Source of the DNA: a virus
Reading direction: 5' to 3' (one strand)
DNA: 64,000 nt
IMG/VR virus record: IMGVR_UViG_3300009034_000018
Span: 1-64,000 of that record
In this document: piece by piece, positions 1 through 64,000 of the stretch
Layout: every line of letters starts with the position of its first letter
How positions within the stretch are numbered: position 1 is the first letter of the stretch
Notes under the pieces: generated by a model
Told to the model about the DNA's origin: nothing
What the model saw: the letters and a program-made list of their open reading frames with translations, nothing else
The model's database searches: none
Made by a program: the position numbers and the translations under genes

Positions 1-369
1 CTGTGCCGCTGTACCTTGTGGCCCCGTTGGGCCTGTAGGGCCTGTAGCTCCTGCTGCACCATCTGCCCCTGTTGGTCCTGTAGCTCCTGCTGCACCATCT
101 GCCCCTGTTGGTCCTGTAGCTCCTGCTGCTCCTGCAACTCCTGTTGTGCCTGTAGGCCCTGTAGGGCCTGTTACAGCCGTTCCAGCCGCCCCTGCTGGAC
201 CTGTAGGACCAGTTGCTCCTGTTGGTCCTGTTGCCCCTAATCCGACAGCAACATTTACCCACATTCCAGATGCCGCATCATATTCCAATACATCGCCGTC
301 AGCAACTCCGACCACATTTACATCTGACTGGTCTATTAATCTATCTATAACACGGTATGCTTGAACCAT
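1..369 (-). CDS. Collagen-like (G-X-T repeat) fibre/surface protein, 3'-truncated by window edge
   Basis: Manual translation from ATG at 369: [60 protein letters not shown]..., open to position 1. Not in the supplied ORF track. Confidence 0.85.
41..129. repeat. 36-bp tandem repeat (about 2.5 copies) within the collagen-like gene
   Basis: cctgtagctcctgctgcaccatctgcccctgttggt at 41-76 and 77-112, partial copy from 113. Confidence 0.9.
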
Positions 370-409
370 ATATAGTGTTCCATATTAAAAAAGAAATATA
401 CTCAAGTTT

Positions 410-440
410 TAATATTCATTAACAAACGATAAAATCCTTT
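410..440 (-). promoter_or_regulatory. Putative phage late promoter AAAGG-N18-GAATATTA
   Basis: Same spaced motif recurs upstream of 8 genes (see findings). Confidence 0.55.
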
Positions 441-481
441 GTAACTGCTATAACCCAAGTATAATTTAAATAACAAAAAAA

Positions 482-1615
482 TCAACTATTTTTCATGTGC
501 TTTTCAAAAAATTCTATATTTTTTCTTATCCTCGCAAAATTAGAGTCTCCTTCATATTTTAAGGCTTTCCTCGCTGCTTCTGCAGCCTCTTTATATCTTT
601 TAAGATGCGATAGGGCCATCGATAATCTATCCCACGGTTCATATGTATATGAATTTTTTTGTAAGAAAAAAACACCATCGAACCACTTGCATTTTGTTGC
701 TATCGTAAACCACCAAACAGCCTGTTCAAAATCATGTGTTATATATGCATTTTTCCCTAACAATATATATCCTTCTGCTCTTTTCCAATTCTCTTTAAGA
801 TGCATGCCCATAATTTGTGATGAAATATCGAATTGTTTCTTCTGTTGGAAACAAATTGCCATTTCTAAAGCTGCTTGATATCTTTCTATATTCCATTTTG
901 ATATACTTAGATATTTTTCATACCATTTTATTGCATCATCCAATTTGTTATATGATCTATAAGTCCTCGCGAGATAAAACATTGAACGAGTATCATTTGG
1001 ATTTTCTTCTATTTGTGATATAAAATTCTTTTCAGCCATAGACAATCTTTGTTTAATTCTTTGTTGATGTGTTCTCAATGTAGTATTTTTTCTTGATGAT
1101 TGTATTTTAACCCAGCTATATCTTTTTCTTTTATTTTGGCTTGCAGTTACATAATTATGCATCGCTCCTTTATATTTAATATCCGGTCTATTCCTGAATA
1201 AGCGTTCTCCAAGAAATTGTTGAGTTACTTTACCATTATTAATAATAATTTCAACAGGACAATAGATCAAATCAATATTATTATCAACATCTTTAAGTTT
1301 TTCTTTGAAAAGTGGATCTAAGACAATAATTCTTTCATCTGCATCCATAGCTATTATCCATTTTGCAGTACAATGACTTAGAACTTCATTTCTTGCATTT
1401 GCAAAGTGCCAATTTTCTGGTAGCGTATCTTTATTAAAGAGTTTAGAATGATATAATTTAATGTCAGTGTTTTTGATTTTTTCTATAGTACCATCGATGG
1501 ATCCAGTATCAATTATTACCATTTCATCAGCAACTTGTTTTGCTGATTCGTACCATCCTTCTATATTATTCACTTCATTTTTCATAGGAGCATATATAGC
1601 TAACAAGTTTTCCAC
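482..1615 (-). CDS. Glycosyltransferase family 2 with C-terminal TPR repeats
   Basis: MKNE...IDTGSIDGT, FANARN, MDADE (DxD), RLFRN; TPR-like helices (FYLARTY, AIKWYEKY). Confidence 0.9.
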   Translation of the reverse strand: MENLLAIYAPMKNEVNNIEGWYESAKQVADEMVIIDTGSIDGTIEKIKNTDIKLYHSKLFNKDTLPENWHFANARNEVLSHCTAKWIIAMDADERIIVLDPLFKEKLKDVDNNIDLIYCPVEIIINNGKVTQQFLGERLFRNRPDIKYKGAMHNYVTASQNKRKRYSWVKIQSSRKNTTLRTHQQRIKQRLSMAEKNFISQIEENPNDTRSMFYLARTYRSYNKLDDAIKWYEKYLSISKWNIERYQAALEMAICFQQKKQFDISSQIMGMHLKENWKRAEGYILLGKNAYITHDFEQAVWWFTIATKCKWFDGVFFLQKNSYTYEPWDRLSMALSHLKRYKEAAEAARKALKYEGDSNFARIRKNIEFFEKHMKNS

Positions 1616-1633
1616 AATTTATTTCCTTTAATC

Positions 1634-2401
1634 TTAAACACAAAGTCGCAAAGTTTCTAACGATTCTTTCACCGATTTTCTTATATTTTTTGTTTTTTTA
1701 TTCTTTTCTATTAGTAGTGCTATTAAACCAGTAACAATCCCCAAAGAAGATATATTATAACTTGTTTTTATGAATGATTTTTCACCAAATGACGAAATCA
1801 ATCTTTCTTTTGGAAGAGATATAGATATATCTTTTTCGCAATCTAATATTCTAAAAGTCTTTTTTCTTACAAATGGTTTAATACTAATAATTTCTTTATA
1901 TTTTTTAGAATCCTTCATTTTCACTGTTAATACAAAAATATTATTTTTATATGCTTTCTTTATAATATCATAGATTGGTTGAGAACTCATATCTGGTACG
2001 AATGGTAAAACAATAATATCAGCATTTTTTATAATTGCCCATAATACAGATGCGATAATAGAAGAATTTTCTATATTATATCCACTAAATGATTTGAGGC
2101 ATAACAATTCAGATGACTGTGCTATTCCACAAATCCCTCTTGTGCCATTAGCTCCTATAAAGCCAGCCACTATTGTCGTACATCCTAATTCATCGTGTGG
2201 GGAGTTTGCATTTCCAACTATAACATCAAAATCTGATAGATTGTTAAAACCCTTATATACTGGTAATCCTGTCCCGACAATAGCTATTCTCACATTTTTA
2301 CCAGTATATTGTTTTTCTACATTAAATAAACCTGGTTGATATTTTATTTTATTTTTAATATATGTTGATATATCTTTTTTATTTATTTTGAATATCTTCA
2401 T
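1634..2401 (-). CDS. Subtilisin (S8)-like protein, catalytic residues degenerate
   Basis: YTGKNVRIAIVGTG, D-LG-CTT-IVAG, GICGIAQ, ADII, GIVTGLIALL match the S8 scaffold, but D/H/S motifs are altered. Confidence 0.7.
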   Translation of the reverse strand: MKIFKINKKDISTYIKNKIKYQPGLFNVEKQYTGKNVRIAIVGTGLPVYKGFNNLSDFDVIVGNANSPHDELGCTTIVAGFIGANGTRGICGIAQSSELLCLKSFSGYNIENSSIIASVLWAIIKNADIIVLPFVPDMSSQPIYDIIKKAYKNNIFVLTVKMKDSKKYKEIISIKPFVRKKTFRILDCEKDISISLPKERLISSFGEKSFIKTSYNISSLGIVTGLIALLIEKNKKTKNIRKSVKESLETLRLCV

Positions 2402-3152
2402 TTATGACACTCATTTGTTGTATAATTTCATAAGGAACTTTGAATGTTTTTCCACAACCAAATAATTCTAGTCTATAATTAAATGGAACAGTTTCCAGGA
2501 AGAAAATATTCTTTCTTAGAAACAATGAAAGATTAAATATTAAGAAATCATCAGTAATAATATTATGATATTTATATAGTTCATCAACTTTTCTAAATAT
2601 ATTTTGTCTAAAAGGTATATCAGCCAGTTTAGACAGGTCAAGATCTAATTTTTCTATAACATAATCTCTCAAATTAATATTAACAACATATATCCCAGTC
2701 ATTTGACTATCACAACGCGATTTTGTTTTATAGTAAAAATCATATCCTTCCCCTCTCCATATCAGATCTGCGAGTCCATAATATATTTGAAACAGATTTT
2801 TTCTTGTTTTCATTTTTCCATATAGAAAACGAAATAATTTATTTTTATTGTCTGTATAGTGAAAACCATATTTATCTTTTGCATTAGGAGAAAAATATTT
2901 TTCTTCTGTGAAATTAGGATGCAAGTTGATTATTTTATCAAATCTTTTGCTCTGAAATTCATATGGAACATTATTTATTGGATAGATCTTTCTAATATTT
3001 TTGTTATATTGAAATACTTTTTTACACACATTGTCTTTAACGATGCAGTATATATTCAAGTGCTTTTTATGTTGTTTCTTCAAGCCTTTAATGATACTAG
3101 TTGCCGCAAAACATTCGCACTGTGTTCCTAGATGTATTATTAATATTTCCAT
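2379..3152 (-). CDS. Glycosyltransferase family 9 (heptosyltransferase)-like protein, divergent
   Basis: N-terminal ILIIHLGTQCECFAATSIIKGLKK resembles GT9 ILIIxLGxxGDxxxxTP; FDKIINL. Confidence 0.5.
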   Translation of the reverse strand: MEILIIHLGTQCECFAATSIIKGLKKQHKKHLNIYCIVKDNVCKKVFQYNKNIRKIYPINNVPYEFQSKRFDKIINLHPNFTEEKYFSPNAKDKYGFHYTDNKNKLFRFLYGKMKTRKNLFQIYYGLADLIWRGEGYDFYYKTKSRCDSQMTGIYVVNINLRDYVIEKLDLDLSKLADIPFRQNIFRKVDELYKYHNIITDDFLIFNLSLFLRKNIFFLETVPFNYRLELFGCGKTFKVPYEIIQQMSVINEDIQNK

Positions 3153-3155
3153 ATT

Positions 3156-3836
3156 TTATATTAATTTAAACTCTTCTGGGACTGTTGTTTCATTATTTTC
3201 TCTTCCGCTCGAAGCTCCGTCTGATCTTACTGCTCGTTGTACGGATCTTGTAATATCCATATTAATAGGTTCTGTCGGATCTTCACCTTCTGGTAATAAT
3301 TTCATATATTTTCTATATTTTTTAGGATCGCCACGAATTTCCAAATCACCTCTTTCATATCTTTCTTTTAGATCATTTAATTCTGTTTCCCCAATAATTT
3401 GTAGTTTTCCGGACTTTAGTAAACCTCGTATAGTTTTAGATTGTTTAAAGATATTTTTTCCATAATCTCTAAGAATTTCATACATTGGTTTTGCGTCGAA
3501 TGGATTTTGGAATAACAAATCTTCCTTTTCTTTTATTGTTATATTATATAATTGTGGAATATTTAGAACTCCAGGGCAAGTAGATCTTAGATATATGATT
3601 TCATCAGAATTACTTAATTCTTCAGATCTTTGTTTTAATATTGCACTTATAGTTTCAACTATTTCTTGAGCGGTTGCCATAATGCCATTTGTAACATATA
3701 ATACTTTTTTGTTTTTTATTATTTCCTTGAGCAAATCTGCTTCTTCGAAAGCAAAAGATCTCATTCCACTTTCAGTGTATATTTCTATTTTTAATCTTTG
3801 CGTGTCTAATAAAACTATCATGATATAGTTCTCCAA
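3156..3836 (-). CDS. Hypothetical protein
   Basis: 226-aa ORF, tightly packed in the operon. Confidence 0.7.
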   Translation of the reverse strand: MENYIMIVLLDTQRLKIEIYTESGMRSFAFEEADLLKEIIKNKKVLYVTNGIMATAQEIVETISAILKQRSEELSNSDEIIYLRSTCPGVLNIPQLYNITIKEKEDLLFQNPFDAKPMYEILRDYGKNIFKQSKTIRGLLKSGKLQIIGETELNDLKERYERGDLEIRGDPKKYRKYMKLLPEGEDPTEPINMDITRSVQRAVRSDGASSGRENNETTVPEEFKLI

Positions 3837-5236
3837 ATGTCTTCTAAGCGTTTCTTTGCCAACTCAGATACTTTGCTTATATTATAATTATCGATAATAA
3901 ATTGTTTTAATTTTTTATTCTTGTTCCTCGCAAATTTATAATTCTTATAAACAAACTTCATAGCATAACTAGCATCCTCTATTACTTTATCACTTATTAA
4001 TGCTGGAAATTTTTGTCCATCCCAATAATGCACTTGCATTCTTCCTGTTTCCATTTCTATAGATTTATCTACATCTATTAATATAGAGTTTTCTTTGTTT
4101 AGAAACATCGCTTGTCCAGAGCAATCTGTTGCTATAACTGGTAAATTACATAGGCTTGCTTCACAATAGGGTAATCCGAAGCTCTCGCCTCGGCTATAGA
4201 GCACAAAGGCGTCACATGCCTTATATATACTAGGCATATCTACCTCTGGTATTATTTTACTGCAACGTGCTATATGGGCTGGATTGTCGCCGCCATAATC
4301 TCTTATATGTTCTGATATGCATTTCTTAATAACGCTATTATCCCCGTGTCCTAAATGATTTCGGCTGATGATTAATAATGACACATTATCGTCACCTGAA
4401 AACGCCTCAAGATACGCTTTTAGTAAGACATCATATCCTTTTCTATAACTCCACCCAAATACGCTGACAAAGACAAAATCTTTAAGAGCAGGTTTAAATT
4501 GGTAGGGTTTGCATTTTTTTGTATATAGGTCTACATCTATCGAATTTGGAATTACGCATATTGGTTTTCTAAACCCATGCCTCACTAATACTTTTTTGCA
4601 AAAATCAGAATTTGCCCATACTTCTCTATACATATTTGCTATATCTATAAACTGCTGTGGTATCGTTTCTGCTTCTATCGTCGTGTATAATATCATATAT
4701 TTGCCGCATACCATATTACTAAATGTTGGTATAACGCTTTCTACAATAATGGCGTTTTTGCTTACTTTACTACCAGCAGAATATAATTCTTTTATTTCTT
4801 CTTCTGACAATTGATTGTGTTTTTTGGTTACTGGATCTATTCCGACTTTAACTCCAAGTTTGTTTAATCCAATAGCTAAATTTCTGTTTACTTTTGCATA
4901 TCCACCATGAGCAAGAAAGTGCCCTCGTATTTTTACTTCCATTTGTTTGTTATTTGGTTCACTTTCTTCTTCTTTAGCCATATTTTCTTTTTTCTTATTA
5001 ATGATTTTTAACATCTCTTGACCCTTATTTTGCATTTTTATTAAATTTTTTTCAAAAAGCGAATCTCCACATTCTATGATTTTAAATCCTCCTCTTCTAA
5101 GCATTCTTCTGAATCCATCTGATTTTTTTGCATCATCCAAAGAAATATATTGCAAACGATTATCTTCAAAATAAGAAACATTTCTGCCAATATCTTCAAT
5201 AAATACTGTATTTTGTGTTGTATTTATAAACTTCAT
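3818..5236 (-). CDS. Glycosyltransferase family 4 (GT-B)
   Basis: GGYAKVNR, RKGYDVLL, SRGESFGLPYCEA (EX7E). Start moved to ATG 5236 because the track start lies inside a terminator hairpin. Confidence 0.9.
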   Translation of the reverse strand: MKFINTTQNTVFIEDIGRNVSYFEDNRLQYISLDDAKKSDGFRRMLRRGGFKIIECGDSLFEKNLIKMQNKGQEMLKIINKKKENMAKEEESEPNNKQMEVKIRGHFLAHGGYAKVNRNLAIGLNKLGVKVGIDPVTKKHNQLSEEEIKELYSAGSKVSKNAIIVESVIPTFSNMVCGKYMILYTTIEAETIPQQFIDIANMYREVWANSDFCKKVLVRHGFRKPICVIPNSIDVDLYTKKCKPYQFKPALKDFVFVSVFGWSYRKGYDVLLKAYLEAFSGDDNVSLLIISRNHLGHGDNSVIKKCISEHIRDYGGDNPAHIARCSKIIPEVDMPSIYKACDAFVLYSRGESFGLPYCEASLCNLPVIATDCSGQAMFLNKENSILIDVDKSIEMETGRMQVHYWDGQKFPALISDKVIEDASYAMKFVYKNYKFARNKNKKLKQFIIDNYNISKVSELAKKRLEDIWRTIS

Positions 5237-5266
5237 TTTTCTATATTTATAATTCGGATATAGCAC

Positions 5267-5300
5267 AAAAAAAATAAACCTCGGGTTCACCGAGGTTTAC
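5267..5300 (-). terminator. Rho-independent terminator
   Basis: Minus strand taaacctcgg-tgaac-ccgaggttta followed by T8. Confidence 0.85.
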
Positions 5301-5373
5301 ACATTCTTTTGTACTCTTGAGATGTGTCTATCAATAAATTTTATAGTATAATATGCCTATAAATTAACTTTTA

Positions 5374-6690
5374 TTACCAATTTTCCTCAAGCATTCTTCT
5401 TTCTGAATCTTGTTCTGCTCTCCATCCTGCTTCTCCTCTTAATAATTCATTCAACCTTCGAGCACATTTACTATTTGGATCTCTTGGAACCAAAATTATC
5501 TTGTTTCCATCACATGATCTGCAAGAAATATTATATCTTCCACCCATATAACCTTCCCTGAAATCTGGATCTTGTTCGAAATCTTCATATGTCAATCCAT
5601 GTCTATCTATATCTGGATTTACATATTCTCCTCTGCCTTGACAAGACGGACAAACTTCAAATTTTGCTGGACATTGTTCTCCAGTATGTCTAATTACAAG
5701 AACCATATTGTCTTTATCTTGTATCACGCCCGGAGGATAATACGAATAATCACGAATATCTGCTTTCTTTTCTATATTTTTATCTGATTTAGATGCTTTC
5801 CCCCAACCAGTTTTGGCTCTAATCGCGAAATTCAATTCCCTGAGAAGTTCAGTGTCTTTCGGATCAGCTTTTTTGCGTTTTTTTTGTCTTTTTCTCGCTG
5901 CATTTCTTTTCTTTTTTAATTCAGATAATGAATAACCATCCCATTTGCCTGGTTGCTCGATTTTCACATCTTTCTTCCATTTTGCAGTTTTTGTTAAATC
6001 AGAAACGGATTTAGCATTTAGACCAGCAAATGGTTTATAACGATTTCCATGTAAATTCCTTCTTACCATTTTTTCTGTACACACGGGGCATATTCTATTT
6101 CCGATACCAGATGAAAGAAATCTATGATTACATTTTAAGCATACCCGATATTCTTTTTCGTCATCGCTTTGAGATGTTTTTTCTAAACTAAAAATATTTT
6201 CTGATAATACACCGAAACCACTTTCGTCTGAGTCTTCTTCTCTAAATTGATAACCTTCGGATATTGTATCTTCATCACGACCAGATTGTAATGCTCTAAC
6301 ACAGGCACGAGCATCTCCATAATCTAAACCTTTTCTCCTCATAAGCCAATTTTCAAGTTGTATTTCTCCTTTGCTTTCTAATATGCGCCTAGCTACTTTA
6401 ATATCATCAGATGATAATCCATAATCTTCTAATAGATAGTCATATTCACCGCGATATTGAGATATTTTTTCTAAGTCAAAAATAGATATAGAACTTTTCT
6501 TATCTTTTTTCTTTTTTTTCTTCTTCTTGCCTTTATTAGCTTCTCTATTTTGTTCTTTTATATGTTGTATGCATCTTTCATATTTTGCTTCATTTTCTCT
6601 ACCGACTCTATCTGTGCAAACGGCCCAAGGATTATATGGAGTTGTTTCGCTCTTAGGATACTTGCTTTTTGATGTTTTTATGATTTTCAT
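5374..6690 (-). CDS. Multi-module hypothetical (putative virion polyprotein) with zinc-finger and DnaJ-like CxxCxGxG modules
   Basis: Modules separated by SIFDLEKISQ, NIFSLEKTSQ, SVSDLTKTAK, IEKKAD; CLKC..CPVC; CPSCQGRG..CRSCDG. Confidence 0.7.
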   Translation of the reverse strand: MKIIKTSKSKYPKSETTPYNPWAVCTDRVGRENEAKYERCIQHIKEQNREANKGKKKKKKKKDKKSSISIFDLEKISQYRGEYDYLLEDYGLSSDDIKVARRILESKGEIQLENWLMRRKGLDYGDARACVRALQSGRDEDTISEGYQFREEDSDESGFGVLSENIFSLEKTSQSDDEKEYRVCLKCNHRFLSSGIGNRICPVCTEKMVRRNLHGNRYKPFAGLNAKSVSDLTKTAKWKKDVKIEQPGKWDGYSLSELKKKRNAARKRQKKRKKADPKDTELLRELNFAIRAKTGWGKASKSDKNIEKKADIRDYSYYPPGVIQDKDNMVLVIRHTGEQCPAKFEVCPSCQGRGEYVNPDIDRHGLTYEDFEQDPDFREGYMGGRYNISCRSCDGNKIILVPRDPNSKCARRLNELLRGEAGWRAEQDSERRMLEENW

Positions 6691-6762
6691 AATACTCTCT
6701 CCACTAATTTTCTATATAATTATTACAACTATTCTATTAATAATCCTCTCCTTTTTAAAAAT

Positions 6763-7563
6763 TTAATTGTTTGGAACATCATAGTGCGGGATGTTGTTGG
6801 TTCCCACGAAACCGAGATTATTTTCTATATCATACATCTTTCCGCCTTCCAGGCCATAATATTCGGCGTGGCCATCAGCACATAATGCATTAGTCTTGTT
6901 TAAGTGACGAAAGTGTGTTGTTGGCATAACGGCTGGGGGGCCTGTAATCGGTTCCAGATGAGTGCTATTTTGAAACCAATCTTCTCCAAATGGATTCCAA
7001 GCCATTGCTGCATCAACAAATACGAATAAGGAGGCTGGCTGTGGCAAATAAATGGAACGTTTAGGTCTTAAATCCCATTTCCACATATATGAAGCTGGAT
7101 CAAGGCACCATGTATTATATGCAAGTGTAGTCGTATGCTGTTTGACATTTCCCTGTGGTTTATAAGTCCCCCACTTCATCGATGGGCACCAAAATTGCTC
7201 TAGGCTATAATCACAGTATTTTAGAAATGGGCTATGCCTTGTATCAACTGGATCAGTATTAGTTCCCCAAAAATATGTGATTACTCCTGGTTCGGGATAG
7301 TTAGGTTTAGCTCCTGGCCAAAATGATTCTTTATTGTTGGCGTGATACGAACCCATGGATCGACCAAGACCGTTAAGATGAGCCATACAATAAGCCCGCT
7401 TGGCCAATTCCTTAGCTATGTATAGACTTGGTGCAATGATCGCTGCCAATAAAGTGATAATGCATATTACAAGTATGAGTTCTGTGAGAGTGAAACCTGT
7501 TTTACGCCGTCTTTGATTCTGAATATTTTTTGTAATATATGCTTTATCCCAATTTGCAAACAT
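6763..7563 (-). CDS. Prepilin-type N-terminal cleavage/methylation protein with H-X9-DG motif (DUF1559-like, PVC-type)
   Basis: RRKTG^FTLTELILVICIITLLAAIIAPSL, AKRAYCMAHL, FWCPS, FRHLNKTNALCADGHA. Confidence 0.9.
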   Translation of the reverse strand: MFANWDKAYITKNIQNQRRRKTGFTLTELILVICIITLLAAIIAPSLYIAKELAKRAYCMAHLNGLGRSMGSYHANNKESFWPGAKPNYPEPGVITYFWGTNTDPVDTRHSPFLKYCDYSLEQFWCPSMKWGTYKPQGNVKQHTTTLAYNTWCLDPASYMWKWDLRPKRSIYLPQPASLFVFVDAAMAWNPFGEDWFQNSTHLEPITGPPAVMPTTHFRHLNKTNALCADGHAEYYGLEGGKMYDIENNLGFVGTNNIPHYDVPNN

Positions 7564-7579
7564 GATAGTTTTGGTTGTG

Positions 7580-8140
7580 TTATCTAATATATTTTTTTAA
7601 TAGTCCTTTTCTCTGCAAAAATCTAATTAAAGCCGAACCAGTAATCAATTCTATATATTCTTTTTCTGCTCCCCCTGTTGGATATTCCGTATAATAATCT
7701 CCTGGTTCTACAGAATGTAAACCTCTTTCTTCTGCTTGCATTTCCCATCCGACATCATATTCTTCAGGTCTTTGCTCCCAACCACTAGGAGGTTCTGTAG
7801 ATCCTGGACATCCTTTTATTTTGACTAACATTCCGTGATTACGTATATCATTTACAGAAACACCTTCACCCCACGATTTACCAAGCTTTTCTCTAATATG
7901 ATGTAACATAGCATTCACTGCGCTTCCTAAGTTTTCTTTATCAGTAGCAAAAGACAATTCTGCACACACTTCTTCTATATCTAATCCTGCTGCTGCATAT
8001 TCACTGCCATAGGCATCTTGAACAAACTGTCCCACAGAAGGAAATAGTCCTATTTCGCCAATAGATGGAGCATGATCAATAATAGTACCGTGATATAAAC
8101 TCCTGTCTGCTATTTTTCTAATTTTATTATACCAATTCAT
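7580..8140 (-). CDS. ADP-ribosyltransferase/Tpt1-like fold protein with MNWY leader
   Basis: LYHGT...IGEIGLFP...LSFATD motif order typical of H-x-x ART folds. Confidence 0.45.
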   Translation of the reverse strand: MNWYNKIRKIADRSLYHGTIIDHAPSIGEIGLFPSVGQFVQDAYGSEYAAAGLDIEEVCAELSFATDKENLGSAVNAMLHHIREKLGKSWGEGVSVNDIRNHGMLVKIKGCPGSTEPPSGWEQRPEEYDVGWEMQAEERGLHSVEPGDYYTEYPTGGAEKEYIELITGSALIRFLQRKGLLKKYIR

Positions 8141-8497
8141 TTATTCTTCCCAAGTATATTGTGGATATTCTTCCATTTTTCCAAAAACAATTTCTGGAAT
8201 ATCATCCCCCCATTGATCAGCAGTTATATCTAATATCTTTACACCGTCTGGTGTCCAAACATCTAACCATGCATGGCGGTTCCCATTAAAAAACCCAAAC
8301 TGCACAGCGCAAATAATACCCAGATCAGTTAAATTTTTTTGTAACTCATAAGAAGCATCTAAACATTTATCTTGGTTAGAACAATTCGGATATTTAGAAC
8401 GTATGCGTTTTGCTTCTTGTAAAGCAATCTGTTCTACTGGCTGACCGTGATATAAACTCTTGTCTGCTATCTTTTTAATTTTATTATACCAATTCAT
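8141..8497 (-). CDS. Papain/transglutaminase-like fold protein with MNWY leader
   Basis: C-H-D triad pattern: KCLDAS, RHAWL, ILDITADQW. Confidence 0.6.
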   Translation of the reverse strand: MNWYNKIKKIADKSLYHGQPVEQIALQEAKRIRSKYPNCSNQDKCLDASYELQKNLTDLGIICAVQFGFFNGNRHAWLDVWTPDGVKILDITADQWGDDIPEIVFGKMEEYPQYTWEE

Positions 8498-8500
8498 TAT

Positions 8501-9508
8501 TTAAAGCCATGTTTTATATGGTCTTCGTCTAACAATTTCATTAACACGTTCTTCTGGTGTCAATTTTCTCAATTCCATGGGAAGGACATATTCATCACAA
8601 ATCTGACACCAGTGCCAACCAGGACCAACTGCATCACACATCGAATGTTCATAACATAATTCCAATCCACATTCTGGACATTCAAAATAAGGTTTTTCCT
8701 CTTTAGATGCTAAATGGATATTTATTAAAGGAATTTGCATATCTTGTTGTAATACACTATCTAATCTTAATTCTGTATCTGTAGATGCTGGATTGCGTTT
8801 TTTCTTTTTCTTCTTCTTTTTTCTCTTTTTAGCATATTTATATAAATCGAAAATATTTCTTCGTGTATTTGCATACGAATGCATTTCAATAATATCGCCC
8901 GTTTCTATTGCTTGAAATGGAACATCGGTATAATATTTATTGGAACTATAAACATAAATATTAAAATTAGAGTTAATAACGACATCATCATATGCATCAT
9001 ATAACCCATTAGCGATATCTCTTAAATCATTTTCTTTCAAGAACCATGTTTCTATATTGTCTTCTTCTAATCTTTTCCAGCCCCAATGCTTCATGGCAAA
9101 TTCTCTTGCATCGCCCTGCCCTTTTGCTATTTCAAAATATTCTGGTTCTATTCCTAGTTCTTCTAAGTTGTCTCCAATTAATTCATATGCATAATAACTA
9201 GTATTCTTAGACATTTCCCAGATTTCATAAATCTGATCGTCTATGTCTTTTATGTCACCTGGCTCTTCTGTATCTAACTTTTTTTCTTCTAATTCTTGCT
9301 TTTTTTCTTCTAATATTTCTAAAACAGTTTTATTTTTCCATTCTTCCCAATCTTCTTCTCCATTTATAATTTGACTTTGAACAACTTCGATGACATATGC
9401 TTCATGATTATAATCTCCAATATCTCCATCTGCAAACATAGCAGTTCCATCATGAATCCAAAATTCCCCTCTCATTTCTGCATATTTACATAAATTAAAG
9501 ATATTCAT
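8501..9508 (-). CDS. Hypothetical putative virion protein, two modules, C-terminal zinc ribbon
   Basis: MNIFNLCKYAE and internal RNIFDLYKYAK; acidic core; CPEC..CQIC. Confidence 0.7.
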   Translation of the reverse strand: MNIFNLCKYAEMRGEFWIHDGTAMFADGDIGDYNHEAYVIEVVQSQIINGEEDWEEWKNKTVLEILEEKKQELEEKKLDTEEPGDIKDIDDQIYEIWEMSKNTSYYAYELIGDNLEELGIEPEYFEIAKGQGDAREFAMKHWGWKRLEEDNIETWFLKENDLRDIANGLYDAYDDVVINSNFNIYVYSSNKYYTDVPFQAIETGDIIEMHSYANTRRNIFDLYKYAKKRKKKKKKKKRNPASTDTELRLDSVLQQDMQIPLINIHLASKEEKPYFECPECGLELCYEHSMCDAVGPGWHWCQICDEYVLPMELRKLTPEERVNEIVRRRPYKTWL

Positions 9509-9543
9509 ATAAATATAATACTTGAAATGTTGGCAAAACCCCT

Positions 9544-9963
9544 TTATTGCATAACATTCTTTAATTGTGTTATTAAAAGAGCAGCATCTGAAAATAGAGA
9601 TGCGTCATGTAAATAACCAGCAGCTTCTAGTGCAAATGACAATCTCATCAATTTGTCTAAATCATTTTGTGATATGTTATTTAAAACAGATTCCATTTCT
9701 GGCGAAATTCGTCTTTGCCCGACAAAAGGTTCGTGTGCTTTCTTTTTAACTTTTTTTTCCATTTCTATAAGGTGATCATAATATTTAGGATCTTCCGACA
9801 AATGATCCATAGCTATCTCTTCAGCAATTTCTTCATCGTTAGTATGTTCTGATTCAATTTTAACTCCTTTTTGCAATTGATTTTGGTCAAAGTCTTTAGG
9901 ATATTTTTTATCTGCCAGTCCACCTATAAGTCTATTATATTTTTTTGATTTGATTACTTTCAT
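9544..9963 (-). CDS. DUF5661-like phage protein
   Basis: LIGGLAD..P.DFD..QL.KG..IESEHT....IAEEIAMDHLSEDPKYY motif. Confidence 0.7.
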   Translation of the reverse strand: MKVIKSKKYNRLIGGLADKKYPKDFDQNQLQKGVKIESEHTNDEEIAEEIAMDHLSEDPKYYDHLIEMEKKVKKKAHEPFVGQRRISPEMESVLNNISQNDLDKLMRLSFALEAAGYLHDASLFSDAALLITQLKNVMQ

Positions 9964-10020
9964 ATTATTATTCCTTATGAATAATAATACTTAGAATTTT
10001 TAAAATATCCTTGAAATCTT

Positions 10021-10527
10021 TTATTTCAAAAGCTCTGCCCCTTTTGATGCAATATAATCCAGACAATGATAGTATTTTATACTAAAAATAAATCCCAATT
10101 TTTCTAATTTTTGTATAATTTCTCTGGCCCTGGTTTGTGTTCCAGTCCATTTATTATGCACTGAGGAAATTTTTAATTCTACAGAGTTTTTTTGCCATGC
10201 TCTTAATATATCTCCATCTATTAAGAGTTTTAACCATTTTCTTTCAGTCTCATCAAGTTCTTCAAATCTTTTAAGTGCTTCCTTTTCCGCATCAGTGATT
10301 GCTTGAACCATAAGCCCTAGATCAATTAATTTTTGACATTCTTCACAAACTTTAATCGGAGTTGATATATAATTTTCAGATCGAGTATCTGATATCGCCC
10401 CACAATGGTCACAATAAAAATGCATAGCAGAACCAGCCGGTAAAACAGAATCATCGATTATTGAATTTTTGGAAAAGATTCTTTTCATAAACCATCTTAT
10501 AAACAAATGAAGCTTCTCGTCAGACAT
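10021..10527 (-). CDS. Hypothetical zinc-finger protein
   Basis: CDHC...CEEC; SD-like AGGAG upstream. Confidence 0.65.
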   Translation of the reverse strand: MSDEKLHLFIRWFMKRIFSKNSIIDDSVLPAGSAMHFYCDHCGAISDTRSENYISTPIKVCEECQKLIDLGLMVQAITDAEKEALKRFEELDETERKWLKLLIDGDILRAWQKNSVELKISSVHNKWTGTQTRAREIIQKLEKLGFIFSIKYYHCLDYIASKGAELLK

Positions 10528-10594
10528 GATTTTATCTCCTTCTTAAATAGTTCATTACATTATAGACAAAGTATAGACAAAGTATAATGTTTTT

Positions 10595-10975
10595 TTATTC
10601 TGCTAAAATTATAGCTGCTATTGTGTCATAAAAACCGAGAGAAGGTTCATGCTCCATAACAACCCATTCGTCTTTTCCTTTTAGATTATATTCATCATCT
10701 CTTAGTTCATTAAACAATTTATTTAATATTAAATCTGCATCTTCTTCGCTTCTAAAATATAGAGTAAAATTATCTCCAGCAACAGAACATTTTCCTTTCT
10801 CCCTTATTGGGAAGAAAACACTACTACATCGTTCTGCAGAATGAAATTTTGAATATCTAAAACTACGAATTTTCCCAAATTTATCTTGGCTTAGAAAAAA
10901 GTTTATAAATTGTTTTACTGAAAGATTTGTTTTTTGATTTATCGTAATTCCGCCACCATAACTTACATAACTCAT
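10595..10975 (-). CDS. Hypothetical protein, paralog of 10972..11373
   Basis: Shared SYGGG, FGKI, GDNFTLYF, HEPSLGFYD. Confidence 0.75.
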   Translation of the reverse strand: MSYVSYGGGITINQKTNLSVKQFINFFLSQDKFGKIRSFRYSKFHSAERCSSVFFPIREKGKCSVAGDNFTLYFRSEEDADLILNKLFNELRDDEYNLKGKDEWVVMEHEPSLGFYDTIAAIILAE

Positions 10976-11373
10976 TTTTGTTTTTCCTTATTTTTTTTCT
11001 TTTCTTCTTGTTTGAATAATATCATAACAGACATTAAATCATAAAAACCAAGAGAGGGTTCATGATCCATAGTTACCCAATTCTCTTTTCCTCCATCTAG
11101 ATTATATGTTTTCTTTAGTTTGTTAAGTAATTTATTTAATATTAAATCAGCGGATTCTTGATTGTCAAAATATAAAGTAAAATTATCTCCTGTGCAAAAA
11201 GAATTTCCTTTTTCTCTATCCGGGAAAAAAATTACACCATATCTTTCTGGATAGATAAATTTTGTATATATGAATTCACTAATTTTTCCGAATTCGCCTT
11301 GATTTTTAAATAAATTGATAAATTCTTTTACAGTAAGATCTTCGCTTATCGTTTTTCCACCACCATAACTCAT
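10972..11373 (-). CDS. Hypothetical protein, paralog of 10595..10975
   Basis: Same shared motifs; AGGAG SD upstream. Confidence 0.75.
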   Translation of the reverse strand: MSYGGGKTISEDLTVKEFINLFKNQGEFGKISEFIYTKFIYPERYGVIFFPDREKGNSFCTGDNFTLYFDNQESADLILNKLLNKLKKTYNLDGGKENWVTMDHEPSLGFYDLMSVMILFKQEEKKKNKEKQK

Positions 11374-11384
11374 TTTATTTCTCC

Positions 11385-11765
11385 TTAATTTCTTCTAGGG
11401 ATTATACCTTTGTAATCTTTACCACAAATTCTGAACTGTATGAAAATCTGATCTTTTGGACGAAAATATTGTTCGGTTGTGGTCTTTATCTTAACAACAC
11501 AGGTATCTTCAATATTTCCAAAATATTTACCGGTAAAAAATCTTCTTGGTTTTTCCTGTTTTTTCGGTAATTGTTGTTTGGTTGGTTTGCTTGTAGGTTG
11601 TGTCGTTGTCTGCTTGAGCTTTGCGATATGATTTCGTAATAGTTTATTGTGTGCACGAAGTTCTTGATTTTCTGCTCGGAGTTCGCGATTTTCTCTTTTA
11701 AGTATCTCTGTTAGTTTTGTTTGCCCCGATATTGCAAGACAAATAGTAAGAATTATTTTCAACAT
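11385..11765 (-). CDS. Hypothetical protein with signal-like N-terminus and coiled coil
   Basis: MLKIILTICLAISG; ENRELRAENQELRA; AAGGAG SD. Confidence 0.65.
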   Translation of the reverse strand: MLKIILTICLAISGQTKLTEILKRENRELRAENQELRAHNKLLRNHIAKLKQTTTQPTSKPTKQQLPKKQEKPRRFFTGKYFGNIEDTCVVKIKTTTEQYFRPKDQIFIQFRICGKDYKGIIPRRN

Positions 11766-11801
11766 TTTGATCTCCTTCTACAATAATAAACCATATTTCT
11801 A

Positions 11802-12017
11802 TTATAGACTTCTTGATGCTGCTTTTGGGATGGATTGTTGTAAATTCTGCAATTCTTGTTTCATTTGTTCAATATATGGAATAATATTTTCTGGTGTTCT
11901 AAAATAAACAGCAATTTTTTCTAAATCTCCCCAATAATCAACAAATTTGTATTGAGATTTTAATTTATAATCGATTTGTTCTAATGTTGGTGGCTGGGTT
12001 TGTGATTGTGTTTGCAA
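11802..12017 (-). CDS. Hypothetical small protein (start uncertain)
   Basis: 71-aa ORF without a clear ATG or SD. Confidence 0.35.
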   Translation of the reverse strand: MQTQSQTQPPTLEQIDYKLKSQYKFVDYWGDLEKIAVYFRTPENIIPYIEQMKQELQNLQQSIPKAASRSL

Positions 12018-12273
12018 TTGTAATCTTTCTCTTATTTCTGGTCTTTGTTGTTTTCTAATTTATTCATTATAACTTAATCGAAATAATTTGTATATACAAA
12101 TATCTTTTATTTATTTTAATCGATAAAACTAAAAAATGCATTCACATTTATATATTATAGACGATATGCGTTTGATGTGAATTAGATATCATTTATATTT
12201 TTGCTCTTATATATACATTCTTATAAATTGTATATACAAATATGAAAAATATATATACTATGCTACTTCTTAT

Positions 12274-12314
12274 AAATAAAAAATGCGAGAAACTTGTCCT
12301 CGCATTTCTTATTT
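12274..12314 (-). terminator. Rho-independent terminator after the major capsid gene
   Basis: Minus strand aaatgcgag-gacaagttt-ctcgcattt followed by a T-rich tail. Confidence 0.85.
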
Positions 12315-12335
12315 AACTTACTATGTTATATCGAC

Positions 12336-13208
12336 TTAGGATGCAGTTGTTATTTCGATCAGGCTGATTGCATAGTCGTTAAGAACGACGATGCCCACTT
12401 CTTCGTAGATTACCCAGCCGAGACGAAGTTTCTTTGGATCATCAGCAGGCAAAACCGTAATATCCTGACGGATTGGGAACGCGCCCACGGTATCAGGCGA
12501 AGCTACTAACAACACAACATCTGTATCCATACGACTTGAAACGTGTAAATCAGCGGTCCACAAGTGACCATACAGACCGGTTGTTATGATTTCTCTTTGA
12601 GTTGCCTCATCATAGAAATCTTTTCCGAAAATACGGATAGCAGCGAATTGTGTTGCATGCATAACTAGTTTTGTGCAAACCAGATCATGCGACTCAATCA
12701 GCCTGAAGCCAGTGTTCAGAGAGTTAACAGTCAATGCACCAACATTAACAACAACTTGTGTGCCAAGCGTTGTTGCAGCAGCAGTAAGTGCGTTGAAAAT
12801 ATTTGTATCTTCTTCCTTCTGAATCGCCTCTTTTGCCTTGATCTGTGCACGGTCAACTATATAGAATCGACGTGCTTTGATTTCAGACAATCTCACCGTT
12901 GGGTGAGCAGCAATTTCGAAGGTAGGAACAAGCACTTCTTCACCCTCTTGAATTTGATCAGGGACAGCACCACGGCGAGAGATAACGTGAGCAATTGCAG
13001 CCACGTCACGTTCATATCTAGCCAATGCGCCCTGTGGCAGTTCATCAACCATCAGAAGTTTACGACCAACAGCCTGGTATTCCAAGGAACGACGAATAGG
13101 TTCAACCATTGCCTGCGCCAAAGCCACACGCCCTTCATCGGTATTTAATGCAGCTTCAATAACAGCTAGTTTTTCTTGGTCTGTTAGACCGTTTTTCTGA
13201 ATAGCCAT
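12336..13208 (-). CDS. Major capsid protein (HK97 fold)
   Basis: ALAQAMVEPIRRSLEYQAVGRKLLMVDELPQGALARYERD, VPTFEIAAHP, GWVIYEEVG; last gene of the head module, strong SD and a terminator. Confidence 0.88.
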   Translation of the reverse strand: MAIQKNGLTDQEKLAVIEAALNTDEGRVALAQAMVEPIRRSLEYQAVGRKLLMVDELPQGALARYERDVAAIAHVISRRGAVPDQIQEGEEVLVPTFEIAAHPTVRLSEIKARRFYIVDRAQIKAKEAIQKEEDTNIFNALTAAATTLGTQVVVNVGALTVNSLNTGFRLIESHDLVCTKLVMHATQFAAIRIFGKDFYDEATQREIITTGLYGHLWTADLHVSSRMDTDVVLLVASPDTVGAFPIRQDITVLPADDPKKLRLGWVIYEEVGIVVLNDYAISLIEITTAS

Positions 13209-13288
13209 AATTTAAATTCTCCTATTTCTATTTTTAGGTATTCTTTTACAAAAACCCTAAAACGATAGATAAATTTCCTAATTAGTTC

Positions 13289-13837
13289 TTAGTGTCCGTC
13301 TCTCATAATAAATTGAAGATATGTGCCAAGACTCATATGGCCTAACACAGCAGTGCCAGGAACACCACTCGGAAACGCTCCTGCTGCTCCCAAAGCTATC
13401 CCGACAACACCTGCTGCAGAGGCAACATTTGTCGTATTGCCATTAGCATCAGCATATATTGGCTGACCTGCAGCGAATGTAACACCAGCGTTTAATTGAT
13501 CAGTAGCGAATCGTCCGCCACCATGATAAACGGTGATCTTACCAGAAGCCAGTGTTTCATTAAAATAATCCGTAACACGGTTCTGTGTAGAGCGCTGTCT
13601 AGCATTGTTGCTAACGCCAACGTTGGCAGCATATGGAGTACCAGCAGTTGTATCCGACATTGTATCACCAGCAATACCTATAACTTCATGTACGCCATTT
13701 GCTCTTTCTGCATACACATTGCCGGAAACTGTTTGCAACGATACCCATTCACCTTCTATAATGGCATCAGCGGCTGTCCAGTCAGGATCTACTTCAAACA
13801 TATCTGCACATACATGCAGTATTTCAATAAGAGCCAT
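13289..13837 (-). CDS. Capsid decoration/cement protein
   Basis: Small Gly/Ala-rich beta protein between scaffold and MCP; SGKITVYHGGGRFATDQ, GQPIYADANG. Confidence 0.65.
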   Translation of the reverse strand: MALIEILHVCADMFEVDPDWTAADAIIEGEWVSLQTVSGNVYAERANGVHEVIGIAGDTMSDTTAGTPYAANVGVSNNARQRSTQNRVTDYFNETLASGKITVYHGGGRFATDQLNAGVTFAAGQPIYADANGNTTNVASAAGVVGIALGAAGAFPSGVPGTAVLGHMSLGTYLQFIMRDGH

Positions 13838-13856
13838 TTTATTTCTCCATTAAAAT

Positions 13857-16800
13857 TTACCTACCAAACTCCCTACGGAGTTGTATATCATTATCCTTTT
13901 GAGCCATTTGATTTTTACGGTCTAAGCTAAACATCGCTGTCAATTTATCGACCAACTCTTGCTGAGGGTCGTTTTGCACAGGCTGATTGCTTGCCTCTGA
14001 TATAATCACGGATTGCTCTACTCCGTCAGGTGAATCTTTGAGTCCTTTATCACTTTCAAATATATTACTTTCAATATCTTTTAATTGTTCAGTTTTATAA
14101 GATTCTAATTCTGCAATTTTATTAGACAACTCATCAACAGTTATCTTGCCAGCTTCAAGCATTCTTCCGGCAAGTCGAGTTGCTTCTTTCTTTTGTTCTT
14201 CTGATCCTGCATGTATTCCGCCAAGAATATTACCCGTCATTTCATCATCTTTTTCTGGTTTTAATTTTTCATTGTCTTTTTCTCCGCTAATTCTATCATC
14301 TTTTGTTGGAATATTAGGGGTATCTTTTTCATCTGGTTTATCACCGATAGATTCTTTTTCATTTCCAACGAATGCTTCGTCAGCAGGAACTTTTTGGTCT
14401 TTAGCTGGTTTTGCGGCAGGAACTTCACCTATAGAAGCTTTTTCATCTCCTATAAAACTATCACCGGAATATGGTTTAATATCTTCTGCATCTTGGTCGA
14501 ATCGTCTTTTTACTTTTGTTTGGGCTTCTAAAATTGCATCTGCTAATATTCCTATTCTTGCTTTTGTAGAAGCTGCTCTTGACGATCCTTGTCCTAATTC
14601 GCCACCAGTTGCAGTATCATCTAATTCTGGTTTGAATTCTGGTTCTTCTTTTTCTCCTCCCATTCTTGCATCTGATGCAGGTGCATTTGCTTTTTCTGCA
14701 GTTGGCGGTTCTTCATGCCCCATTTTGGCTGCATCGCCTTTTGATGGTGCACTTGGTTTGTCTGCACTGAATGGATCTTCATCGCCGATACTATCGCCTT
14801 TACTATATTGGAAAGGAACAACGTCTTGAGCGGGTTGTATTTTAATAGTATCAGCTTCTTTATTAATTAAGCCGGAAAGCTTAGAAAAATCTAGATGCGT
14901 AACTTCACCTGTCTTGCCGACATAACTGGCTTTCATGATTGATGCTTCTTTTTCTGAATATGCCATTGTTTGTGTTTCCTTATCTGTTTCGCTTTCGTCA
15001 CCTTCTTTTTCTACTGGTTCATCTGTTTCTTCTGGATTCATAACTCCAGGATTATCATTTTCTTCACTATTCGCTTCTTTCTTAGATTTTCCTTCTTCTT
15101 CTGCACATTTTCTTTCGCATTCTTCTTTACATTTTTCAACTTCTGTTTTTTCTTTATCTTTTCCATCTTCTTCAACTTCGACATTTACTTCAACTTCTCC
15201 ACCTTCTTCGGCTTTAACTTCGCCGCCCTCTTCGGGCTTAACTTCTCCACCTTCTTCCGCAGACAATGGAGCAGAAACACATTCTTTTGTTTCTTCTTCA
15301 ACATCAACAACTTCATCAACTGGTTCTTCTGGAACAACTTCTTCACCGACTTCTTCTACTTCATCAACTACTGGTTCTTCATCAACTACTGGTTCTTCAT
15401 CAACTACTGGTTCTTCATCAACTGGGACTTCCCCTAATTCTTCTGCTACTTCTTCTTCTTTGCCAAGAGCTTTAACCAAGTTTGCTAAAGCTTCTGCAAC
15501 TTCATCGCCACCGATTCCAACAACTTCGTCTTCTGGTTCCATTGGTTCTTCCACATCTTCTTCCACATCTTCTTCTACAAATTCGTCACCGAATGGATCT
15601 TCTTCTAAATCAGTTACAAGTCCATCGCCCATTTCATCTTCCATAAATGCACTTTCAACTTCTTCTACAAGCTGTTGTGCAAATATGTCGTTGAAAGAAG
15701 CATATTTAGATTTTAAAGATTCACAAACAGTAGTTGCTTCCTTCAAATCTAAGCCCATTCTCACATAGTCTTCAAGACATTCAGTAGATGCTTCTTTATC
15801 TTTCCATACATCTGCAACTTTAACTGCAAGACCATTCGAATAAATACCAGCTTTCTTTAATGATTTGCAAATACATTCAGCAAGTGGACTTCCTTCACAT
15901 GGACCACTTAATGCGATGGCTTCTTCTCCATAGCGACGAGACAATCTTTCCAAACAGCTTTCCATTGGGAAATTATTATCAAGGTTAACAGCAGTTTTAA
16001 TTTGGTCTAATATTCTTTCTTTCTTTTCAGCAGAAGCTGTTTTCATCGGCTTCAGTAAACCAGCTTGTTTCATAGAAAGAATTAACTCTCCTTTTTCTTT
16101 CATGCCCATAGCATCGAAATTTTCTTCATCAACATTCATTTCTTTTAGTGCTGCAACAAATTTCTTATGGGATTCTTTACACTCTGGACACTCCTTATTT
16201 ACTTCTGGAATCCATGTCCACTGTGCATAAACTTTTTTAGGATCTCGTCTCCTAAAGGCATATTCAATTGTATAAACATTGCCTGTATCTAGACACAAGT
16301 AGTTATTATCATCTAGTTTTATTGTATTTGTGGAACCAGTTAAGGGGCTAATTGAGCCAAGCTGGACTTTCGCTTCTTTGATAACATTAAGCATTTCTGG
16401 CTTAATAAGTGTCACTGCAGCAAATTTAACTGGTCCAGATATATTTTCTTGTGCTGCTTCCTTAATTTGACGGTCATTTTTTGTACTAGCTGCAGCAGGC
16501 ATAGGAACCGTGCCAGCAGTACCAGCTTCAGGAACCTCTGGCATTTCAAATCCTTCCCCACCTTCACCTAGTTCTTCTTGACCAGCAGGTTGTCCATCGT
16601 TTATATTGCTTTCGAGCGTACCTGGCCAATTTGGAACTTCAACCAATACCTTATAGTTCCAATCAGCAGTACAGTTATTACAATGTCCATTTCCTTTAAT
16701 AACGTCAACATCTTCGCTACCACAAACTGGGCATGCTCCCCCAGGTGGTTTAGGCTGGAGATCGCCTTCATCTTCGAATTCTCCTGCAAGATCTGATTGT

Positions 16801-19800
16801 TCAAAGCTTTCTACTGGTGGTTGTCCACCTGCTGCTGGAGGTTGAGGCATTGTTGCACCGGCACCAGGCCCTTGTGCTGCTCCTGCTTGTCCTCCCATTT
16901 CTCCGCCAAGAAGTTGTGCTTCTCTTACCATTTTATCTCTATCTGATTTTTTAGAAGCAGATTTTTCGTTTGTTTCATTAGATTTGCCTTCAACATACGG
17001 ACGAGCTTTATTCCAAGCTTCTTTTTCCTCATCAGTCATTAGTTTAGAGTCTTTAAGTGTTGCAACGACTAATTTCTTATCAGTATCCACATCAACATTA
17101 ATTAATGCAGTTTCGATATCTCCGACTTCTTCAGAGATTTTCTTATTTGCAAATTTATATGCTGCTACAGCAATAGCCTGTTTGTCCTCAGATTCTGCAT
17201 TAATTTCATCGATAGATGCCTGTACTTGATACAAACCATCTTCTGGTTTTTCCATAGATTTAAGCGCTTCGTCCAAAGCAGATATTTTATCTAATTCATT
17301 TTTATTCTCTGGTGTAGTTGCCATCTTTTCAGATGCTACTTTTTCTATATTTTTATGCAATTTTTCAGAGGACATGATATAATCTACAGCGCCAATTAGA
17401 TCGTCAGCGCTTAGATCGCTAAGATTATCGCTCATTGCAACGATTAAAGCATCTACTGTATCAGGTGTCTCAACTGGTTTAGATGCCAACTTAGACAAAT
17501 AAGTATATCTGGTTTTTTCGTTTGCTCTGGCTTCTGCCTTGTGAGGCATCGCATTAACTACCATTAAAAATGCAGTCTTATCAAGATTTCTAGTATCTTT
17601 CTTAATGAACGAAGTAGCTTTTTTGATTTCTTGCGGTGTTTTACCATAATAAGCTATGGTGTCAGAAATAGCCTCGGTTGCAGCTTTTATAAGTTTGTCA
17701 GCTTCATATTGATAAGCCCAGCGAGAAAGATCAGTTGTCTGTGCACCTAATTGTTTTTCCGTTATTACTCCGAGAGCAGGGAACTGGTGGTGAGACATGA
17801 AATCAAGAAGTTGCTTTTCTGTTATTCGATTATCCTGATCATTGCTTAATTCAGAACCAATCCATCGACTTACTTCAGACCACTGTTTTTCTGTAATTAC
17901 ATGTGGAAAATCATTCCATCGTACAACATGAGTGCCTTTGATATTATTAAATTGTTTCTCTGTAATAACCTTGCGTGGATCGTCCTGTCTTGGTTGTGGG
18001 CTTTCACTAGTTGTAACATTCACATCTCTTTCTGGATTTTCCATTTGTTTTTCTGTGATAACATTTGGACCGCCATCTTGACGTTCTCCAGTAAATTTAG
18101 CTTCGTCAAGTTGCTTTTCTGTGATTACACCAACACTGTGTTCTTGGTCATTAGCAACTTTTTCATTATCATTTTGATCTTTTCCTGTCTTTTCATTAGT
18201 CATAGCAATTGACTCCTTATTAATTGTTGTATCACTATTTTTTGTATTTATAAGATTTTCCTGTAGTATTTCCAATCTTTTAATCATATTACTGGCAATT
18301 CGCAGAAATTCCTTCTTTTTTATATTGTTTATATCCATATTCCCAGAGAACTTAGGCTTAGTTATGCTTCCAATATCTCCTATTTGTTCAGTCTCAACAC
18401 CTGGAGAAATTTGTTGTGGCTGCTGTCTTCCCATTGGTGGAATTTGTTGTGGTACACCACCTGCTGTCGTTTCTTCTATTTTTTCAAGTTCTTCTGAGGT
18501 TTTTGGCAGTTCTACATCTTCAACTCCTGTTGTATCAGGAGAAGGTAATTGTCCATATCCCATTTCTGTTAATTCATCTGCAACTGATTGGACACTAGCC
18601 AAAACGTCTACAAGATCGCTTACATATGTCATAGAAATTTGTTTCTTTTGACTCATCATGCTTTTAGCGACAGTCTCTATTTTATTCATTACTTCGCTTA
18701 AATATTCTAATTCTTTTGACCCAGCGATCTTCTCAATACTACATGAGCCATCACACGAAGCAGCTTTTATCAAATTGCCTATTTTATCATGTATTTCTGC
18801 CATTTTTCTATTCATGCCAGATGGATTTAATATATCATGAACGATACAGTTCTGACATGCTTGATTAACAACAAAAGAATCTTCTATAAATTTAATTCCA
18901 TAATTCCACTCAAATATTCGAGTTTCACTGTGTTTAATCGTTTTTGATTCATCTGCTTTTTTACCACAAAGCGGGCAATCATCTTTTGGTTTACTTGGAC
19001 TATCATGATATTTGCATTCTATAGTTCCACTAATCTTTTTGTTTTTTCGTTCTTTAATACAAGAGCAATATTCATCGGCAACATGAGCTTTATTGTGACA
19101 ATAAGAACAGATGGAATATTCTACGGAACAATTATGAGTCGCTATTCCATTTAATATATAACTATGATCACTTTCTTTATTATTTATTTTGCCAACTTGT
19201 ACATAATATGTTGGTTCATTATTTTTTATAACTTTTATGTTCTTTATTCTATGTGCCATATATGTTCTATACGGGAATGAAATAAATATGGACTTTCTTA
19301 TTTTTGGGCCATTAAATACTTTATAACTATATTCTTTAATTTTTGGTGATATAGAATTATTTATATATAATTGATATTCAGTATATTCAAAATCTTCTTT
19401 CATAACAGTAGAGCTTTTAGCTATTCTGTCATGTCTGCTTAAAACGGCTGGGACTCCTAATTGCAAACATATTTTTCTTGTGTCGGAAAGTAAATTTTTG
19501 GAAGCAGATGATATTTGGACAGCACCTTTACCAGAACTGTCATTGCTCGGATTTATAATACATCCATCACCATCTACATAAGCAGCCAAAAATATTTTTT
19601 TCTGTTGTTTTGGAAGACTTAATATTTTATTGTTTATTCTTTTACTATGGCTTCCACATCCAACGTATTTCTCACATATTTTAGCAAGATTAGAATTCCA
19701 TGAAATTAAATAAAGACCATTTCTTTCTGGTTTTCTGTCTATTCTTAACCTGTTTTTTGGATATTTTTTTTGTAAAATTGTTTTAAGCTTATTAAAATTA

Positions 19801-20744
19801 GATTTCTTGTTTTTTTCTTCATCTAACCCGAAGCAAAAGCATAATGATTTACTTCCGTTTATATATCCTTCTGCTGTATAAACGCCAAGGATATAAGCAA
19901 TATCATCGTCTATGTCATTTTCAGCGTTTTCTGATTGACAAATATATTCTAATACAAAATCCCCCGGTTTCACCGAATTAGCAGGCACAAAAACTGGATC
20001 AATTTTTTCTATATCTTTTACGGATTTTCTATATTTTTTTCCATTTTTACAATAATGATATAAATCTTCATGTTTTAATATCAAAACTGGATGTTCATAA
20101 CTTAAAGCTAATCCATCCATATTACTCATCCATTGTATCAAATAAAGCTCATCATGTTCTTGTGTTTTACATATAATTTCTATTTTTTCTGTTTTTCCTG
20201 TATGGGTTATTACCTTATCATTTTTTTGTAATTCATCTACTCTTTTTAATGAATGGTCCGACATAGATACTAAATCATGTCCACGAGAAGCTCCCATCGA
20301 GGTTCCCAAAATATATTTTTCTTCAATTCCTCTTGCCAATGGTGGATATGCCACCCTATCTATCATAGAGATGATCCAAATGCCCCCTGCCTCTTTATCG
20401 TACCACGAATGAACACATTTTCCCTTAGCTTTTTCAACATCATCATTTTGATGATTAGTAAACACAGGAACATTAACAAATGTTTCTGCTGCTTTTGATA
20501 GTTCTTCTCCTGAAAACGCATCTCCGTTATCATTAACTTCATCTTCTTCAATGGCAAAGATTTTAATGAACAGGTGATCTGGATGTTCTTTAATTTCTTT
20601 ATCTAAGTCAAATCCATTTAAATCAGTAGTGTTCTTGTTAACAGATGCGAATTTAAGTCTGTTTAAATTATATTCATACCAATCTGGTTTATTCAGAGGT
20701 TGTATGTTTTTTATAATAAAATTCTCTCTTATTTTTTTTATCAT
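13857..20744 (-). CDS. Prohead protease / giant scaffold polyprotein with intein
   Basis: N-terminal NDNGDAF..FTNHQNDD..GTSMG protease-like region; intein; CxxC modules; ITEKQ repeats; long acidic low-complexity C-terminus; located upstream of decoration protein and MCP. Confidence 0.8.
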   Translation of the reverse strand: MIKKIRENFIIKNIQPLNKPDWYEYNLNRLKFASVNKNTTDLNGFDLDKEIKEHPDHLFIKIFAIEEDEVNDNGDAFSGEELSKAAETFVNVPVFTNHQNDDVEKAKGKCVHSWYDKEAGGIWIISMIDRVAYPPLARGIEEKYILGTSMGASRGHDLVSMSDHSLKRVDELQKNDKVITHTGKTEKIEIICKTQEHDELYLIQWMSNMDGLALSYEHPVLILKHEDLYHYCKNGKKYRKSVKDIEKIDPVFVPANSVKPGDFVLEYICQSENAENDIDDDIAYILGVYTAEGYINGSKSLCFCFGLDEEKNKKSNFNKLKTILQKKYPKNRLRIDRKPERNGLYLISWNSNLAKICEKYVGCGSHSKRINNKILSLPKQQKKIFLAAYVDGDGCIINPSNDSSGKGAVQISSASKNLLSDTRKICLQLGVPAVLSRHDRIAKSSTVMKEDFEYTEYQLYINNSISPKIKEYSYKVFNGPKIRKSIFISFPYRTYMAHRIKNIKVIKNNEPTYYVQVGKINNKESDHSYILNGIATHNCSVEYSICSYCHNKAHVADEYCSCIKERKNKKISGTIECKYHDSPSKPKDDCPLCGKKADESKTIKHSETRIFEWNYGIKFIEDSFVVNQACQNCIVHDILNPSGMNRKMAEIHDKIGNLIKAASCDGSCSIEKIAGSKELEYLSEVMNKIETVAKSMMSQKKQISMTYVSDLVDVLASVQSVADELTEMGYGQLPSPDTTGVEDVELPKTSEELEKIEETTAGGVPQQIPPMGRQQPQQISPGVETEQIGDIGSITKPKFSGNMDINNIKKKEFLRIASNMIKRLEILQENLINTKNSDTTINKESIAMTNEKTGKDQNDNEKVANDQEHSVGVITEKQLDEAKFTGERQDGGPNVITEKQMENPERDVNVTTSESPQPRQDDPRKVITEKQFNNIKGTHVVRWNDFPHVITEKQWSEVSRWIGSELSNDQDNRITEKQLLDFMSHHQFPALGVITEKQLGAQTTDLSRWAYQYEADKLIKAATEAISDTIAYYGKTPQEIKKATSFIKKDTRNLDKTAFLMVVNAMPHKAEARANEKTRYTYLSKLASKPVETPDTVDALIVAMSDNLSDLSADDLIGAVDYIMSSEKLHKNIEKVASEKMATTPENKNELDKISALDEALKSMEKPEDGLYQVQASIDEINAESEDKQAIAVAAYKFANKKISEEVGDIETALINVDVDTDKKLVVATLKDSKLMTDEEKEAWNKARPYVEGKSNETNEKSASKKSDRDKMVREAQLLGGEMGGQAGAAQGPGAGATMPQPPAAGGQPPVESFEQSDLAGEFEDEGDLQPKPPGGACPVCGSEDVDVIKGNGHCNNCTADWNYKVLVEVPNWPGTLESNINDGQPAGQEELGEGGEGFEMPEVPEAGTAGTVPMPAAASTKNDRQIKEAAQENISGPVKFAAVTLIKPEMLNVIKEAKVQLGSISPLTGSTNTIKLDDNNYLCLDTGNVYTIEYAFRRRDPKKVYAQWTWIPEVNKECPECKESHKKFVAALKEMNVDEENFDAMGMKEKGELILSMKQAGLLKPMKTASAEKKERILDQIKTAVNLDNNFPMESCLERLSRRYGEEAIALSGPCEGSPLAECICKSLKKAGIYSNGLAVKVADVWKDKEASTECLEDYVRMGLDLKEATTVCESLKSKYASFNDIFAQQLVEEVESAFMEDEMGDGLVTDLEEDPFGDEFVEEDVEEDVEEPMEPEDEVVGIGGDEVAEALANLVKALGKEEEVAEELGEVPVDEEPVVDEEPVVDEEPVVDEVEEVGEEVVPEEPVDEVVDVEEETKECVSAPLSAEEGGEVKPEEGGEVKAEEGGEVEVNVEVEEDGKDKEKTEVEKCKEECERKCAEEEGKSKKEANSEENDNPGVMNPEETDEPVEKEGDESETDKETQTMAYSEKEASIMKASYVGKTGEVTHLDFSKLSGLINKEADTIKIQPAQDVVPFQYSKGDSIGDEDPFSADKPSAPSKGDAAKMGHEEPPTAEKANAPASDARMGGEKEEPEFKPELDDTATGGELGQGSSRAASTKARIGILADAILEAQTKVKRRFDQDAEDIKPYSGDSFIGDEKASIGEVPAAKPAKDQKVPADEAFVGNEKESIGDKPDEKDTPNIPTKDDRISGEKDNEKLKPEKDDEMTGNILGGIHAGSEEQKKEATRLAGRMLEAGKITVDELSNKIAELESYKTEQLKDIESNIFESDKGLKDSPDGVEQSVIISEASNQPVQNDPQQELVDKLTAMFSLDRKNQMAQKDNDIQLRREFGR
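15361..15423. repeat. 18-bp tandem repeat (3.5 copies) encoding EEPVVD
   Basis: tcatcaactactggttct x3 plus a partial copy. Confidence 0.9.
19131..20291 (-). mobile_element. Intein (387 aa) with LAGLIDADG homing endonuclease, Ala at position 1
   Basis: GTSMG|ASRGHDLVSMSD...VITHTG...SYEHP...LGVYTAEG...FLAAYVDGDG...GIATHN|CSVEYS. Confidence 0.9.
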
Positions 20745-20760
20745 AGTAAAATCACTTTCT

Positions 20761-21153
20761 TTAATTATTTTTCAGACGATAGGAAGTTAATGGTATTCCA
20801 TTTTTCTTTAAATATTCTTTAATCCATCCCACGTCAGTTTGTAGTTTTACAATACAAGAATTTATTCTTAATATTGTTTCGCGCAGTTCGTCTTTTGAAT
20901 GTGAGTCATTTTTGGCGTGTAAATTAACTAATGTAGACAAAGATTCGATTTTTTCCATTATAATTTTTGGTGAACCGTTTTTGTGATCTTTCTCAATTTT
21001 ATCCACTTTCAATTTTAATTGATCGAATTGTTCTGCCCTTCTTCCTTGTGCAAAAATCATACCACCTACTACTGTTATAGATGTTAAACAAACTGTTATA
21101 AGAATGAGGAAAAGCCTACTTTTGAATTGATTCTTTTTACTTGCCGGTGGCAT
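20761..21153 (-). CDS. Single-pass membrane protein with coiled coil
   Basis: Hydrophobic LFLILITVCLTSITVVGGMIFA; GGAG SD. Confidence 0.65.
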   Translation of the reverse strand: MPPASKKNQFKSRLFLILITVCLTSITVVGGMIFAQGRRAEQFDQLKLKVDKIEKDHKNGSPKIIMEKIESLSTLVNLHAKNDSHSKDELRETILRINSCIVKLQTDVGWIKEYLKKNGIPLTSYRLKNN

Positions 21154-21257
21154 TTTTATTCTCCAATTAAATATAAATTATTGAAAATTGTAGAGATACA
21201 CTTATACAATATGTAAATTGTAAAAATTGTTAAAAATCTCCTTCTTTATTTTTACTT

Positions 21258-21689
21258 TTAGCCTTTGACGTGTCTTGGGATATAGACATCAACTAGATCT
21301 AACTTCTGATAATTATGTTGATTTTGTGGATATGCAATTCCCCATCTTTTGGCTGCGTGGCTTAGAGCAGACGCGATATTAGAAAAATAGTCACCAGCGG
21401 GAGCATACACTTTTTTCCTTGCATAGCGAGGTGGCAATTTTTTTATACCGGAAAAAAAGGCTTTTTGTCCATATCTTTGTACTGCTGGACCTACAACAAT
21501 AAAATAATCACTGTCTGTTGTATAATCATGCCCTTCCCATCTGTGATATGAACCTGGTCCTATTTCTCTTTCAAATCTTTTTTTTAATGGTAGAGACTTT
21601 TTGCCATAGGCTTCTTTCCAGCGGATTCCTCTATCTCTTATTCTTCTTGGACCGCCAGATTCTTTTATATGTGCAAATTTCTTTTTCAT
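21258..21689 (-). CDS. Basic hypothetical protein (head module)
   Basis: 143-aa ORF abutting the portal stop. Confidence 0.75.
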   Translation of the reverse strand: MKKKFAHIKESGGPRRIRDRGIRWKEAYGKKSLPLKKRFEREIGPGSYHRWEGHDYTTDSDYFIVVGPAVQRYGQKAFFSGIKKLPPRYARKKVYAPAGDYFSNIASALSHAAKRWGIAYPQNQHNYQKLDLVDVYIPRHVKG

Positions 21690-21690
21690 T

Positions 21691-23997
21691 TTATGTACCT
21701 ATATAATACATATGCCCTAAATTGTCATCCATATTAGTTTTTTGAAATTTTATATCTTTACCTTCTATATTTTCAAATGTTAATATACTATTTGCTTGTT
21801 TTATCATTTCGTCATTTTCACCAGCATTTTTATATCTTGCAGTTATATCTTTAGTCGCTTCAACAACATTGCTATATATAATTTTCATTATTTCAGACAT
21901 CTGATTATTAATTGCATTTTCTTTAAATCTTAAGACTCTCCAACCAATATTTGCTAATTTTGCATCTCTTTGTTGATCTCTTATTTTAGATTCTACTTGT
22001 TCATGCCAAGCTTCGCCGTCACACTCAATCGCGACACCAATTGCTGGATAAGCAAAGTCCATCATAAATGGCATTGGCTGATTAGGTAACTGGACAGAAT
22101 ATTGACCAAATAATTTATGAGGAATTTTATCAGCCATTGTTTGTAGGGCATTTAGCATTTTTTGTTCTAATGATGTTAATCTTATTATTTTCGTTTGAGG
22201 TCGCATTTGTTCTCTTTGTTTCTCTGCTGACATTCCTTTACCGCGTTTATGGACAAATGCAGGCGGTTCAGAGACTGGCTGTGGTGCAGCAGCCATTGGG
22301 ATTGCTGGGGCTCCACCAACGCCTCCTGGAGCCATTTCTCCACCTATCCCACCTCCTGGTACCATTCCACCTCCTGGTATACCACCCATTGGTTCTCCTG
22401 GCATACCTCCACCTATAGGTGGCATCTCTATGCCACCTATGCCGCCTATGCCACCCATGCCGCCCATGGCACCCATGCCGCCCATGGCTCCTGGTTGTCC
22501 TAATATTTGCCCTGTTGCAGATGCCAAAGCAGATTCTTCTCTCAATCTTTGTGTTTCTTGATCATAATCCAAATCAAATTCTTCTAATAATGTTTGTGAA
22601 GAGATTAATCCTTTATCATGAAGTTGCATATAACTTTGTCTTTGTGGGGTCTTATCTCTAAGATTTAGATCATTCCACTTTAAATTAGGGTATAGCCATA
22701 TTTTTTCTTGTGCTTCTTCACTCTCTTCCTTATCAACAAAATCATGCATCATGGCTATTGGAAGGAATATATGATTTTCCACCCATGTTGCCAATTCATT
22801 TCTCCAACTTTCTAAACGTCTTATCATAACTTCTATGCCAACTTGGGCCGAACTATATCCGCTCATCTCACCATTTAATATAGCTTGATTGAGCATGAAT
22901 CCGTCTAATATTTCTTTACCTATTTGTTCTAGTTCAGAAGTTATATTGTGTATTTTTCCGGTGGCCCCTATCCAATCATACTCAAATGCATGGTGTGTTA
23001 CAAGCGTTAAATTAGGATCATTCGCTATAGCTGCTATTTGAGATGCAACATCTTGTATATCAGTTTGATTAGCTGGACGTTTTTCACTACCCAACTTAAT
23101 AACACGAATAGGAAGAATCAAACGTTCTGCAACGATCCAATTAGCTGTCATCAATTTAGTTTTATAAGCCAAATAAGTAAATAATCTTCTTATCATAGAT
23201 GTTCCATATGCTCCATATGGGCTACCTTGATATTTAATATGACTTATACACCTATTGGATAAAACGATAGGATGACCAGAAGCAATTGCATTAACAAGTT
23301 GCGGAGGTAATTTAGAAAATATTTCCTGTGGGCGTCTTGTAGATATAATTTCTTTTAATTCATCATCTGGTTCTAATGTAAATACAGGGTCATCTGCAAT
23401 CGGAGAACTATGTACTGTTATCCAATCTGGATTTAATATCTTTATTCCTTTAATAGTACCATCAGGATGTCTACATTGTTCTCCATCTGGTCTATATCCA
23501 GATCCACCACAAATTTTACATTCATACTCTACGAATGGAAACACATCGCCTAATAGATATCTTTCAAAACTTATTAACTTTAGCCAGTATTCTAATTTTA
23601 TTCTTTTAACTAATCGTTCATAGAACTTTAATATTTTTCTATCTTTGCATTCTAAAACAAATCCATTAAGTGGAAATTCAGAATAAAAATCTATGCCAGC
23701 AGATACTTTTGGTTCATTTTCATAATAGAATCTTGACCATTGATATATTTCTCTTCGTTTGCTTGCGATCTGCCAGTTTTGTGGAGTATGCAGTGGTGAA
23801 AAGAACATGGGTTGTGTATACATTACATTCGCCAAACCACCACTAAGTGTTTGTGCGCTTTTTGTCAATGGAGTGAATGAAGTTTGACTATTAGTATATC
23901 TTCCATCCGTTTGTTGAGGATTAGTCCCGACTTTTGATACGATAGAACGTGCCTTTTCTGCCGTATTTTTATCCGGTACAGAAAATTTTATTGTCAT
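21691..23997 (-). CDS. Portal protein with zinc-ribbon insert, Gly/Met/Pro-rich linker and C-terminal DUF559/Vsr-like nuclease domain
   Basis: RFYYENEPKVSAGIDFYSEFP, ILNPDWI, YGTSMIRR, PIRVIKLG, LKWNDLNLRD; tail MDFAYP..VAIECDGEAWH..DQQRDAKL..GWRVLRF. Confidence 0.8.
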   Translation of the reverse strand: MTIKFSVPDKNTAEKARSIVSKVGTNPQQTDGRYTNSQTSFTPLTKSAQTLSGGLANVMYTQPMFFSPLHTPQNWQIASKRREIYQWSRFYYENEPKVSAGIDFYSEFPLNGFVLECKDRKILKFYERLVKRIKLEYWLKLISFERYLLGDVFPFVEYECKICGGSGYRPDGEQCRHPDGTIKGIKILNPDWITVHSSPIADDPVFTLEPDDELKEIISTRRPQEIFSKLPPQLVNAIASGHPIVLSNRCISHIKYQGSPYGAYGTSMIRRLFTYLAYKTKLMTANWIVAERLILPIRVIKLGSEKRPANQTDIQDVASQIAAIANDPNLTLVTHHAFEYDWIGATGKIHNITSELEQIGKEILDGFMLNQAILNGEMSGYSSAQVGIEVMIRRLESWRNELATWVENHIFLPIAMMHDFVDKEESEEAQEKIWLYPNLKWNDLNLRDKTPQRQSYMQLHDKGLISSQTLLEEFDLDYDQETQRLREESALASATGQILGQPGAMGGMGAMGGMGGIGGIGGIEMPPIGGGMPGEPMGGIPGGGMVPGGGIGGEMAPGGVGGAPAIPMAAAPQPVSEPPAFVHKRGKGMSAEKQREQMRPQTKIIRLTSLEQKMLNALQTMADKIPHKLFGQYSVQLPNQPMPFMMDFAYPAIGVAIECDGEAWHEQVESKIRDQQRDAKLANIGWRVLRFKENAINNQMSEIMKIIYSNVVEATKDITARYKNAGENDEMIKQANSILTFENIEGKDIKFQKTNMDDNLGHMYYIGT

Positions 23998-24017
23998 ATT
24001 ACATATTCCTTAACCTG

Positions 24018-24479
24018 TTATTCTGGTCCACAAAATAAGGATTCTGCGCTATCTTGAATATCTTTTAATTTTTGCCATTTTTTACGTCTTCGCATATTAT
24101 CCATATTCTCTATATTTTCTTCGGCATTTGGATCACTCATCATTTCAAATTCTTCACTAAAACAAGGTTCAACGCCACAATCAGTAATTTTTGCAGGAAT
24201 TCTGTTCTTCCCTTTTTCTTTATATCTTTTAGAATATTTTTTACTATTGTATGAGTTAGAAAATAATGGTCTATTAACTACGATACGATTATCATCTACA
24301 TGCTTTCCGCGAGGATCTGGTGCGTTTTTGTATCCACATTTTTTGCCAGGAACATTACAATTTTTACAATATGGAATTTCACCGGAATCTAAATCTGGTG
24401 ATTCTAAAGTTGCTTTACAAATAGGACATATATATTGTATATAATAATTCTTGTGTGGATCTTTTCCATCTACATACAC
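24018..24479 (-). CDS. Zinc-ribbon hypothetical protein, probably expressed as a frameshift extension of 24545..25483
   Basis: CPIC..CKNC; frame is open upstream to the A10 tract at 24550-24559. Confidence 0.7.
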   Translation of the reverse strand: MYVDGKDPHKNYYIQYICPICKATLESPDLDSGEIPYCKNCNVPGKKCGYKNAPDPRGKHVDDNRIVVNRPLFSNSYNSKKYSKRYKEKGKNRIPAKITDCGVEPCFSEEFEMMSDPNAEENIENMDNMRRRKKWQKLKDIQDSAESLFCGPE

Positions 24480-24544
24480 ATCGAATGACGATCTTCGCTT
24501 CTTTCTATCAAATGGGCTTTTTAGAATTGGCAGATCAGCTTGTT

Positions 24545-25483
24545 TTATCTTTTTTTTTTAGTAGATGCCATTTTCCAATTAAATGGTTTGGTTTTATCGG
24601 CACTTTCATATGGAGAGTCATCGCTCGATCTTTGAGCAACCATTCTGGCCTCTAAAGATCTTTGTTCTGGAACATATGGGCGTCTACGTTGACCTGGTTT
24701 CAATTGATAATTATTCTTTTCAGGAGTCCACTTATCGACTTCGAAACGTTTTTGTACATATCCACCCACCCAATTACCATCTTTGTCACGGTATGGGCGA
24801 CTGTACTTGTCCATAATCGACCCGCGCCATATAGCTTCCCAATTAATATTCCAAAGATCATCAACGACAAGACCAAAACCCTTATTACGTTCTATAATGC
24901 TCCATTCTGACGCTGGTTGTCTTGTAAAGGGATCTACACTTTGCATTTGGCCGGGACCATATAATATTACATTTTCCATAGATTTATGTTGAGCGGTTTT
25001 TATCAAATTAAATGCATTGACCACTTTTGATTTTTTAGCATCTCGGCTGGCTAATGATTTAATTTCGCTATTAGATTCTTTTATAATATTATCTATATCA
25101 TGTGCATGCGTTAAAGGAAGATCCATAGTGCGCTCCTGTACATTTGTTTTATCCATTCTAATTATATCTGGTAATTTTGGCCAAATAGAAATAGCTATTT
25201 CTAACTTTTCCTCTTCTGTCAAAAGGCTTTCAAAATAATCCTCCATAGCAGAGGTAACAAATTCTTGATCATCATCTTTTACTAATTCCATCAATTTATT
25301 TTCAACTTCTCTCCTATCTTTCCCTTCTAAGATTTCTTGATCGATCCAATTTTTTAAGTCAGAAGCAGATGCAAACTGTAACTCTGATCTTGGGTCCATT
25401 TCTTCTACGACAAGTCCTTCTGCTGGTAATTCAGTTGGATTTTCTGGCAACAACGGAGCCTCATATAAATTTGTATATGGCAT
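24545..25483 (-). CDS. Hypothetical head-module protein
   Basis: AFNLIKTAQ motif; Trp-rich C-terminal domain; ends KKKR* on a poly-A tract. Confidence 0.8.
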   Translation of the reverse strand: MPYTNLYEAPLLPENPTELPAEGLVVEEMDPRSELQFASASDLKNWIDQEILEGKDRREVENKLMELVKDDDQEFVTSAMEDYFESLLTEEEKLEIAISIWPKLPDIIRMDKTNVQERTMDLPLTHAHDIDNIIKESNSEIKSLASRDAKKSKVVNAFNLIKTAQHKSMENVILYGPGQMQSVDPFTRQPASEWSIIERNKGFGLVVDDLWNINWEAIWRGSIMDKYSRPYRDKDGNWVGGYVQKRFEVDKWTPEKNNYQLKPGQRRRPYVPEQRSLEARMVAQRSSDDSPYESADKTKPFNWKMASTKKKR

Positions 25484-26154
25484 TATTTCTTCTCTACATT
25501 AGTAATATTATTAAATAAATTATCCAGTGTATTATTCCTTTTCGTTTGACCTCGAACATCTTTCCACGAATCATCTTTTTCCCCTGCAGCAGCATGAATT
25601 TTCTCGGTTACTAATTCACCATCAGTTTTTTCTGGAACACGAGAGAAATCTTTTTCTTTATCAAAAATACTAATATTATTTTTAGGTAGTTTACAATCAC
25701 CGAGACAGCTTTCTCTTTCTTGTATACTTTTTACTGTAGCATCTTTTCTATTATCTACTTCGTGTAGAGATTCAACCATTTGATCCATTCTATCTTGTTT
25801 AAAGGAGTTACGAAGACGATTTATTTTTTCTTTTGATTCTATTGTCTTTTCTTTGTTATCTTTAGATTCTTTTAATTTATTTAGAACATTTGTATCCCAA
25901 ATGCTATTATTTGTTTCAGATCCTAGTTGTTTTGATGGGCCACCGATATCTGTAATTTTTCCCTGACCAGCAGATAAAATAGCATTTCCGAAGCGTGATT
26001 TAACTGCTTCATTGTTATCAAGTTTCTTATGTGGTTTTATTTCTTTTTCAACTTCTTTGTTTGCTTCTTTTTGATTCTCTATTTTTTCTTCATTTGGCGT
26101 TATTGCCTCTTCTAAAAACTTGATTCTTTCCATATCTTGATTTTTTCCTATCAT
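25483..26154 (-). CDS. Hypothetical head-module protein
   Basis: 223-aa ORF with AGGAG SD, stop overlapping the next start. Confidence 0.75.
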   Translation of the reverse strand: MIGKNQDMERIKFLEEAITPNEEKIENQKEANKEVEKEIKPHKKLDNNEAVKSRFGNAILSAGQGKITDIGGPSKQLGSETNNSIWDTNVLNKLKESKDNKEKTIESKEKINRLRNSFKQDRMDQMVESLHEVDNRKDATVKSIQERESCLGDCKLPKNNISIFDKEKDFSRVPEKTDGELVTEKIHAAAGEKDDSWKDVRGQTKRNNTLDNLFNNITNVEKK

Positions 26155-26169
26155 TGTGCAATCTCCTAA

Positions 26170-26910
26170 TTACTCGGTATCGAGAAAAGCATTAATTATT
26201 TTTGCTTTTAATCCATCTTGTAATAATTCTGTAGTATCTTGTTTATTAAGAACCACCTTTCCAGCAGCTTCTATTAGTTTATCAATCATGTTTGCCTTAT
26301 TCTCTTTCAGCATTTCTTGCATCGTCATTGCTTCTCCCGTTCTCTTTCTATTTAATTTCTTTTTTTGTTTTTGTTCGCGACTTGGACCAAAAATTTCATC
26401 TAAATCATCTGCTTTCCCACTAAGTTCCTCACCATCTTGTTCAACCCCTCTTCCAGTTGTCGGTTGATAGATAAATTCTGCTATGATTTTCTTATCTTTT
26501 CTAGAAGCTTTATTTAACACAAGATTGAACTTAGATTGTATGTCTTCAATAATTTTAGACAAATCTTCATCTGATATTCGTTTTCTAGTTCCATAATATC
26601 TGTCTGGTAGCGTTACTGTTACCTCTTTAACTTCACCTGGAAAGAATTCTTCTTCAACAAAATTATCTGAGAATTCTTCTAGGCGTCTTGGCGGGTATCC
26701 GAAACCCTCAAGAAGACTAAAAATATATTCATAGAGATCTGGTTTGCCTTTTTGTCGCTTATCGGTTTCCGGTCTATCTGTATATATATCTTCTGTCGGC
26801 ATCGGATAATCGTTTTGCTGCCCTAATTCATGTATTCCCCATGTATCACCGATGCCAAGTGACGGTTGATTTTCCATAATACGTTTCTTTCCACTTGGAA
26901 GAATAGGCAT
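26170..26910 (-). CDS. Hypothetical head-module protein
   Basis: 246-aa ORF with AGGAG SD. Confidence 0.75.
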   Translation of the reverse strand: MPILPSGKKRIMENQPSLGIGDTWGIHELGQQNDYPMPTEDIYTDRPETDKRQKGKPDLYEYIFSLLEGFGYPPRRLEEFSDNFVEEEFFPGEVKEVTVTLPDRYYGTRKRISDEDLSKIIEDIQSKFNLVLNKASRKDKKIIAEFIYQPTTGRGVEQDGEELSGKADDLDEIFGPSREQKQKKKLNRKRTGEAMTMQEMLKENKANMIDKLIEAAGKVVLNKQDTTELLQDGLKAKIINAFLDTE

Positions 26911-26962
26911 ATTGAATCTCCTAAAGATGCTTATGTTATTAATAACCTATTTTTAATATAGA

Positions 26963-27595
26963 TTATTGTTCTGCAAGCATAGCATCCACATAATCTTCCG
27001 GAAATAACGTTGACCAGTATTTTCTAAGAAAATCTTTTGTTTTCGGATTTAGTTTCGCAATTCTAATAAATTTTGAATTTGCGCTTTTCTTTTTGCCTTT
27101 AGCAAGATCGCCACCATGTTCGGATTCACCAGTCTGGTGTAGTGGCTCAACATCCGTTTGTCCGCTAGTTTCGGCTTCTTTATTATCTGCTTTTCCGCCT
27201 TTTCCATCATCCTTCTTAGGCACATTAACCAATTTGCCCTCAGCTTCTGGTTGACCGCTACTTTCTGCTTCATCGGTTTTTGCAGTTTTTACTTCTTCTG
27301 TTTCGGTTTCAGCTTCTTTTTCTTCTTCTTTTTCTTCTTCTGCCGTTACTTCTTTTTCTTCTTCTTTTTCTTCTACTTCAGCGGTTTTTACTTCTTCTGT
27401 TTCGGTTTCAGCTTCTTTGTCTTTTTCTTCTTCTTTAACTTCTTCTTTAACTTCTTCAACTTCTTTTTCTTCTTTGACTTCTTCTACTTCAGCCGTTTTT
27501 ACAACCTCTTCTTTCTTTTTCAAAACATCCTTCACAAAATCGCTGAAGTTGACACTTTTCAAAGAAATCTTGTCTGTCTGTAATTTAACATCCAT
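26963..27595 (-). CDS. Acidic low-complexity protein (scaffold/internal head protein-like) with repeated VKTA motifs
   Basis: VKTAEVEE x2 plus VKTAKT; KEAETETEEVKTA duplicated; C-terminal FLRKYWSTLFPEDYVDAML. Confidence 0.75.
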   Translation of the reverse strand: MDVKLQTDKISLKSVNFSDFVKDVLKKKEEVVKTAEVEEVKEEKEVEEVKEEVKEEEKDKEAETETEEVKTAEVEEKEEEKEVTAEEEKEEEKEAETETEEVKTAKTDEAESSGQPEAEGKLVNVPKKDDGKGGKADNKEAETSGQTDVEPLHQTGESEHGGDLAKGKKKSANSKFIRIAKLNPKTKDFLRKYWSTLFPEDYVDAMLAEQ

Positions 27596-27722
27596 TCTTG
27601 TAACTCCTTATAATTAGTAAATATTACTTAATCTTAATTTTACTATAATTATTTTCCTAAAAATCCTTTATAATTATTTTCCTTTTTATAACTTGTATTT
27701 ATCTTATTTGTTGTAAATCACA

Positions 27723-28325
27723 TTAAGTCGTCAAATCTTCAATCATACTATTAGCTATTTTCATAATATGTTGTGATAATTTATTGCCACCAGTTTTCTT
27801 TATTACCATAGATACTTTTATAAGTTTTCTTATTTCTTCCATCATATCAAGAGAATAATGTAATATGTTATCATCAATTGTGGAATATGCCGCTATCGCT
27901 GGATCTAATCCGTCTTCAATTTTTTCTCGTAGTTCCGTATTAAATTTTTCTTCTTCTTTCGCAATTATATTTTGCACTTTCTTTTCAGCTAATTTAAAGA
28001 TTTTTGCATTACCTTTTGCATATTTTTCCCAACCACTATTTGGATTATTTATTGATTCAAGATATTCACGATGGCATTCTGTCCATATTTCTTGAGCAGT
28101 CATATTTTTTTTAAGAGATCTTTTTTGTCTATAACAATTTTTCCAGCATCTTCTGTTTCTAATCCAATATCCTTGAATCCCAACATATTGTGCTGTTTTT
28201 ATTTTTATGAGATTAGAGGATATTTTATCCAATTGAGAAGATAATTCAAATTGCTTTTTGTCATCTAAGTAATTTGCTATATTTACCAATTGTTTTATAA
28301 ACTTTCCAAATTTATTTTGTTTCAT
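27723..28325 (-). CDS. Hypothetical putative virion protein
   Basis: LVNIANYLD..., IKIKTAQYVG, RRCWKNCYRQK. Confidence 0.75.
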   Translation of the reverse strand: MKQNKFGKFIKQLVNIANYLDDKKQFELSSQLDKISSNLIKIKTAQYVGIQGYWIRNRRCWKNCYRQKRSLKKNMTAQEIWTECHREYLESINNPNSGWEKYAKGNAKIFKLAEKKVQNIIAKEEEKFNTELREKIEDGLDPAIAAYSTIDDNILHYSLDMMEEIRKLIKVSMVIKKTGGNKLSQHIMKIANSMIEDLTT

Positions 28326-28336
28326 GATTTAATTCC

Positions 28337-28888
28337 TTAGATCCATTGATCATGCGCTTTCCTGTTGCGTCTATTTCTTATTCTTTGTTTATATTCTTTT
28401 CTCCTTGGTGAAAAATTAAATTTTGGTGTAAACTGATCACCTTTAAATTCATATTTTTGCACATTTTCCAATCTAAAAGCTCTTATGCTTTCGATTGTTT
28501 CATCCCAAGTAACAAGAATACGCTTTAAAGTAGTTCTTGCCCAAAAATCTCCGTGAGGTTCTATATCTCTAATAATAAAAGTCCCATTCACGGTTATATA
28601 ATATATTCTAAGAACTTCTCTATTTTCTTTTGCCCATTGAAAAGCCTGAGACAATGTTCTAAACTCAGGGTATTCCTCTGGTTCTATTATTTCTTCTTCT
28701 ACTTCTGTTGGCACTTCTCCTTCTTTTTCTTCTATGGTATCTACCAGATAATCTTCATAAATATCATCTGGCGTAATAGTTTCTAATTCTGTACCAGGTG
28801 CATCTTCTCTTTCTTGAAACGGAAAAACATTATAAAGAGCAAATGGATAGAACATTTGAGCAATTTTTTTTGTGCGTATAACTTTCAT
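28337..28888 (-). CDS. WYL-domain protein
   Basis: LRIYY.T..G....RDIEPH...ILVTWD....IRAFRLENV. Confidence 0.7.
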   Translation of the reverse strand: MKVIRTKKIAQMFYPFALYNVFPFQEREDAPGTELETITPDDIYEDYLVDTIEEKEGEVPTEVEEEIIEPEEYPEFRTLSQAFQWAKENREVLRIYYITVNGTFIIRDIEPHGDFWARTTLKRILVTWDETIESIRAFRLENVQKYEFKGDQFTPKFNFSPRRKEYKQRIRNRRNRKAHDQWI

Positions 28889-29305
28889 TTAACTAAAAAT
28901 ATCCTTAAGACTTATATTAAAATCATCTTCACCAGGATTAAATATAACTATATCTGCGTTATCTTCATAATCTATTTTTACGGCATCACCCACTTTGATG
29001 CCATTTGAACGAAAATAGCCATCATTTGCTTCAATTGCCATTACACAATCTATATCACTACCTATAACAGAACAGGAATTTGGTTTGATTCTGCCTATTT
29101 TAACAATCTTGTTTTCAGAAGATATAAATGCTATATCTAAAGGTAGATAAGTATTTAGGCCCCAAAATTTTAAAATTTGAGGTTCATGAAATTTAAATAA
29201 CATGCCAGCATATCTTGGTAAATCTTTTCTGAACATTAATCCATTTCTTTGCTTGTATGGAGTATCCGCAATTTCAACATATAAAGTTTTTTTATTATTT
29301 GACAT
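28889..29305 (-). CDS. DUF192 family protein
   Basis: VEIADT...R..GLMFR..LP...GMLF.F...FW..NT.LPLDIAFI. Confidence 0.9.
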   Translation of the reverse strand: MSNNKKTLYVEIADTPYKQRNGLMFRKDLPRYAGMLFKFHEPQILKFWGLNTYLPLDIAFISSENKIVKIGRIKPNSCSVIGSDIDCVMAIEANDGYFRSNGIKVGDAVKIDYEDNADIVIFNPGEDDFNISLKDIFS

Positions 29306-29775
29306 TATAAAATCCTATGTCTAATTCCGTTTCTTTCTAAGTCATATATAAAATTCTCTATTTCATCGTCTTGAACAATAAACAGAACATCATCATTATT
29401 GGAATCTTCTATTGTCGCAGTAGTATCATTGTAATTAGAATATTTATCAAACCATCGTTTCACTTTTTCTGGTGTAGTATCATCTACATAAGTTATTTTT
29501 TCTAAAATCTCCGGTTCTGGGCGCATCATATAAGACTCTTGGACACCAAATCGTTTAATCTGGTCTTCTGTCGCTTCATCTTTTGGCATTCTGCTAATGA
29601 GTATTCCATTAGAAGTAATTTCTACATATTCTTCTAATCGCGAATAGAATCTTATTCTTGTAGCTTCAAACTTTAGCATTTTTTTATAAAACGCATCATA
29701 CCAGAACAATTCGTTTTTAATAGGAACTTTTGCCAGCATTTTTCTTATTGGAGTATATACTAATATCTTTTTCAT
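29305..29775 (-). CDS. Hypothetical protein
   Basis: 156-aa ORF, translationally coupled to its neighbour. Confidence 0.7.
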   Translation of the reverse strand: MKKILVYTPIRKMLAKVPIKNELFWYDAFYKKMLKFEATRIRFYSRLEEYVEITSNGILISRMPKDEATEDQIKRFGVQESYMMRPEPEILEKITYVDDTTPEKVKRWFDKYSNYNDTTATIEDSNNDDVLFIVQDDEIENFIYDLERNGIRHRIL

Positions 29776-29778
29776 TTA

Positions 29779-30588
29779 TTATTTTATAATATTATTCCAC
29801 CAAGATTTCTCATGGCAACTATGGCTAACTTTAGAAGACTTTTTCTTGTTTGCACTTTCTTCAGCAGATTTTAAATCAACTGATTCATTGTCGTTTTTTC
29901 CAAATGCACAACGATTGTCACCTAATATCATAACTTTTAATATAGACGACCCTTTTTGTGTGATTGCTATGTTATCGCCAATACGATGAATAAAACCTTC
30001 TTCTTCCATATCATCTACATCTTTCAAATCAACAGATAACGGTTTTCTATAAACATTGTTATGAATTTTGTTTTGTTTGCTCTGCCAAATTTTATATAAT
30101 GATTGTGCTGCTTTTTCTCTCCTACTATTTTTACCATGCATAGAAGATAAGTTATCAATTAAAAAATCCAGCATCGACGTTTGGTTTTCTTTAACATCTT
30201 TTGTTTCATCAAATTTTAAGCCAGTAATCTTATATATATTATTTTTGGAATATTTTCTAAGATCAGTAAATTTTATATTAAAAACATTTTTTTTATATTT
30301 GTTTAAATATTTACCAAGAATTCTTTGTCCCCTAGAATCCATCGAGTGTATTATAACTGGTGTTTGTTGTGCAATTTTATCTTGATACATCTCCCATGCA
30401 ACATCTTCGCCATTTTGATTAGGATTGCCGAGATCCCTATCTAAAAAAATTAAATCATATTTTTCTTTTTTTAATTTATCACATGCATCATCGATTTCTG
30501 TTGCAATATGAATATTAGCATCATTAAAAATGTTTTTAAACCATTCTAATCGTTTTATATCATCTTCTAATATAAATATTTTAATCAT
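29779..30588 (-). CDS. Cyclic-phosphate-processing receiver-like domain fused to an uncharacterised C-terminal domain
   Basis: IFILEDD..R..WF, YDLIFLDRDLG, GEDVA, VIIHSMD..G. Confidence 0.75.
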   Translation of the reverse strand: MIKIFILEDDIKRLEWFKNIFNDANIHIATEIDDACDKLKKEKYDLIFLDRDLGNPNQNGEDVAWEMYQDKIAQQTPVIIHSMDSRGQRILGKYLNKYKKNVFNIKFTDLRKYSKNNIYKITGLKFDETKDVKENQTSMLDFLIDNLSSMHGKNSRREKAAQSLYKIWQSKQNKIHNNVYRKPLSVDLKDVDDMEEEGFIHRIGDNIAITQKGSSILKVMILGDNRCAFGKNDNESVDLKSAEESANKKKSSKVSHSCHEKSWWNNIIK

Positions 30589-31079
30589 AATTGTTTTTTT
30601 CTTGCCTTGAAAGAAACTCTAAAGTGTATTCTCCTTTTTTTATACCTTGCAACGCATCGATAAATTCTTTTCTTTTTTATTTGTTTTTTTCTACTATAAT
30701 TATTATATAATCCAGCCAGGTTATAGATTTCTTCGGCAGAATATTTTTTTAACTCAGTATATATCATCATATATACTTTTTTCTTATATTTAATTAAATG
30801 TCTCAACATTCTTCTTCTTCCTCTTGGATTCTTAGAATGTAATATTATCGGAGTTAATAAGGCCATTTTTTGGTATTTCATTTCTTTTGCCAGATGCTCT
30901 CCATGTTGGTCTTTTTTTTCTAAGTCTCTATCTAAAAAAATTAAGTCAAATCGTCTTTTACTTATATGTCGTATCGCTTCTTCTATGTTGTCAGTGACAA
31001 AGATATAATCATTTTTAAAGGTTTTTCTAAACCATTTAATTCTGTCTTTATTATCTTCTAATATAAAAATTTTAAACAC
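30585..31079 (-). CDS. Cyclic-phosphate-processing receiver-like domain protein with basic tail
   Basis: IFILEDN..R..WF, FDLIFLDRDL, GEHLA, IILHSKNPRG. Confidence 0.75.
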   Translation of the reverse strand: MFKIFILEDNKDRIKWFRKTFKNDYIFVTDNIEEAIRHISKRRFDLIFLDRDLEKKDQHGEHLAKEMKYQKMALLTPIILHSKNPRGRRRMLRHLIKYKKKVYMMIYTELKKYSAEEIYNLAGLYNNYSRKKQIKKKRIYRCVARYKKRRIHFRVSFKARKKQL

Positions 31080-31172
31080 ATCACTCTCCTGGAATAATAT
31101 ATTTCTTATATTTTTAGTTTATTCCTTGTTATGGCCATCTAGAAAGTATATGTCTCTTTTATTTGCCAAAAG

Positions 31173-31862
31173 TCATCTGTCTATTCCTTCCTGCATTTGA
31201 TCATTATTTTGCAAAAAATGACTTTCGGCATGACAATTCTTGCAAAGGACAATATATTTTCTTATTTCATTTAGAATTTTATTTGTTCCATATTTTTGAC
31301 TAATCAAATGATATATAGATTCGTTTTTATTCTCAGTATTTTTATGATGAAAATCTAAACAATAAAATCTATCTTCCCCGCATTTTTCGCATTTTAATTT
31401 TTGTTTATATTTTATGATCCAATTACGTTTTATTTTACTTCTAAATCTATCTTTTAGATTAATTTTATTCTTATGTCTCTTCCTATATTGTTTCGCATTT
31501 TGACGATTTTTCTTTTTATTTGGTTTTTTGAAATGTTTGTTATAATACTTTTTTAATGATATTCGCCTACGTCTTATTTTTTCTTTTTGTATGCATTCTT
31601 CATCCAAACAACATTGAGCTACATATCTTTGATCATATTTGCATTGTTTTTTGCAATGTCGGCAAATTAAACTTTTCACATATCTCTCATGCTGTTTTTC
31701 GTTTTGCCTTTTTTTAATACCGTTTTTATAGCATTGATTAGAACAATATTTTCTATGTTTTGCTGATGATATAAAAGTTTTTTCGCAAAAAAGACATTTT
31801 ACATAGTCAGACGGATCATAAGCAATTTCGGGATCATAAAAATTATTCTCTTTTAATTTCAT
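31173..31862 (-). CDS. HNH endonuclease (free-standing homing endonuclease-like)
   Basis: CLFC..YCSNQC; CEKCGE...LDFHH...LCKNCHAESH. Confidence 0.85.
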   Translation of the reverse strand: MKLKENNFYDPEIAYDPSDYVKCLFCEKTFISSAKHRKYCSNQCYKNGIKKRQNEKQHERYVKSLICRHCKKQCKYDQRYVAQCCLDEECIQKEKIRRRRISLKKYYNKHFKKPNKKKNRQNAKQYRKRHKNKINLKDRFRSKIKRNWIIKYKQKLKCEKCGEDRFYCLDFHHKNTENKNESIYHLISQKYGTNKILNEIRKYIVLCKNCHAESHFLQNNDQMQEGIDR

Positions 31863-31994
31863 TATACCTCTTCAATATATAATAAGTTTCTTATTATCGT
31901 ATCGGGAAAATTAGACTATTTTTTGTATTAAAAAAGTAATTTTTTTTTCAGATATGTTTTACAATTCAGATAACAAGTCTATTGCCAAATTTCG

Positions 31995-32810
31995 TTATAC
32001 CCATTTGGAAAGTGTGTGCCTGCTTGGATATGGAGAATCATAATTTTTTGACGTCCAGCTAAAGGGTTCGTTTCTCATTTCCCTCCAATAATGCCCTTCG
32101 CCGACTCGCCCATATGGATCATTATAATTATAAAATCCTTGTCTATATCTTCGTTGATGCTTTTTATCTCTTTCTCGCCCAGTCATTTCTTCTGCAATAT
32201 CGGACCATGGATATCTTCTTTCTAATATAGGCAGATCAAGATTAGCCCATGGACCAGAAATACCCCTAGCTGTTTTGATAGGAATGTCGGAAATTCTTTT
32301 ATAACCAAATCTAATAAAATTTAGCATAGATCTAAGATATGCCAATCTTGATATGTTTCTAAATACCCAGTCTAAACCTATTTTGTAATCTGGAACGAGT
32401 AGAATAACATCTATTGAAAATTGGGTATAATCTTTGTTAAGAGATTCTCTAATTGTTTGTGTAACTTTGTTTTCTAGTTCCTCGTTCTCGAAATCAAAAT
32501 TTTTTGTTAAAAACGATGCAAAATTTAATAGATCTTTTATGGTATTTATAAATAATCTAATAGTTATATCGTCCAATGGCGGTTTTTCATAAACCGGTTG
32601 TTCGCTTTCTAATAAATTCAAAAGTTCAACCCACAACTCTTCAAAAATTTTTCCATTATGGATTGTTCTTTTTTTAATACTACCAAGAATATTTCTAATC
32701 GGTAGTTTTATAAATTTTTTATCGTATAGGATAGAACATGTGCCAGAATCAATTAACTTGATACCATGTATGGCAAGTTCTTTAACAAGTATGTCCCATG
32801 TATTTTCCAT
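31995..32810 (-). CDS. Hypothetical putative virion protein
   Basis: 271-aa ORF; IPIKTARG motif precedes an aromatic-rich C-terminal region. Confidence 0.7.
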   Translation of the reverse strand: MENTWDILVKELAIHGIKLIDSGTCSILYDKKFIKLPIRNILGSIKKRTIHNGKIFEELWVELLNLLESEQPVYEKPPLDDITIRLFINTIKDLLNFASFLTKNFDFENEELENKVTQTIRESLNKDYTQFSIDVILLVPDYKIGLDWVFRNISRLAYLRSMLNFIRFGYKRISDIPIKTARGISGPWANLDLPILERRYPWSDIAEEMTGRERDKKHQRRYRQGFYNYNDPYGRVGEGHYWREMRNEPFSWTSKNYDSPYPSRHTLSKWV

Positions 32811-32817
32811 AATTTGT

Positions 32818-33567
32818 TTATGCTGGCATATGTTCGTATTCTTGTTCCTTCCATCGTTTCCTTTCTTTCTCTCTTTCTTTTTTACTTTTATTCTGATGTA
32901 AATTTATGGGTTCCCCATCCTTATTAAATCCATGAATTTTATATAAATTTACAAATCTTTCGTTTTCTGTTGGCATTAACTCTGCCATTTTTATCTGAGT
33001 GTCAATTTTTGCTTCCCTGATACCAATCGTTATGTGAAAATCATGTCCTTTATCCAAATAAGTTGGTGGCAGATTATATTTCTTTCTTATTTTTTTAATT
33101 TCTGGTACATCTACGGCAACAAACCATACTCTGTTTACCTCATCCCAACTAGCAGGATTTGTAGAATACATTTCCTTTAATCCGAATTCAATCTCTTTCC
33201 CAATTTCATCAATTTTTATATCATCTGTTATTTCTTCGTTAGAAATAGCAGAAATATGAGCGCCTATTTTATCATCACCCTTACCAAAATATGGTGGTTC
33301 TTTTGCATTATCATCTTTATCTATCAACGGAAAAAGTCCATGTATAATACTATCGTTAATATCGATATATACGAAATCATCATCTGTTTGTTTTAGTTTG
33401 CCTTTTAGTTTTTCTTTTTTCAATCTAGCAGCTTCTTTATGTAACGGTCCAAAATCCATATTAGCAAGCATTAATGTAACATGGTCAAATGGTTCAAGTA
33501 AGCTCCAGTGTCTTTTCAAAGATTTTTTGTTTCTTCTTTTTGCTTTTTTGGATTTAAGGACTTTCAT
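32818..33567 (-). CDS. 2H phosphoesterase family protein
   Basis: Paired H-x-[ST] motifs GAHISAI and DFHITIG; FVYIDI..PPYF. Confidence 0.75.
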   Translation of the reverse strand: MKVLKSKKAKRRNKKSLKRHWSLLEPFDHVTLMLANMDFGPLHKEAARLKKEKLKGKLKQTDDDFVYIDINDSIIHGLFPLIDKDDNAKEPPYFGKGDDKIGAHISAISNEEITDDIKIDEIGKEIEFGLKEMYSTNPASWDEVNRVWFVAVDVPEIKKIRKKYNLPPTYLDKGHDFHITIGIREAKIDTQIKMAELMPTENERFVNLYKIHGFNKDGEPINLHQNKSKKEREKERKRWKEQEYEHMPA

Positions 33568-34268
33568 TACCCCACTTCCTCATTAATGCCAGCCAATTTT
33601 TTCTTCAAAATAGGATGCTTTTTGATTCTCTCTACCTTCTGTTCTTCGTCAACAAAACTAACAGTTTCTTCTTTCTTATCATAAATTACTTTTGGCATCG
33701 GCAAAGATTTTTTAGCAACCTTCTTCGTGGTTTTCTTTTTGCCTTTCTTGGTTGATTTTTTGTCTTTGCCTTTTGCTGCAGACTTATTTTTTGGTGGGCG
33801 ACCTCTTCGTTTCGCGGTTTTTTCAGACTTTTTGTCATCGACTTTATCAAAATCTATGTCATCACCTTGTAATACATCTAATTTAGAACTATTCAATTGT
33901 TGTAACGCTTTCTTGGCACCTTCTGTTCTTGCATCCAATAATTTTTTCTCATTTCCGTCCCAGACAACGGGAGTAGTTGGTGTGTCATAATCCGAAGGAT
34001 CTATATCTTTTGATTCAGTCGGTTTGAGTTCGAGTTCATCATCATCATTATCATCTAATTCTACTTCTATTTCAATTTCTTCTGCTTCTTCATCTGTTTT
34101 TTCTTCTGTTAGTAATTGTTTTGCCAAACAGACCTTGATAGATGAATGCTGAAAATCTTCGTCTGACAATATAATAGTCATACCAGCCTTTAAAGTTCTA
34201 TTTCCTAACATTTGAAGAACTAATTCGCCTCGAAAATCGTCATTTACCTTTAATACATGATTAGCCAT
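33567..34268 (-). CDS. Hypothetical protein with AT-hook and Lys-rich (H1-like) segment
   Basis: KRRGRPPK followed by KKSTKKGKKKTTKKVAKK. Confidence 0.65.
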   Translation of the reverse strand: MANHVLKVNDDFRGELVLQMLGNRTLKAGMTIILSDEDFQHSSIKVCLAKQLLTEEKTDEEAEEIEIEVELDDNDDDELELKPTESKDIDPSDYDTPTTPVVWDGNEKKLLDARTEGAKKALQQLNSSKLDVLQGDDIDFDKVDDKKSEKTAKRRGRPPKNKSAAKGKDKKSTKKGKKKTTKKVAKKSLPMPKVIYDKKEETVSFVDEEQKVERIKKHPILKKKLAGINEEVG

Positions 34269-34776
34269 TATATACTCCTTTCACTCTGTTTTTTAACTTC
34301 ATAAATAAATTTTTATGTGCCCTGTTTCTAACTTTTTCTCCTAAATTATCATTCATATTATGTACGCCGCGTGGATCATCGCCGAATACCTCTTTATCAG
34401 TCGGAATTTTATCCCTATAATCTGTAAATTCTTGTTTGTCTGGATCAAGACCAGTTCCTGTTCCTTTCATTGTTTCATCGTGATCACCGACAAACATAGA
34501 ATCATATTTTGGAATATCTCTCTTTCTTTGTCTATTAAATTGATCAGATTTAGAGCTAAACCCACGCGGATATCCTTTTCTCGCTGTTGTCCCACCCATC
34601 GATGCTGATCCACTCCCCATATCTCCTGCTCTTACTCTATATGTTATACCTGTACTATTTTGTTCAAGACCGGGTTCAGAATGATCATAAGGATTTTGTG
34701 GCAAATTCATTCTTTCTATATTGCCTCTAATAGCAAGTACAATATTTTTTGCTTTTTTAGTCTGTATTGTCTTCAT
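34261..34776 (-). CDS. Hypothetical protein
   Basis: 171-aa ORF overlapping its neighbours. Confidence 0.7.
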   Translation of the reverse strand: MKTIQTKKAKNIVLAIRGNIERMNLPQNPYDHSEPGLEQNSTGITYRVRAGDMGSGSASMGGTTARKGYPRGFSSKSDQFNRQRKRDIPKYDSMFVGDHDETMKGTGTGLDPDKQEFTDYRDKIPTDKEVFGDDPRGVHNMNDNLGEKVRNRAHKNLFMKLKNRVKGVYNG

Positions 34777-35452
34777 TGTTTTCTGTAGAAGCGAGATTAA
34801 CAGAAAGGGCTTTTAGTAATTCTGTTTTACCGGAGTCAATTTCTTTTATGGCTTTTTCTTCCTGCTCACTTAAAGACCTTAATTCTGATTTCGCAGTTCT
34901 ATGGATATGATATAACATGGCATCTGCATCTTTTATAGAATTCATAATTTCTTCAACTTTTGGACTTATAGCTGGATTCTCAGCCCTAAATTCTTCTCTA
35001 TTGTCAAAATTCGAAAGAATTTGACTTGGTTGATCATTATCAACTATTTTCGTTACTTGGTCTTTTGGAATTTGAGTTCCAACGTAACCTTCCCAAAATC
35101 TTTTTTCTCTTTTATCAGAGTTGTCAGCTTTTACAAATTCATCAATCTCATCTTGTTCTGTTTTTTTGAACATATCCATTAATGGAGCGCCTTCTGCCCC
35201 ATGATATTTTTGTTCATTATCTTTGAATTGGCCTTCTGTATTTTTATGTGGAGAATATGTTCTGGCGTTCTCCAATTGTTTTTCATAGATTCTATTATCG
35301 TCTTCATTTTTTCTATCGTCATGCAATAATTTGTCATATATTTTGTTTTCTACTTGTTCTATTCCAACTTTCTTGTCGTTATCATCTAGCCTTTTTTCAT
35401 ATGGTTTTACAACTGTTTTTACAGAATGCTTTTTCAGATTAAATTTTGACAT
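34757..35452 (-). CDS. Hypothetical putative virion protein
   Basis: Start reassigned to MSKFNLKKHS (GGAG SD); YEKRL/YDKLL/YEKQL repeats. Confidence 0.7.
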   Translation of the reverse strand: MSKFNLKKHSVKTVVKPYEKRLDDNDKKVGIEQVENKIYDKLLHDDRKNEDDNRIYEKQLENARTYSPHKNTEGQFKDNEQKYHGAEGAPLMDMFKKTEQDEIDEFVKADNSDKREKRFWEGYVGTQIPKDQVTKIVDNDQPSQILSNFDNREEFRAENPAISPKVEEIMNSIKDADAMLYHIHRTAKSELRSLSEQEEKAIKEIDSGKTELLKALSVNLASTENNEDNTD

Positions 35453-35532
35453 TTTTATTCTCCATAAATCTATTATGAATATACCATATCTATAAACATA
35501 CACTAATATTATATATCATAATTTGCTTTAAA

Positions 35533-38500
35533 TTACCTTCTTTGTGAATCTGGCCAAGAACGAATTCTTTCCAATGCAGCAGATACTTGCTGTCCTGTAC
35601 CATATCCAAGTTGTCCAGACATTGATCGCCACATTCTGCTATTTGACATCGGAGAGACACCGATATTAACTAATTTTCCGCGTGGAAAAGAATTTGCTGT
35701 CATATTAATTACATTATAGCATGCACCAGCTAATGCGTCACAATTATGAGAATTTATACTTCCGGATACATAGGAATTATTTCTCTGTACGGCTAAATTA
35801 ACCACGAAATTTCTATAATTTGATATCTCTAATTTTTTAATGTTACAAGCTACATAATTATTAAAAAAGATATATCGTGGTTTATGATATTTGCTTTGTT
35901 TCTTTCGTAAATCTAGATTAAAAATATTAGACAATATATTAAACGATTTAGCATCAGTTATTCTAACATTATATAAATCAGAATTATGTTTTGCTAATCT
36001 TCCACGTATTCTTATGATTTTGTTTTTTCTTTTCGAACAGCTAATACTTGAAATAACCTTAAATCTTAAAAGTATCTGTTGTATTTGATGCGCCAAATAT
36101 TCAGATGTAGTTGTAAAACTTATACAAGATTCATTATGAGAGCCATCGCCATCAAACATGCCATTTAATAATCCTTTTTGAAAATTATGCTTAGCAACCA
36201 TAAACATATTAGGTATATATTTATCTGTAGCTTTTTTTCTTTTGAACAAATATATAAACATATTTTTAAGAATTTGACTATTTATGTAATAGTTTATTCC
36301 TTTACTTTGTGTATCAGATAGATATCTTTTCGTGGCATCAATCCCAAACTCATCATTGGATATTTGTTTTATTTTATTGTATATGTCGGGTTCTTCTATA
36401 TTCCCCGCAAAATTTATACTATGATCTCCGATAGAACCTTCTGCTATAAAAAGTCCATATATATATCCTAGATTATAAGAAGGTGTTATAATTCTTTTAT
36501 GCCATTTGCCATTAGCATTTTTACATCTTATATGGGCTATCTTTAGCCAATCATCACATTTTTGATGTTTTCTGTTTTCTGTATCTACAAAATCGATTAG
36601 ATCCAAATAAAAATCTTTTTGTTCTTTATTAAAAGTTTTTATTACTTTATCTGTTTTTACATTTATGTTTTGTATCGACTCCCATTTTTTTTCTCCATTC
36701 CTCAGAATTTCGACTTGATGATTATCAGTAGCAATCAAAGAAAAACCATAGTAAGGTTGTAGATTATAGATTTTTTGTTTTGCCTTTGGAAAATGACATG
36801 ATTTGTCTGTAATTTTTTTGAATTTTCCCTTATGCGTTAAGACTTTCTCCCCAGGAAAAACATCGACAATTTTTTTAGGGCCATCTTCAGTAAAAATAAT
36901 AGTATCCGGGTGTACACATATATCATCAGTATCAACAGGTCCATCTGGTTTTGGTAATCGTCTATATCCATTTAAAGTTGGTTTTCTTTGCAAATTTTTT
37001 AATTCTTTAATTAAAAGATCATGGTATGGCATAACTAATTTTTCACCGATAATAAGATTATATAATTCGTCATAAATGGTCATAATGTATTTATTATTAA
37101 ATTTGGTACATTTTGATGGGATCCCGAATTTCTTCAATTTTTCGATACTATCGGTACTATTCCATTGATCATATGTTACCATTCCAAAAAAGAATTTATT
37201 TCTGAGAGAAATAACATATTCATCTACTTCGTCAGTCTTAATTGGTTTTCCGATGGATGGTTGCCAGTATTTAATATGATCTACAACAATTCTATAATCT
37301 ACTGATTTTGTGTCTTTATTTAAAAAAGTTTCCTTATGGACTATGACTAATGCATAATTATGGCTTGTACTCGCTGGATCTAAATGAGCAAAATAAATAA
37401 TACCTGGTCGCCCGATGTCTACAAATTTTTTTCCACGTCCCTGACTAGCCATTTTTTCTATACATCCTAACGGAAAAAAGCTGCGTCCTGCTAAACCAGA
37501 AAATTCTGCTCCATATTCTTGCATGAATCTTTCATCAGACAAGTCAGAAGTTTCTCTTAAATCCTGTTTTGTCAAAGATGGGGTTACTTTCCATGTTGGT
37601 AATCTACATGATACTCTATTATTTTTATCTGGCGATTCATTATATAAGCGATATAGTTTTCCTTCTTTTCCCATCGGGGACGAAATACATACTATTTTGC
37701 CGTCAAATATTTTTCTTTCTTTTTTGTCTCCGTTTTCGTCTTTTTCGACTATTGTTCTAAAAAATGTATTTACTGATGGTTCCAATGCTGTATATAGATT
37801 TTCATCAGATGATGACCCGCTTATTGATGTATATGATGCGATTTCATCAAATAATAATACAAATATAGATTTGCCACGAAGCGTACTCGAATTGCTATGA
37901 CCGACTTCTATCTTTATAGAACCTTTTTTTTCTGATACTTTTTTCTTTTTTCTTTTTTGATTATCTTTTCTGTCTTGTGGTGTCAATAAATAAATATAAT
38001 CAGAACCTATGCCTTCTGCTTTAAATTTATCAGAAAAATATTTGCTATTAAGAAGTTTTTCGCTGATTTCGCGGAAAGCAAGACGAGCCTGGTCTGATGA
38101 CATAGCAACGGTCAAAATTGATATTTCTGCTCCACTTCCTAAATTATAAAACTTATATGGATCACCACCGGAAATTTCAAGTAGTCGCATTGCTTCGTAT
38201 AAAGCTATGATAGAGAATAAGAATGTCTTACCTGATCGTCTTCCCCATACTAAAACTAATTCTCTAAATACATTGTCAGTGTAATATTTATCAAGAGCAT
38301 CCCCATATTCATTAGTATCAAGACCGCATTCCTTACATAATTGTATTTCTTCTTCTGTTAATTCTAATGTTTCGTTGCCAATAGAGCCTCGATAAAATAT
38401 TTTCAAAATAATACGCTGCATGGGATACAGATCAAAAATTATATTCCCTTCGGAATCATATTTTTTGAGACCTAAATATTCTGGACTTTCACAAAATTCA

Positions 38501-38601
38501 ATAACATTAGGAATGTACTTATTGCTTACCATGCTGTTATTAAAATCGCCTTTATGTATGTTTAGCACATCACTTAATGTCGTATATTGTTTCTTTGGCA
38601 T
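35533..38601 (-). CDS. Terminase large subunit with intein
   Basis: Walker A WGRRSGKT, Walker B LLFDEIA, ISSP, F.QEYGAEF, HLDPA, DDI|C..DALAG nuclease motif. Confidence 0.92.
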   Translation of the reverse strand: MPKKQYTTLSDVLNIHKGDFNNSMVSNKYIPNVIEFCESPEYLGLKKYDSEGNIIFDLYPMQRIILKIFYRGSIGNETLELTEEEIQLCKECGLDTNEYGDALDKYYTDNVFRELVLVWGRRSGKTFLFSIIALYEAMRLLEISGGDPYKFYNLGSGAEISILTVAMSSDQARLAFREISEKLLNSKYFSDKFKAEGIGSDYIYLLTPQDRKDNQKRKKKKVSEKKGSIKIEVGHSNSSTLRGKSIFVLLFDEIASYTSISGSSSDENLYTALEPSVNTFFRTIVEKDENGDKKERKIFDGKIVCISSPMGKEGKLYRLYNESPDKNNRVSCRLPTWKVTPSLTKQDLRETSDLSDERFMQEYGAEFSGLAGRSFFPLGCIEKMASQGRGKKFVDIGRPGIIYFAHLDPASTSHNYALVIVHKETFLNKDTKSVDYRIVVDHIKYWQPSIGKPIKTDEVDEYVISLRNKFFFGMVTYDQWNSTDSIEKLKKFGIPSKCTKFNNKYIMTIYDELYNLIIGEKLVMPYHDLLIKELKNLQRKPTLNGYRRLPKPDGPVDTDDICVHPDTIIFTEDGPKKIVDVFPGEKVLTHKGKFKKITDKSCHFPKAKQKIYNLQPYYGFSLIATDNHQVEILRNGEKKWESIQNINVKTDKVIKTFNKEQKDFYLDLIDFVDTENRKHQKCDDWLKIAHIRCKNANGKWHKRIITPSYNLGYIYGLFIAEGSIGDHSINFAGNIEEPDIYNKIKQISNDEFGIDATKRYLSDTQSKGINYYINSQILKNMFIYLFKRKKATDKYIPNMFMVAKHNFQKGLLNGMFDGDGSHNESCISFTTTSEYLAHQIQQILLRFKVISSISCSKRKNKIIRIRGRLAKHNSDLYNVRITDAKSFNILSNIFNLDLRKKQSKYHKPRYIFFNNYVACNIKKLEISNYRNFVVNLAVQRNNSYVSGSINSHNCDALAGACYNVINMTANSFPRGKLVNIGVSPMSNSRMWRSMSGQLGYGTGQQVSAALERIRSWPDSQRR
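35743..36918 (-). mobile_element. Intein (392 aa, Cys1) with LAGLIDADG homing endonuclease
   Basis: DDI|CVHPDT...ATDNH...GLFIAEG...GMFDGDG...INSHN|CDALAG. Confidence 0.92.
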
Positions 38602-38975
38602 TACTCTATATTACCTGGATTGATCACATACCCAGCCCTTGTTGACAATTCTGCAAAATACTGTTTTACCTGTATGCCATAATTATCTAGAAACCCATTC
38701 ACTGAACCATAATGAGTTGTTACATGTTTCTGTAACATTTCTACTAGATCTACTGCATATTGTGATACATCAATTCTCTTTTGTACAATATATAAATATG
38801 CTATATCGGCAATTTCTGATTCAAGAATTTCTGGCGTAAAATCAAATTCAGTCGTTGCAGTTATCCCAGACAAATTATTTATAATACTAAACAATTCATC
38901 TCTAATCAAATAATTTGATTCATGGTTATCCGATATCCTATCACTTATATATTTATAATCACTAGCACTGATCAT
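38601..38975 (-). CDS. Hypothetical protein
   Basis: 124-aa ORF coupled to the terminase start. Confidence 0.7.
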   Translation of the reverse strand: MISASDYKYISDRISDNHESNYLIRDELFSIINNLSGITATTEFDFTPEILESEIADIAYLYIVQKRIDVSQYAVDLVEMLQKHVTTHYGSVNGFLDNYGIQVKQYFAELSTRAGYVINPGNIE

Positions 38976-38984
38976 AATAATTTC

Positions 38985-41411
38985 CTATGTCCATATCACA
39001 TCAGATGATGTCGTATATGGATAAGTCATTGTTTGTGTTTTTTGCCTAAATCTAAAATAGTATATTTCGCCCCTATTTAAATATTCAGAATTTTCATCTA
39101 AAAATCCATTTATAGATGTATACTTTATCATTTTATCTCCGCCCATATCCATAATTCTAATACCTTCATCTGGTAATGCTTCATACACAGTATTTCCATA
39201 TTTATCCTCCATTTTTTGATAATACCATCCAGAAGCATTGTCTGAACTATCAAATGACAATACAATAGTCGAAAAATTACTATCAATAGCCACATCTAAT
39301 TCGAAGTGATATAGATTTGTATTATAACGATAATCTGTTATTTGAATTTCATATGGCCACCATCCTTCATCGTATAAATGCATGCGATTAATATCTTCTT
39401 CTAAACTAGATACGTCTAATAATTGTCTGCTGATTTTATAACCCGTCATTGCTAAAAATTCATTCATAGTTATTTCGTCTCTGTCAATTTGTGTTTCATC
39501 CAGAAATTCATTAACAAATCTTTTTTTTGCATATGAAAATAAAGCATTAACGGCTTTAGTAAATACGGATTTTTTTATTTCTTCCGTATTTTGTAATAAA
39601 AGATTTTGACTTAGATCCAGAAGATCAACTTCTGTTGGTATATCTGTACTCATTACTATTCTGTTCCTTATTGCTTCTGTCTCTTCTGTTTTATTAGTAA
39701 AATATGCAATCGCTTTTGATAAGTTTATACTTGATTGATTCCATGCATAACTTTCATTTATCGATGGAATTTCTTGTTGCAACGTAATGTTCTGAGAATG
39801 TATCATGCTTCCATAATCGTTGATATAGTATATTCTTCTATTGTTTAGATCACCTTTTTTACCCATGATTAACTGACTTGTATCGATTGAGACTCCATCG
39901 TAATTATTGAAAACGATTAGACCTTGTAATTCATCGCCAATAACATATTCAACATTTCCACTAAACAGAGAAATATATCCATTCGCGTCTTCTATATTTA
40001 CAGAATATGTATATGCTCCACTAGATGGCGATGGTTTGCTAATAGTAGCAATGATAACAATGTCATAAGATATTATTGAACCTTCTGCTCCACTAGGAAG
40101 GACATCACACGGATTTAGTTCTGAAATTGGATCGAACCATCTCATGACTGTTATTGCGTTTGGTATAATTTTACTCCACGTACAATCTCCTGTTGATATC
40201 AAATAATGAATCTTGTTTATATCTGAGTTAATTGATACCAACTTAATTCTGTCATTTGTTATTGGTTCTGTAAAACAATGATCAGATATTACGATTCCAC
40301 CTATAGCTATTTTAATCATATACGGGGCTTCAGTTCCCTCGAAATAGCTACAAAAGATATTGTCAATTCTGTCAACTTTCCTTGACGACTCCGGAAATTT
40401 CATAGTTATTAGTGGATCACCTATTAAAGTAAGCTGGCTATTTAAAGATGGCAAACTAAATAGAAAGGCTTCGCCTAATGTGCCTTCGTTCGATAATGTA
40501 GCAAAAAATGCATCTGGATCAAGAAAATTATTTGGAGATTCTAAAGACATAGATCCAGCAGCACTACAATATCCGTTTTGTATTGCTTCTGGAACCCAAT
40601 CTGTCCCGCCAAATGTTTTCATCGTAAATGCTGGATCAGCATCTGCGTTATAAAAAAATACTCGTGTTGCACTTGTATCTTCAAACCATGATGATGTTGC
40701 ATAATCAGATAATCCACCCCAATAGAAGCTATCATTTTCTAAATATGGAAACACAGATTCTGAATATGGATCTTGAAAAACAGTCATGCGCAATGGCATG
40801 TTCATTTTTGAAGCAGTACCAGCAGCAAATTGTAATAAAGTGTTTCTATAATCGTTGTAACCACTACTGCCGATGTCAAAATATGGATCTATGTATAATT
40901 CACCGTTTACATATCTTTGCCTTATTAAGTTTGTAGATCTATCTATAATGTTTTTTGCGTCGTCAACTGTCGGAGCGTCAATTCTAGAAACTATATATCC
41001 ATAATTAACATCGCTGGCCTCATATAATGTGCCTGTTTTGTGTTTAAAAAGATAATTTCTTTCTTGTTTACTATATGTATGACCAGCCCTCATCATACGT
41101 GATACAGACGAAATTACATCATTACCATCATAAAAACCACCAGGAACATTGTAGCCAAGTATAATAACATAAATGTCAACTGTTAGAAATCCTGCTATTG
41201 CTGCGAGTACTTGGTCCTCGACCTCAGTTCTGAATGTGTTATAATCTGGAAGTATCTCTACATTTGAACAAGTTATTGGTATTACTTGAGCCCCAGGGAT
41301 ACCTCGTTCGTTCATATAATGTGCAGAGACTTCTATGCTATCTGCATCCCCCATTCTATAAACAAAAAGTACGTTATTGACCGTAATTGCCATATCTGTA
41401 AAAATTCCCAA
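38985..41411 (-). CDS. TIGR03790-like protein with C-terminal extension
   Basis: VLFVY..DS.EVSAHY...RGIP, VSRIDAPT, GTLGEAFLFSLP.L...TLIGDPL. Confidence 0.7.
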   Translation of the reverse strand: MGIFTDMAITVNNVLFVYRMGDADSIEVSAHYMNERGIPGAQVIPITCSNVEILPDYNTFRTEVEDQVLAAIAGFLTVDIYVIILGYNVPGGFYDGNDVISSVSRMMRAGHTYSKQERNYLFKHKTGTLYEASDVNYGYIVSRIDAPTVDDAKNIIDRSTNLIRQRYVNGELYIDPYFDIGSSGYNDYRNTLLQFAAGTASKMNMPLRMTVFQDPYSESVFPYLENDSFYWGGLSDYATSSWFEDTSATRVFFYNADADPAFTMKTFGGTDWVPEAIQNGYCSAAGSMSLESPNNFLDPDAFFATLSNEGTLGEAFLFSLPSLNSQLTLIGDPLITMKFPESSRKVDRIDNIFCSYFEGTEAPYMIKIAIGGIVISDHCFTEPITNDRIKLVSINSDINKIHYLISTGDCTWSKIIPNAITVMRWFDPISELNPCDVLPSGAEGSIISYDIVIIATISKPSPSSGAYTYSVNIEDANGYISLFSGNVEYVIGDELQGLIVFNNYDGVSIDTSQLIMGKKGDLNNRRIYYINDYGSMIHSQNITLQQEIPSINESYAWNQSSINLSKAIAYFTNKTEETEAIRNRIVMSTDIPTEVDLLDLSQNLLLQNTEEIKKSVFTKAVNALFSYAKKRFVNEFLDETQIDRDEITMNEFLAMTGYKISRQLLDVSSLEEDINRMHLYDEGWWPYEIQITDYRYNTNLYHFELDVAIDSNFSTIVLSFDSSDNASGWYYQKMEDKYGNTVYEALPDEGIRIMDMGGDKMIKYTSINGFLDENSEYLNRGEIYYFRFRQKTQTMTYPYTTSSDVIWT

Positions 41412-41477
41412 GTTATTCTATATATTATTTCGTAAAATAACCTGGGAAACCTTTACAAAGCCAACCGTATTTAATTG

Positions 41478-42023
41478 TTATTTAATACCAGTACTTCCTA
41501 ATCCTCCACCCCTATCTTTTTTCATATCTTCCTCAGAAAATTCTTCGACTTCTTTTAATTTTACTTGTTCAATTTTATTTATAACGCATTGAGCTATTCT
41601 GTCTCCATGATGAATAATAAATGCTTCGCGTCTAAGATTGAATAAAATCACCATAAGTTCCCCTCGATACGAACTATCTAAAGTGCCAGGAGAATTTGTA
41701 ATAGTAATTTTATGTTTTACGGCTAAACCACTCCGTGGCCTTATTTGCATTTCATAGCCATCGGGGACAACAAATGATAAACCGGTTCTAACTATAAATT
41801 GATCTTGGGGCAGCACAACCACTACTATATCTTCACAATTGTCTCCAGGTTGACTAACGAGAATATCCTCACCATTGAATCCAGCATTATGTTTAAGACC
41901 ATAGTTATAACTATCTTTATAATTTTTTTTAACCAATGCATGTACGTCAAAACCTGCTGACCCTGGTGTCTGATATTTAGGCATAATGGCATCTTTATGA
42001 AGTTTCTTTACTTTTACTACCAT
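41478..42023 (-). CDS. dut: dUTP diphosphatase (trimeric), with an N-terminal insertion
   Basis: SAGFDV, RPRSGLA, GTLDSSYRGE, GDRIAQ, RGGGLGSTG. Confidence 0.95.
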   Translation of the reverse strand: MVVKVKKLHKDAIMPKYQTPGSAGFDVHALVKKNYKDSYNYGLKHNAGFNGEDILVSQPGDNCEDIVVVVLPQDQFIVRTGLSFVVPDGYEMQIRPRSGLAVKHKITITNSPGTLDSSYRGELMVILFNLRREAFIIHHGDRIAQCVINKIEQVKLKEVEEFSEEDMKKDRGGGLGSTGIK

Positions 42024-42038
42024 CTTGTCTCCTTTTTT

Positions 42039-42791
42039 CTATTTTATTATCCCTTCACCTACAATTTTATTAATTACTTTCTTATTAATTGGAATAAATG
42101 CTCCGCAATAATTAAAATATACTTTCTTAAAATAATATTTATTATCTTTTGCTTTAGCTAAAACTTTACACCCTAATACTCCTGTAACGATCCCAATACA
42201 TTTACCTTCTTTGTCAAAAATACCGCCACCACTGGATCCGAAAGAAACTCCACCGGTAAATATACCATGTAATGGACCGAATAAGGTCAGGCGATGCCAT
42301 GCCCCCAAAATACCTTCATTTATAATTGGTCTATATTTACCAGGTCTGGCACAAGCATATAATTTACTGCCGATACTATTGAGCATACCATTTGAAAAAA
42401 CCACAGAAGTTAACTTAACTTTTTTAGGAACAGATAGCCATAAAACAGCGATATCAAGATATTCACTGCCAGCTACGACAAATGCCGTTATCTTTGTGTG
42501 TCCCATAAGATTACCACCATGATCGTATTTATAGAAAATAACATTCATTAGTTTAGTGGTTTTGGCTAATTGGCTTGCAACATGAAATGCAGTAATTACA
42601 AATACTTCATTTTCTTCTGGAAGAAAATTTTTATTTACTTTTATTATTATACCACTCGCGTATCCGATATCACCAACTTCGATCCCAACACTTGAATTTA
42701 GCATAGAAGAAAATGATGGTGCTTTTTGACGAACACATCCCATTTGCAAAAGCATTATTGCAAAAAATATCGACATTGCAATTTTTTTCAT
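42039..42791 (-). CDS. Trypsin-like serine protease, lipoprotein-like signal
   Basis: ITAFHV, DIAVL, GSSGGG triad; LLQMGC lipobox-like. Confidence 0.85.
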   Translation of the reverse strand: MKKIAMSIFFAIMLLQMGCVRQKAPSFSSMLNSSVGIEVGDIGYASGIIIKVNKNFLPEENEVFVITAFHVASQLAKTTKLMNVIFYKYDHGGNLMGHTKITAFVVAGSEYLDIAVLWLSVPKKVKLTSVVFSNGMLNSIGSKLYACARPGKYRPIINEGILGAWHRLTLFGPLHGIFTGGVSFGSSGGGIFDKEGKCIGIVTGVLGCKVLAKAKDNKYYFKKVYFNYCGAFIPINKKVINKIVGEGIIK

Positions 42792-42814
42792 ATTGTATTC
42801 TCCTTATTATATAT

Positions 42815-45427
42815 TTAGCATTTTTGCCAGCCACAGCCAGAACACATCACACATCCACTTTCTCTTATTAATTTTCCACCGCATCTTTCACATTCCTCTC
42901 CTTTAATCTCTGTGCCATCTACAATATATTTCTTTAATGCCCTCGCAATGCTTTTTGCAAAACACGTCAACTCACCTTTTGTTTTTTCCAATTGATGTAC
43001 TATAAATTCAATATCTGTACCATGCCTAAGAGCAGTCGAAATCATTCTCGTTAATACTTCTTCTTCTGGGTTCTCATATTGTATTATAGACTCAATGACC
43101 GATTTGTCTTCAAATATTAAATTATAAACACTTCTCTTAATTTTTTTTATTATTCCCTTCTTTGCCTTCAGCGGTATGGCTCCATTTTTGCCAGCAAATA
43201 CTTCATATGGATCTTTATTATTCCCAAATATTCCAACTGCAACGAAATATTTTTCTCCTTTTACTGTTATATGATGAACATCACATTCCATCTCTCTCGG
43301 TCTTTTTGGGGAATGGCTTTTTTGTATTTGATTTTCATTAGCAATATTACCTTCTTGTTTTATAAGAACTCCACTTCTGCACCCATCGCGATAAACAGTA
43401 ATTCCTTTGCAACCAGCTTCATATGCTGTTTCATAAATCTCTGCGACTTTTTCTACTGAAACATCATGCGGAAGATTTATTGTGCTAGAAATACTATGAC
43501 ATATGTGTTTTTGTATAGTCGCCTGCAATTTTACTCTCATATTCCAATCCAAATCTTCAGCACAATTGTTATAAAACGGTGATTGTGATAAATCAGAATT
43601 ATTTGTTGCTTCCATCCACTCTGTAAAACAAGCAGGATACATATCAAACTCTTGCCACTTATCTCCATTCTGATCTATAAAATCTATCCTGGCATCGCTA
43701 TCATTTGCATTTATCTTCTTTCTTCTCTTAAATGGTTTTATAGAGTATTCAGGTTCTATACCAGATGATGTACCAAAACTATTCATTAATGCTGCTAACA
43801 ATGATACGCTTCCTGCTGGCGATAATGTCAATAAAGCTATATTGCGACGACCATATTTTTTCATGCTTTTATAGACATTTTCACCCTTTATAACTTTATT
43901 TTTATTTAATTTAACTTCTTCGTCTTTAAATCTATTTAAAAATGGATTATCTTTTTCTATATCGTGATCCCAAATAGGAAATGGCCCAAGCACTTTCGCT
44001 AATTTAATCGATGACTTATATGCAGCGAATTTAAAAGTTCTAAAAATTCTTTCTGCTGTTTTTATACCTTTATTAGATCCATATTTAATATTTAATGCAG
44101 CTAACGTATCAGCTAGCGCTGTGGTGCCAGTACCAGTTCTTCGCCCCTTTTTCAATGTTATTAAAATTTCTTTCCATAAATGCAATTCCCTTGACTTTAT
44201 GAAATCGCTTTCTGGATCGCTTTTTATTTTTCTTATAATTTTTTTGACAACTTCTTCTTCTAAATCAATCAAATCATCTGCTAATCTTTGTGCTATTTTT
44301 GTGTATTCATAAAATTCTTCGTAATCGAAATAAGCATCTTCAGTATAAGGATTTTTCACAAATCCAAATAAGTTTAATAATAATAAAATACATGATCCGT
44401 ATGCTCCCAATATTAATTCGCTACACGGATTTACACAAATTGTTTCAAATCCAAAATCTTTATAACAATTCGCAATGCTTTCTCTCAAAATATTATCCCA
44501 CATTAACAATCCTGGTTCTGCTACACGCCATGCACTATGAATTATTTTCATCCACGCCTTTTTTGCATCTACTTCTTTAGATATTTTTGGATCATCAGAA
44601 TCCACTGGCCATCGTTGCTGATACATTTTGTTTTTGCTAACTGCATTCATAAATTCATCTGTTATTTTAACTGATATGTTCGCTCCTGTAACTTTGGTTG
44701 GATCATATTTAGAAGTAACAAAATCTATTTTTTGGGGATTAAACCATTCAGAAGATATAGTGAATTGACCAAATTCTTTATTATTTATATATATACCATA
44801 CGGCTTCCCATCTATTTTTTCATCCCATAGAATGACTGATTCTGGATGATGAATAGAAATTGATATAAGACTAGCCCCACGTCTTCCGTCTTGACCTACC
44901 TCTCTTGTAGTATTAGAATATCTTGACATGAATGGTATAATTCCAGTGGACGTTCTTGATGAATTCGTGGTTGGGGTTTTATTCGGTCTTAGTTTCGATA
45001 TGTCAAATCCTACACCGCCTCTTCGCTTACTAATTTGCGCTATTTCTTCATCTGTCCTGCATATTCCACCATAACTATCTTCCGGTCCTGGTATAGTAAA
45101 ACAATTGGCGTGAGACACATATTGTTTGTCGTTGCCAATTGCATACATAGGTGATCCTTGTGGAATGATTTTTTTGAATTTATCCAAAAATCCAAAAATC
45201 TCTTCTTCTGTAAATGGCTTGATAGTCGTATCTTTATATCTCTTCTTCTCAATTCTAGCAAGTTGCTTTGCTATTCTTCTATGCATATCTTCTGGTGTTT
45301 TTTCAAAATATCCATCTTGATTTCTTAGTGCATATTTTGATACAAATACATTAGTAGCCAACTCATTTCCATTAAAATACTCTAAAGAGGCAGAAAACGC
45401 CTCATCATATGAATAAGTTTGTTCCAT
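42815..45427 (-). CDS. nrdJ: Adenosylcobalamin-dependent (class II) ribonucleotide reductase
   Basis: PQGSP, ANCF, RRGGVG, GRRGA, EPG, NPCSE, SPAGSVS, GCKGITVYRDGCR, C-terminal zinc ribbon; start moved to ATG 45427 with GGAG SD. Confidence 0.93.
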   Translation of the reverse strand: MEQTYSYDEAFSASLEYFNGNELATNVFVSKYALRNQDGYFEKTPEDMHRRIAKQLARIEKKRYKDTTIKPFTEEEIFGFLDKFKKIIPQGSPMYAIGNDKQYVSHANCFTIPGPEDSYGGICRTDEEIAQISKRRGGVGFDISKLRPNKTPTTNSSRTSTGIIPFMSRYSNTTREVGQDGRRGASLISISIHHPESVILWDEKIDGKPYGIYINNKEFGQFTISSEWFNPQKIDFVTSKYDPTKVTGANISVKITDEFMNAVSKNKMYQQRWPVDSDDPKISKEVDAKKAWMKIIHSAWRVAEPGLLMWDNILRESIANCYKDFGFETICVNPCSELILGAYGSCILLLLNLFGFVKNPYTEDAYFDYEEFYEYTKIAQRLADDLIDLEEEVVKKIIRKIKSDPESDFIKSRELHLWKEILITLKKGRRTGTGTTALADTLAALNIKYGSNKGIKTAERIFRTFKFAAYKSSIKLAKVLGPFPIWDHDIEKDNPFLNRFKDEEVKLNKNKVIKGENVYKSMKKYGRRNIALLTLSPAGSVSLLAALMNSFGTSSGIEPEYSIKPFKRRKKINANDSDARIDFIDQNGDKWQEFDMYPACFTEWMEATNNSDLSQSPFYNNCAEDLDWNMRVKLQATIQKHICHSISSTINLPHDVSVEKVAEIYETAYEAGCKGITVYRDGCRSGVLIKQEGNIANENQIQKSHSPKRPREMECDVHHITVKGEKYFVAVGIFGNNKDPYEVFAGKNGAIPLKAKKGIIKKIKRSVYNLIFEDKSVIESIIQYENPEEEVLTRMISTALRHGTDIEFIVHQLEKTKGELTCFAKSIARALKKYIVDGTEIKGEECERCGGKLIRESGCVMCSGCGWQKC

Positions 45428-45578
45428 TAATTTTCTCCATGGATAAAAAGTATTGAATTGTTTCAAAGGATTTCACAAAAAGTGTGGTAGTTTCCTCCCT
45501 AAGAATCCCCGTCTGTTTTTAAAAAAATCATAAGACAATGTTATCGTATTAGTTATAACAATATTTTTTTTTAGATTA

Positions 45579-47039
45579 CTAAAAATCTTCTTCTACATCT
45601 TTAGTAAATCCCAATGGAGCATTAGGCACCAATTGAGAAAAATCTTTGTCTTTTATCTCTTTCATCGCTTCGCGAAAGTGTTTTCTCAGTATAATAATCT
45701 TACTTTTTTTGTCAATGCTACCGTCATCCACAGCGCATGCTGCAGCAGTATCGCATAAATTTTTTATATATGCCCCGCTCATATCCTTACCTATATCTTT
45801 ACAAGATTTTGTCAATTTATTAAGATCTATATTCTTATCTAAAATAAAATTTCTAGTAAATCTTATTAGCATTTTCTTTATACATACTTCATCCGGTCCA
45901 TTAACTTGTATAACTCTATCAAATCGCCCTGGTCTATTTTTAATTGCTTCTTCAACTTTCTCTGGCATATTAGTTGTAGCTAATGTAACTACGCCTTCAA
46001 AATTTTCTATTCCATCCAATTTATTCATTAGTTCAACTGTCATCGCATTTGGGCCAGCAATATTTCTATTTGTTGCTAACCAATCTATATCTTCCATAAT
46101 TAACAATGACGGTGCTAATTCTTGAGCCATATCACAAACTCTGCTTATATCTGGTATACAATGTATGTGAGATGGTAACACATATATAACTGAAACATTT
46201 AGTGTTTTTGCTAGAATTTTACATATTAAAGTTTTGCCGGTCCCAGGACTACCAGCTAATATAACGCCTCTTTTTAATGTTATTTCATTCTTTTTAAATA
46301 TATCTCCATAGCTAAAAGTATTTTCTATATTTTTTCTTATATTTTCTCTAATTGCGTCAGGCAATATAATATCATCCCATGATATATTTTTATCAATTTC
46401 CAAAAAGTTGCAAACAGCATCAATTTTCTTTCCTTTGTAAAAATTATTTTCCTTCGCAAAATCATTCCAATCTTTCCATATATGAGTGCTTTTTTCATCA
46501 TATGCAATAAGATAATTAGTATGATGTCCATGGGGATCATATGTTAGGGATATGACCAATCTTGCATCTTTATCTGGATTATAATAAAAGATTGTTGCAT
46601 CAGTATAGACATCAAATTCTTCTGTCTGGCTGCATTTTACTCGTGACTTTTGAGGCCCTTTAAAATCAGAATATTCAGATGATATTTCTTGTACAGCGTA
46701 ATAACCATTTTTCTCAAAAAAATCTCTCATGCAAAATTGTAATAAATTATTTTCATATACATTTTTTGATTCTACTATATTTTCGTAATCTACATCATGA
46801 AGAAATCCCTCTATTCTTGCTTCCCATGTACTAAATCGTTCAAACAGCTTAGAAAAATGCCCAATCGTGGCATTTATAATTTTTGTATTTCTTTCTTCGT
46901 CTGTTAAACTATCGAGTTTAAGCCGTTCGAGTTGTCTTTTTATGTCTCTGAATAAATCGAATCCAGAACCAGAAGTGGGTTTTCTATATCCTCTAACTGC
47001 TGGCGGGGCCTCGATCCGGATTTGTTTCATCTTGTTCAT
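45579..47039 (-). CDS. AAA+ ATPase
   Basis: GSPGTGKT, LIMEDID, LATTN, RPGRFD. Confidence 0.92.
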   Translation of the reverse strand: MNKMKQIRIEAPPAVRGYRKPTSGSGFDLFRDIKRQLERLKLDSLTDEERNTKIINATIGHFSKLFERFSTWEARIEGFLHDVDYENIVESKNVYENNLLQFCMRDFFEKNGYYAVQEISSEYSDFKGPQKSRVKCSQTEEFDVYTDATIFYYNPDKDARLVISLTYDPHGHHTNYLIAYDEKSTHIWKDWNDFAKENNFYKGKKIDAVCNFLEIDKNISWDDIILPDAIRENIRKNIENTFSYGDIFKKNEITLKRGVILAGSPGTGKTLICKILAKTLNVSVIYVLPSHIHCIPDISRVCDMAQELAPSLLIMEDIDWLATNRNIAGPNAMTVELMNKLDGIENFEGVVTLATTNMPEKVEEAIKNRPGRFDRVIQVNGPDEVCIKKMLIRFTRNFILDKNIDLNKLTKSCKDIGKDMSGAYIKNLCDTAAACAVDDGSIDKKSKIIILRKHFREAMKEIKDKDFSQLVPNAPLGFTKDVEEDF

Positions 47040-47811
47040 CTTTTTTAATCTCCTTGCTTTCGTTCTGCTTCAACGAATTATCAAATAATTCACCGATAAA
47101 ATAGTCACGTCCCAACATATTATACTTCCCTTCTACCATTTCTATAATTGTTTCTAAGGAAAATTTTTTTTCAAAAATATCATTTCTCGAATAACTTATT
47201 ATTTGTCTTTTTTTGTCAAATTTTTTAATCCACAAAAGAGCGTTTCTGCAATGTTCAAGTGTATTTCTATTATGAAATTTGTTGATTCCATAAAAATCTG
47301 TTTTATATCCTTTGCCTCTGTTATGTTCATATTTACAATCAAAGCCAAGAAGAATTATCGGATCACATCCAAGAACATAAGCGAGTTGAAATGCCAATGC
47401 TCCCGTATTACCACGCCCATGCAATCGAGATGGATCTTTTGGCATGTCATATCCACCGTTAGATAGACTAAAGAGATAATTAGTTCCAGTAGGATCTGCT
47501 GTATCTCTACAATATTTTAATGCATTTAATCTTGACAAATCTCTTTTTGATATATAATAAAATTCTATATCTTGCCAAATCAATATGGTGGGGTCAATTT
47601 TAAGATAAGAACTATTTATCCCTATTGTAAAAAAATCTACTAATCTTCCAATCGGCATTTTATCCAATGACGGACCACATGCAGTTATGAAACACGGCAG
47701 ATTTTGTAATTTATTAGTCCATTGTTTAACAGTTTTTTTCTTTTTAGCCGAGATATGTCGTAATCTTTTACGTATCATAATAATAAAATCGGCTAGTGAA
47801 TTAATATTCAA
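46993..47811 (-). CDS. Maf/DUF115 (MptE-like) glycosylation-associated protein
   Basis: CFITACGPSL, IGIN, LAYVLGCDPIILLGFD. Confidence 0.7.
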   Translation of the reverse strand: MNINSLADFIIMIRKRLRHISAKKKKTVKQWTNKLQNLPCFITACGPSLDKMPIGRLVDFFTIGINSSYLKIDPTILIWQDIEFYYISKRDLSRLNALKYCRDTADPTGTNYLFSLSNGGYDMPKDPSRLHGRGNTGALAFQLAYVLGCDPIILLGFDCKYEHNRGKGYKTDFYGINKFHNRNTLEHCRNALLWIKKFDKKRQIISYSRNDIFEKKFSLETIIEMVEGKYNMLGRDYFIGELFDNSLKQNESKEIKKDEQDETNPDRGPASS

Positions 47812-47851
47812 TAGCCGATTGTGCGCTCTTTCTCATATAATCATTTTTATC

Positions 47852-48472
47852 CTAATCAATTAACTCTACATCCCAATATCCTATTTCATTCCATTGATCG
47901 GTGTTAATAAATTTTTCCCAAAATTTAGGAATTTTTGATATATGTTTTGCATACATTAAATTCCATACTGGTTTTCTAGGTTCACGTATTAATTTTAATC
48001 CTGCTTCTTCTGGAGTTCTGTTGCCTTTTTGGATATTTGCTTCAAAAGAAGCTATTACAACATTATCCCATGTCGTTTTTCCTCCACGACTTTTTGGAAA
48101 TACATGGTCAATAGTCGCATTTTTCATAGTTACTTTCTTACCAGTATACTGGCATCTATGTTTATCTCTAATTAAAAGATTTCTTCTAGTAAGTTTTACT
48201 TTTATATTAGGAATACGATTATATTTTGAAAGCACAATAACTTTTGGCACTCTTATTTTTAATTTATTAGTATGTATGAAATTTTCATCATCATCATATT
48301 TTTGCGATTCTTTTACCCATTTATTCCAATCACATTTTGTGTAATTTTCATCTATAATATGAGCAGTGCCAGTAAATGCTCTTACTATTGATTCTTTTGC
48401 TGTTTCAATATTAAACGCAGACCAGCTTTTGTTTAATACCAATGTTGGTTCATAAAGAGCTTGAATACTCAT
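47852..48472 (-). CDS. HNH endonuclease (McrA-like)
   Basis: TLVLN, RRNLLIRD..RCQYTG, TIDHVFPKSRGG.TTWDN, N..KGNRTPEEAG. Confidence 0.92.
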   Translation of the reverse strand: MSIQALYEPTLVLNKSWSAFNIETAKESIVRAFTGTAHIIDENYTKCDWNKWVKESQKYDDDENFIHTNKLKIRVPKVIVLSKYNRIPNIKVKLTRRNLLIRDKHRCQYTGKKVTMKNATIDHVFPKSRGGKTTWDNVVIASFEANIQKGNRTPEEAGLKLIREPRKPVWNLMYAKHISKIPKFWEKFINTDQWNEIGYWDVELID

Positions 48473-48483
48473 TTTAACATTCC

Positions 48484-48984
48484 TTATTTTAGAAATAGAT
48501 GCTTTTTAATTTCTTCTATAAAATTATTATTAAAATCCATAACAAATATATCTAAATTTCCACAAAAATTTCTCATTATCCTTGCCATATACATGGCAAC
48601 AACATCGCTATCTATTATATTTATTCCCAATCCAGGAAAAGATATAGAATCAATTTCTTTATCATCATTTGCATCTCGCAATATTTTTCTCATTGAATCA
48701 GAAATTAAATATATACTAGTTAAAATTCCATATTTTGATATCGCAGCATGGTATATTCTTTTTATACCCAAATTTTCTAATCTGCCAGAATTAGTTATAT
48801 AAAAATCACCTTCTTTTATTTTATTATCTGAGCAGATTTTTTTAGATTCTTCTTCAACACTATCACCCGCTGCTAATCTAATAAAATCAGATACTCCTTT
48901 TCTCATTATGCCTGTAGTATTAGATTCATTAACAATCGCGTGTATCCCAGGGCTTATTAAACTATCATTTTTTACATACAACAT
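48484..48984 (-). CDS. Macro domain protein, divergent
   Basis: AIVNESN, GVS..I..AAG, IT.SGRL, IYHAA, SISFPGLG. Confidence 0.8.
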   Translation of the reverse strand: MLYVKNDSLISPGIHAIVNESNTTGIMRKGVSDFIRLAAGDSVEEESKKICSDNKIKEGDFYITNSGRLENLGIKRIYHAAISKYGILTSIYLISDSMRKILRDANDDKEIDSISFPGLGINIIDSDVVAMYMARIMRNFCGNLDIFVMDFNNNFIEEIKKHLFLK

Positions 48985-49043
48985 CGATTATTAGCTCTTA
49001 TGATTCATTATAGGACACAAAGCGCTAAAAATGTGATAAAAAA

Positions 49044-49865
49044 TTATAATAAAGAATCTTTATTTTTACCGCTTTCTATGATTTCCAAAACATTACTATC
49101 AAAATAATCAGGATTAACCTCTATTCTGTTCCTTAATCGCACTAAGATAGATTGATGTATCTGGCTGATACGAGATTCCGACACATTTAAATCCCGTGCT
49201 ATCTCGCGCATCGACAATTGTTCATAATAATAATAATAAATTATTTTTCTTTCAAAAGGAGTAAAATCTTTTCCAATCAATTTGTTTAAAAATTCTTTTC
49301 TTAAAATACAACTATCCGCAGGAGATTCATTCGAAGTTAAATATCTATTAAAATCTTTTTTATTATCTTCTGTACATATATCATTGGTATTTGTTTCTAT
49401 ACTGGTCCCAAAAGTGGCATGAAATTTACTTTTATTTTTATAATATTCGCCTATATCAAATCCTGCATGTTGAACAGCTTCTTGATCACTTACCTTATGT
49501 CCAGATTTCAATTCAAGTTTATGTCTGGCTTTTTCTATTTTTGCTTGTCTTATGCGAACACTACGCGGAACTCTATCTTCTTCGCGTAGCCCATCTATCA
49601 TAGATCCCCAGATCCTAGAATATGCATATGTTTCAAATTTTACACCACGAAAAGAATCATATGATTTTATTGCCTTATATAACCCAGAAACACCATGCGA
49701 TGCCAATTCTTCTACGGCAATTTTGTGCCTTAATCTTTTTTCAAGACTTTTTGCTATTTTAAGAACAAAGTTCTCATAATAATATTCAACCAATTTTTTC
49801 AACTGTTTTTTGTCTTTGTTTTTTTGAAATTTTTCCCATGTCTTTTGCAATTTTTTATTATCCAT
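49044..49865 (-). CDS. RNA polymerase sigma factor, FliA/WhiG family
   Basis: GLYKAI..YD..RGVKFETYAYSRI.GSMIDGLR..D.VPRS; YYYEQLSMREIA..L.VSESRISQIH. Confidence 0.92.
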   Translation of the reverse strand: MDNKKLQKTWEKFQKNKDKKQLKKLVEYYYENFVLKIAKSLEKRLRHKIAVEELASHGVSGLYKAIKSYDSFRGVKFETYAYSRIWGSMIDGLREEDRVPRSVRIRQAKIEKARHKLELKSGHKVSDQEAVQHAGFDIGEYYKNKSKFHATFGTSIETNTNDICTEDNKKDFNRYLTSNESPADSCILRKEFLNKLIGKDFTPFERKIIYYYYYEQLSMREIARDLNVSESRISQIHQSILVRLRNRIEVNPDYFDSNVLEIIESGKNKDSLL

Positions 49866-49972
49866 TTTATTCCTTTTACAAATTTTTAAATATCTCTTAG
49901 AACTCAACTGCTGGCTTTACCTATAATAGATCGCAGGTATAGAACACAACTTATTATAGGAGACAAAATTTT

Positions 49973-51226
49973 ATGAAACAAGGTTCGACGAAAATTATTT
50001 TTCAAGCAGAAGAATCAGAAAATCATCCTATGATTAATAGTATTTTAGATACTGATTTATATAAACTAACAATGCAACAAGCTGTATTAGAATTATATCC
50101 AGATGCATACGTTTCCTATAAATTTACAAATAGAGGCAAGCATAAGTTCAATCAACTATTCGTGGAAGTCCTTCGTGTTCAAATAAATAAATACATGCCA
50201 AATTTATATCTTCTAGATGAAGAAGCAGAATATTTACACAATGCTTGTCCATTTTTAAAGCCTTCCTATATAGAATATTTAAAAAATTATCGATTTAATC
50301 CTCTTGAAGTTCAGTTTATTCTTGACAAAGATAATAATTTGAATTTAGATATATTTGGTCCGTGGCATAAAGCAATTTTATGGGAAGTGCCATTGATGGC
50401 ACTTATTTCAGAACTTTATTTTAAATATGTTGATACAAATTGGTCACATGATGGACAAATATATTCAGCAGAGAAAAAAGCCTATTCCTTAGAAAAACAT
50501 AGTGTAAAATATGCCGATTTTGGAACACGACGTAGAAGAAGTTTTCGTAATCATAATATTGTTATAAATTCTTTTGTAAAAATTGGAAAATCGTTTGTCC
50601 ATAGCACATTACGCAACGAAAGCTCCTTTCTCGGAACAAGTAATGTATTTCTTGCCAGAAAGTATAATATTAAACCAATAGGCACCATGGCACATGAATG
50701 GGTACAAGGTATGGCTACTCTTAAAAGTATGAACAGACCGAATTATTACATGCTAGAAGATTGGGTAAAAGTATATAATGCAGATTTGGGTATTGCTTTG
50801 ACAGATACATATGGCACTGATAGTTTTTTGAGCGATTTTAATAAAAAGTTTTCAAAGTTGTATGATGGTGTACGACATGATTCCGGGTGTCCATTTGAAT
50901 TTACAAATAAAATAATAAAACATTATAAGAAACAAAAGATAGATCCGATGTCAAAAACAATCATATTTAGCGATGGTTTGGATACGAATAAAGCAATAGA
51001 GTTGAAATATTTCTGCGAAGAGCAGGGAATAAAATGTGCGTTTGGCATTGGAACATATTTTACAAACGATTTCTATAAATCTCCATCTTTAAATATGGTT
51101 ATTAAACTTTGGAGCGTTAATGGATTTCCTGTTGTCAAGTTAAGTGACGCAGAGGGAAAAGAAAGCGGAGATTCCGAAGCCATTAAAATAATGAAATGGA
51201 TTGTAAAACATCAATTGAGTAAATAA
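49973..51226 (+). CDS. pncB: Nicotinate phosphoribosyltransferase
   Basis: SILDTDLYKLTMQQA, DFGTRRR, GTSN, GTMAHEW, ALTDT, GVRHDSG, FSDGL, FGIGT, KLSD. Confidence 0.95.
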   Translation: MKQGSTKIIFQAEESENHPMINSILDTDLYKLTMQQAVLELYPDAYVSYKFTNRGKHKFNQLFVEVLRVQINKYMPNLYLLDEEAEYLHNACPFLKPSYIEYLKNYRFNPLEVQFILDKDNNLNLDIFGPWHKAILWEVPLMALISELYFKYVDTNWSHDGQIYSAEKKAYSLEKHSVKYADFGTRRRRSFRNHNIVINSFVKIGKSFVHSTLRNESSFLGTSNVFLARKYNIKPIGTMAHEWVQGMATLKSMNRPNYYMLEDWVKVYNADLGIALTDTYGTDSFLSDFNKKFSKLYDGVRHDSGCPFEFTNKIIKHYKKQKIDPMSKTIIFSDGLDTNKAIELKYFCEEQGIKCAFGIGTYFTNDFYKSPSLNMVIKLWSVNGFPVVKLSDAEGKESGDSEAIKIMKWIVKHQLSK

Positions 51227-51443
51227 TATTTTATAATTTAGGAGAAAATGAATGAAAAAAAAATAAAGAAAATATATTTTATCAAATCGGAGCAAGAGAC
51301 ATGCTTGTTGTAATATTAACACAAGCAAAGGTCGATAATATAAAATATCCAAGATTAGCAGAATATTACGAAAAGTTATTTAAAGAAAAACATTTTTCTC
51401 ATAAATATCATCTGGGTAAATAAAAATTTTCAGGAGAAAATTA

Positions 51444-52205
51444 ATGAATAAAGAAAAGATATTATTTATGTGTGTCGATGCTCAAAAAGATTTTATCAAT
51501 AAAGATGGGGCATTAAGTGTTAAAGGTGCAGAAAAAATTAAACCAGCTCTTAATAATTTAATTCAATTAGCGGTTAAAATTGATAATGGTATGAATAATT
51601 ATGCGACAATAATCTATACAGGAGATAAGCATAACAAAAGCTCGAAAGAAATATCAGATCATCCTAATTTAGTAGATGGTACTTTTCTTCCACATTGTAT
51701 GGATAATACAGACGGTATGAATTTTATAGACGAAGTATACCCATTTAATCCAATAATTATTGATTGGTATTATAATACTATTGACGATATTGCTATAGAA
51801 TTTGCAAGTGAAATTATTATTTACAAAGACGATTTTGATGTATTTCAAGGAAATAAACATACAAACAACATTTTAAAAATAGTTAATCCATCTATCGTAT
51901 TTGTATTTGGCGTAGCAACTAATATTTGTGTTAATGCGGCTATGGTTGGGCTTGCAAAAAGAGGATATGAAGTTTGCCTTGTTATTGACGCTGTTAAAGA
52001 ATTACCAGGTATTTCATTAGACGAAGTAATACAAGAATGGAAGAAATATAGAATAAAATATATATCAACCATTCCATATATATCACAATATCACCATGCA
52101 TTTGAATTTTATAAGAAAATTTGCGACACATATAATCATGATTATTTTAATCAATCACACATATTAACACTAGATAAATTTATAAAAGATAGATTCGGAG
52201 ATTAG
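51444..52205 (+). CDS. pncA: Nicotinamidase (isochorismatase family)
   Basis: VDAQKDF..GAL.V, D.H, PHC...T.G, K..FDVF, GVATNICV; adjacent to pncB. Confidence 0.9.
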   Translation: MNKEKILFMCVDAQKDFINKDGALSVKGAEKIKPALNNLIQLAVKIDNGMNNYATIIYTGDKHNKSSKEISDHPNLVDGTFLPHCMDNTDGMNFIDEVYPFNPIIIDWYYNTIDDIAIEFASEIIIYKDDFDVFQGNKHTNNILKIVNPSIVFVFGVATNICVNAAMVGLAKRGYEVCLVIDAVKELPGISLDEVIQEWKKYRIKYISTIPYISQYHHAFEFYKKICDTYNHDYFNQSHILTLDKFIKDRFGD

Positions 52206-52235
52206 AAATAAATATGGGATTACTTAGTTAAAGAC

Positions 52236-52592
52236 TTAACTTTTATTCATTCTTCCTGTTACTTTTTCCCATTTGGATAATTTTGGTTTTGGCGGGTGGT
52301 CTTTTTCGTGCTTTAATTTTTTGTATCTTTCCATCGCAAGCATATAGATATATATCATCGTGTTATCTTTTTCTTGGTTATCATTATTCTTAGCAATACC
52401 TAATGGTCTTCTTTCAAACCATCCCCATGCTTTAAGTTCTTCGCATATTTTGCATGTTTCTCCTTTTACCGCAATAGAAGGATCTTCAAATGCTATTTCT
52501 ATTTCATTAACTGTCTTTTCTGCCCAATCCATAGCCAACTTTTTCAATTCGTCATCCAATTTGAATTTTCTTCTTTTTCTTTCATTTATCAT
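52236..52592 (-). CDS. Hypothetical protein
   Basis: 118-aa ORF with GAGG SD. Confidence 0.6.
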   Translation of the reverse strand: MINERKRRKFKLDDELKKLAMDWAEKTVNEIEIAFEDPSIAVKGETCKICEELKAWGWFERRPLGIAKNNDNQEKDNTMIYIYMLAMERYKKLKHEKDHPPKPKLSKWEKVTGRMNKS

Positions 52593-52610
52593 AGTATCTA
52601 TTCCTCGACA

Positions 52611-52641
52611 AAAGGATTATTACTTTAAAGCACGAATAATA
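52611..52641 (+). promoter_or_regulatory. Putative phage late promoter AAAGG-N18-GAATAATA
   Basis: Matches the recurrent motif; lies upstream of the lysozyme. Confidence 0.55.
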
Positions 52642-52677
52642 TATCGGAATATATAGAAAAGATTTCCATAATACATC

Positions 52678-53388
52678 ATGAACTGGTATAAAAAATCATG
52701 GAATATGAAGAACTTTTTTAAGGGAATTGGAATAGGCGCTTTGTCTCTTCCATTTATGCTTATATTTTTGAATATGTCTGATGAAGACCTTAAAAATTTA
52801 TATATACAGGAACAAGGTGACGAAATCGCTGTAAAGAAAGAATTAGAAAACCGACTGCAGAAGAAAATTCAAGAGAAATTTGATTATAAACAATTTTCTG
52901 ATCACATTAAAAAATATGAGGGTTTTAGGAACGAAGTATATGATGATGGAAGAGGAAATGCAACGATTGGAATTGGACATTTGATCACCCCTCAATCAGA
53001 GAATATTTTTACTGGTTTATTCGGTGATAATATCAATTACGACGATATAGTATCTGGCAAATCTCAATTGACAGACGAACAAGTATATCAATTAGCTGAA
53101 TATGATATTGAAAAGCATTTGGGGAGAGCAAGATCTATATTCCCAAGATTTGATACATATCCGTATTACTTACAACAAGCTTTATTAAACTCTGTATATA
53201 GAGGGGATACTGGTCCTAAAACAATTAAATTAATCAATACTGGAAAATTTAGAGAAGCCGCCAAAGAATATTTAAATAGATATGATTATAACAATGCAGT
53301 AGCTCTTGGTATTCGTGGTATTAAAGCTAGGATGGAAGCAAATAGAGATGCCATGTTAAATTATGCGAATGAGTTAGAAGGTAAGTAA
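52678..53388 (+). CDS. Lysozyme (GH24/T4-type) with MNWY leader and hydrophobic segment
   Basis: IKKYEGFR..VYDD..G..TIGIGHL (E-X8-D-X5-T). Confidence 0.88.
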   Translation: MNWYKKSWNMKNFFKGIGIGALSLPFMLIFLNMSDEDLKNLYIQEQGDEIAVKKELENRLQKKIQEKFDYKQFSDHIKKYEGFRNEVYDDGRGNATIGIGHLITPQSENIFTGLFGDNINYDDIVSGKSQLTDEQVYQLAEYDIEKHLGRARSIFPRFDTYPYYLQQALLNSVYRGDTGPKTIKLINTGKFREAAKEYLNRYDYNNAVALGIRGIKARMEANRDAMLNYANELEGK

Positions 53389-53389
53389 A

Positions 53390-53782
53390 TTAGATTATTT
53401 TCTTTTCAGTCATTGACAATTCAATTATAAAATTTTCAAAACTTTTATGTGATGTTTTTTGCACATCATTTGCAATAACAAATTTAATATGATGGTCTGT
53501 ATAGACAAGACACAACATAAATGCCATACCAAGGTCGAAATGACTACCTTTGCTATTGTTATCCCACCATATGTGTATTTCGTCGCAATCTAATATTGCT
53601 TGTCTATGAGCACTTAATATTTCCATACCAGATTGAGTTTGATCGACATCTCTTGGTGGATAATGAACTTTATATTCAACTTTTTCTAATTTTTCTACAT
53701 ATTTATCAATTTTTATTTTTTCTTCTGGTAATACTTTTCGAACAGGACACATTAAATATACTTTTTTAAAGCGTGTTGTCAT
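53390..53782 (-). CDS. Nucleoside 2-deoxyribosyltransferase-like protein
   Basis: VHYPPRD..Q, CDEIHIWW...SKGSHFDLGMAF. Confidence 0.7.
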   Translation of the reverse strand: MTTRFKKVYLMCPVRKVLPEEKIKIDKYVEKLEKVEYKVHYPPRDVDQTQSGMEILSAHRQAILDCDEIHIWWDNNSKGSHFDLGMAFMLCLVYTDHHIKFVIANDVQKTSHKSFENFIIELSMTEKKII

Positions 53783-54156
53783 GATTTTTTATCAACTTCC
53801 TTTCGCTTTTTTCTTGTCTCTTCGACTGAAAGATATTTCGGGTGATCTTTTCGCAACAAAAATGGGTTTAATACTGGAGCATTTGCAGCAGCTTCTTTCG
53901 TGCCGTATAAATTAGATGTAAATTCAGGCCACGCTCCGCTTCCTTCAGGAGCATGCATATACACTACACCGGGATGATACCCAAATTGACATGTATCAAT
54001 AATAACAGGATACTGGCTATAGACACTACGATGTCCCCATCGGTGCATGCCAGGCGTAAGCAGATTGCCCTCTGCATCATGTGGCAAGCATTCTGTGGCC
54101 TTTCGCAGTTCTTCAAGTTCTTGTTTCTCTGTTTTAGTCATACTTTTTAGTTGCAA
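53779..54156 (-). CDS. Hypothetical protein
   Basis: 125-aa ORF overlapping its neighbours. Confidence 0.55.
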   Translation of the reverse strand: MQLKSMTKTEKQELEELRKATECLPHDAEGNLLTPGMHRWGHRSVYSQYPVIIDTCQFGYHPGVVYMHAPEGSGAWPEFTSNLYGTKEAAANAPVLNPFLLRKDHPKYLSVEETRKKRKEVDKKS

Positions 54157-54694
54157 TCATTCGTTTTGCCGCGTCGTTATCTAATAACATCCAATAGTGG
54201 ACTATTGGCATGTGCGCTGGGAATTTATTCGCTCCATTTGCAGACAACCCTGCTATTCGTTCTGCCTCTGTCTCTCCAAAAATTTGCTCTAGACTCCATC
54301 TGTGAGCTTTGTATGCTGGTAGAGAGCCTTTGCATGCATAACATCGTAAAAGTCGATATCTGTTGCGAATTATCAGCGTACCATTCTTGTTTAACGTAAA
54401 AGGACTAGCACGACAGCCAAATGGCTTCCATTTCTTGTGTATACAACAGAATCCATCGTCTGTCTTGAATGGGCATAAACCGCGTTTATCTGCCTGTATA
54501 AATCCATTTTGTACGGTTGGTCCAAGTGATTCAATTCTATCCCTTTCGCTAATGTGTATAGTTACAAGAATGCCATCCTTGCTCTGGCAACACCGCCCCT
54601 GGCATACATCGCGAATATAATCCTTGTCGCATCTGTGAAAGCGTTGCCGCAAACTGGCCCCACTAATCATTACTTCTATTGTAGCCGTTTCCAT
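54134..54694 (-). CDS. YkgJ-like Zn/Fe-chelating cysteine-cluster protein
   Basis: C..RCC, CPF....C.IH..KPFGCR..PF. Confidence 0.75.
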   Translation of the reverse strand: METATIEVMISGASLRQRFHRCDKDYIRDVCQGRCCQSKDGILVTIHISERDRIESLGPTVQNGFIQADKRGLCPFKTDDGFCCIHKKWKPFGCRASPFTLNKNGTLIIRNRYRLLRCYACKGSLPAYKAHRWSLEQIFGETEAERIAGLSANGANKFPAHMPIVHYWMLLDNDAAKRMIATKKYD

Positions 54695-54724
54695 ATAATG
54701 ATTTTTCTATATCAATGCTATTCT

Positions 54725-55027
54725 TTATACGCATCGACTCATTGCTGCATCTGCATCAGATATTATTGTTTCTTTTGCTTCGCCAGGAGATTCTCTTTCT
54801 TGTAATAGCTCAAGTTTATATTCATCTATATGAGCCTGCATCATATTTAAATAATTCTGTGCGTCTTCTAAATCTTTTTCTTTGCCATAAAGATTTGCTC
54901 GATTTTGAGATCTTTTGGCTAGATTATGAACAAAATTACCTAATTCCTGTAATGAATAATCTCTCCATGATCCATCAATATATTTATCTCTATGCTTCAA
55001 AATACTATTTGGGGTCTTTGGCTTCAT
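54725..55027 (-). CDS. Hypothetical protein
   Basis: 100-aa ORF in the operon. Confidence 0.65.
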   Translation of the reverse strand: MKPKTPNSILKHRDKYIDGSWRDYSLQELGNFVHNLAKRSQNRANLYGKEKDLEDAQNYLNMMQAHIDEYKLELLQERESPGEAKETIISDADAAMSRCV

Positions 55028-55766
55028 TTTTATCCTCCTCTATAATGGTTTTTTCTATATCTTCTGGCTTTATTTCATCCCCATCTTGATCAGTATAATA
55101 ATTACTCATCAATTCTTTCCCGCCTAAGCCTTTGCATCTTTTTGACGCAAATGAATCCATCGCCATAGAACTACCTCTAAATGCAGATCTCGTTCCAACA
55201 GCCGTTCTATTATACCCTATGGAGTTTGCTATGCCCATCCTTTTTGCTTCTTTATCCACATCTATTTCTGTTCCTATATATGTAAATACCCAGTTATTTG
55301 TTTTCTCTAACTCCTTTTTTCTATTTGGAACTAATTTGCGATTTTCTGAGGAAGAAGCATTTTCGACACCATCTGTAAAGATATTAACAATAACTTTCGC
55401 ATCGACAAAATCATTTTCCGCCAACTCATCTTTAACATCTTTTTCCATTTCATTAATTGCAACACCAATCGCATCCCACATAGCCGTAGATCCTCGTGGT
55501 ACATAATCATCGTGTTTTAATTCATCAACTTCATTAACTGGAATATTGAAGAATACTATATCAACATCAGAATTGAATGTTACAAGAGAAGCATAAAACT
55601 CTTGGTCTGGATACTTCTGCGCCACTTTTTTCATTTCTTGGACATATTCGTTAAAACCAAGTCTTGTTGCTTCCCTCACGCAATCCATTGAGCCACTTTT
55701 GTCCAAGACAATAACATTATATGTTTTTTTCAATCTATTGTCTTTTTTCCTTACTCTCTTTCCCAT
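55005..55766 (-). CDS. von Willebrand factor A domain protein
   Basis: VLDKSGSM (MIDAS), T.MWDAIG, IFTDG.EN.S. Confidence 0.9.
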   Translation of the reverse strand: MGKRVRKKDNRLKKTYNVIVLDKSGSMDCVREATRLGFNEYVQEMKKVAQKYPDQEFYASLVTFNSDVDIVFFNIPVNEVDELKHDDYVPRGSTAMWDAIGVAINEMEKDVKDELAENDFVDAKVIVNIFTDGVENASSSENRKLVPNRKKELEKTNNWVFTYIGTEIDVDKEAKRMGIANSIGYNRTAVGTRSAFRGSSMAMDSFASKRCKGLGGKELMSNYYTDQDGDEIKPEDIEKTIIEEDKNEAKDPK

Positions 55767-55804
55767 AATTCTATCTCCTTTATTTTCTGTGCTTGTCAGA
55801 TAAA

Positions 55805-55894
55805 TGGGCGCGACAGGAATTGAACCTGTGATGTTTACCCTGTGGGATGAGTTTTACAGACTCATATGACACAACCAGCAGTCGTCTCACGCCC
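55805..55894 (-). tRNA. tRNA-Tyr(GTA), long variable arm, atypical D-arm
   Basis: GGGCGTG/CGCGCCC-A acceptor; TGAGT-CTGTAAA-ACTCA; ACAGG-TTCAATT-CCTGT; CCA not encoded. Confidence 0.88.
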
Positions 55895-55978
55895 TTTATG
55901 TTATATTATAGCAGGGACAATCTGTTTTTGAATATTTTATTAAAGGTTTTTATAAATAACACATTATATTTTAATACT

Positions 55979-56119
55979 ATGAAGATCAAATATAAAAGAT
56001 TGTCTCGGAAAAAACGAAAAACTAAACGAAAAATATCTATGAAAAAATATGCAAAAGTTGCAGGCAATACTAAAAAATCTAGAAAATTCAGAAGAAGAGG
56101 TTGTGGATGCAATAAATAA
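55979..56119 (+). CDS. Small highly basic protein (46 aa) ending GCGCNK
   Basis: MKIKYKRLSRKKRKTKRKISMKKYAKVAGNTKKSRKFRRRGCGCNK; AAAGG-N18-like motif upstream. Confidence 0.55.
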   Translation: MKIKYKRLSRKKRKTKRKISMKKYAKVAGNTKKSRKFRRRGCGCNK

Positions 56120-56120
56120 C

Positions 56121-56534
56121 TTAGTGAGAAATTTTGTGAGCTATTTCCTTATCAATCATGTTATAAATCAATGACCATTTTTTATGATATTCATTGCATA
56201 ACAATCTCATATTTTTATAATATTTTATAATACCATCTGGTACATAATCCTCTAAATCAAACTTGCAAATATTTGTTGAAGTGATGTCTACTCTTCGTTG
56301 TAATATTTTAATATCTCTATCTATTTCTTCAACTAATTTACACATCTTACAATGTTTTTCTTTAGAAAACTCATGATTAGATTTATATAAAACAAATAGT
56401 AATTCTTCATTTGCTTGTTCTTGCATATCTAACTTGGTGATAAATTCGGCTAATCTATCAAGAAACTCACATGTCTTAAACTCATTTAACATAATAATGC
56501 TCCATAAAATAAAAATAGCCAGCATGACTGGCAT
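56121..56534 (-). CDS. Hypothetical protein
   Basis: 137-aa ORF coupled to the upstream gene. Confidence 0.6.
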   Translation of the reverse strand: MPVMLAIFILWSIIMLNEFKTCEFLDRLAEFITKLDMQEQANEELLFVLYKSNHEFSKEKHCKMCKLVEEIDRDIKILQRRVDITSTNICKFDLEDYVPDGIIKYYKNMRLLCNEYHKKWSLIYNMIDKEIAHKISH

Positions 56535-56962
56535 TAAATTCGTATAATATTAGGTCCACCTTTTTCTACAGCATTGTCGATCTGTTTTATTGCATCTGCT
56601 GGAGCAACAGCTATCTTTGGCTCTTTTTTCTCTTCTTCTTGATTCTTCTTAATCTCTTGTTGAACTTGTTCTACAGTTTCATAAAATAGAGAAAATGCTT
56701 CATCTATTGTTTTCGCGTTTGGAATTGAAAATCTTATTTCTTTTGGTACTGGGACTGATTGCGGTCCTTCTTCTGTAATAATCATCTGAATAACCATCAT
56801 AATAATAGCGCCATAATAAATATTATCTTGGGCAACTTGTTTAAACTCTCTATCCTCCTCACTGGCCATTTCTACTTGCCCGACTTTTGCCCATTCTTCT
56901 ATCCTGCGTCCGTCTTCTGTCATGTATTCAGTTTTTTTACGATAATTAACCATCTTTTCCAT
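56534..56962 (-). CDS. Hypothetical protein
   Basis: 142-aa ORF. Confidence 0.7.
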   Translation of the reverse strand: MEKMVNYRKKTEYMTEDGRRIEEWAKVGQVEMASEEDREFKQVAQDNIYYGAIIMMVIQMIITEEGPQSVPVPKEIRFSIPNAKTIDEAFSLFYETVEQVQQEIKKNQEEEKKEPKIAVAPADAIKQIDNAVEKGGPNIIRI

Positions 56963-57043
56963 TTTAATAACCCTTTCTATCTAATGATAATTGCTTTATA
57001 TTACATTATAGTAATATGTTATAAACAATAAATACATTTTTAA

Positions 57044-57119
57044 CTGCCCCTGCAGGAATCGAACCTGCGTCACCGAGAATCAGAATCTCGTTCCCGTAGC
57101 CAACACAGGACCAAGGGCA
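57044..57119 (-). tRNA. tRNA-Gln(CTG), extended D-stem
   Basis: TGCCCTT/AGGGGCA-G; CGAGA-TTCTGAT-TCTCG; GCAGG-TTCGATT-CCTGC. Confidence 0.88.
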
Positions 57120-57148
57120 TTAGTCTACTATATTATAGATATAAATAT

Positions 57149-57442
57149 TCATTTTTCTATTTTTATCACTTTGCCGAAAATATTTTTTTTATGTATCCAA
57201 GCGTTGATTTTACCTTTATTATTACTTATTTGATATCTTTGCCCATTTACTGCACTAATAAGATGTATATAATATCTTCCTTTGACTTTACAAAATACCA
57301 TATCCCCTTTTTTAAAAGATTTTGAAGGAGAAATTGTTATTTTATTTCCACTATTTATCTTTGGCGACATAGAATTACCTTTTGGTCTGCATTGTACTGT
57401 ATTGCCAGCTTCTAAATCCATAATGTGTTTTTTCCAATTCAT
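57149..57442 (-). CDS. S24/S26 peptidase-like small protein
   Basis: KGNSMSPKI.SG, GD.VFCKVKG...IH. Confidence 0.75.
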   Translation of the reverse strand: MNWKKHIMDLEAGNTVQCRPKGNSMSPKINSGNKITISPSKSFKKGDMVFCKVKGRYYIHLISAVNGQRYQISNNKGKINAWIHKKNIFGKVIKIEK

Positions 57443-57452
57443 AATAATAAAA

Positions 57453-57537
57453 CGGAAGATGAAGGAATTGAACCCTCAACGAAATTAACGCTGGCCAAGT
57501 GTTCGAAACTTGTTAAGCACCATGCTTGCCATCTTCC
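57453..57537 (-). tRNA. tRNA-Ser(CGA)
   Basis: GGAAGAT/ATCTTCC-G; CAAGT-TTCGAAC-ACTTG; long variable arm; GAGGG-TTCAATT-CCTTC. Confidence 0.88.
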
Positions 57538-57728
57538 AAATATTTGCGCTCTTGTATCGTCTTTTTGCCAAAATATTTACGAGGATTACCACACATTGCA
57601 CAAGAACATATTGCTAAATGATCTGCATAATATATTGCCTTTCTATGATAACTACCATATAATTTTATGGCTTTTTTCTTCATTTTTCGCTTATAGTATC
57701 TTCTCAATGATCGTTTACAAGATTTCAT
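57513..57728 (-). CDS. Small basic Cys-motif phage protein
   Basis: CSCAMCGNPRK; 3' end overlaps tRNA-Ser. Confidence 0.65.
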   Translation of the reverse strand: MKSCKRSLRRYYKRKMKKKAIKLYGSYHRKAIYYADHLAICSCAMCGNPRKYFGKKTIQERKYLEDGKHGA

Positions 57729-57871
57729 TATTATTATATTTTGTTTTTCTCAACATCTTATTCCTTTTCCTTTTCCATAATCTCTTTGCTATCCGTATAT
57801 CTCTTTGCAATACTTCTTCTCCAGCACAAGGATCTTTAAGATGTTTCATTAACCATGCTTCTTTTTTTGAT

Positions 57872-58732
57872 TTAGGTTTCATTATATTCTTTCCATTCTG
57901 ATAAAGCTAATTTGGATGCAATCTCCACTATCGGCTTCATATCACAATTATATAAATCTGAACAAGAAAAAGAATTTATTTCTAATAGATAAAATCTATT
58001 ATTAGATAGACATATATCCATTGTATATAGTTTGTCAGGCTCCCATTTGTTTTTTGCTATTTCTTCAGCAAAATTTTTAGCATCTAAATTTTGTCCAGAC
58101 CATTCTAATAATTCTTCATTGATTGATACTTCCAATTCTCCACAATAAATTTCTTTATATGAGCTTCCAGATATAACTTTCTTTTCTGCAACAACAAATC
58201 TCCATTCTTTCTCTATATCTTTTGCTCCAGACACCACGACAAGTAAATTTTCATCTTCATGATAAAATCCAAACCCTAATTCATCTAGAGTCAGTTTTTC
58301 TCTATTTACGACACAACCAGTAAATGATTTAGATCCCTTATCTGGTCTTATAAAAAAATTATCCGTTTCCAATAAACGGCACAACTGATGTTTTCTTCTT
58401 ATCGCTTCTTTCATCGGCAGCATTATATAATCTTTATTAAAAAGATATTCTCCAAAATAAGTATAATATTTTGAGCAATAAAAATTCTTGAAATTGCACC
58501 AAGGTCCAGGAATCCACGGTTTCTTTTTTTGTAATCTTGCAGCCAGATTTAAAGATCCATAAAAAATAACACAATCATTATCTGCATATTTACAATCAGA
58601 AATTCCATCCTTGTGTTCTAGATTAACACATTTCAATAATGTATATTCAAATCCTTGACGACATATTTCTTCTATCAAAGATGATAAGTCTTCATTAAAT
58701 ACATCTCGTTCTATTAACCATTTGGGTTGCAT
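57872..58732 (-). CDS. ATP-grasp domain protein (R2K-clade-like)
   Basis: FIRPD.GSKSFTG, EWRFVV...VISGS.Y, YTMDI.....LLEINSFSCS. Confidence 0.8.
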   Translation of the reverse strand: MQPKWLIERDVFNEDLSSLIEEICRQGFEYTLLKCVNLEHKDGISDCKYADNDCVIFYGSLNLAARLQKKKPWIPGPWCNFKNFYCSKYYTYFGEYLFNKDYIMLPMKEAIRRKHQLCRLLETDNFFIRPDKGSKSFTGCVVNREKLTLDELGFGFYHEDENLLVVVSGAKDIEKEWRFVVAEKKVISGSSYKEIYCGELEVSINEELLEWSGQNLDAKNFAEEIAKNKWEPDKLYTMDICLSNNRFYLLEINSFSCSDLYNCDMKPIVEIASKLALSEWKEYNET

Positions 58733-58770
58733 AAGTTATATTTCTATTTTATAGTATATGCAGAATCACT

Positions 58771-58983
58771 TTAATTCGGACCACACCATCTTATCATAAC
58801 GACATCTTTTGTGTTTTCGTTGGTATAAGATGTACCATCAGGACCATAATATACGCTAGGGAATACTTGACCCATTTCGATGAAAGATAACTCGCAATCA
58901 TTACCCTCTATTTCATCACAAACATATACTTCTAATTCTTGATCGAATTTTTGAAGTTCTTTTATCAATTCTTTTACATTCAT
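58771..58983 (-). CDS. Small hypothetical protein
   Basis: MNVKELIKELQKFDQELEV is a typical phage N-terminus; the track extension upstream lies in a tRNA. Confidence 0.7.
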   Translation of the reverse strand: MNVKELIKELQKFDQELEVYVCDEIEGNDCELSFIEMGQVFPSVYYGPDGTSYTNENTKDVVMIRWCGPN

Positions 58984-59006
58984 TGTATTTTTACCTTTCT
59001 TTGATA

Positions 59007-59078
59007 AGCTCCCCATGGGACTTGCGCCCATCTTTCGTCCTTACCAGGAACGCACATCGCTATCTATGCTTGGAGAGC
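59007..59078 (-). tRNA. tRNA-Thr(GGT), non-canonical T-loop
   Basis: GCTCTCC/GGGGAGC-T; GCAT/ATGT D-stem; CGTTC-CTGGTAA-GGACG; ATGGG-CGCAAGT-CCCAT. Confidence 0.8.
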
Positions 59079-59322
59079 GTGGTAAATTATCTCTCTTGTT
59101 CTTTAAGAAACAACGAAAAGAGTCTAATACTATTTTTATTTTCCTCATTCTTATTTCTTTGTCTACAACATTTTTTTTTATTTTTGAATGTAAAAACATA
59201 AATATACATGCCAAAAATCCAAATATCAGGGACAACCATTCTATGTTATAATATAACGCAATTCCCATTATAACCGGACATACACATACAAGTATTACTA
59301 ATAGATACAAAATAATTTTCAT
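59041..59322 (-). CDS. Small membrane protein (2 TM)
   Basis: Two hydrophobic segments followed by a basic tail; stop lies in the tRNA-Thr(GGT) anticodon loop. Confidence 0.55.
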   Translation of the reverse strand: MKIILYLLVILVCVCPVIMGIALYYNIEWLSLIFGFLACIFMFLHSKIKKNVVDKEIRMRKIKIVLDSFRCFLKNKRDNLPRSPSIDSDVRSW

Positions 59323-59340
59323 TGTTCATCTCACTTTCAA

Positions 59341-59413
59341 AGCCGATAATGGGAATCGAACCCATATTTCTTGTTTACGAAACAAGTTCTCTTCCAAATT
59401 GAGATATATCGGC
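59341..59413 (-). tRNA. tRNA-Thr(CGT)
   Basis: GCCGATA/TATCGGC-T; CTTGT-TTCGTAA-ACAAG; ATGGG-TTCGATT-CCCAT. Confidence 0.92.
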
Positions 59414-59419
59414 ATTATA

Positions 59420-60136
59420 TTATATCCCGAGATTAACATTTATTGCAAAAATATTTTTCTCTTTTTTAAAAACAGCTATAATATTATCTTTATCCTGATA
59501 TATGTCATAATTATTATCACGCAACATTTTGACTGTATTAACAACTGCTTTTAGTCCAACATTTTTAATATGGCCAGTCATATCTTCATTATTAAGTTCA
59601 TCATTTCTGTCAAATATTTCAAATCTAATAATTGTCGGTTGGAGCCTGCAAAAAGGAATCTGTTTAATGATTTCACAATCAAAACCTTCTGTGTCCACTT
59701 GTAATAAATCTATGTTATTAATATTATGTTTTTTTAATAATGCGCACAATGAAATACACTCCACTATCATACTAGATTCATATGAATGTTGAATAGATCT
59801 TCTTAATAATAACGAACTAAGTTCTCTATTACTTTCTCCCATATCATTTTTGTAATTAAATAGTTTTCTTTTTTCTTTTTGGTTAGATATTGCAACATTT
59901 TCAAGAACAATATTGTTTTGTGTAGAATAACATTCTTCGAGATATTTAAAAGTATCTGGATGTGGTTCAACTAATATCGCAATTTTTACATCATATTCAT
60001 ATATTAAGCCGTTGATATAATCTTTTCCGCAACCTGCTCCTATTTGTATAATAACTGGATGATTTGGCAATAACAGTTTAATGATTTTTTCACTACTTAT
60101 ATATTCGATTTTTTGCAAGTACGTTTTATTATTCAT
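59420..60136 (-). CDS. FkbM family methyltransferase
   Basis: IQIGA..G.D, LVEP, ENVAIS, IDLLQVDTEGFD. Confidence 0.88.
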   Translation of the reverse strand: MNNKTYLQKIEYISSEKIIKLLLPNHPVIIQIGAGCGKDYINGLIYEYDVKIAILVEPHPDTFKYLEECYSTQNNIVLENVAISNQKEKRKLFNYKNDMGESNRELSSLLLRRSIQHSYESSMIVECISLCALLKKHNINNIDLLQVDTEGFDCEIIKQIPFCRLQPTIIRFEIFDRNDELNNEDMTGHIKNVGLKAVVNTVKMLRDNNYDIYQDKDNIIAVFKKEKNIFAINVNLGI

Positions 60137-60140
60137 GAAT

Positions 60141-60893
60141 TTAACATCTTTTGTTAACATCCCAAAATTTCGGCATGAATCTAGGATTCATAGTATTTAT
60201 AAAATGTTTGCGCCAATCTACAATAAATACATCTAAATCTTCTATCTTTTTAACAATTTCTTTAGCATAGCTAATCCCATATATTCTTATTTTGTATGGA
60301 TTTGTTACAGACATCTTTACTAAATGTTTTTTAGATATTATATTTCTATTAGTAAATTTCATCAAATATAAATACATATTATCAGATATATCAAATACTT
60401 CATTTTTTAACAAAATCGTTGCATATTTTTTTGCTTTTAGTAGTTTTTTATCAACAAATCTTATAACTGTTCTACTAACTTTATATTGATCTGCTAATTC
60501 ATGTTTTCTTTGTGTGGCGAATCTTTCATATTTATTATGACATTTTTCACATAACATTATTATATCATGGCTAGTATGCCTCTTTATAAAATCCGGCAGA
60601 CATCTTCTAAAACAATATGGAATAATATGATGTTTTGTTAAGTTATTTTTATCCTCGCATCCACACACGACACATTTATTTTCTCTATTACTAAGATAAA
60701 ATAAATCACCGACAGAGCCTCTCCCTTTTGGCTCGAATTTTAGTTGTATGATTGTCGGATTTTCTGATATTAAAATGGCTAAATTTTTCCTCAAATACCA
60801 TTGTGTTCTTTTATAACCTATTTTGCCTATTAATTCTCCGTCTGGTGCCAACATGCTCGTATTTCCATATAAATTCTTTTTATACCGTTTCAT
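60141..60893 (-). CDS. HNH-like protein resembling the C-terminal domain of EXD2
   Basis: APDGE..., WYL.KNLA, LKFEPKG, Y...REN.CVVCG, HHIIP.CFRR..P, H.SHD...LC..CH. Confidence 0.7.
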   Translation of the reverse strand: MKRYKKNLYGNTSMLAPDGELIGKIGYKRTQWYLRKNLAILISENPTIIQLKFEPKGRGSVGDLFYLSNRENKCVVCGCEDKNNLTKHHIIPYCFRRCLPDFIKRHTSHDIIMLCEKCHNKYERFATQRKHELADQYKVSRTVIRFVDKKLLKAKKYATILLKNEVFDISDNMYLYLMKFTNRNIISKKHLVKMSVTNPYKIRIYGISYAKEIVKKIEDLDVFIVDWRKHFINTMNPRFMPKFWDVNKRC

Positions 60894-60946
60894 AATATCC
60901 TCTATATAGCATTATAGAACACCTTGCCTTGTTGACAATATCTTTC

Positions 60947-61849
60947 TTATTCTGTCATCTTGAAATGATCATACATGTTTTTTTTAAGAAGTCCACAAAA
61001 ATGAAGTCCCTTAAATAATATTTCGCATTCTAATTTTTTATTATATGCATAGAATTTTTTATCGTCTTTCATCGATATAATTTTTGTATAATTATTCTTG
61101 TCAAATTCATATTCATCATTATAAAAATTTTTTCCAGTGTGTAAACCATGATCGAAAACTCTGCCGCGAACTACTTTCGATAAGTTCCCCATATTGTATT
61201 TATTCTTATCATAATACATATATAATATTGTCATATCACAAATGCCCCCTCCTATATGTTTGTTCTTTGCTTTCATTCTTTTGTGATATTTCCATTTCTG
61301 AACCAATTTTTTTATTTTAATCTGGCACATATAATATTCCATAAGAAGATCTACCACATCTTTTAAATCTTCATATTTCCAAAATGCGAAATGCGTTGAA
61401 GCCGCCAAAAAATAATTTGACTGTTCATATGGAATCATGTATGCAGTGCAACCCCAATCCTCAAATTCATCAGTTATATTGCAATATAATAATGTGTCAC
61501 AATCGCATGTAAAGCTAACAGAAATATTATTTTCTCTCATAAATTTTTCTAAAATAAATAAGCGGCGGAATGCAGATAATTCAAATCCATAATTGTTATA
61601 ACTCATATGGCAATATATCTTGTCAAATTCTTTATAAGCATCTTCAAAATCGCTATAAGAATAAAATGAAACTTGATCGTATTTTGGTGGTTTACCATAT
61701 ATTGCAATAACATTTTTATTATGTTTTTTTGCTTGCATTAAGCATATGTCTGTATATTGATGTTCCTCATCATCTTGAAAAAAATTGTGAGATTTATTAT
61801 CGTGAATAAAAATAATTGGTATCGTCTTTTTCTGCGCTTTATTTTTCAT
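60947..61849 (-). CDS. Putative glycosyltransferase (GT-A-like)
   Basis: F.R.FIL..FM, DCD.LLY, GGICDMT, LHF.G; located in a glycan cluster. Confidence 0.6.
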   Translation of the reverse strand: MKNKAQKKTIPIIFIHDNKSHNFFQDDEEHQYTDICLMQAKKHNKNVIAIYGKPPKYDQVSFYSYSDFEDAYKEFDKIYCHMSYNNYGFELSAFRRLFILEKFMRENNISVSFTCDCDTLLYCNITDEFEDWGCTAYMIPYEQSNYFLAASTHFAFWKYEDLKDVVDLLMEYYMCQIKIKKLVQKWKYHKRMKAKNKHIGGGICDMTILYMYYDKNKYNMGNLSKVVRGRVFDHGLHTGKNFYNDEYEFDKNNYTKIISMKDDKKFYAYNKKLECEILFKGLHFCGLLKKNMYDHFKMTE

Positions 61850-61850
61850 A

Positions 61851-62618
61851 TTATTCTTCTGATAGATATAAATCAGTTAAAACTAAACCCTTGTGAAATT
61901 TCGAATCTGTACATTTCGGATGGTTTCCTTCTGTAAATTCTATATCATCTGTCCATCCACATTTTTGATCCACCACGGGACTGAATATTTTCCCGTTACC
62001 CAATGTCGCTGCCCACCAAGAGAAAGTAGAATTCGCCCTGAAAAGAACGTCTGCGTTCTTTAACAAATTAAAGTCATATAAAAATAATAAATCCGCAGGA
62101 AGTTCTATTTCATTTGGTACATTGTCAGATGGAGTAAAAATCACTTTTTTTGTCGAATAACCGAATCTTTTTATTGCTTTAACATAACATGATTTAGATA
62201 ATATCGCAAAAAAATCTTTGGCTTTAAAATAATCGCCTCTTCTTAAATGAGCGGCTATGTAAAAATCTTTTATTTTAGGAAATTTATATTTATCTTCCAA
62301 TTCGAACCAATATTTCACATCTTTTCTCGAATAAAAAGATAGGGCCTGTTGATTTTGAGAATTTATATTTATTCCACAATTATATATTTTATGCGGGATT
62401 ATTTCTTCTTTTATTATCGGTAAATTTTCAGAAATAACATTGTCATCAATATTTTTAAATATTCTTCTGCCAATCCAATTCTTTGGTATTTCTAATGTAT
62501 AATTATGTTTTTTACAATATCCTTTTACATGAGCATATTTAAACAATTGATTGCCAAATCTGCCGCCCTTGTCTAATTTAGGAAGTTGAACAATTTTAGA
62601 TGGATCGTTTTCATTCAT
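61851..62618 (-). CDS. Alpha-1,2-fucosyltransferase-like (GT11)
   Basis: GRFGNQLF.YA, HLRRGDY, ANSTFSWWAA. Confidence 0.88.
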   Translation of the reverse strand: MNENDPSKIVQLPKLDKGGRFGNQLFKYAHVKGYCKKHNYTLEIPKNWIGRRIFKNIDDNVISENLPIIKEEIIPHKIYNCGININSQNQQALSFYSRKDVKYWFELEDKYKFPKIKDFYIAAHLRRGDYFKAKDFFAILSKSCYVKAIKRFGYSTKKVIFTPSDNVPNEIELPADLLFLYDFNLLKNADVLFRANSTFSWWAATLGNGKIFSPVVDQKCGWTDDIEFTEGNHPKCTDSKFHKGLVLTDLYLSEE

Positions 62619-62620
62619 AA

Positions 62621-64000
62621 CTATAATAAATTTCTTTGCATCTCAATTCTAAAACACTTTTTCGCAGTTTGAAAGATTCCCTTATCTCTAGTTGCGAAAA
62701 ATAAGTCTCCGCGAATGCCCACGTCGTTTTGTTGCAAATGGTTTTCTAAACATAGCCAATTTGTTTCATACTGTAACATAGTTGTAAGCCGATCTAATCC
62801 AGCCGTATTTCTCTTTTTCTCTCCTCTGTTTATTTGTTTTCCGCGTGTGCCATATACCATAATAGAATTAATATTGCCATCTAGTATCAATTCTAATTCT
62901 TTTTTTGCATAGTTTATTTCGTGATTACCAGTTATAAGCACAAAATCAAATGGCTCTTGTCTCATCAATATATTCAACGATCTTTCTTTATATACTTTTG
63001 GAAAATAATTATCTGTTAGTTCTAGCACTGTTCTATTTATATTATCACATAGATGTAATTCTATTTTTTTACCTATCTGTATTGCTTCTATAAAAGCAAA
63101 TGTAGCATGAACAAAATCACATCCAATATGCAATACCCGTTTAAAATTACATGATATCAATATGCTATATAAAACATTCCAGTATCGTTGAGGGATATAA
63201 CCATAATCAGATTTCAAGATATTTTTTATACCCATCTTGCCCATATGCTTTAAAACCATTTCTGAATTTTTAATATATTTTGGAACATCTATCTTATCTA
63301 TTAATTTGCCTAAGACTAATTCATTCTTATATATTGAATCTAATAATATTTTTTCATCTGGAGCTTTTGAGTATGAACTATCACTATCGATAGAATGATA
63401 ATATCTAGCTCCCTCAATGTGTTTTATTGTGTTTCCATTAAGAAGCCACGTTTTGTTTATAAAGTTAGAATCAAGAGCATCGTATACATTTCTCATATAT
63501 ATGCTATTTCTAATATTCTCATTGCGATTTAAATAATTTGTCTGTTTCAGGTCAAAGCGTCGTGTGCCAAATTTAGAGAAAATCCTTATGTATTCATTTT
63601 TGTTTAAAAAACCATTGCCATCATTTAAAAACGGAGAAACAAGTTTATCGTTAGTAATCAAGATGTCTACTATGTCAGATGTATTAAGTTCTTTCCCAGC
63701 CCATTGTCTGAAATCAAAATTTGGTTCTGCAAATGATGCATAGTATATACACGTTGGTTTCCAATTCTGCTGATATATTCTATCAATATACAACCTATTT
63801 ATATAATTGTCAGAATCTATCGACATAACCCAATCGCAATTAGCATGCATTATAGCAGATAGTTTTGTTCCAAATACACCAAAATTTTCTTCATGTCTAT
63901 GTAATTTTATTTTATCGAATTTAGATAAAAAATCTTTCAATTTACTATAATCTTTTTCTTCAGAATGGTCATCGACAACTACTATTTCTTCTACTCTATT
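62621..64000 (-). CDS. GT2 glycosyltransferase fused to a methyltransferase-like domain, 5'-truncated
   Basis: Frame open to the window end (EIVVVDDHS), ENFG, IDSDN; C-terminal VLHIG..FDFVLI.GNH. Confidence 0.75.
   Translation of the reverse strand, partial: NRVEEIVVVDDHSEEKDYSKLKDFLSKFDKIKLHRHEENFGVFGTKLSAIMHANCDWVMSIDSDNYINRLYIDRIYQQNWKPTCIYYASFAEPNFDFRQWAGKELNTSDIVDILITNDKLVSPFLNDGNGFLNKNEYIRIFSKFGTRRFDLKQTNYLNRNENIRNSIYMRNVYDALDSNFINKTWLLNGNTIKHIEGARYYHSIDSDSSYSKAPDEKILLDSIYKNELVLGKLIDKIDVPKYIKNSEMVLKHMGKMGIKNILKSDYGYIPQRYWNVLYSILISCNFKRVLHIGCDFVHATFAFIEAIQIGKKIELHLCDNINRTVLELTDNYFPKVYKERSLNILMRQEPFDFVLITGNHEINYAKKELELILDGNINSIMVYGTRGKQINRGEKKRNTAGLDRLTTMLQYETNWLCLENHLQQNDVGIRGDLFFATRDKGIFQTAKKCFRIEMQRNLL

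Follow-up and report, generated by a model that had tools for sequence, protein, structure and literature searches.

Unrelated proteins of the window (the whole stretch of 64,000 nucleotides of viral DNA analysed here, about 16% of a megaphage) begin with short basic leaders, MNWYK.., MK[VIT][IL].[TS].K and F[NDS]L.K.[AS], all of them variants of a single motif, phi-x-K-x-[A/S]. It is probable that this motif is a proteolytic processing site, and the chances that it serves in addition to bring cargo into the capsid for delivery are at best even. The reading as a whole, in which a cleavage site of the head protease doubles as a capsid-loading propeptide, is put forward with slightly better than even confidence. 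A tag by which effectors are packaged, released and injected had been proposed in the first-pass annotation of this DNA; its portability and its presence in the capsid, the portal and the flanks of the protease were borne out, and cleavage, loading and injection are steps that the sequences suggest. Sequence comparison places the window phage, like its relatives, close to Bacillus phage G, with a capsid protein 54% identical to its phage G counterpart (gp27). The comparison set consisted of 80 related IMG/VR loci and the window, together with G001, a complete relative of 548 kb with 759 ORFs.

Motif counts over the 74-kb contig, which has 81 ORFs, were compared with 500 composition-preserving shuffles. 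The leader patterns were chosen after inspection of the data and the shuffle figures are post hoc; recurrence in independent genomes is the real test. All the ORFs and N-termini listed in the first-pass annotation were present, and measured against shuffles, as had been proposed there, its tag held in part. The minimal form K-x-[AS] proved too loose, with 280 occurrences of K.[AS] against 254±15 expected, a count reached by 26 of the 500 shuffles and thus no meaningful enrichment, whereas the specific leaders clearly exceeded the shuffles: F[NDS]L.K.[AS] was observed 7 times with 0.15 expected (none of 500 shuffles), ^MNW[YK].K 3 times with 0 expected, and ^MK[VIT][IL].[TS].K, which had been noticed earlier as a related start, 5 times with 0.006 expected. 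The longer forms are M-N-W-Y-K-x(0-4)-K-x-[AS], M-K-I-I-K-T-[AS] and [FY]-[ND]-L-x-K-x-[AS], and the residue after phi-x-K-x-[A/S] is usually Q, E, S or G, often one of the first two; some type-C leaders, e.g. MKVIKSKK, lack the small residue where it is expected. The core motif carries only about 7 bits of information, and its degenerate N-terminal form was not enriched in the whole G001 proteome (22 against 20.9 expected), so that single internal sites are indistinguishable from chance; the strict N-terminal form was weakly enriched in the window's own contig (5 of 81 ORFs against 1.6). It is thus the specific leaders and the conservation of position that carry the signal, and not K-x-A counts. 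Tagged genes of the window include the following.

7580..8140, minus strand: ADP-ribosyltransferase-like cargo, 186 aa; leader MNWYNKIRKIA at 8108-8140
8141..8497, minus strand: orphan cargo, 118 aa; leader MNWYNKIKKIA at 8465-8497
9544..9963, minus strand: DUF5661 cargo, 139 aa (Pfam PF18905, E=8e-12); leader MKVIKSKK at 9940-9963
27723..28888, minus strand: two ORFs that are one 631-aa protein in G001; leader MKVIRTKKIA on 28337-28888, IKTAQ at 28188-28211 in 27723-28325
32818..33567, minus strand: 2H phosphoesterase cargo, 249 aa (Pfam 2H-SAK PF22547, E=2.6e-13); leader MKVLKSKKA at 33541-33567
34261..35452, minus strand: two tagged ORFs, 34757-35452 with MSKFNLKKHS and 34261-34776 with MKTIQTKKA
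52678..53388, plus strand: lysozyme, 236 aa (Pfam Phage_lysozyme, E=9.5e-8); leader MNWYKKS at 52678-52698, then a transmembrane segment

The earlier labels of DUF5661, 2H phosphoesterase and lysozyme were confirmed by these Pfam matches, and no Pfam confirmation was obtained for the WYL label of ORF 28337-28888. The label of ORF 7580-8140 as ART-like is supported by its AF2 model (pLDDT 85), which matched Tpt1/KptA (VIA-align Z 8.4) and then ADP-ribosyltransferase (ART) toxins. A homolog search with ORF 8141-8497 found none; its residues 16-118 gave TM 0.66-0.71 to Transglut_core clusters in a structure atlas, so the core is possibly transglutaminase/papain-like and the papain-like label is kept as a lead. 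Among 14 homologs of ORF 7580-8140, 12 start with MNWY (one begins 4 residues upstream and one with MKIPTLKEV), and indels fall within the leader, ahead of the invariant LYHGT. In G001, the ortholog of ORF 34757-35452 begins with MEKFNLSKKAS, and K[IT]AQ precedes a conserved YVG.QGYW.RNRRCW in the 27723-28888 region of both genomes. Among the proteins tagged in the window or in relatives are an ART-like protein, 2H phosphoesterases (one of them Acb1-like), DUF5661, a transglutaminase-like protein, HTH proteins, a P-loop kinase, a CCA-adding enzyme, the GEWWI domain (the name used here for the main domain of ORF 8501-9508) and lysozyme or SLT domains preceded by a membrane segment. Some are large (700-800 aa), which speaks against the proposed reading, as do the membrane segments. 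G001 repeats the layout of the window lysozyme as MNWYKKAQ, transmembrane segment, SLT domain; such proteins may simply be endolysins that carry a signal anchor.

All three leaders were found again in the 80 related loci, where tandem arrays of unrelated genes start with them: MNWYKK opens five consecutive genes in one locus (L076) and MKIIKTAKY four in another (L007). MNWY is the top N-terminal 4-mer of G001 (12 of 759 ORFs), and the 70 tagged ORFs of the loci and window fell into 48 BLAST clusters after removal of the first 15 residues. The coding pattern of MNWYKKA is specific to the lineage: it occurs in 24 IMG/VR contigs, of which 16 carry a phage-G-like capsid gene and most others are small fragments. 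The transferability claimed earlier is real, as orthologous cargo bears differing leader types; DUF5661 has MKVIKSKK in the window and MNWYKQA in G001. The first 54 nt of ORFs 7580-8140 and 8141-8497 are nearly identical, reaching into the first domain motif SLYHG, and the DNA upstream is unrelated; the shared cassette shows that the leaders are spread by recombination. Synonymous codon use in the leaders equals that of the gene bodies and the DNA 5' of the ATG is unrelated among tagged genes, which argues that selection acts on the leader peptide and not on DNA. Shared N-termini could be functionless remnants of recombination or duplication, or Lys-rich, AT-rich starts that favour translation, and both the 54-nt cassette and the composition of the clade genomes (31-34% GC, with K-rich N-termini) agree with such an origin. 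This explanation is already disfavoured and very unlikely: the leaders are kept among genomes whose capsid proteins share just 70-88% identity, and in hundreds of clusters formed at 50% identity, while synonymous sites are free, the specific leaders are lost when residues 2-12 are shuffled, and AT bias does not account for Trp at position 3. Nor can copies at domain junctions be start-codon effects. Such copies are found in the following ORFs.

5374..6690, minus strand: beads-on-a-string ORF of 438 aa, with an N-terminal leader, four internal junction motifs and five modules
6670..6690, minus strand: its leader MKIIKTS
6460..6483, minus strand: its junction IFDLEKIS (aa 70-77), with a poly-Lys tract upstream
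6172..6195, minus strand: its junction IFSLEKTS (aa 166-173)
5983..6003, minus strand: its junction SDLTKTA (aa 230-236)
5761..5778, minus strand: its junction NIEKKA (aa 305-310), about 20 residues ahead of module 5
8501..9508, minus strand: two-module ORF of 335 aa; leader MNIFNLCKYA at 9479-9508, GEWWI domain at aa ~11-215
8831-8854, minus strand: its junction IFDLYKYA with poly-Lys, followed by a C-terminal zinc-ribbon module

The module boundaries drawn in the first-pass annotation were confirmed in both. Module 1 of ORF 5374-6690 (aa 1-47) occurs by itself, as a tagged ORF, in two loci (L046, L037) and module 5 (aa ~330-435) in three (L038, L027, L010); aa 173-207 match phrog_13335, a zinc-ribbon module that begins at aa 173. 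A HMMER search with ORF 8501-9508 found 714 relatives with homology confined to aa ~10-215, from just past the N-terminal tag to just short of the internal one. The consensus of this GEWWI family begins with MNWYxxxKxA, and its members differ in their leader (MNWY, MKIYKIA or none). In 82 of 128 domains, among them 19 of 43 internal copies, [KR]-x-[AS] ends at a distance of exactly 3-4 residues from the first conserved Gly, on its N-terminal side, with no other offset above 8. Leaderless homologs start 1-6 residues ahead of this Gly, which bears on whether the cut would fall directly after the small residue. The leader is predicted to lie outside the fold, because residues 1-10 have pLDDT 40 (all <50) in ORF 7580-8140 and 64 in ORF 8501-9508, against 85-98 for the domains; in ORF 8501-9508, aa 11-210 exceed 95 and both sides are lower. 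The motif is also present in proteins of the head module.

12336..13208, minus strand: major capsid protein (phrog_2522, E=3e-62); N-terminal MAIQKNG at 13188-13208
13857..20744, minus strand: prohead protease-scaffold polyprotein of 2295 aa with an intein
20643-20666, minus strand: LNRLKFAS, ahead of its protease domain
18756-18776 and 18720-18740, minus strand: NLIKAAS and SIEKIAG, after its protease domain
21258..21689, minus strand: conserved head-module protein of 143 aa; leader MKKKFAHIKES at 21657-21689
21691..23997, minus strand: portal protein (phrog_16240, E=9e-45); PLTKSAQ at 23851-23871
24545..25483, minus strand: head-module protein of 312 aa; internal AFNLIKTAQ at 24989-25015

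Clade capsid proteins open with M-[AS]-phi-x-K-x-[GSA] and then a conserved LTD..EK; the phage G capsid protein lacks those N-terminal residues. Portal homologs have a variable N-terminus of about 45 aa followed by P[LI]TK[SAN]AQ in 13 of 14, and in homologs of the 312-aa protein FNL.K.AQHK (five of nine) or FNLTKQASH (two more) follows variable sequence. In about 50 full-length homologs of the 143-aa protein, leaders of ~5-45 aa nearly all end in K-x-[AS] just before the core RKRIKDRGI. The protease domain had no match in Pfam and PDB sequence searches that would assign its catalytic class; with an intein-free homolog (L070), which shares 33% identity with gp19 of phage G, it matched phrog_2774 and phrog_18299, 'head maturation protease'. 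Two N-terminal motifs of the protease-scaffold are conserved among 65 homologs; of 58 homologs, 56 have phi.K.[AS] in the 75-residue stretch that follows the protease domain, for the most part at two positions that recur, and gp19 likewise has an LLK[IV]AS site after its domain. Enrichment of internal phi.K.[AS] was limited to three head-module proteins; the counts were 6 against 1.6 expected in ORF 5374-6690 (p=0.0025), 5 against 1.1 in ORF 27723-28325 and 16 against 8.5 in the protease-scaffold. The core motif sits at the transition from variable to conserved sequence in the capsid, the portal, the 143-aa protein and the N-terminus of the protease-scaffold. Its presence in capsid, portal and both protease flanks is what would be expected if the prohead protease cut there, as happens in T4 (PMC9026906).

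It was considered whether the leader is an uncut binding or sorting label, such as an encapsulin-like cargo-loading peptide that docks inside the capsid, a degron for timed turnover or a membrane or compartment address, of whose binding surface K-x-[AS] would be part. The capsid protein is of encapsulin size (290 aa) without a delta domain, AF2 predicts the leaders of ORFs 7580-8140 and 8501-9508 as short amphipathic helices, and in some tagged proteins a membrane segment follows directly. A cleavage site fits better than a docking helix, as internal copies stand between polyprotein domains in fixed register, leader length varies while the leader end is kept, and the motif flanks the protease domain. 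ClpP is absent from three of four complete genomes, which also counts against this reading, and an uncut label is unlikely.

Cleavage by a protease unrelated to capsid assembly was also weighed. Host Prp trims ribosomal protein L27 by its N-terminal extension, with the leader L-N-L-Q-F-F-A, and in Staphylococcus phage 80alpha it takes off the leaders of the capsid and scaffold proteins. Leaders here are similarly short (7-11 aa) and N-terminal, with some resemblance to the [FL]-N-L....A of 80alpha head proteins, and [FY]-N-L-x-K-x-A resembles the L27 leader at -6, -5, -4 and 0. Nor are tagged genes limited to head modules: in G001 and phage G, some lie 50-290 kb from the head genes and in a replication region, a point on which the first-pass annotation was imprecise and which also counts against the main reading. 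Trimming or activation in the cytoplasm with no packaging is nonetheless quite unlikely. No Prp gene (PF04327) was found in any of the five clade records searched, three of them complete, with control genomes scoring; between Prp and ClpP, no alternative phage protease is universal in the clade. The Phe-Phe pair of the L27 and 80alpha sites is replaced by K-x, and the motif occurs on dozens of non-structural proteins, borders the protease domain that the phage itself encodes and is found repeatedly in the scaffold. The host of phage G is a Firmicute with Prp, yet phage G has RL.KK.[AS] and not an L27-like leader.

Most likely, then, phi-x-K-x-[A/S] would be the recognition and cleavage site for the lineage's own prohead protease, presumably the gp19 homolog fused to the giant scaffold. 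A leader at the N-terminus or between polyprotein modules may draw its protein into the prohead during assembly, after which it would be removed, and the cargo would leave the capsid together with the DNA. A close parallel is the short N-terminal propeptides of T4 Alt and IPI, IPII and IPIII (the CTS, 7-19 aa), which are cleaved by gp21 (PMC9026906). In both systems, a short N-terminal peptide is common to unrelated proteins and ends in a motif found also in the capsid, scaffold and protease proteins (where the T4 prohead protease cuts), leader-coding DNA is movable between genes, and the tagged genes are variable, often in tandem and include an ADP-ribosyltransferase. The motif here is basic, unlike the [L/I]-x-E of T4; there are at least three interchangeable leader types, leaders also occur between polyprotein modules, and the putative enzyme belongs to the gp19 type, forms one chain with a giant scaffold and showed no similarity to gp21 in the searches run. 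By analogy, the tag is most likely a new version of T4's capsid-packing tag with a different motif and protease family. No such motif is reported in the part of the phage G literature covered.

The cleavage motif of phages phiKZ and SPN3US ends in Glu ([S/A/G]-x-E). They are likewise giant phages in which a single prohead protease (gp175/gp245) recognizes a short motif in numerous proteins of the head or destined for ejection (PMC10052503, PMC5694885); they belong to another lineage, and their longer propeptides do not form a portable leader of conserved sequence. The polyvalent proteins found in phages and conjugative elements, for which delivery along with DNA was predicted (Iyer et al. 2017, PMC5512222), share the kinds of effector domain (ART-PolyVal, 2H-SAK, lysozyme, a PcfJ neighbour), and ORFs 5374-6690 and 8501-9508 are similarly multi-module fusions. 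In contrast, the domains here are mostly separate small proteins with a leader each, and release is proposed to be by the head protease at a shared motif rather than by built-in peptidase domains. The kinds of cargo correspond to domains whose delivery from virions is predicted or established, namely ART-PolyVal and 2H-SAK (PMC5512222) and T4 Alt (PMC9026906).

The window, which covers positions 1-64000 of a viral contig 74,058 bp long, has about 31% GC and holds nearly all its genes on the minus strand; the completeness of the contig was estimated by CheckV at 16%. The following head genes were located.

Head genes of the window
12336-13208, minus strand, major capsid protein of 290 aa (phrog_2522, E=3e-62)
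13289-13837, minus strand, cement-like protein of the head module
13857-20744, minus strand, 2295-aa protein with an N-terminal prohead protease domain, split by a LAGLIDADG intein
21258-21689, minus strand, 143-aa protein of the head module
21691-23997, minus strand, portal of the head module, with DUF559 at its C-terminus
35533-38601, minus strand, large terminase of the head module, with an intein

The capsid protein shares 54% identity with gp27 of Bacillus phage G, and its relatives at 70-88% identity were found on 113 IMG/VR contigs, complete genomes of 488-548 kb included; therefore, the window is a fragment of a phage-G-like megaphage. The protease matched phrog_18299, phrog_2774 and gp19 of phage G, and gave no match in Pfam and PDB sequence searches. 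LAGLIDADG inteins are present in the prohead protease (19131-20291, beside the GTSMG motif) and in the large terminase (35533-38601), and several relatives have a protease without an intein, among them the related loci L070 and L053; in L070 this ORF spans 2595-4007. The C-terminal domain of the portal (21691-22520) is a DUF559/Vsr-like endonuclease (Pfam E=1.5e-9). A minus-strand collagen-like Gly-x-y repeat lies at the contig start (window 1-200), and the assembly was probably broken there.

The first-pass annotation had described short basic motifs ending in K-x-[AS] as a transferable tag, placed at the N-terminus or at module boundaries of many unrelated proteins, and every ORF and N-terminus that it listed is present as given. 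Three specific leaders exceed shuffled controls and the bare motif does not: in 81 contig ORFs compared with 500 shuffles, F[NDS]L.K.[AS] was observed 7 times against 0.15 expected, ^MK[VIT][IL].[TS].K 5 times against 0.006 and ^MNW[YK].K 3 times against 0, whereas K.[AS] was not significantly enriched (280 against 254±15). These leader patterns had been set after inspection of the data and were therefore checked in independent genomes. All three were found again among 80 related loci, where MNWYKK starts five genes in a row at one locus (L076) and MKIIKTAKY four in a row at another (L007). Once the first 15 residues were cut off, 70 tagged ORFs, i.e. those bearing such a leader, fell into 48 BLAST clusters; hence, the leader is common to unrelated proteins, as had been claimed. 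In G001, a complete 548-kb relative, MNWY is the commonest N-terminal 4-mer (12 of 759 ORFs), with genes so tagged lying in tandem at 5-9, 59-62.5 and 114-122 kb. A 20-nt pattern coding for MNWYKKA was found on 24 IMG/VR contigs, 16 of which carry a phage-G-like capsid gene, the rest being mostly small fragments. The degenerate N-terminal phi.K.[AS] was not enriched across the G001 proteome, and the core motif carries little information. The initial observation is confirmed in an extended form.

The cultured relative, phage G, has its own variant, MKRL.KK[AS], on about 15 genes within the 90 kb examined; it differs in the upstream residues and retains the K-x-[AS] core. A related leader was found on 11 of the 60 genes annotated in a 40-kb stretch that spans its head genes (MKRLIKKAS, SRLKKTA, MKRLISKTAA, MKKRLLKKISA). 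The products gp9, gp10, gp13, gp17, gp38, gp53, gp56, gp57, gp284, gp296, gp334 and gp336 of phage G are among those tagged. In a replication region, 4 of 66 genes have one, including those for a ParB-like nuclease, a NUDIX hydrolase and a protein that continues with FFHGTS. Part of the tagged arrays of both G001 and phage G is distant from the head genes.

The candidate cargo of the window is varied.

Candidate cargo genes of the window
5374-6690, zinc-ribbon modules
7580-8140, ART-superfamily fold (VIA-align Z 8.4, rmsd 3.3 Å over 89 residues, to Tpt1/KptA; next, ART toxins)
8141-8497, transglutaminase/papain-like core, a lead only
8501-9508, zinc-ribbon modules
9544-9963, DUF5661
32818-33567, 2H phosphoesterase (Pfam 2H-SAK)
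52678-53388, lysozyme preceded by a membrane segment

Earlier labels of lysozyme, 2H phosphoesterase and DUF5661 proved correct for the last three of these, and of the ART-like and papain-like labels the former was upheld by the fold, the latter being a lead only. The ART-like protein was weak with Foldseek alone, and its similarity to gp53 of phage G (pairwise E=0.014) is only suggestive. In IMG/VR, neither ORF 8141-8497 nor ORF 8501-9508 had a close relative, and the former is an orphan for which the homolog search came back empty. Among the proteins that bear the MNWY leader in relatives are ART-PolyVal (a tagged ORF of G001), an AAA_33 kinase, an SLT domain, an Acb1-like 2H enzyme, a CCA-adding enzyme with an HD domain and multi-HTH proteins. 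The leader is missing from the recognisable replication and metabolic enzymes of the window (ribonucleotide reductase, terminase, PncA/B, glycosyltransferases), and the match of dUTPase to the loose leader pattern was a false positive. Some cargo proteins are large or have a membrane anchor.

The main domain of ORF 8501-9508, here named GEWWI (8831-9478, aa ~11-215), belongs to a large unannotated family, with 714 HMMER matches among 50%-identity representatives, and stands alone or within proteins of up to 4203 aa. It was modelled by AF2 with pLDDT >95 and found no match in Pfam, PHROG or PDB folds: Foldseek gave E >=0.4, a wide VIA-align search returned only a helical hairpin (Z <=7), and the Atlas held no usable match.

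On aligning the leaders, it was observed that they reduce to one core, phi-x-K-x-[A/S], contained in M-N-W-Y-K-K-A, M-K-I-I-K-T-A and F-N-L-x-K-x-A, with the small residue preceded by K-x in every type. Most of the 714 GEWWI relatives start with the consensus MNWYK.xK.A[QE], the window protein with MNIFNLCKYAE, some others with MKIYKIA or MKILKIA, and some have no leader; DUF5661 starts with MKVIKSKK in the window and its ortholog in G001 with MNWYKQA. The leader types are interchangeable, and the domain can do without a leader, which bears out the claimed transferability of the tag.

The core occupies a fixed register. In 82 of 128 GEWWI domains that have five or more residues upstream, the first conserved Gly comes at a distance of exactly 3 or 4 residues from the end of [KR]-x-[AS], other offsets accounting for at most 8 each; Q directly follows the motif in 47 and E in 13. 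The 82 include 19 of 43 internal copies; in proteins of ~400-870 aa, such copies come after NWYKKAQ, NWYHRLKLAQ or SWYRKIKTAS. In ORF 8501-9508, GEWWI homology by HMMER runs from aa ~10 to 215, from the end of MNIFNLCKYA to the start of IFDLYKYA, and the AF2 pLDDT is >95 at aa 11-210, 64 in the leader and <=79 past the domain. ORF 5374-6690 has more phi.K.[AS] sites than expected (6 against 1.6, p=0.0025), and its modules 1 (aa 1-47) and 5 (aa ~330-435) occur elsewhere as self-standing ORFs with their own leaders. These stand-alone modules and homology limits support the placement of the motif at module boundaries. Of 14 homologs of ORF 7580-8140, 12 start with MNWY, one begins 4 residues upstream and one has a different, MK-type leader; indels fall within the leader, which is followed by an invariant LYHGT, and residues 1-10 have an AF2 pLDDT <50.

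The leader codons for N2, Y4 and K5 are used much as in gene bodies (AAT 61% against 75%, TAT 84% against 82%, AAA 72% against 71%), and the DNA upstream of the start codons is dissimilar among tagged genes. The signal is therefore placed at the peptide level, and a DNA-level signal, whether a translational operator or a recombination box, was ruled out. Conservation of the leaders over hundreds of 50%-identity clusters, while synonymous change is free, contradicts the idea that they lack a function and merely result from recombination or AT bias. Recombination does transfer leaders between genes, as seen from a near-identical 54-nt 5' cassette common to ORFs 7580-8140 and 8141-8497, which reaches the SLYHG motif of the former. 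Slippery poly-A behind the poly-Lys stretches was also ruled out, the codons being mixed AAA/AAG and neither tract holding an A-run of at least 9. Several tagged genes, 7580-8140, 8141-8497 and 28337-28888 among them, lack a Shine-Dalgarno sequence and start at or 1-3 bases past the upstream stop (TAAATG), which suggests that tagged genes in arrays are translationally coupled. On brief inspection, a promoter-like AGG-N18-GWWWWWW was seen upstream of tagged genes 5374, 8501, 9544 and 52678 and not of the capsid gene.

The same motif recurs in conserved head proteins. The 143-aa family, with about 50 full-length members, has leaders of ~5 to 45 residues (e.g. MIKIA, MKRIA, MKTFNLLKFA), some of the longer ones with two copies, and K-x-[AS] closes almost every one directly before the conserved core RKRIKDRGI. 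Capsid proteins of the clade begin with M-[AS]-phi-x-K-x-[G/S/A], then conserved LTD..EK, and that of phage G starts just past this N-terminal extension. Protease-scaffold proteins start with MAFEKIA or MFEKRA and have a second site, ..IKTAS or ..KFAS, immediately before the protease domain. In 56 of 58 homologs, phi.K.[AS] is also found within 75 residues after that domain, mostly at two recurrent positions, LLK[IV]AS being common to L070 and gp19. The portal has P[LI]TK[SAN]AQ after a variable N-terminus of ~45 aa in 13 of 14 homologs, and FNL.K.AQHK and K[IT]AQYVG are kept internally in two more head-module families. The presence of the motif at variable/conserved junctions of capsid, portal, scaffold and protease, as well as on variable small proteins, has the signature of a putative prohead-protease site with T4 as the model, and the leader motif is likely a processing site.

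Cleavage of the type by which the host protease Prp trims the extension of L27 is an attractive alternative, the leaders being short and resembling [FL]-N-L....A of the L27 extension, in which Phe-Phe precedes the Ala. However, the leaders have K-x in place of this pair, the motif also borders the phage's own protease, and no phage-encoded Prp gene (PF04327) is present in the five clade records searched, three of them complete, while three control genomes scored. Encapsulin cargo-loading peptides stay uncleaved at a protein terminus and dock on the inner face of the HK97-fold shell. A label of this kind, or a degron, would agree with the helical leaders and with a capsid protein of encapsulin size, but it leaves unexplained the copies at internal junctions, the leaders that vary in length yet keep the same end, and the sites around the protease; a phage-encoded ClpP was not found in three of four complete genomes.

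Processing by the prohead protease has its precedent in T4, where propeptides of 10-19 aa on IPI-III and of 7 aa on Alt target the proteins to the core and are then removed by gp21 (PMC9026906). As there, a short N-terminal peptide is common to otherwise unrelated proteins, and its end motif also stands at putative processing positions of capsid, portal, scaffold and protease. T4, however, uses [L/I]-x-E and a gp21-type protease, in contrast to phi-x-K-x-[A/S] and a gp19-type protease here; the principle is like that of T4, but the lineage and the protease differ and the motif is basic. Several cargo families of the window and its relatives are typical of polyvalent proteins, including 2H-SAK (32818-33567) and ART-PolyVal (G001). 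Polyvalent proteins, whose injection along with phage or plasmid DNA is a prediction, carry two to fifteen disparate domains per polypeptide (Iyer et al. 2017, PMC5512222); here, ORFs 5374-6690 and 8501-9508 are multi-module and most of the cargo is single-domain. Among the papers searched, nothing relevant was returned on the leader strings, nor any link of capsid targeting to megaphages.

The earlier interpretation as a whole, packaging and proteolytic release of a diverse payload, is partly supported, and capsid loading and injection of the tagged proteins are plausible predictions. A general address code for phage-G-like megaphages, in which NWYK..K-x-[AS], KIIKT[AS] or FNL.K.[AS] before any protein or polyprotein module would direct capsid loading and release by the head protease, is put forward tentatively and falls somewhat short of being probable. 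If it were true, each particle would bring a large, rapidly shuffled set of ready-made enzymes along with its DNA, a kit of ART, Acb1-like 2H phosphoesterase, CCA-adding enzyme, kinase, nuclease, HTH proteins and the GEWWI domain. The injected proteome of uncultured megaphages would then become predictable from sequence alone. Should the reading as a head-protease cutting and loading signal be correct, it would provide a rule to read virion-loaded proteins of uncultured megaphages and would reveal which sites a prohead protease of the phage G type cleaves. The T4 capsid-targeting principle would then reach a lineage unrelated to T4, in which the protease is another and the motif has the opposite charge. 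Candidate pre-packaged counter-defence enzymes (Acb1-like 2H, ART, tRNA repair) would be flagged, as would GEWWI as a widespread unknown domain (714 clusters at 50% identity), and the leader could serve as a packaging tag for protein delivery by large-capsid phages.

Amid the tagged genes, a 266-aa protein (6763-7563) has the prepilin-type N-terminal methylation motif GFTLTELILV; the search found no close bacterial relative, and hence it gives no clue to the host. Four minus-strand tRNA genes (Tyr-GTA, Gln-CTG, Ser-CGA, Thr-CGT) lie within 55805-59413. cREC receiver domains (cyclic-phosphate processing) in the head operon and a pncB-pncA pair on the opposite strand were located at 29779-30881 and 49973-52205; nicotinate phosphoribosyltransferase and an isochorismatase-like gene (locus L142) are encoded by phage G too. 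In G001, eight near-consecutive genes at 88790-93786 (locus L086), with two small ORFs interspersed, share another, longer N-terminus, MKIRTGFVSNSSSSSF, which is a second leader or a paralog family.

Follow-up and report, generated by a model that had tools for sequence, protein, structure and literature searches.

A 54-nt 5′ end shared by two unrelated enzyme-like genes in a relative of Bacillus phage G

Results

The DNA analysed here (the window, 64,000 nt) comes from an uncultured relative of Bacillus phage G and covers part of its genome; the genomes of this phage's relatives are about 460-550 kb in size. The major capsid protein of the window (12336..13208, minus strand) is 54% identical to the gp27 major head protein of phage G and 79-82% identical to its counterparts in three complete relatives of 461-548 kb. 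Directly downstream of the capsid gene, on the same strand, is an island of genes with N-terminal tags, and the island likewise lies just downstream in the relative G002. Two abutting ORFs on the minus strand are the subject of this study: geneA (8141..8497) encodes 118 amino acids and geneB (7580..8140) encodes 186. A gene of 335 codons, belonging to the GEFWID family (8501..9508, minus strand), lies upstream of geneA, and a prepilin-like gene lies downstream of geneB.

An earlier note, made from the letters alone, had claimed that the 5′ ends of the two genes are near-identical DNA. The alignment bears this out. Codons 1-18 of geneA (MNWYNKIKKIADKSLYHG, 8444..8497, minus strand) are identical at 51 of 54 nt to codons 1-18 of geneB (MNWYNKIRKIADRSLYHG, 8087..8140, minus strand), and the two copies are spaced 357 nt apart. 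The identity begins exactly at the ATG and ends after codon 18 (GGT, Gly). A BLAST search of the 74-kb record detects the second copy with an E-value of 3.4e-20 and no third one, and a six-frame motif scan detected the leader motif in geneA and geneB only. The encoded leaders agree at 16 of 18 residues, while BLASTP finds nothing significant after residue 18. Thus, geneA and geneB are not simple paralogues, and the C-terminal bodies differ as the note had held. The copies differ by R8K, a silent change at K9, and R13K. The longest exact word common to both copies is only 22 nt, which makes a chimeric assembly across the repeat unlikely, and with the three mismatches an artefactual origin was rejected. 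Apart from the first start, geneA has no in-frame ATG, GTG or TTG until residue ~108. Its start codon therefore depends on the copied segment, and an internal start was rejected because no codon is available for it.

What do the two bodies encode? Neither protein reaches a Pfam threshold, and PHROGs gave nothing usable. Foldseek against the PDB returned no match at E <= 1e-3 for either model. The fold calls below rest on the composition of hit lists, VIA-align Z scores and profile matches, the fold-search scores themselves being middling. With this reading, the proposal in the note of an HGT-type ADP-ribosyltransferase (ART)-like domain, next to a Cys-His-Asp papain/transglutaminase-like domain, is borne out at the fold level by models, VIA-align and profiles; the ART fold has an HG[ST] first strand.

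GeneB is predicted to be a single-domain protein with the split β-sheet, NAD-binding ART fold, nearest to the NAD lobe of Tpt1/KptA. The AF2 model has a pLDDT of 85 (below 50 for residues 1-10). All top 50 VIA-align rows are ART-superfamily chains, the best being KptA (9ld3_A; Z 7.9, rmsd 2.8, 86 aligned residues, 24% identity), and the top Foldseek rows are also ARTs, all with E > 0.01. The sole sequence-profile match was that of the geneB family profile to Tpt1 (E 0.0034), and it falls at LYHGT (LYHGT..I..G[LI].P). From the alignment and the model, candidate H-Y-[EDQ] positions are the invariant H17 (followed by G-T in strand 1), residue 64 in strand 2, which is Phe or Tyr, and the invariant E145 and D148 beside the strand at 149-151, near strand 5. 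The protein may thus be an accessory ART-fold enzyme. It resembles Tpt1/KptA and the wider ART superfamily in this lobe. In contrast, the N-terminal RNA-binding lobe of Tpt1/KptA, with its Arg-His-Arg-Arg tetrad, has no counterpart: geneB aligns to the C-terminal lobe only (KptA residues ~91-180), so that the two-lobe architecture of PF01885 is absent. The Pfam PTS_2-RNA model matched none of geneB itself and one of 15 homologues at E 0.065. ART-PolyVal (PF18760) gave no Pfam match, and when profiles were compared with three tagged ART-PolyVal proteins, the alignment covered no more than the tag and YHGT (probability 63%); judged by its sequence, geneB is not a member of that family. A tblastn search of GenBank phages with geneB returned no match. 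Profiles of geneA and geneB matched nothing in the three complete close relatives; phage G yielded no more than one LYHGT-like match of 32 residues. Phage G gp53 (MKRLVK..LMHGT), which has a weak PARP match (E 2.5e-4), was considered as a homologue of geneB, but this was not supported (hhalign probability 4.5%).

GeneA consists of the leader and a minimal domain that is predicted to have a transglutaminase/papain-like fold, in which a Cys sits at the N-terminal end of a helix and neighbouring strands carry a His and an Asp. These residues (C45, H75, D90) are invariant in the 28 aligned sequences of the family. The model has a pLDDT of 89.8, falling to ~66 for residues 1-20. VIA-align rows include TglA (Z 10.6), LapG (Z 9.4), NAT (Z 8.3) and TGase (Z 7.7); the top Foldseek rows are TG3, FXIII, 3isr and TglA (probability up to 0.98, E > 0.1). 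The profile matches TgpA at E 7.5e-4, where the Cys, HAW and Asp align with C45, H75 and D90. Transglut_core (PF01841) matched eight of 28 family members weakly, at best with E 2e-4 and 22 bits against a cut-off of 23, and geneA itself not at all; YunG (PF24585) matched four of 28. In fold and in the triad pattern (G.C...S, H.W[VL][ED]VW, [LV]D.T.DQ[FW]G), geneA thus agrees with the transglutaminase-like cysteine protease superfamily (PF01841; TgpA, TglA, LapG/BTLCP and the YunG-like PF24585). It differs in being a minimal domain of ~100 residues that stays below Pfam thresholds. The protein is a putative small enzyme that may act as a protease, deamidase or cross-linker. The homologues (34 in number) match only residues ~20-118. 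Two long, multi-stretch candidates (P0032 and P0033) proved to be spurious, being lectin and β-helix proteins.

The two families differ sharply at the N-terminus. In geneB, a short tag, MNWY..K.A[E/D], leads directly into SLYHGT of the first ART strand, and MNWY...LYHGT stands at the protein's own N-terminus in 14 of 14 homologues, with LYHGT invariant. By contrast, none of the 27 aligned geneA homologues has the leader, the proteins elsewhere beginning with short N-termini of their own; the closest one, 61% identical, starts with MIDADIM. This distribution shows that the copy ran from the ART gene to the transglutaminase-like gene. Position 12 is Glu in at least 90% of geneB homologues, whose tag ends with I/L-A/S-E, but Asp in both window copies, which read I-A-D. 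Because both copies have Asp12 and other residues seen in no other geneB homologue, the copy was made in this lineage. In contig L017, the GEFWID gene directly abuts the geneB homologue with no geneA between them; relative to that arrangement, geneA is a 357-bp insertion made of the 54-nt repeat and 303 unique nt. The (K/R)SLYHG of geneA is a functionless remnant of the ART core, and the idea of the note that LYHG is a recombination scar holds: the stretch is foreign to geneA and derives from the first ART strand. It is the scar of an overshoot. Local duplication or gene conversion placed the first 18 codons of geneB in front of geneA, giving it a start codon and the tag, and the copy ran 6-7 codons past the tag into the ART core.

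Is this an isolated case? Extended sharing of 5′ ends between unrelated genes was also found in contigs L016, L079 and L055; the 335-aa ORF of this window is a further case. That ORF begins with a decayed leader (MNIFNLCKYAE), and its alignment with an MNWYK-tagged homologue in L016 starts at residue 1. It has a second, internal leader copy before a poly-Lys tract and a zinc-ribbon module (repeat D3, 8822-8857 versus 9470-9505, 81%). This recurrence supports the proposal in the note that cargo is recruited by copying the leader. The leader is, however, not a private cassette of this locus as the note had assumed: its first ~8 residues are lineage-wide, and only ~10 further codons represent the local copy.

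Other genes of the window carry tags as well. A third MNWYK-tagged gene (52678..53388, plus strand) encodes the tag, a hydrophobic segment and a phage lysozyme domain (PF00959, E 9.5e-8). In contigs L012 and L014, a homologue of this gene stands immediately upstream of the geneB homologue. A DUF5661 gene (9544..9963, minus strand) has a second tag form, MKVIKSKK, and is homologous to a DUF5661 gene elsewhere that is tagged with MNWYKQAK. A 438-aa multi-module ORF (5374..6690, minus strand) starts with MKIIKTSK; a homologue of its first module exists as a 48-aa protein tagged with MNWYK. Its internal IFDLEK/IFSLEK motifs resemble the decayed leader. By sequence, the same second form heads a 2H-SAK phosphoesterase gene within the head module (MKVLKSKK; 32818..33567, minus strand) and two further genes, one with MKVIRTKK (28337..28888) and one with MKTIQTKK (34261..34776).

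I searched for the same leader on other domains. Among phage G relatives, at least 138 ORFs begin with MNWYK[KRQ]A[QKS]; their bodies fall into 77 sequence clusters, so that the first ~8 residues stand on at least 77 unrelated protein clusters. There are 58 MNWYK loci in IMG/VR, and consecutive runs of tagged genes occur in L011, L015, L016 and L017. Three complete genomes have 7, 12 and 14 MNWYK sites, versus 0-2 for a control pattern; many of their tagged genes are far from the head module. The tagged proteins include members of the Pfam domain families ART-PolyVal, GNAT, AAA_33, Tad6, Acb1, 2H, cREC, SLT and PcfJ, as well as kinases, lysozymes and large helicase fusions. Copies without the Met (NWYK) also occur at module borders inside larger proteins. 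A short N-terminal peptide is thus common to unrelated, non-essential proteins of one phage. A literature search on the MNWYK string and on conserved N-terminal tags of huge phages found nothing relevant.

Discussion

Megaphages have hundreds of unexplained genes. A tag that can be read from the sequence would mark a coherent class of accessory enzymes among them, comprising ARTs, GNATs, kinases, Acb1- and Tad6-like anti-defence proteins, and lysozymes. The present locus adds an evolutionary mechanism, in which repeated tag DNA lets the 5′ end of a neighbour move onto a new gene body. Since such DNA recurs at many gene starts, it may itself drive the exchange of 5′ ends. The LYHG overshoot both dates and orients the copying event. 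The locus also offers two compact enzyme families for testing, a one-lobe Tpt1-like ART and a transglutaminase-like domain of ~100 residues.

What does the tag do? Several indirect observations agree well with the tag acting as a peptide. Its coding DNA starts with ATGAAY in 33 cases and with ATGAAR in two, Met-less copies stand at module borders, and the tag form of phage G, MKRL[IVM]K, is written with different Arg (AGA/CGT) and Leu (TTA/CTT/TTG) codons. In phage G (NC_023719), this form heads gp13, gp17, gp38 and gp53 and the genes that begin at 73330, 207449, 244460 and 446709. By analogy with T4, the peptide is most likely a capsid-loading signal like the T4 capsid targeting sequence (CTS). 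It would be an address by which unrelated accessory and counter-defence enzymes are loaded into the procapsid and delivered with the DNA. The T4 protease gp21 follows an L/I-x-E cleavage rule. Distant homologues of geneB in other phage lineages have a different tag before the same ART domain, and this local tag ends with L-x-E directly before KTLYHGT; three distant phages with such tags encode a T4-type Peptidase_S77 prohead protease (PF03420). In the lineage studied here, the T4-type tag end and its gp21-type S77 protease were not found: the MNWYK tag has no fixed acidic residue at the would-be cleavage site, and PF03420 was detected neither in this contig nor in the complete close relative G001. 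It should also be noted that the tag stands on a lysozyme with a membrane-type segment, on large helicase fusions and on genes far from the head module, which speaks against capsid loading. The text of the phage G particle proteomics paper (PMC12484599) does not mention the tagged genes. Taken as one explanation, the graft with its direction, the lineage-wide tag and a peptide address for capsid loading have, in my judgement, a slightly better than even chance of being right.

Alternatively, the peptide may be a signal of another kind, recognized by a phage protease, unfoldase, chaperone or modifying enzyme, or a membrane or localisation signal that coordinates accessory proteins. The peptide-level evidence (codon use and the Met-less copies) fits this equally. 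Also in its favour, the tagged proteins include a lysozyme that has a hydrophobic segment as well as helicases and enzymes of cytoplasmic type, and many tagged genes are distant from the head genes; phage G ClpP and ClpX are reported in PMC12484599. However, no partner gene travelling with the tag was identified, and the tags of the T4-type relatives of geneB end in a prohead-protease motif while the protease is encoded in the same phages, which points to head assembly in at least that branch. I consider this alternative rather unlikely, though not negligible.

Could the conserved element instead work at the nucleic-acid level, as a translation-initiation region, the operator of a RegA-like repressor or a recombination hot spot, with the peptide being incidental? 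The DNA of the MNWYK group is quite uniform (AAC 24 versus AAT 9; TAT 31 versus TAC 2). In many tagged genes no Shine-Dalgarno sequence is obvious and the start overlaps the preceding stop codon as ATGA; a few copies read ATA or ATT where the start codon would be, and the repeats clearly mediate 5′-end exchange. Nevertheless, there is no conservation upstream of the ATG. At the second codon, Lys is found twice against 33 times for Asn, although AAY and AAR are equally AT-rich, and the codons of the phage G form vary as described above. In addition, Met-less copies at domain borders cannot be initiation sites, and the peptide that precedes LYHGT differs from lineage to lineage while its place is constant. 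Such an element seems to me quite improbable. Least probable is that the 54-nt identity is a neutral by-product of recent illegitimate recombination, with a chimeric, possibly non-functional and decaying geneA and nothing recruited: the LYHG remnant indeed has no structural role in geneA (pLDDT ~66 for residues 1-20), and both genes are dispensable, being absent from the three complete close relatives and phage G, but the ORF is intact, retains C45, H75, D90 and all other family-invariant residues at 61% identity to its closest homologue, and is joined in frame to its only start codon, and similar grafts occur in other contigs.

Returning to the capsid-loading address, a bolder version would treat MNWYK.., MK[VI]IK.KK and MKRLIKK as one programmable tag, which loads into the capsid a large and rapidly changing library of counter-defence and host-modifying enzymes for co-injection and whose cargo is recruited by 5′-end grafting between tagged neighbours. 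This version is tentative, and I hold it to be doubtful rather than probable. If it is true, the injected effector set of a megaphage could be read from its sequence, and the present locus would be grafting caught in the act. The tag hypothesis is open to testing in Bacillus phage G, a relative that can be cultured, and this phage would then be a direct test system.

The logic of polymorphic toxins, to which the note had likened the locus, is seen in part. As in those toxins, swappable C-terminal enzymes, among them ARTs and papain/transglutaminase-like peptidases, follow an N-terminal part that stays constant, and diversification is driven by recombination. The labels are nonetheless loose. 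There is no secretion or trafficking domain at the N-terminus, no start-less orphan cassette, and no immunity gene after either gene (geneA is followed by geneB, and geneB by the prepilin-like gene). The constant part is 8-18 residues instead of hundreds, and the conflict is between phage and host, not between bacteria. The T4 CTS and the polyvalent proteins are closer.

Polyvalent proteins of phages and conjugative elements have domains for which delivery together with the DNA was proposed (Iyer, Burroughs, Anand, de Souza and Aravind 2017; PMC5512222). Their repertoire is similar: ARTs (ART-PolyVal), GNAT, SNF2 ATPase, lysozyme/SLT, zeta-like kinases and peptidases. Some of the tagged modules also occur within larger fusion ORFs, where the tag sits at the joints. 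The present lineage, however, has mostly separate small genes each with its own tag in place of a single giant polypeptide; PMC5512222 describes no shared N-terminal tag, and geneB falls outside ART-PolyVal.

In T4, the CTS is used by a variety of internal proteins and by the ART Alt (PMC3012670, PMC5694885). In the T-even phages, with IPI, IPII, IPIII and Alt and their variable internal-protein locus, as in the present lineage, a peptide of about 10 residues heads unrelated, dispensable and host-directed proteins, including one ADP-ribosyltransferase. In both, the cargo varies between related phages and genes sit with the head genes, and the distant geneB homologues in S77-encoding phages share the L-x-E end. 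The peptide itself differs, being MNWYK[KRQ]A.. or MK[VI]IK.KK here and MKRLIKK in phage G, with no fixed Glu at its end and no S77 protease found in this lineage. The tag also differs in scale, being on 7-14 or more genes per genome and on at least 77 clusters of cargo.

Shared 5′ end of adjacent genes with unrelated bodies

Two adjoining minus-strand ORFs, a 118-aa transglutaminase-like protein gene (geneA, 8141..8497) and a 186-aa ADP-ribosyltransferase (ART)-like protein gene (geneB, 7580..8140), begin with nearly the same 54 nt. Between 8444-8497 and 8087-8140, 51 of 54 positions match, and the nucleotide identity begins exactly at the ATG and stops after codon 18. A search within the 74,058-bp viral record containing the window found the second copy (E 3.4e-20) and no third. 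Misassembly at the repeat is unlikely because the three differences leave no exact common word longer than 22 nt. No other start codon exists in geneA downstream of the shared segment. Past residue 18, BLASTP between the two proteins found nothing significant.

Neither protein exceeded a Pfam or PHROG threshold. The AlphaFold model of geneB, made with its 14 metagenomic homologues (171-239 aa), has a pLDDT of 85 with low confidence in residues 1-10 only. In an exhaustive structural comparison the top 50 matches were all ART-superfamily chains, the best being the NAD lobe of KptA/Tpt1 (Z 7.9, rmsd 2.8 Å, 86 residues, 24% identity), with TreX, PltA, pertussis S1, and DarT ranking next; Foldseek gave weak matches to the same ART families. 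With the family profile, Tpt1 is matched at LYHGT..I..G.P (E 0.0034). Invariant positions of the family include H17-G-T (strand 1), residue 64 (always aromatic; strand 2), and E145/D148. For geneA, a word-indexed search gave no match and an exhaustive HMMER search revealed 34 relatives, nearly all of about 100 aa and matched over residues ~20-118 only, among which C45, H75, and D90 are invariant. Its model (pLDDT 89.8) matches TglA (Z 10.6) and LapG (Z 9.4), and further arylamine N-acetyltransferase, transglutaminases, SseI, and protein glutaminase. The geneA profile aligns Cys, HAW, and Asp with those of P. aeruginosa TgpA (E 7.5e-4), and weak Transglut_core and YunG matches were found in 8 and 4 of 28 family members, respectively. 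The two bodies are unrelated; the fold calls hold at the fold level, and the enzyme activities are predicted.

Directly downstream of geneB (6763-7563, minus) lies a gene for a 266-aa protein whose N-terminus has a prepilin-type methylation motif (PF07963, E 6e-4). It looks DUF1559-like and may point to a Planctomycetota-Verrucomicrobiota host.

Direction of the copy

All geneB homologues begin with MNWY..(A/S)E.(S/T)LYHGT, in which LYHGT is invariant. Thus, the leader (the common first 18 codons) is geneB's own N-terminus, its last five residues lying in the first ART strand. The leader is found in none of 27 aligned geneA homologues, the closest of which (61% identity) begins MIDADIM. Both window copies have Asn5, Ile7, Ile10, and Asp12, while position 12 is Glu in at least 90% of geneB homologues; the source is therefore this phage's own geneB. 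In contig L017, a homologue of the upstream 335-aa gene directly adjoins the geneB homologue. Set against this gene order, geneA is an insertion of 357 bp, of which 54 nt are the repeat and 303 nt are unique. It is thus very probable that the leader was grafted from geneB onto geneA. The copied 18 codons would have given geneA a start codon and a lineage tag, and LYHG in geneA would be the scar of a copy that overshot the tag. An earlier note had claimed near-identical 5′ ends on non-paralogous bodies of ART-like and Cys-His-Asp papain/transglutaminase-like folds, with LYHG as a recombination scar; the ends and the lack of paralogy were confirmed, the scar agrees with the homologues, and the folds are borne out by the models.

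Other 5′-end grafts

Genes whose bodies are unrelated share extended 5′ sequence in three further contigs, and the window has one more case. In L016, a 54-nt common 5′ end, MNWYKRASKRVLIAV, lies on unrelated genes at 5368 and 7484, 2 kb apart. The L015 orthologue (3150) of one of them has a different leader, VNWYRKFSDV, a leader swap between unrelated genes. The common 5′ ends are 36-37 nt in L079 and 35 nt in L055. In the window, the 335-aa ORF (8501-9508, minus) repeats its own leader before a zinc-ribbon module with 81% DNA identity (9470-9505 versus 8822-8857). This ORF consists of a GEFWID-family domain, a second decayed leader (NIFDLYKYAKK), about 10 Lys codons, and the Cys-rich zinc-ribbon module, which suggests an in-frame fusion of two tagged genes. 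Its homologues elsewhere (e.g., 239 aa in L016) stop before the second module. A 438-aa multi-module ORF (5374-6690, minus) has a poly-Lys tract and internal IFDLEKISQ and IFSLEKTSQ resembling a decayed leader, and its first module (NPWAVCT..YERC) is a free-standing 48-aa MNWYK-tagged protein in L048.

Distribution and forms of the tag

The 54-nt copies are real, but the tag (the first ~8 residues, MNWYK..) is lineage-wide. In metagenome relatives of geneB, consecutive unrelated genes start with MNWYK (at least 11 in L016, 6 in L015, 5 in L017, and 3 in L011). A degenerate DNA pattern located the tag at 58 loci in IMG/VR, many of them on contigs of 330-548 kb. The tagged ORFs of 50 aa or more, 138 in all, formed 77 BLAST clusters after removal of the first 14 residues of each. 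The core is M-N-W-Y-K-[KRQ]-A-[QKS], positions 5 and 7 being partly set by the search pattern. Relatives carry the tag on other domains: Pfam matches among 86 tagged proteins comprise AAA_33 kinases, ART-PolyVal, GNATs, DUF5661, Tad6, Acb1, 2H phosphoesterase, cREC, UvrD helicase, PcfJ, SLT, cell-wall hydrolase, and nucleotidyltransferase. Three complete relatives, whose capsid proteins share 79-82% identity with that of the window (54% for Bacillus phage G gp27), have 7, 12, and 14 tag sites in a few clusters, versus 0-2 for a control pattern. Both geneA and geneB are absent from these relatives and phage G. Since one complete relative (G002) has different tagged genes downstream of the capsid gene, this region is a variable island. 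In a window gene at 52678-53388 (plus), an MNWYKK tag precedes a hydrophobic segment and then a phage lysozyme domain; in L012 and L014, the homologue of this gene sits immediately upstream of the geneB homologue.

Several tag forms exist. Five window genes begin with MK[VI]IK[ST]KK, two of them homologous to MNWYK-tagged genes elsewhere, and an MNWYK-tagged homologue matches the 335-aa gene, which begins MNIFNLCKYAE, from its first residue on. In phage G, MKRL[IVM]K occurs at 6 or more gene starts versus 0 for a control, and gp53 continues into ..LMHGT, an HGT-type ART-like start with a weak PARP match. MKRL[IVM]K(K) heads gp13, gp17, gp38, and gp53 (NC_023719, 9298-38131) and four further genes at 73330, 207449, 244460, and 446709. 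In other jumbo phages, distant geneB homologues place MIKLK.LL.E or MKL.DL.E immediately ahead of (K/R)TLYHGT, and the tag recurs on the genes next to them. A T4-type Peptidase_S77 prohead protease is encoded in all three of those phages and was found neither in the window's contig nor in one complete close relative.

The window's head module (28889-33567, minus) encodes DUF192, two tandem cREC receiver domains, and a 2H-SAK phosphoesterase with an MKVLKSKK tag form. LAGLIDADG and intein-splicing Pfam matches in a 2295-aa head-module ORF (13857-20744) and a 1022-aa ORF (35533-38601), both minus, indicate likely inteins. A portal-like protein (21691-23997, minus; weak Portal_Mu match) has a C-terminal DUF559/Vsr-like endonuclease domain (E 1.5e-9).

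Nature and possible function of the tag

The tag could act as a nucleic-acid element, since the MNWYK core varies rather little in DNA sequence and ATA or ATT stands in place of ATG in a few copies. However, codon 2 is AAY in 33 cases and AAR in 2 across three genomes, the Arg and Leu codons of the phage G tag vary synonymously, and no conservation was seen 5′ of the ATG. Moreover, Met-less NWYK copies lie at module borders within larger proteins (a PolyA_pol+HD enzyme, a zeta-like kinase, and a PcfJ protein). In three contigs (L071:2423-6700, L088:4331-8575, L099:2424-7016), a ~1200-1300-aa SNF2/ResIII helicase continues in frame, with no stop between, into ..S[ST]E-MNWYKNAS and a ~235-aa module; this could be a conserved fusion, or the module could have a start of its own inside the ORF. 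For these reasons a peptide-level signal is probable. The INWYK.. copies with ATA/ATT (L015 6214, L016 536, L017 6048) have a stop a few codons upstream and may be unusual starts, decaying copies, or cases of translational coupling.

By analogy, the peptide might serve in capsid loading, a tentative reading; it could instead have another peptide-recognition role, or geneA may be a neutral chimera. The locus adds information on how, and in which direction, the tag spreads, assigns two folds, and has several tag forms side by side in one genome. The nearest documented system to the putative capsid-loading tag is the capsid-targeting sequence of phage T4, which is found on the ART Alt as well as on a range of internal anti-defence proteins and is cut off by the prohead protease (PMC3012670, PMC5694885). 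The cargo repertoire of tagged genes also overlaps that of polyvalent proteins, for which co-delivery with phage DNA has been proposed (PMC5512222).
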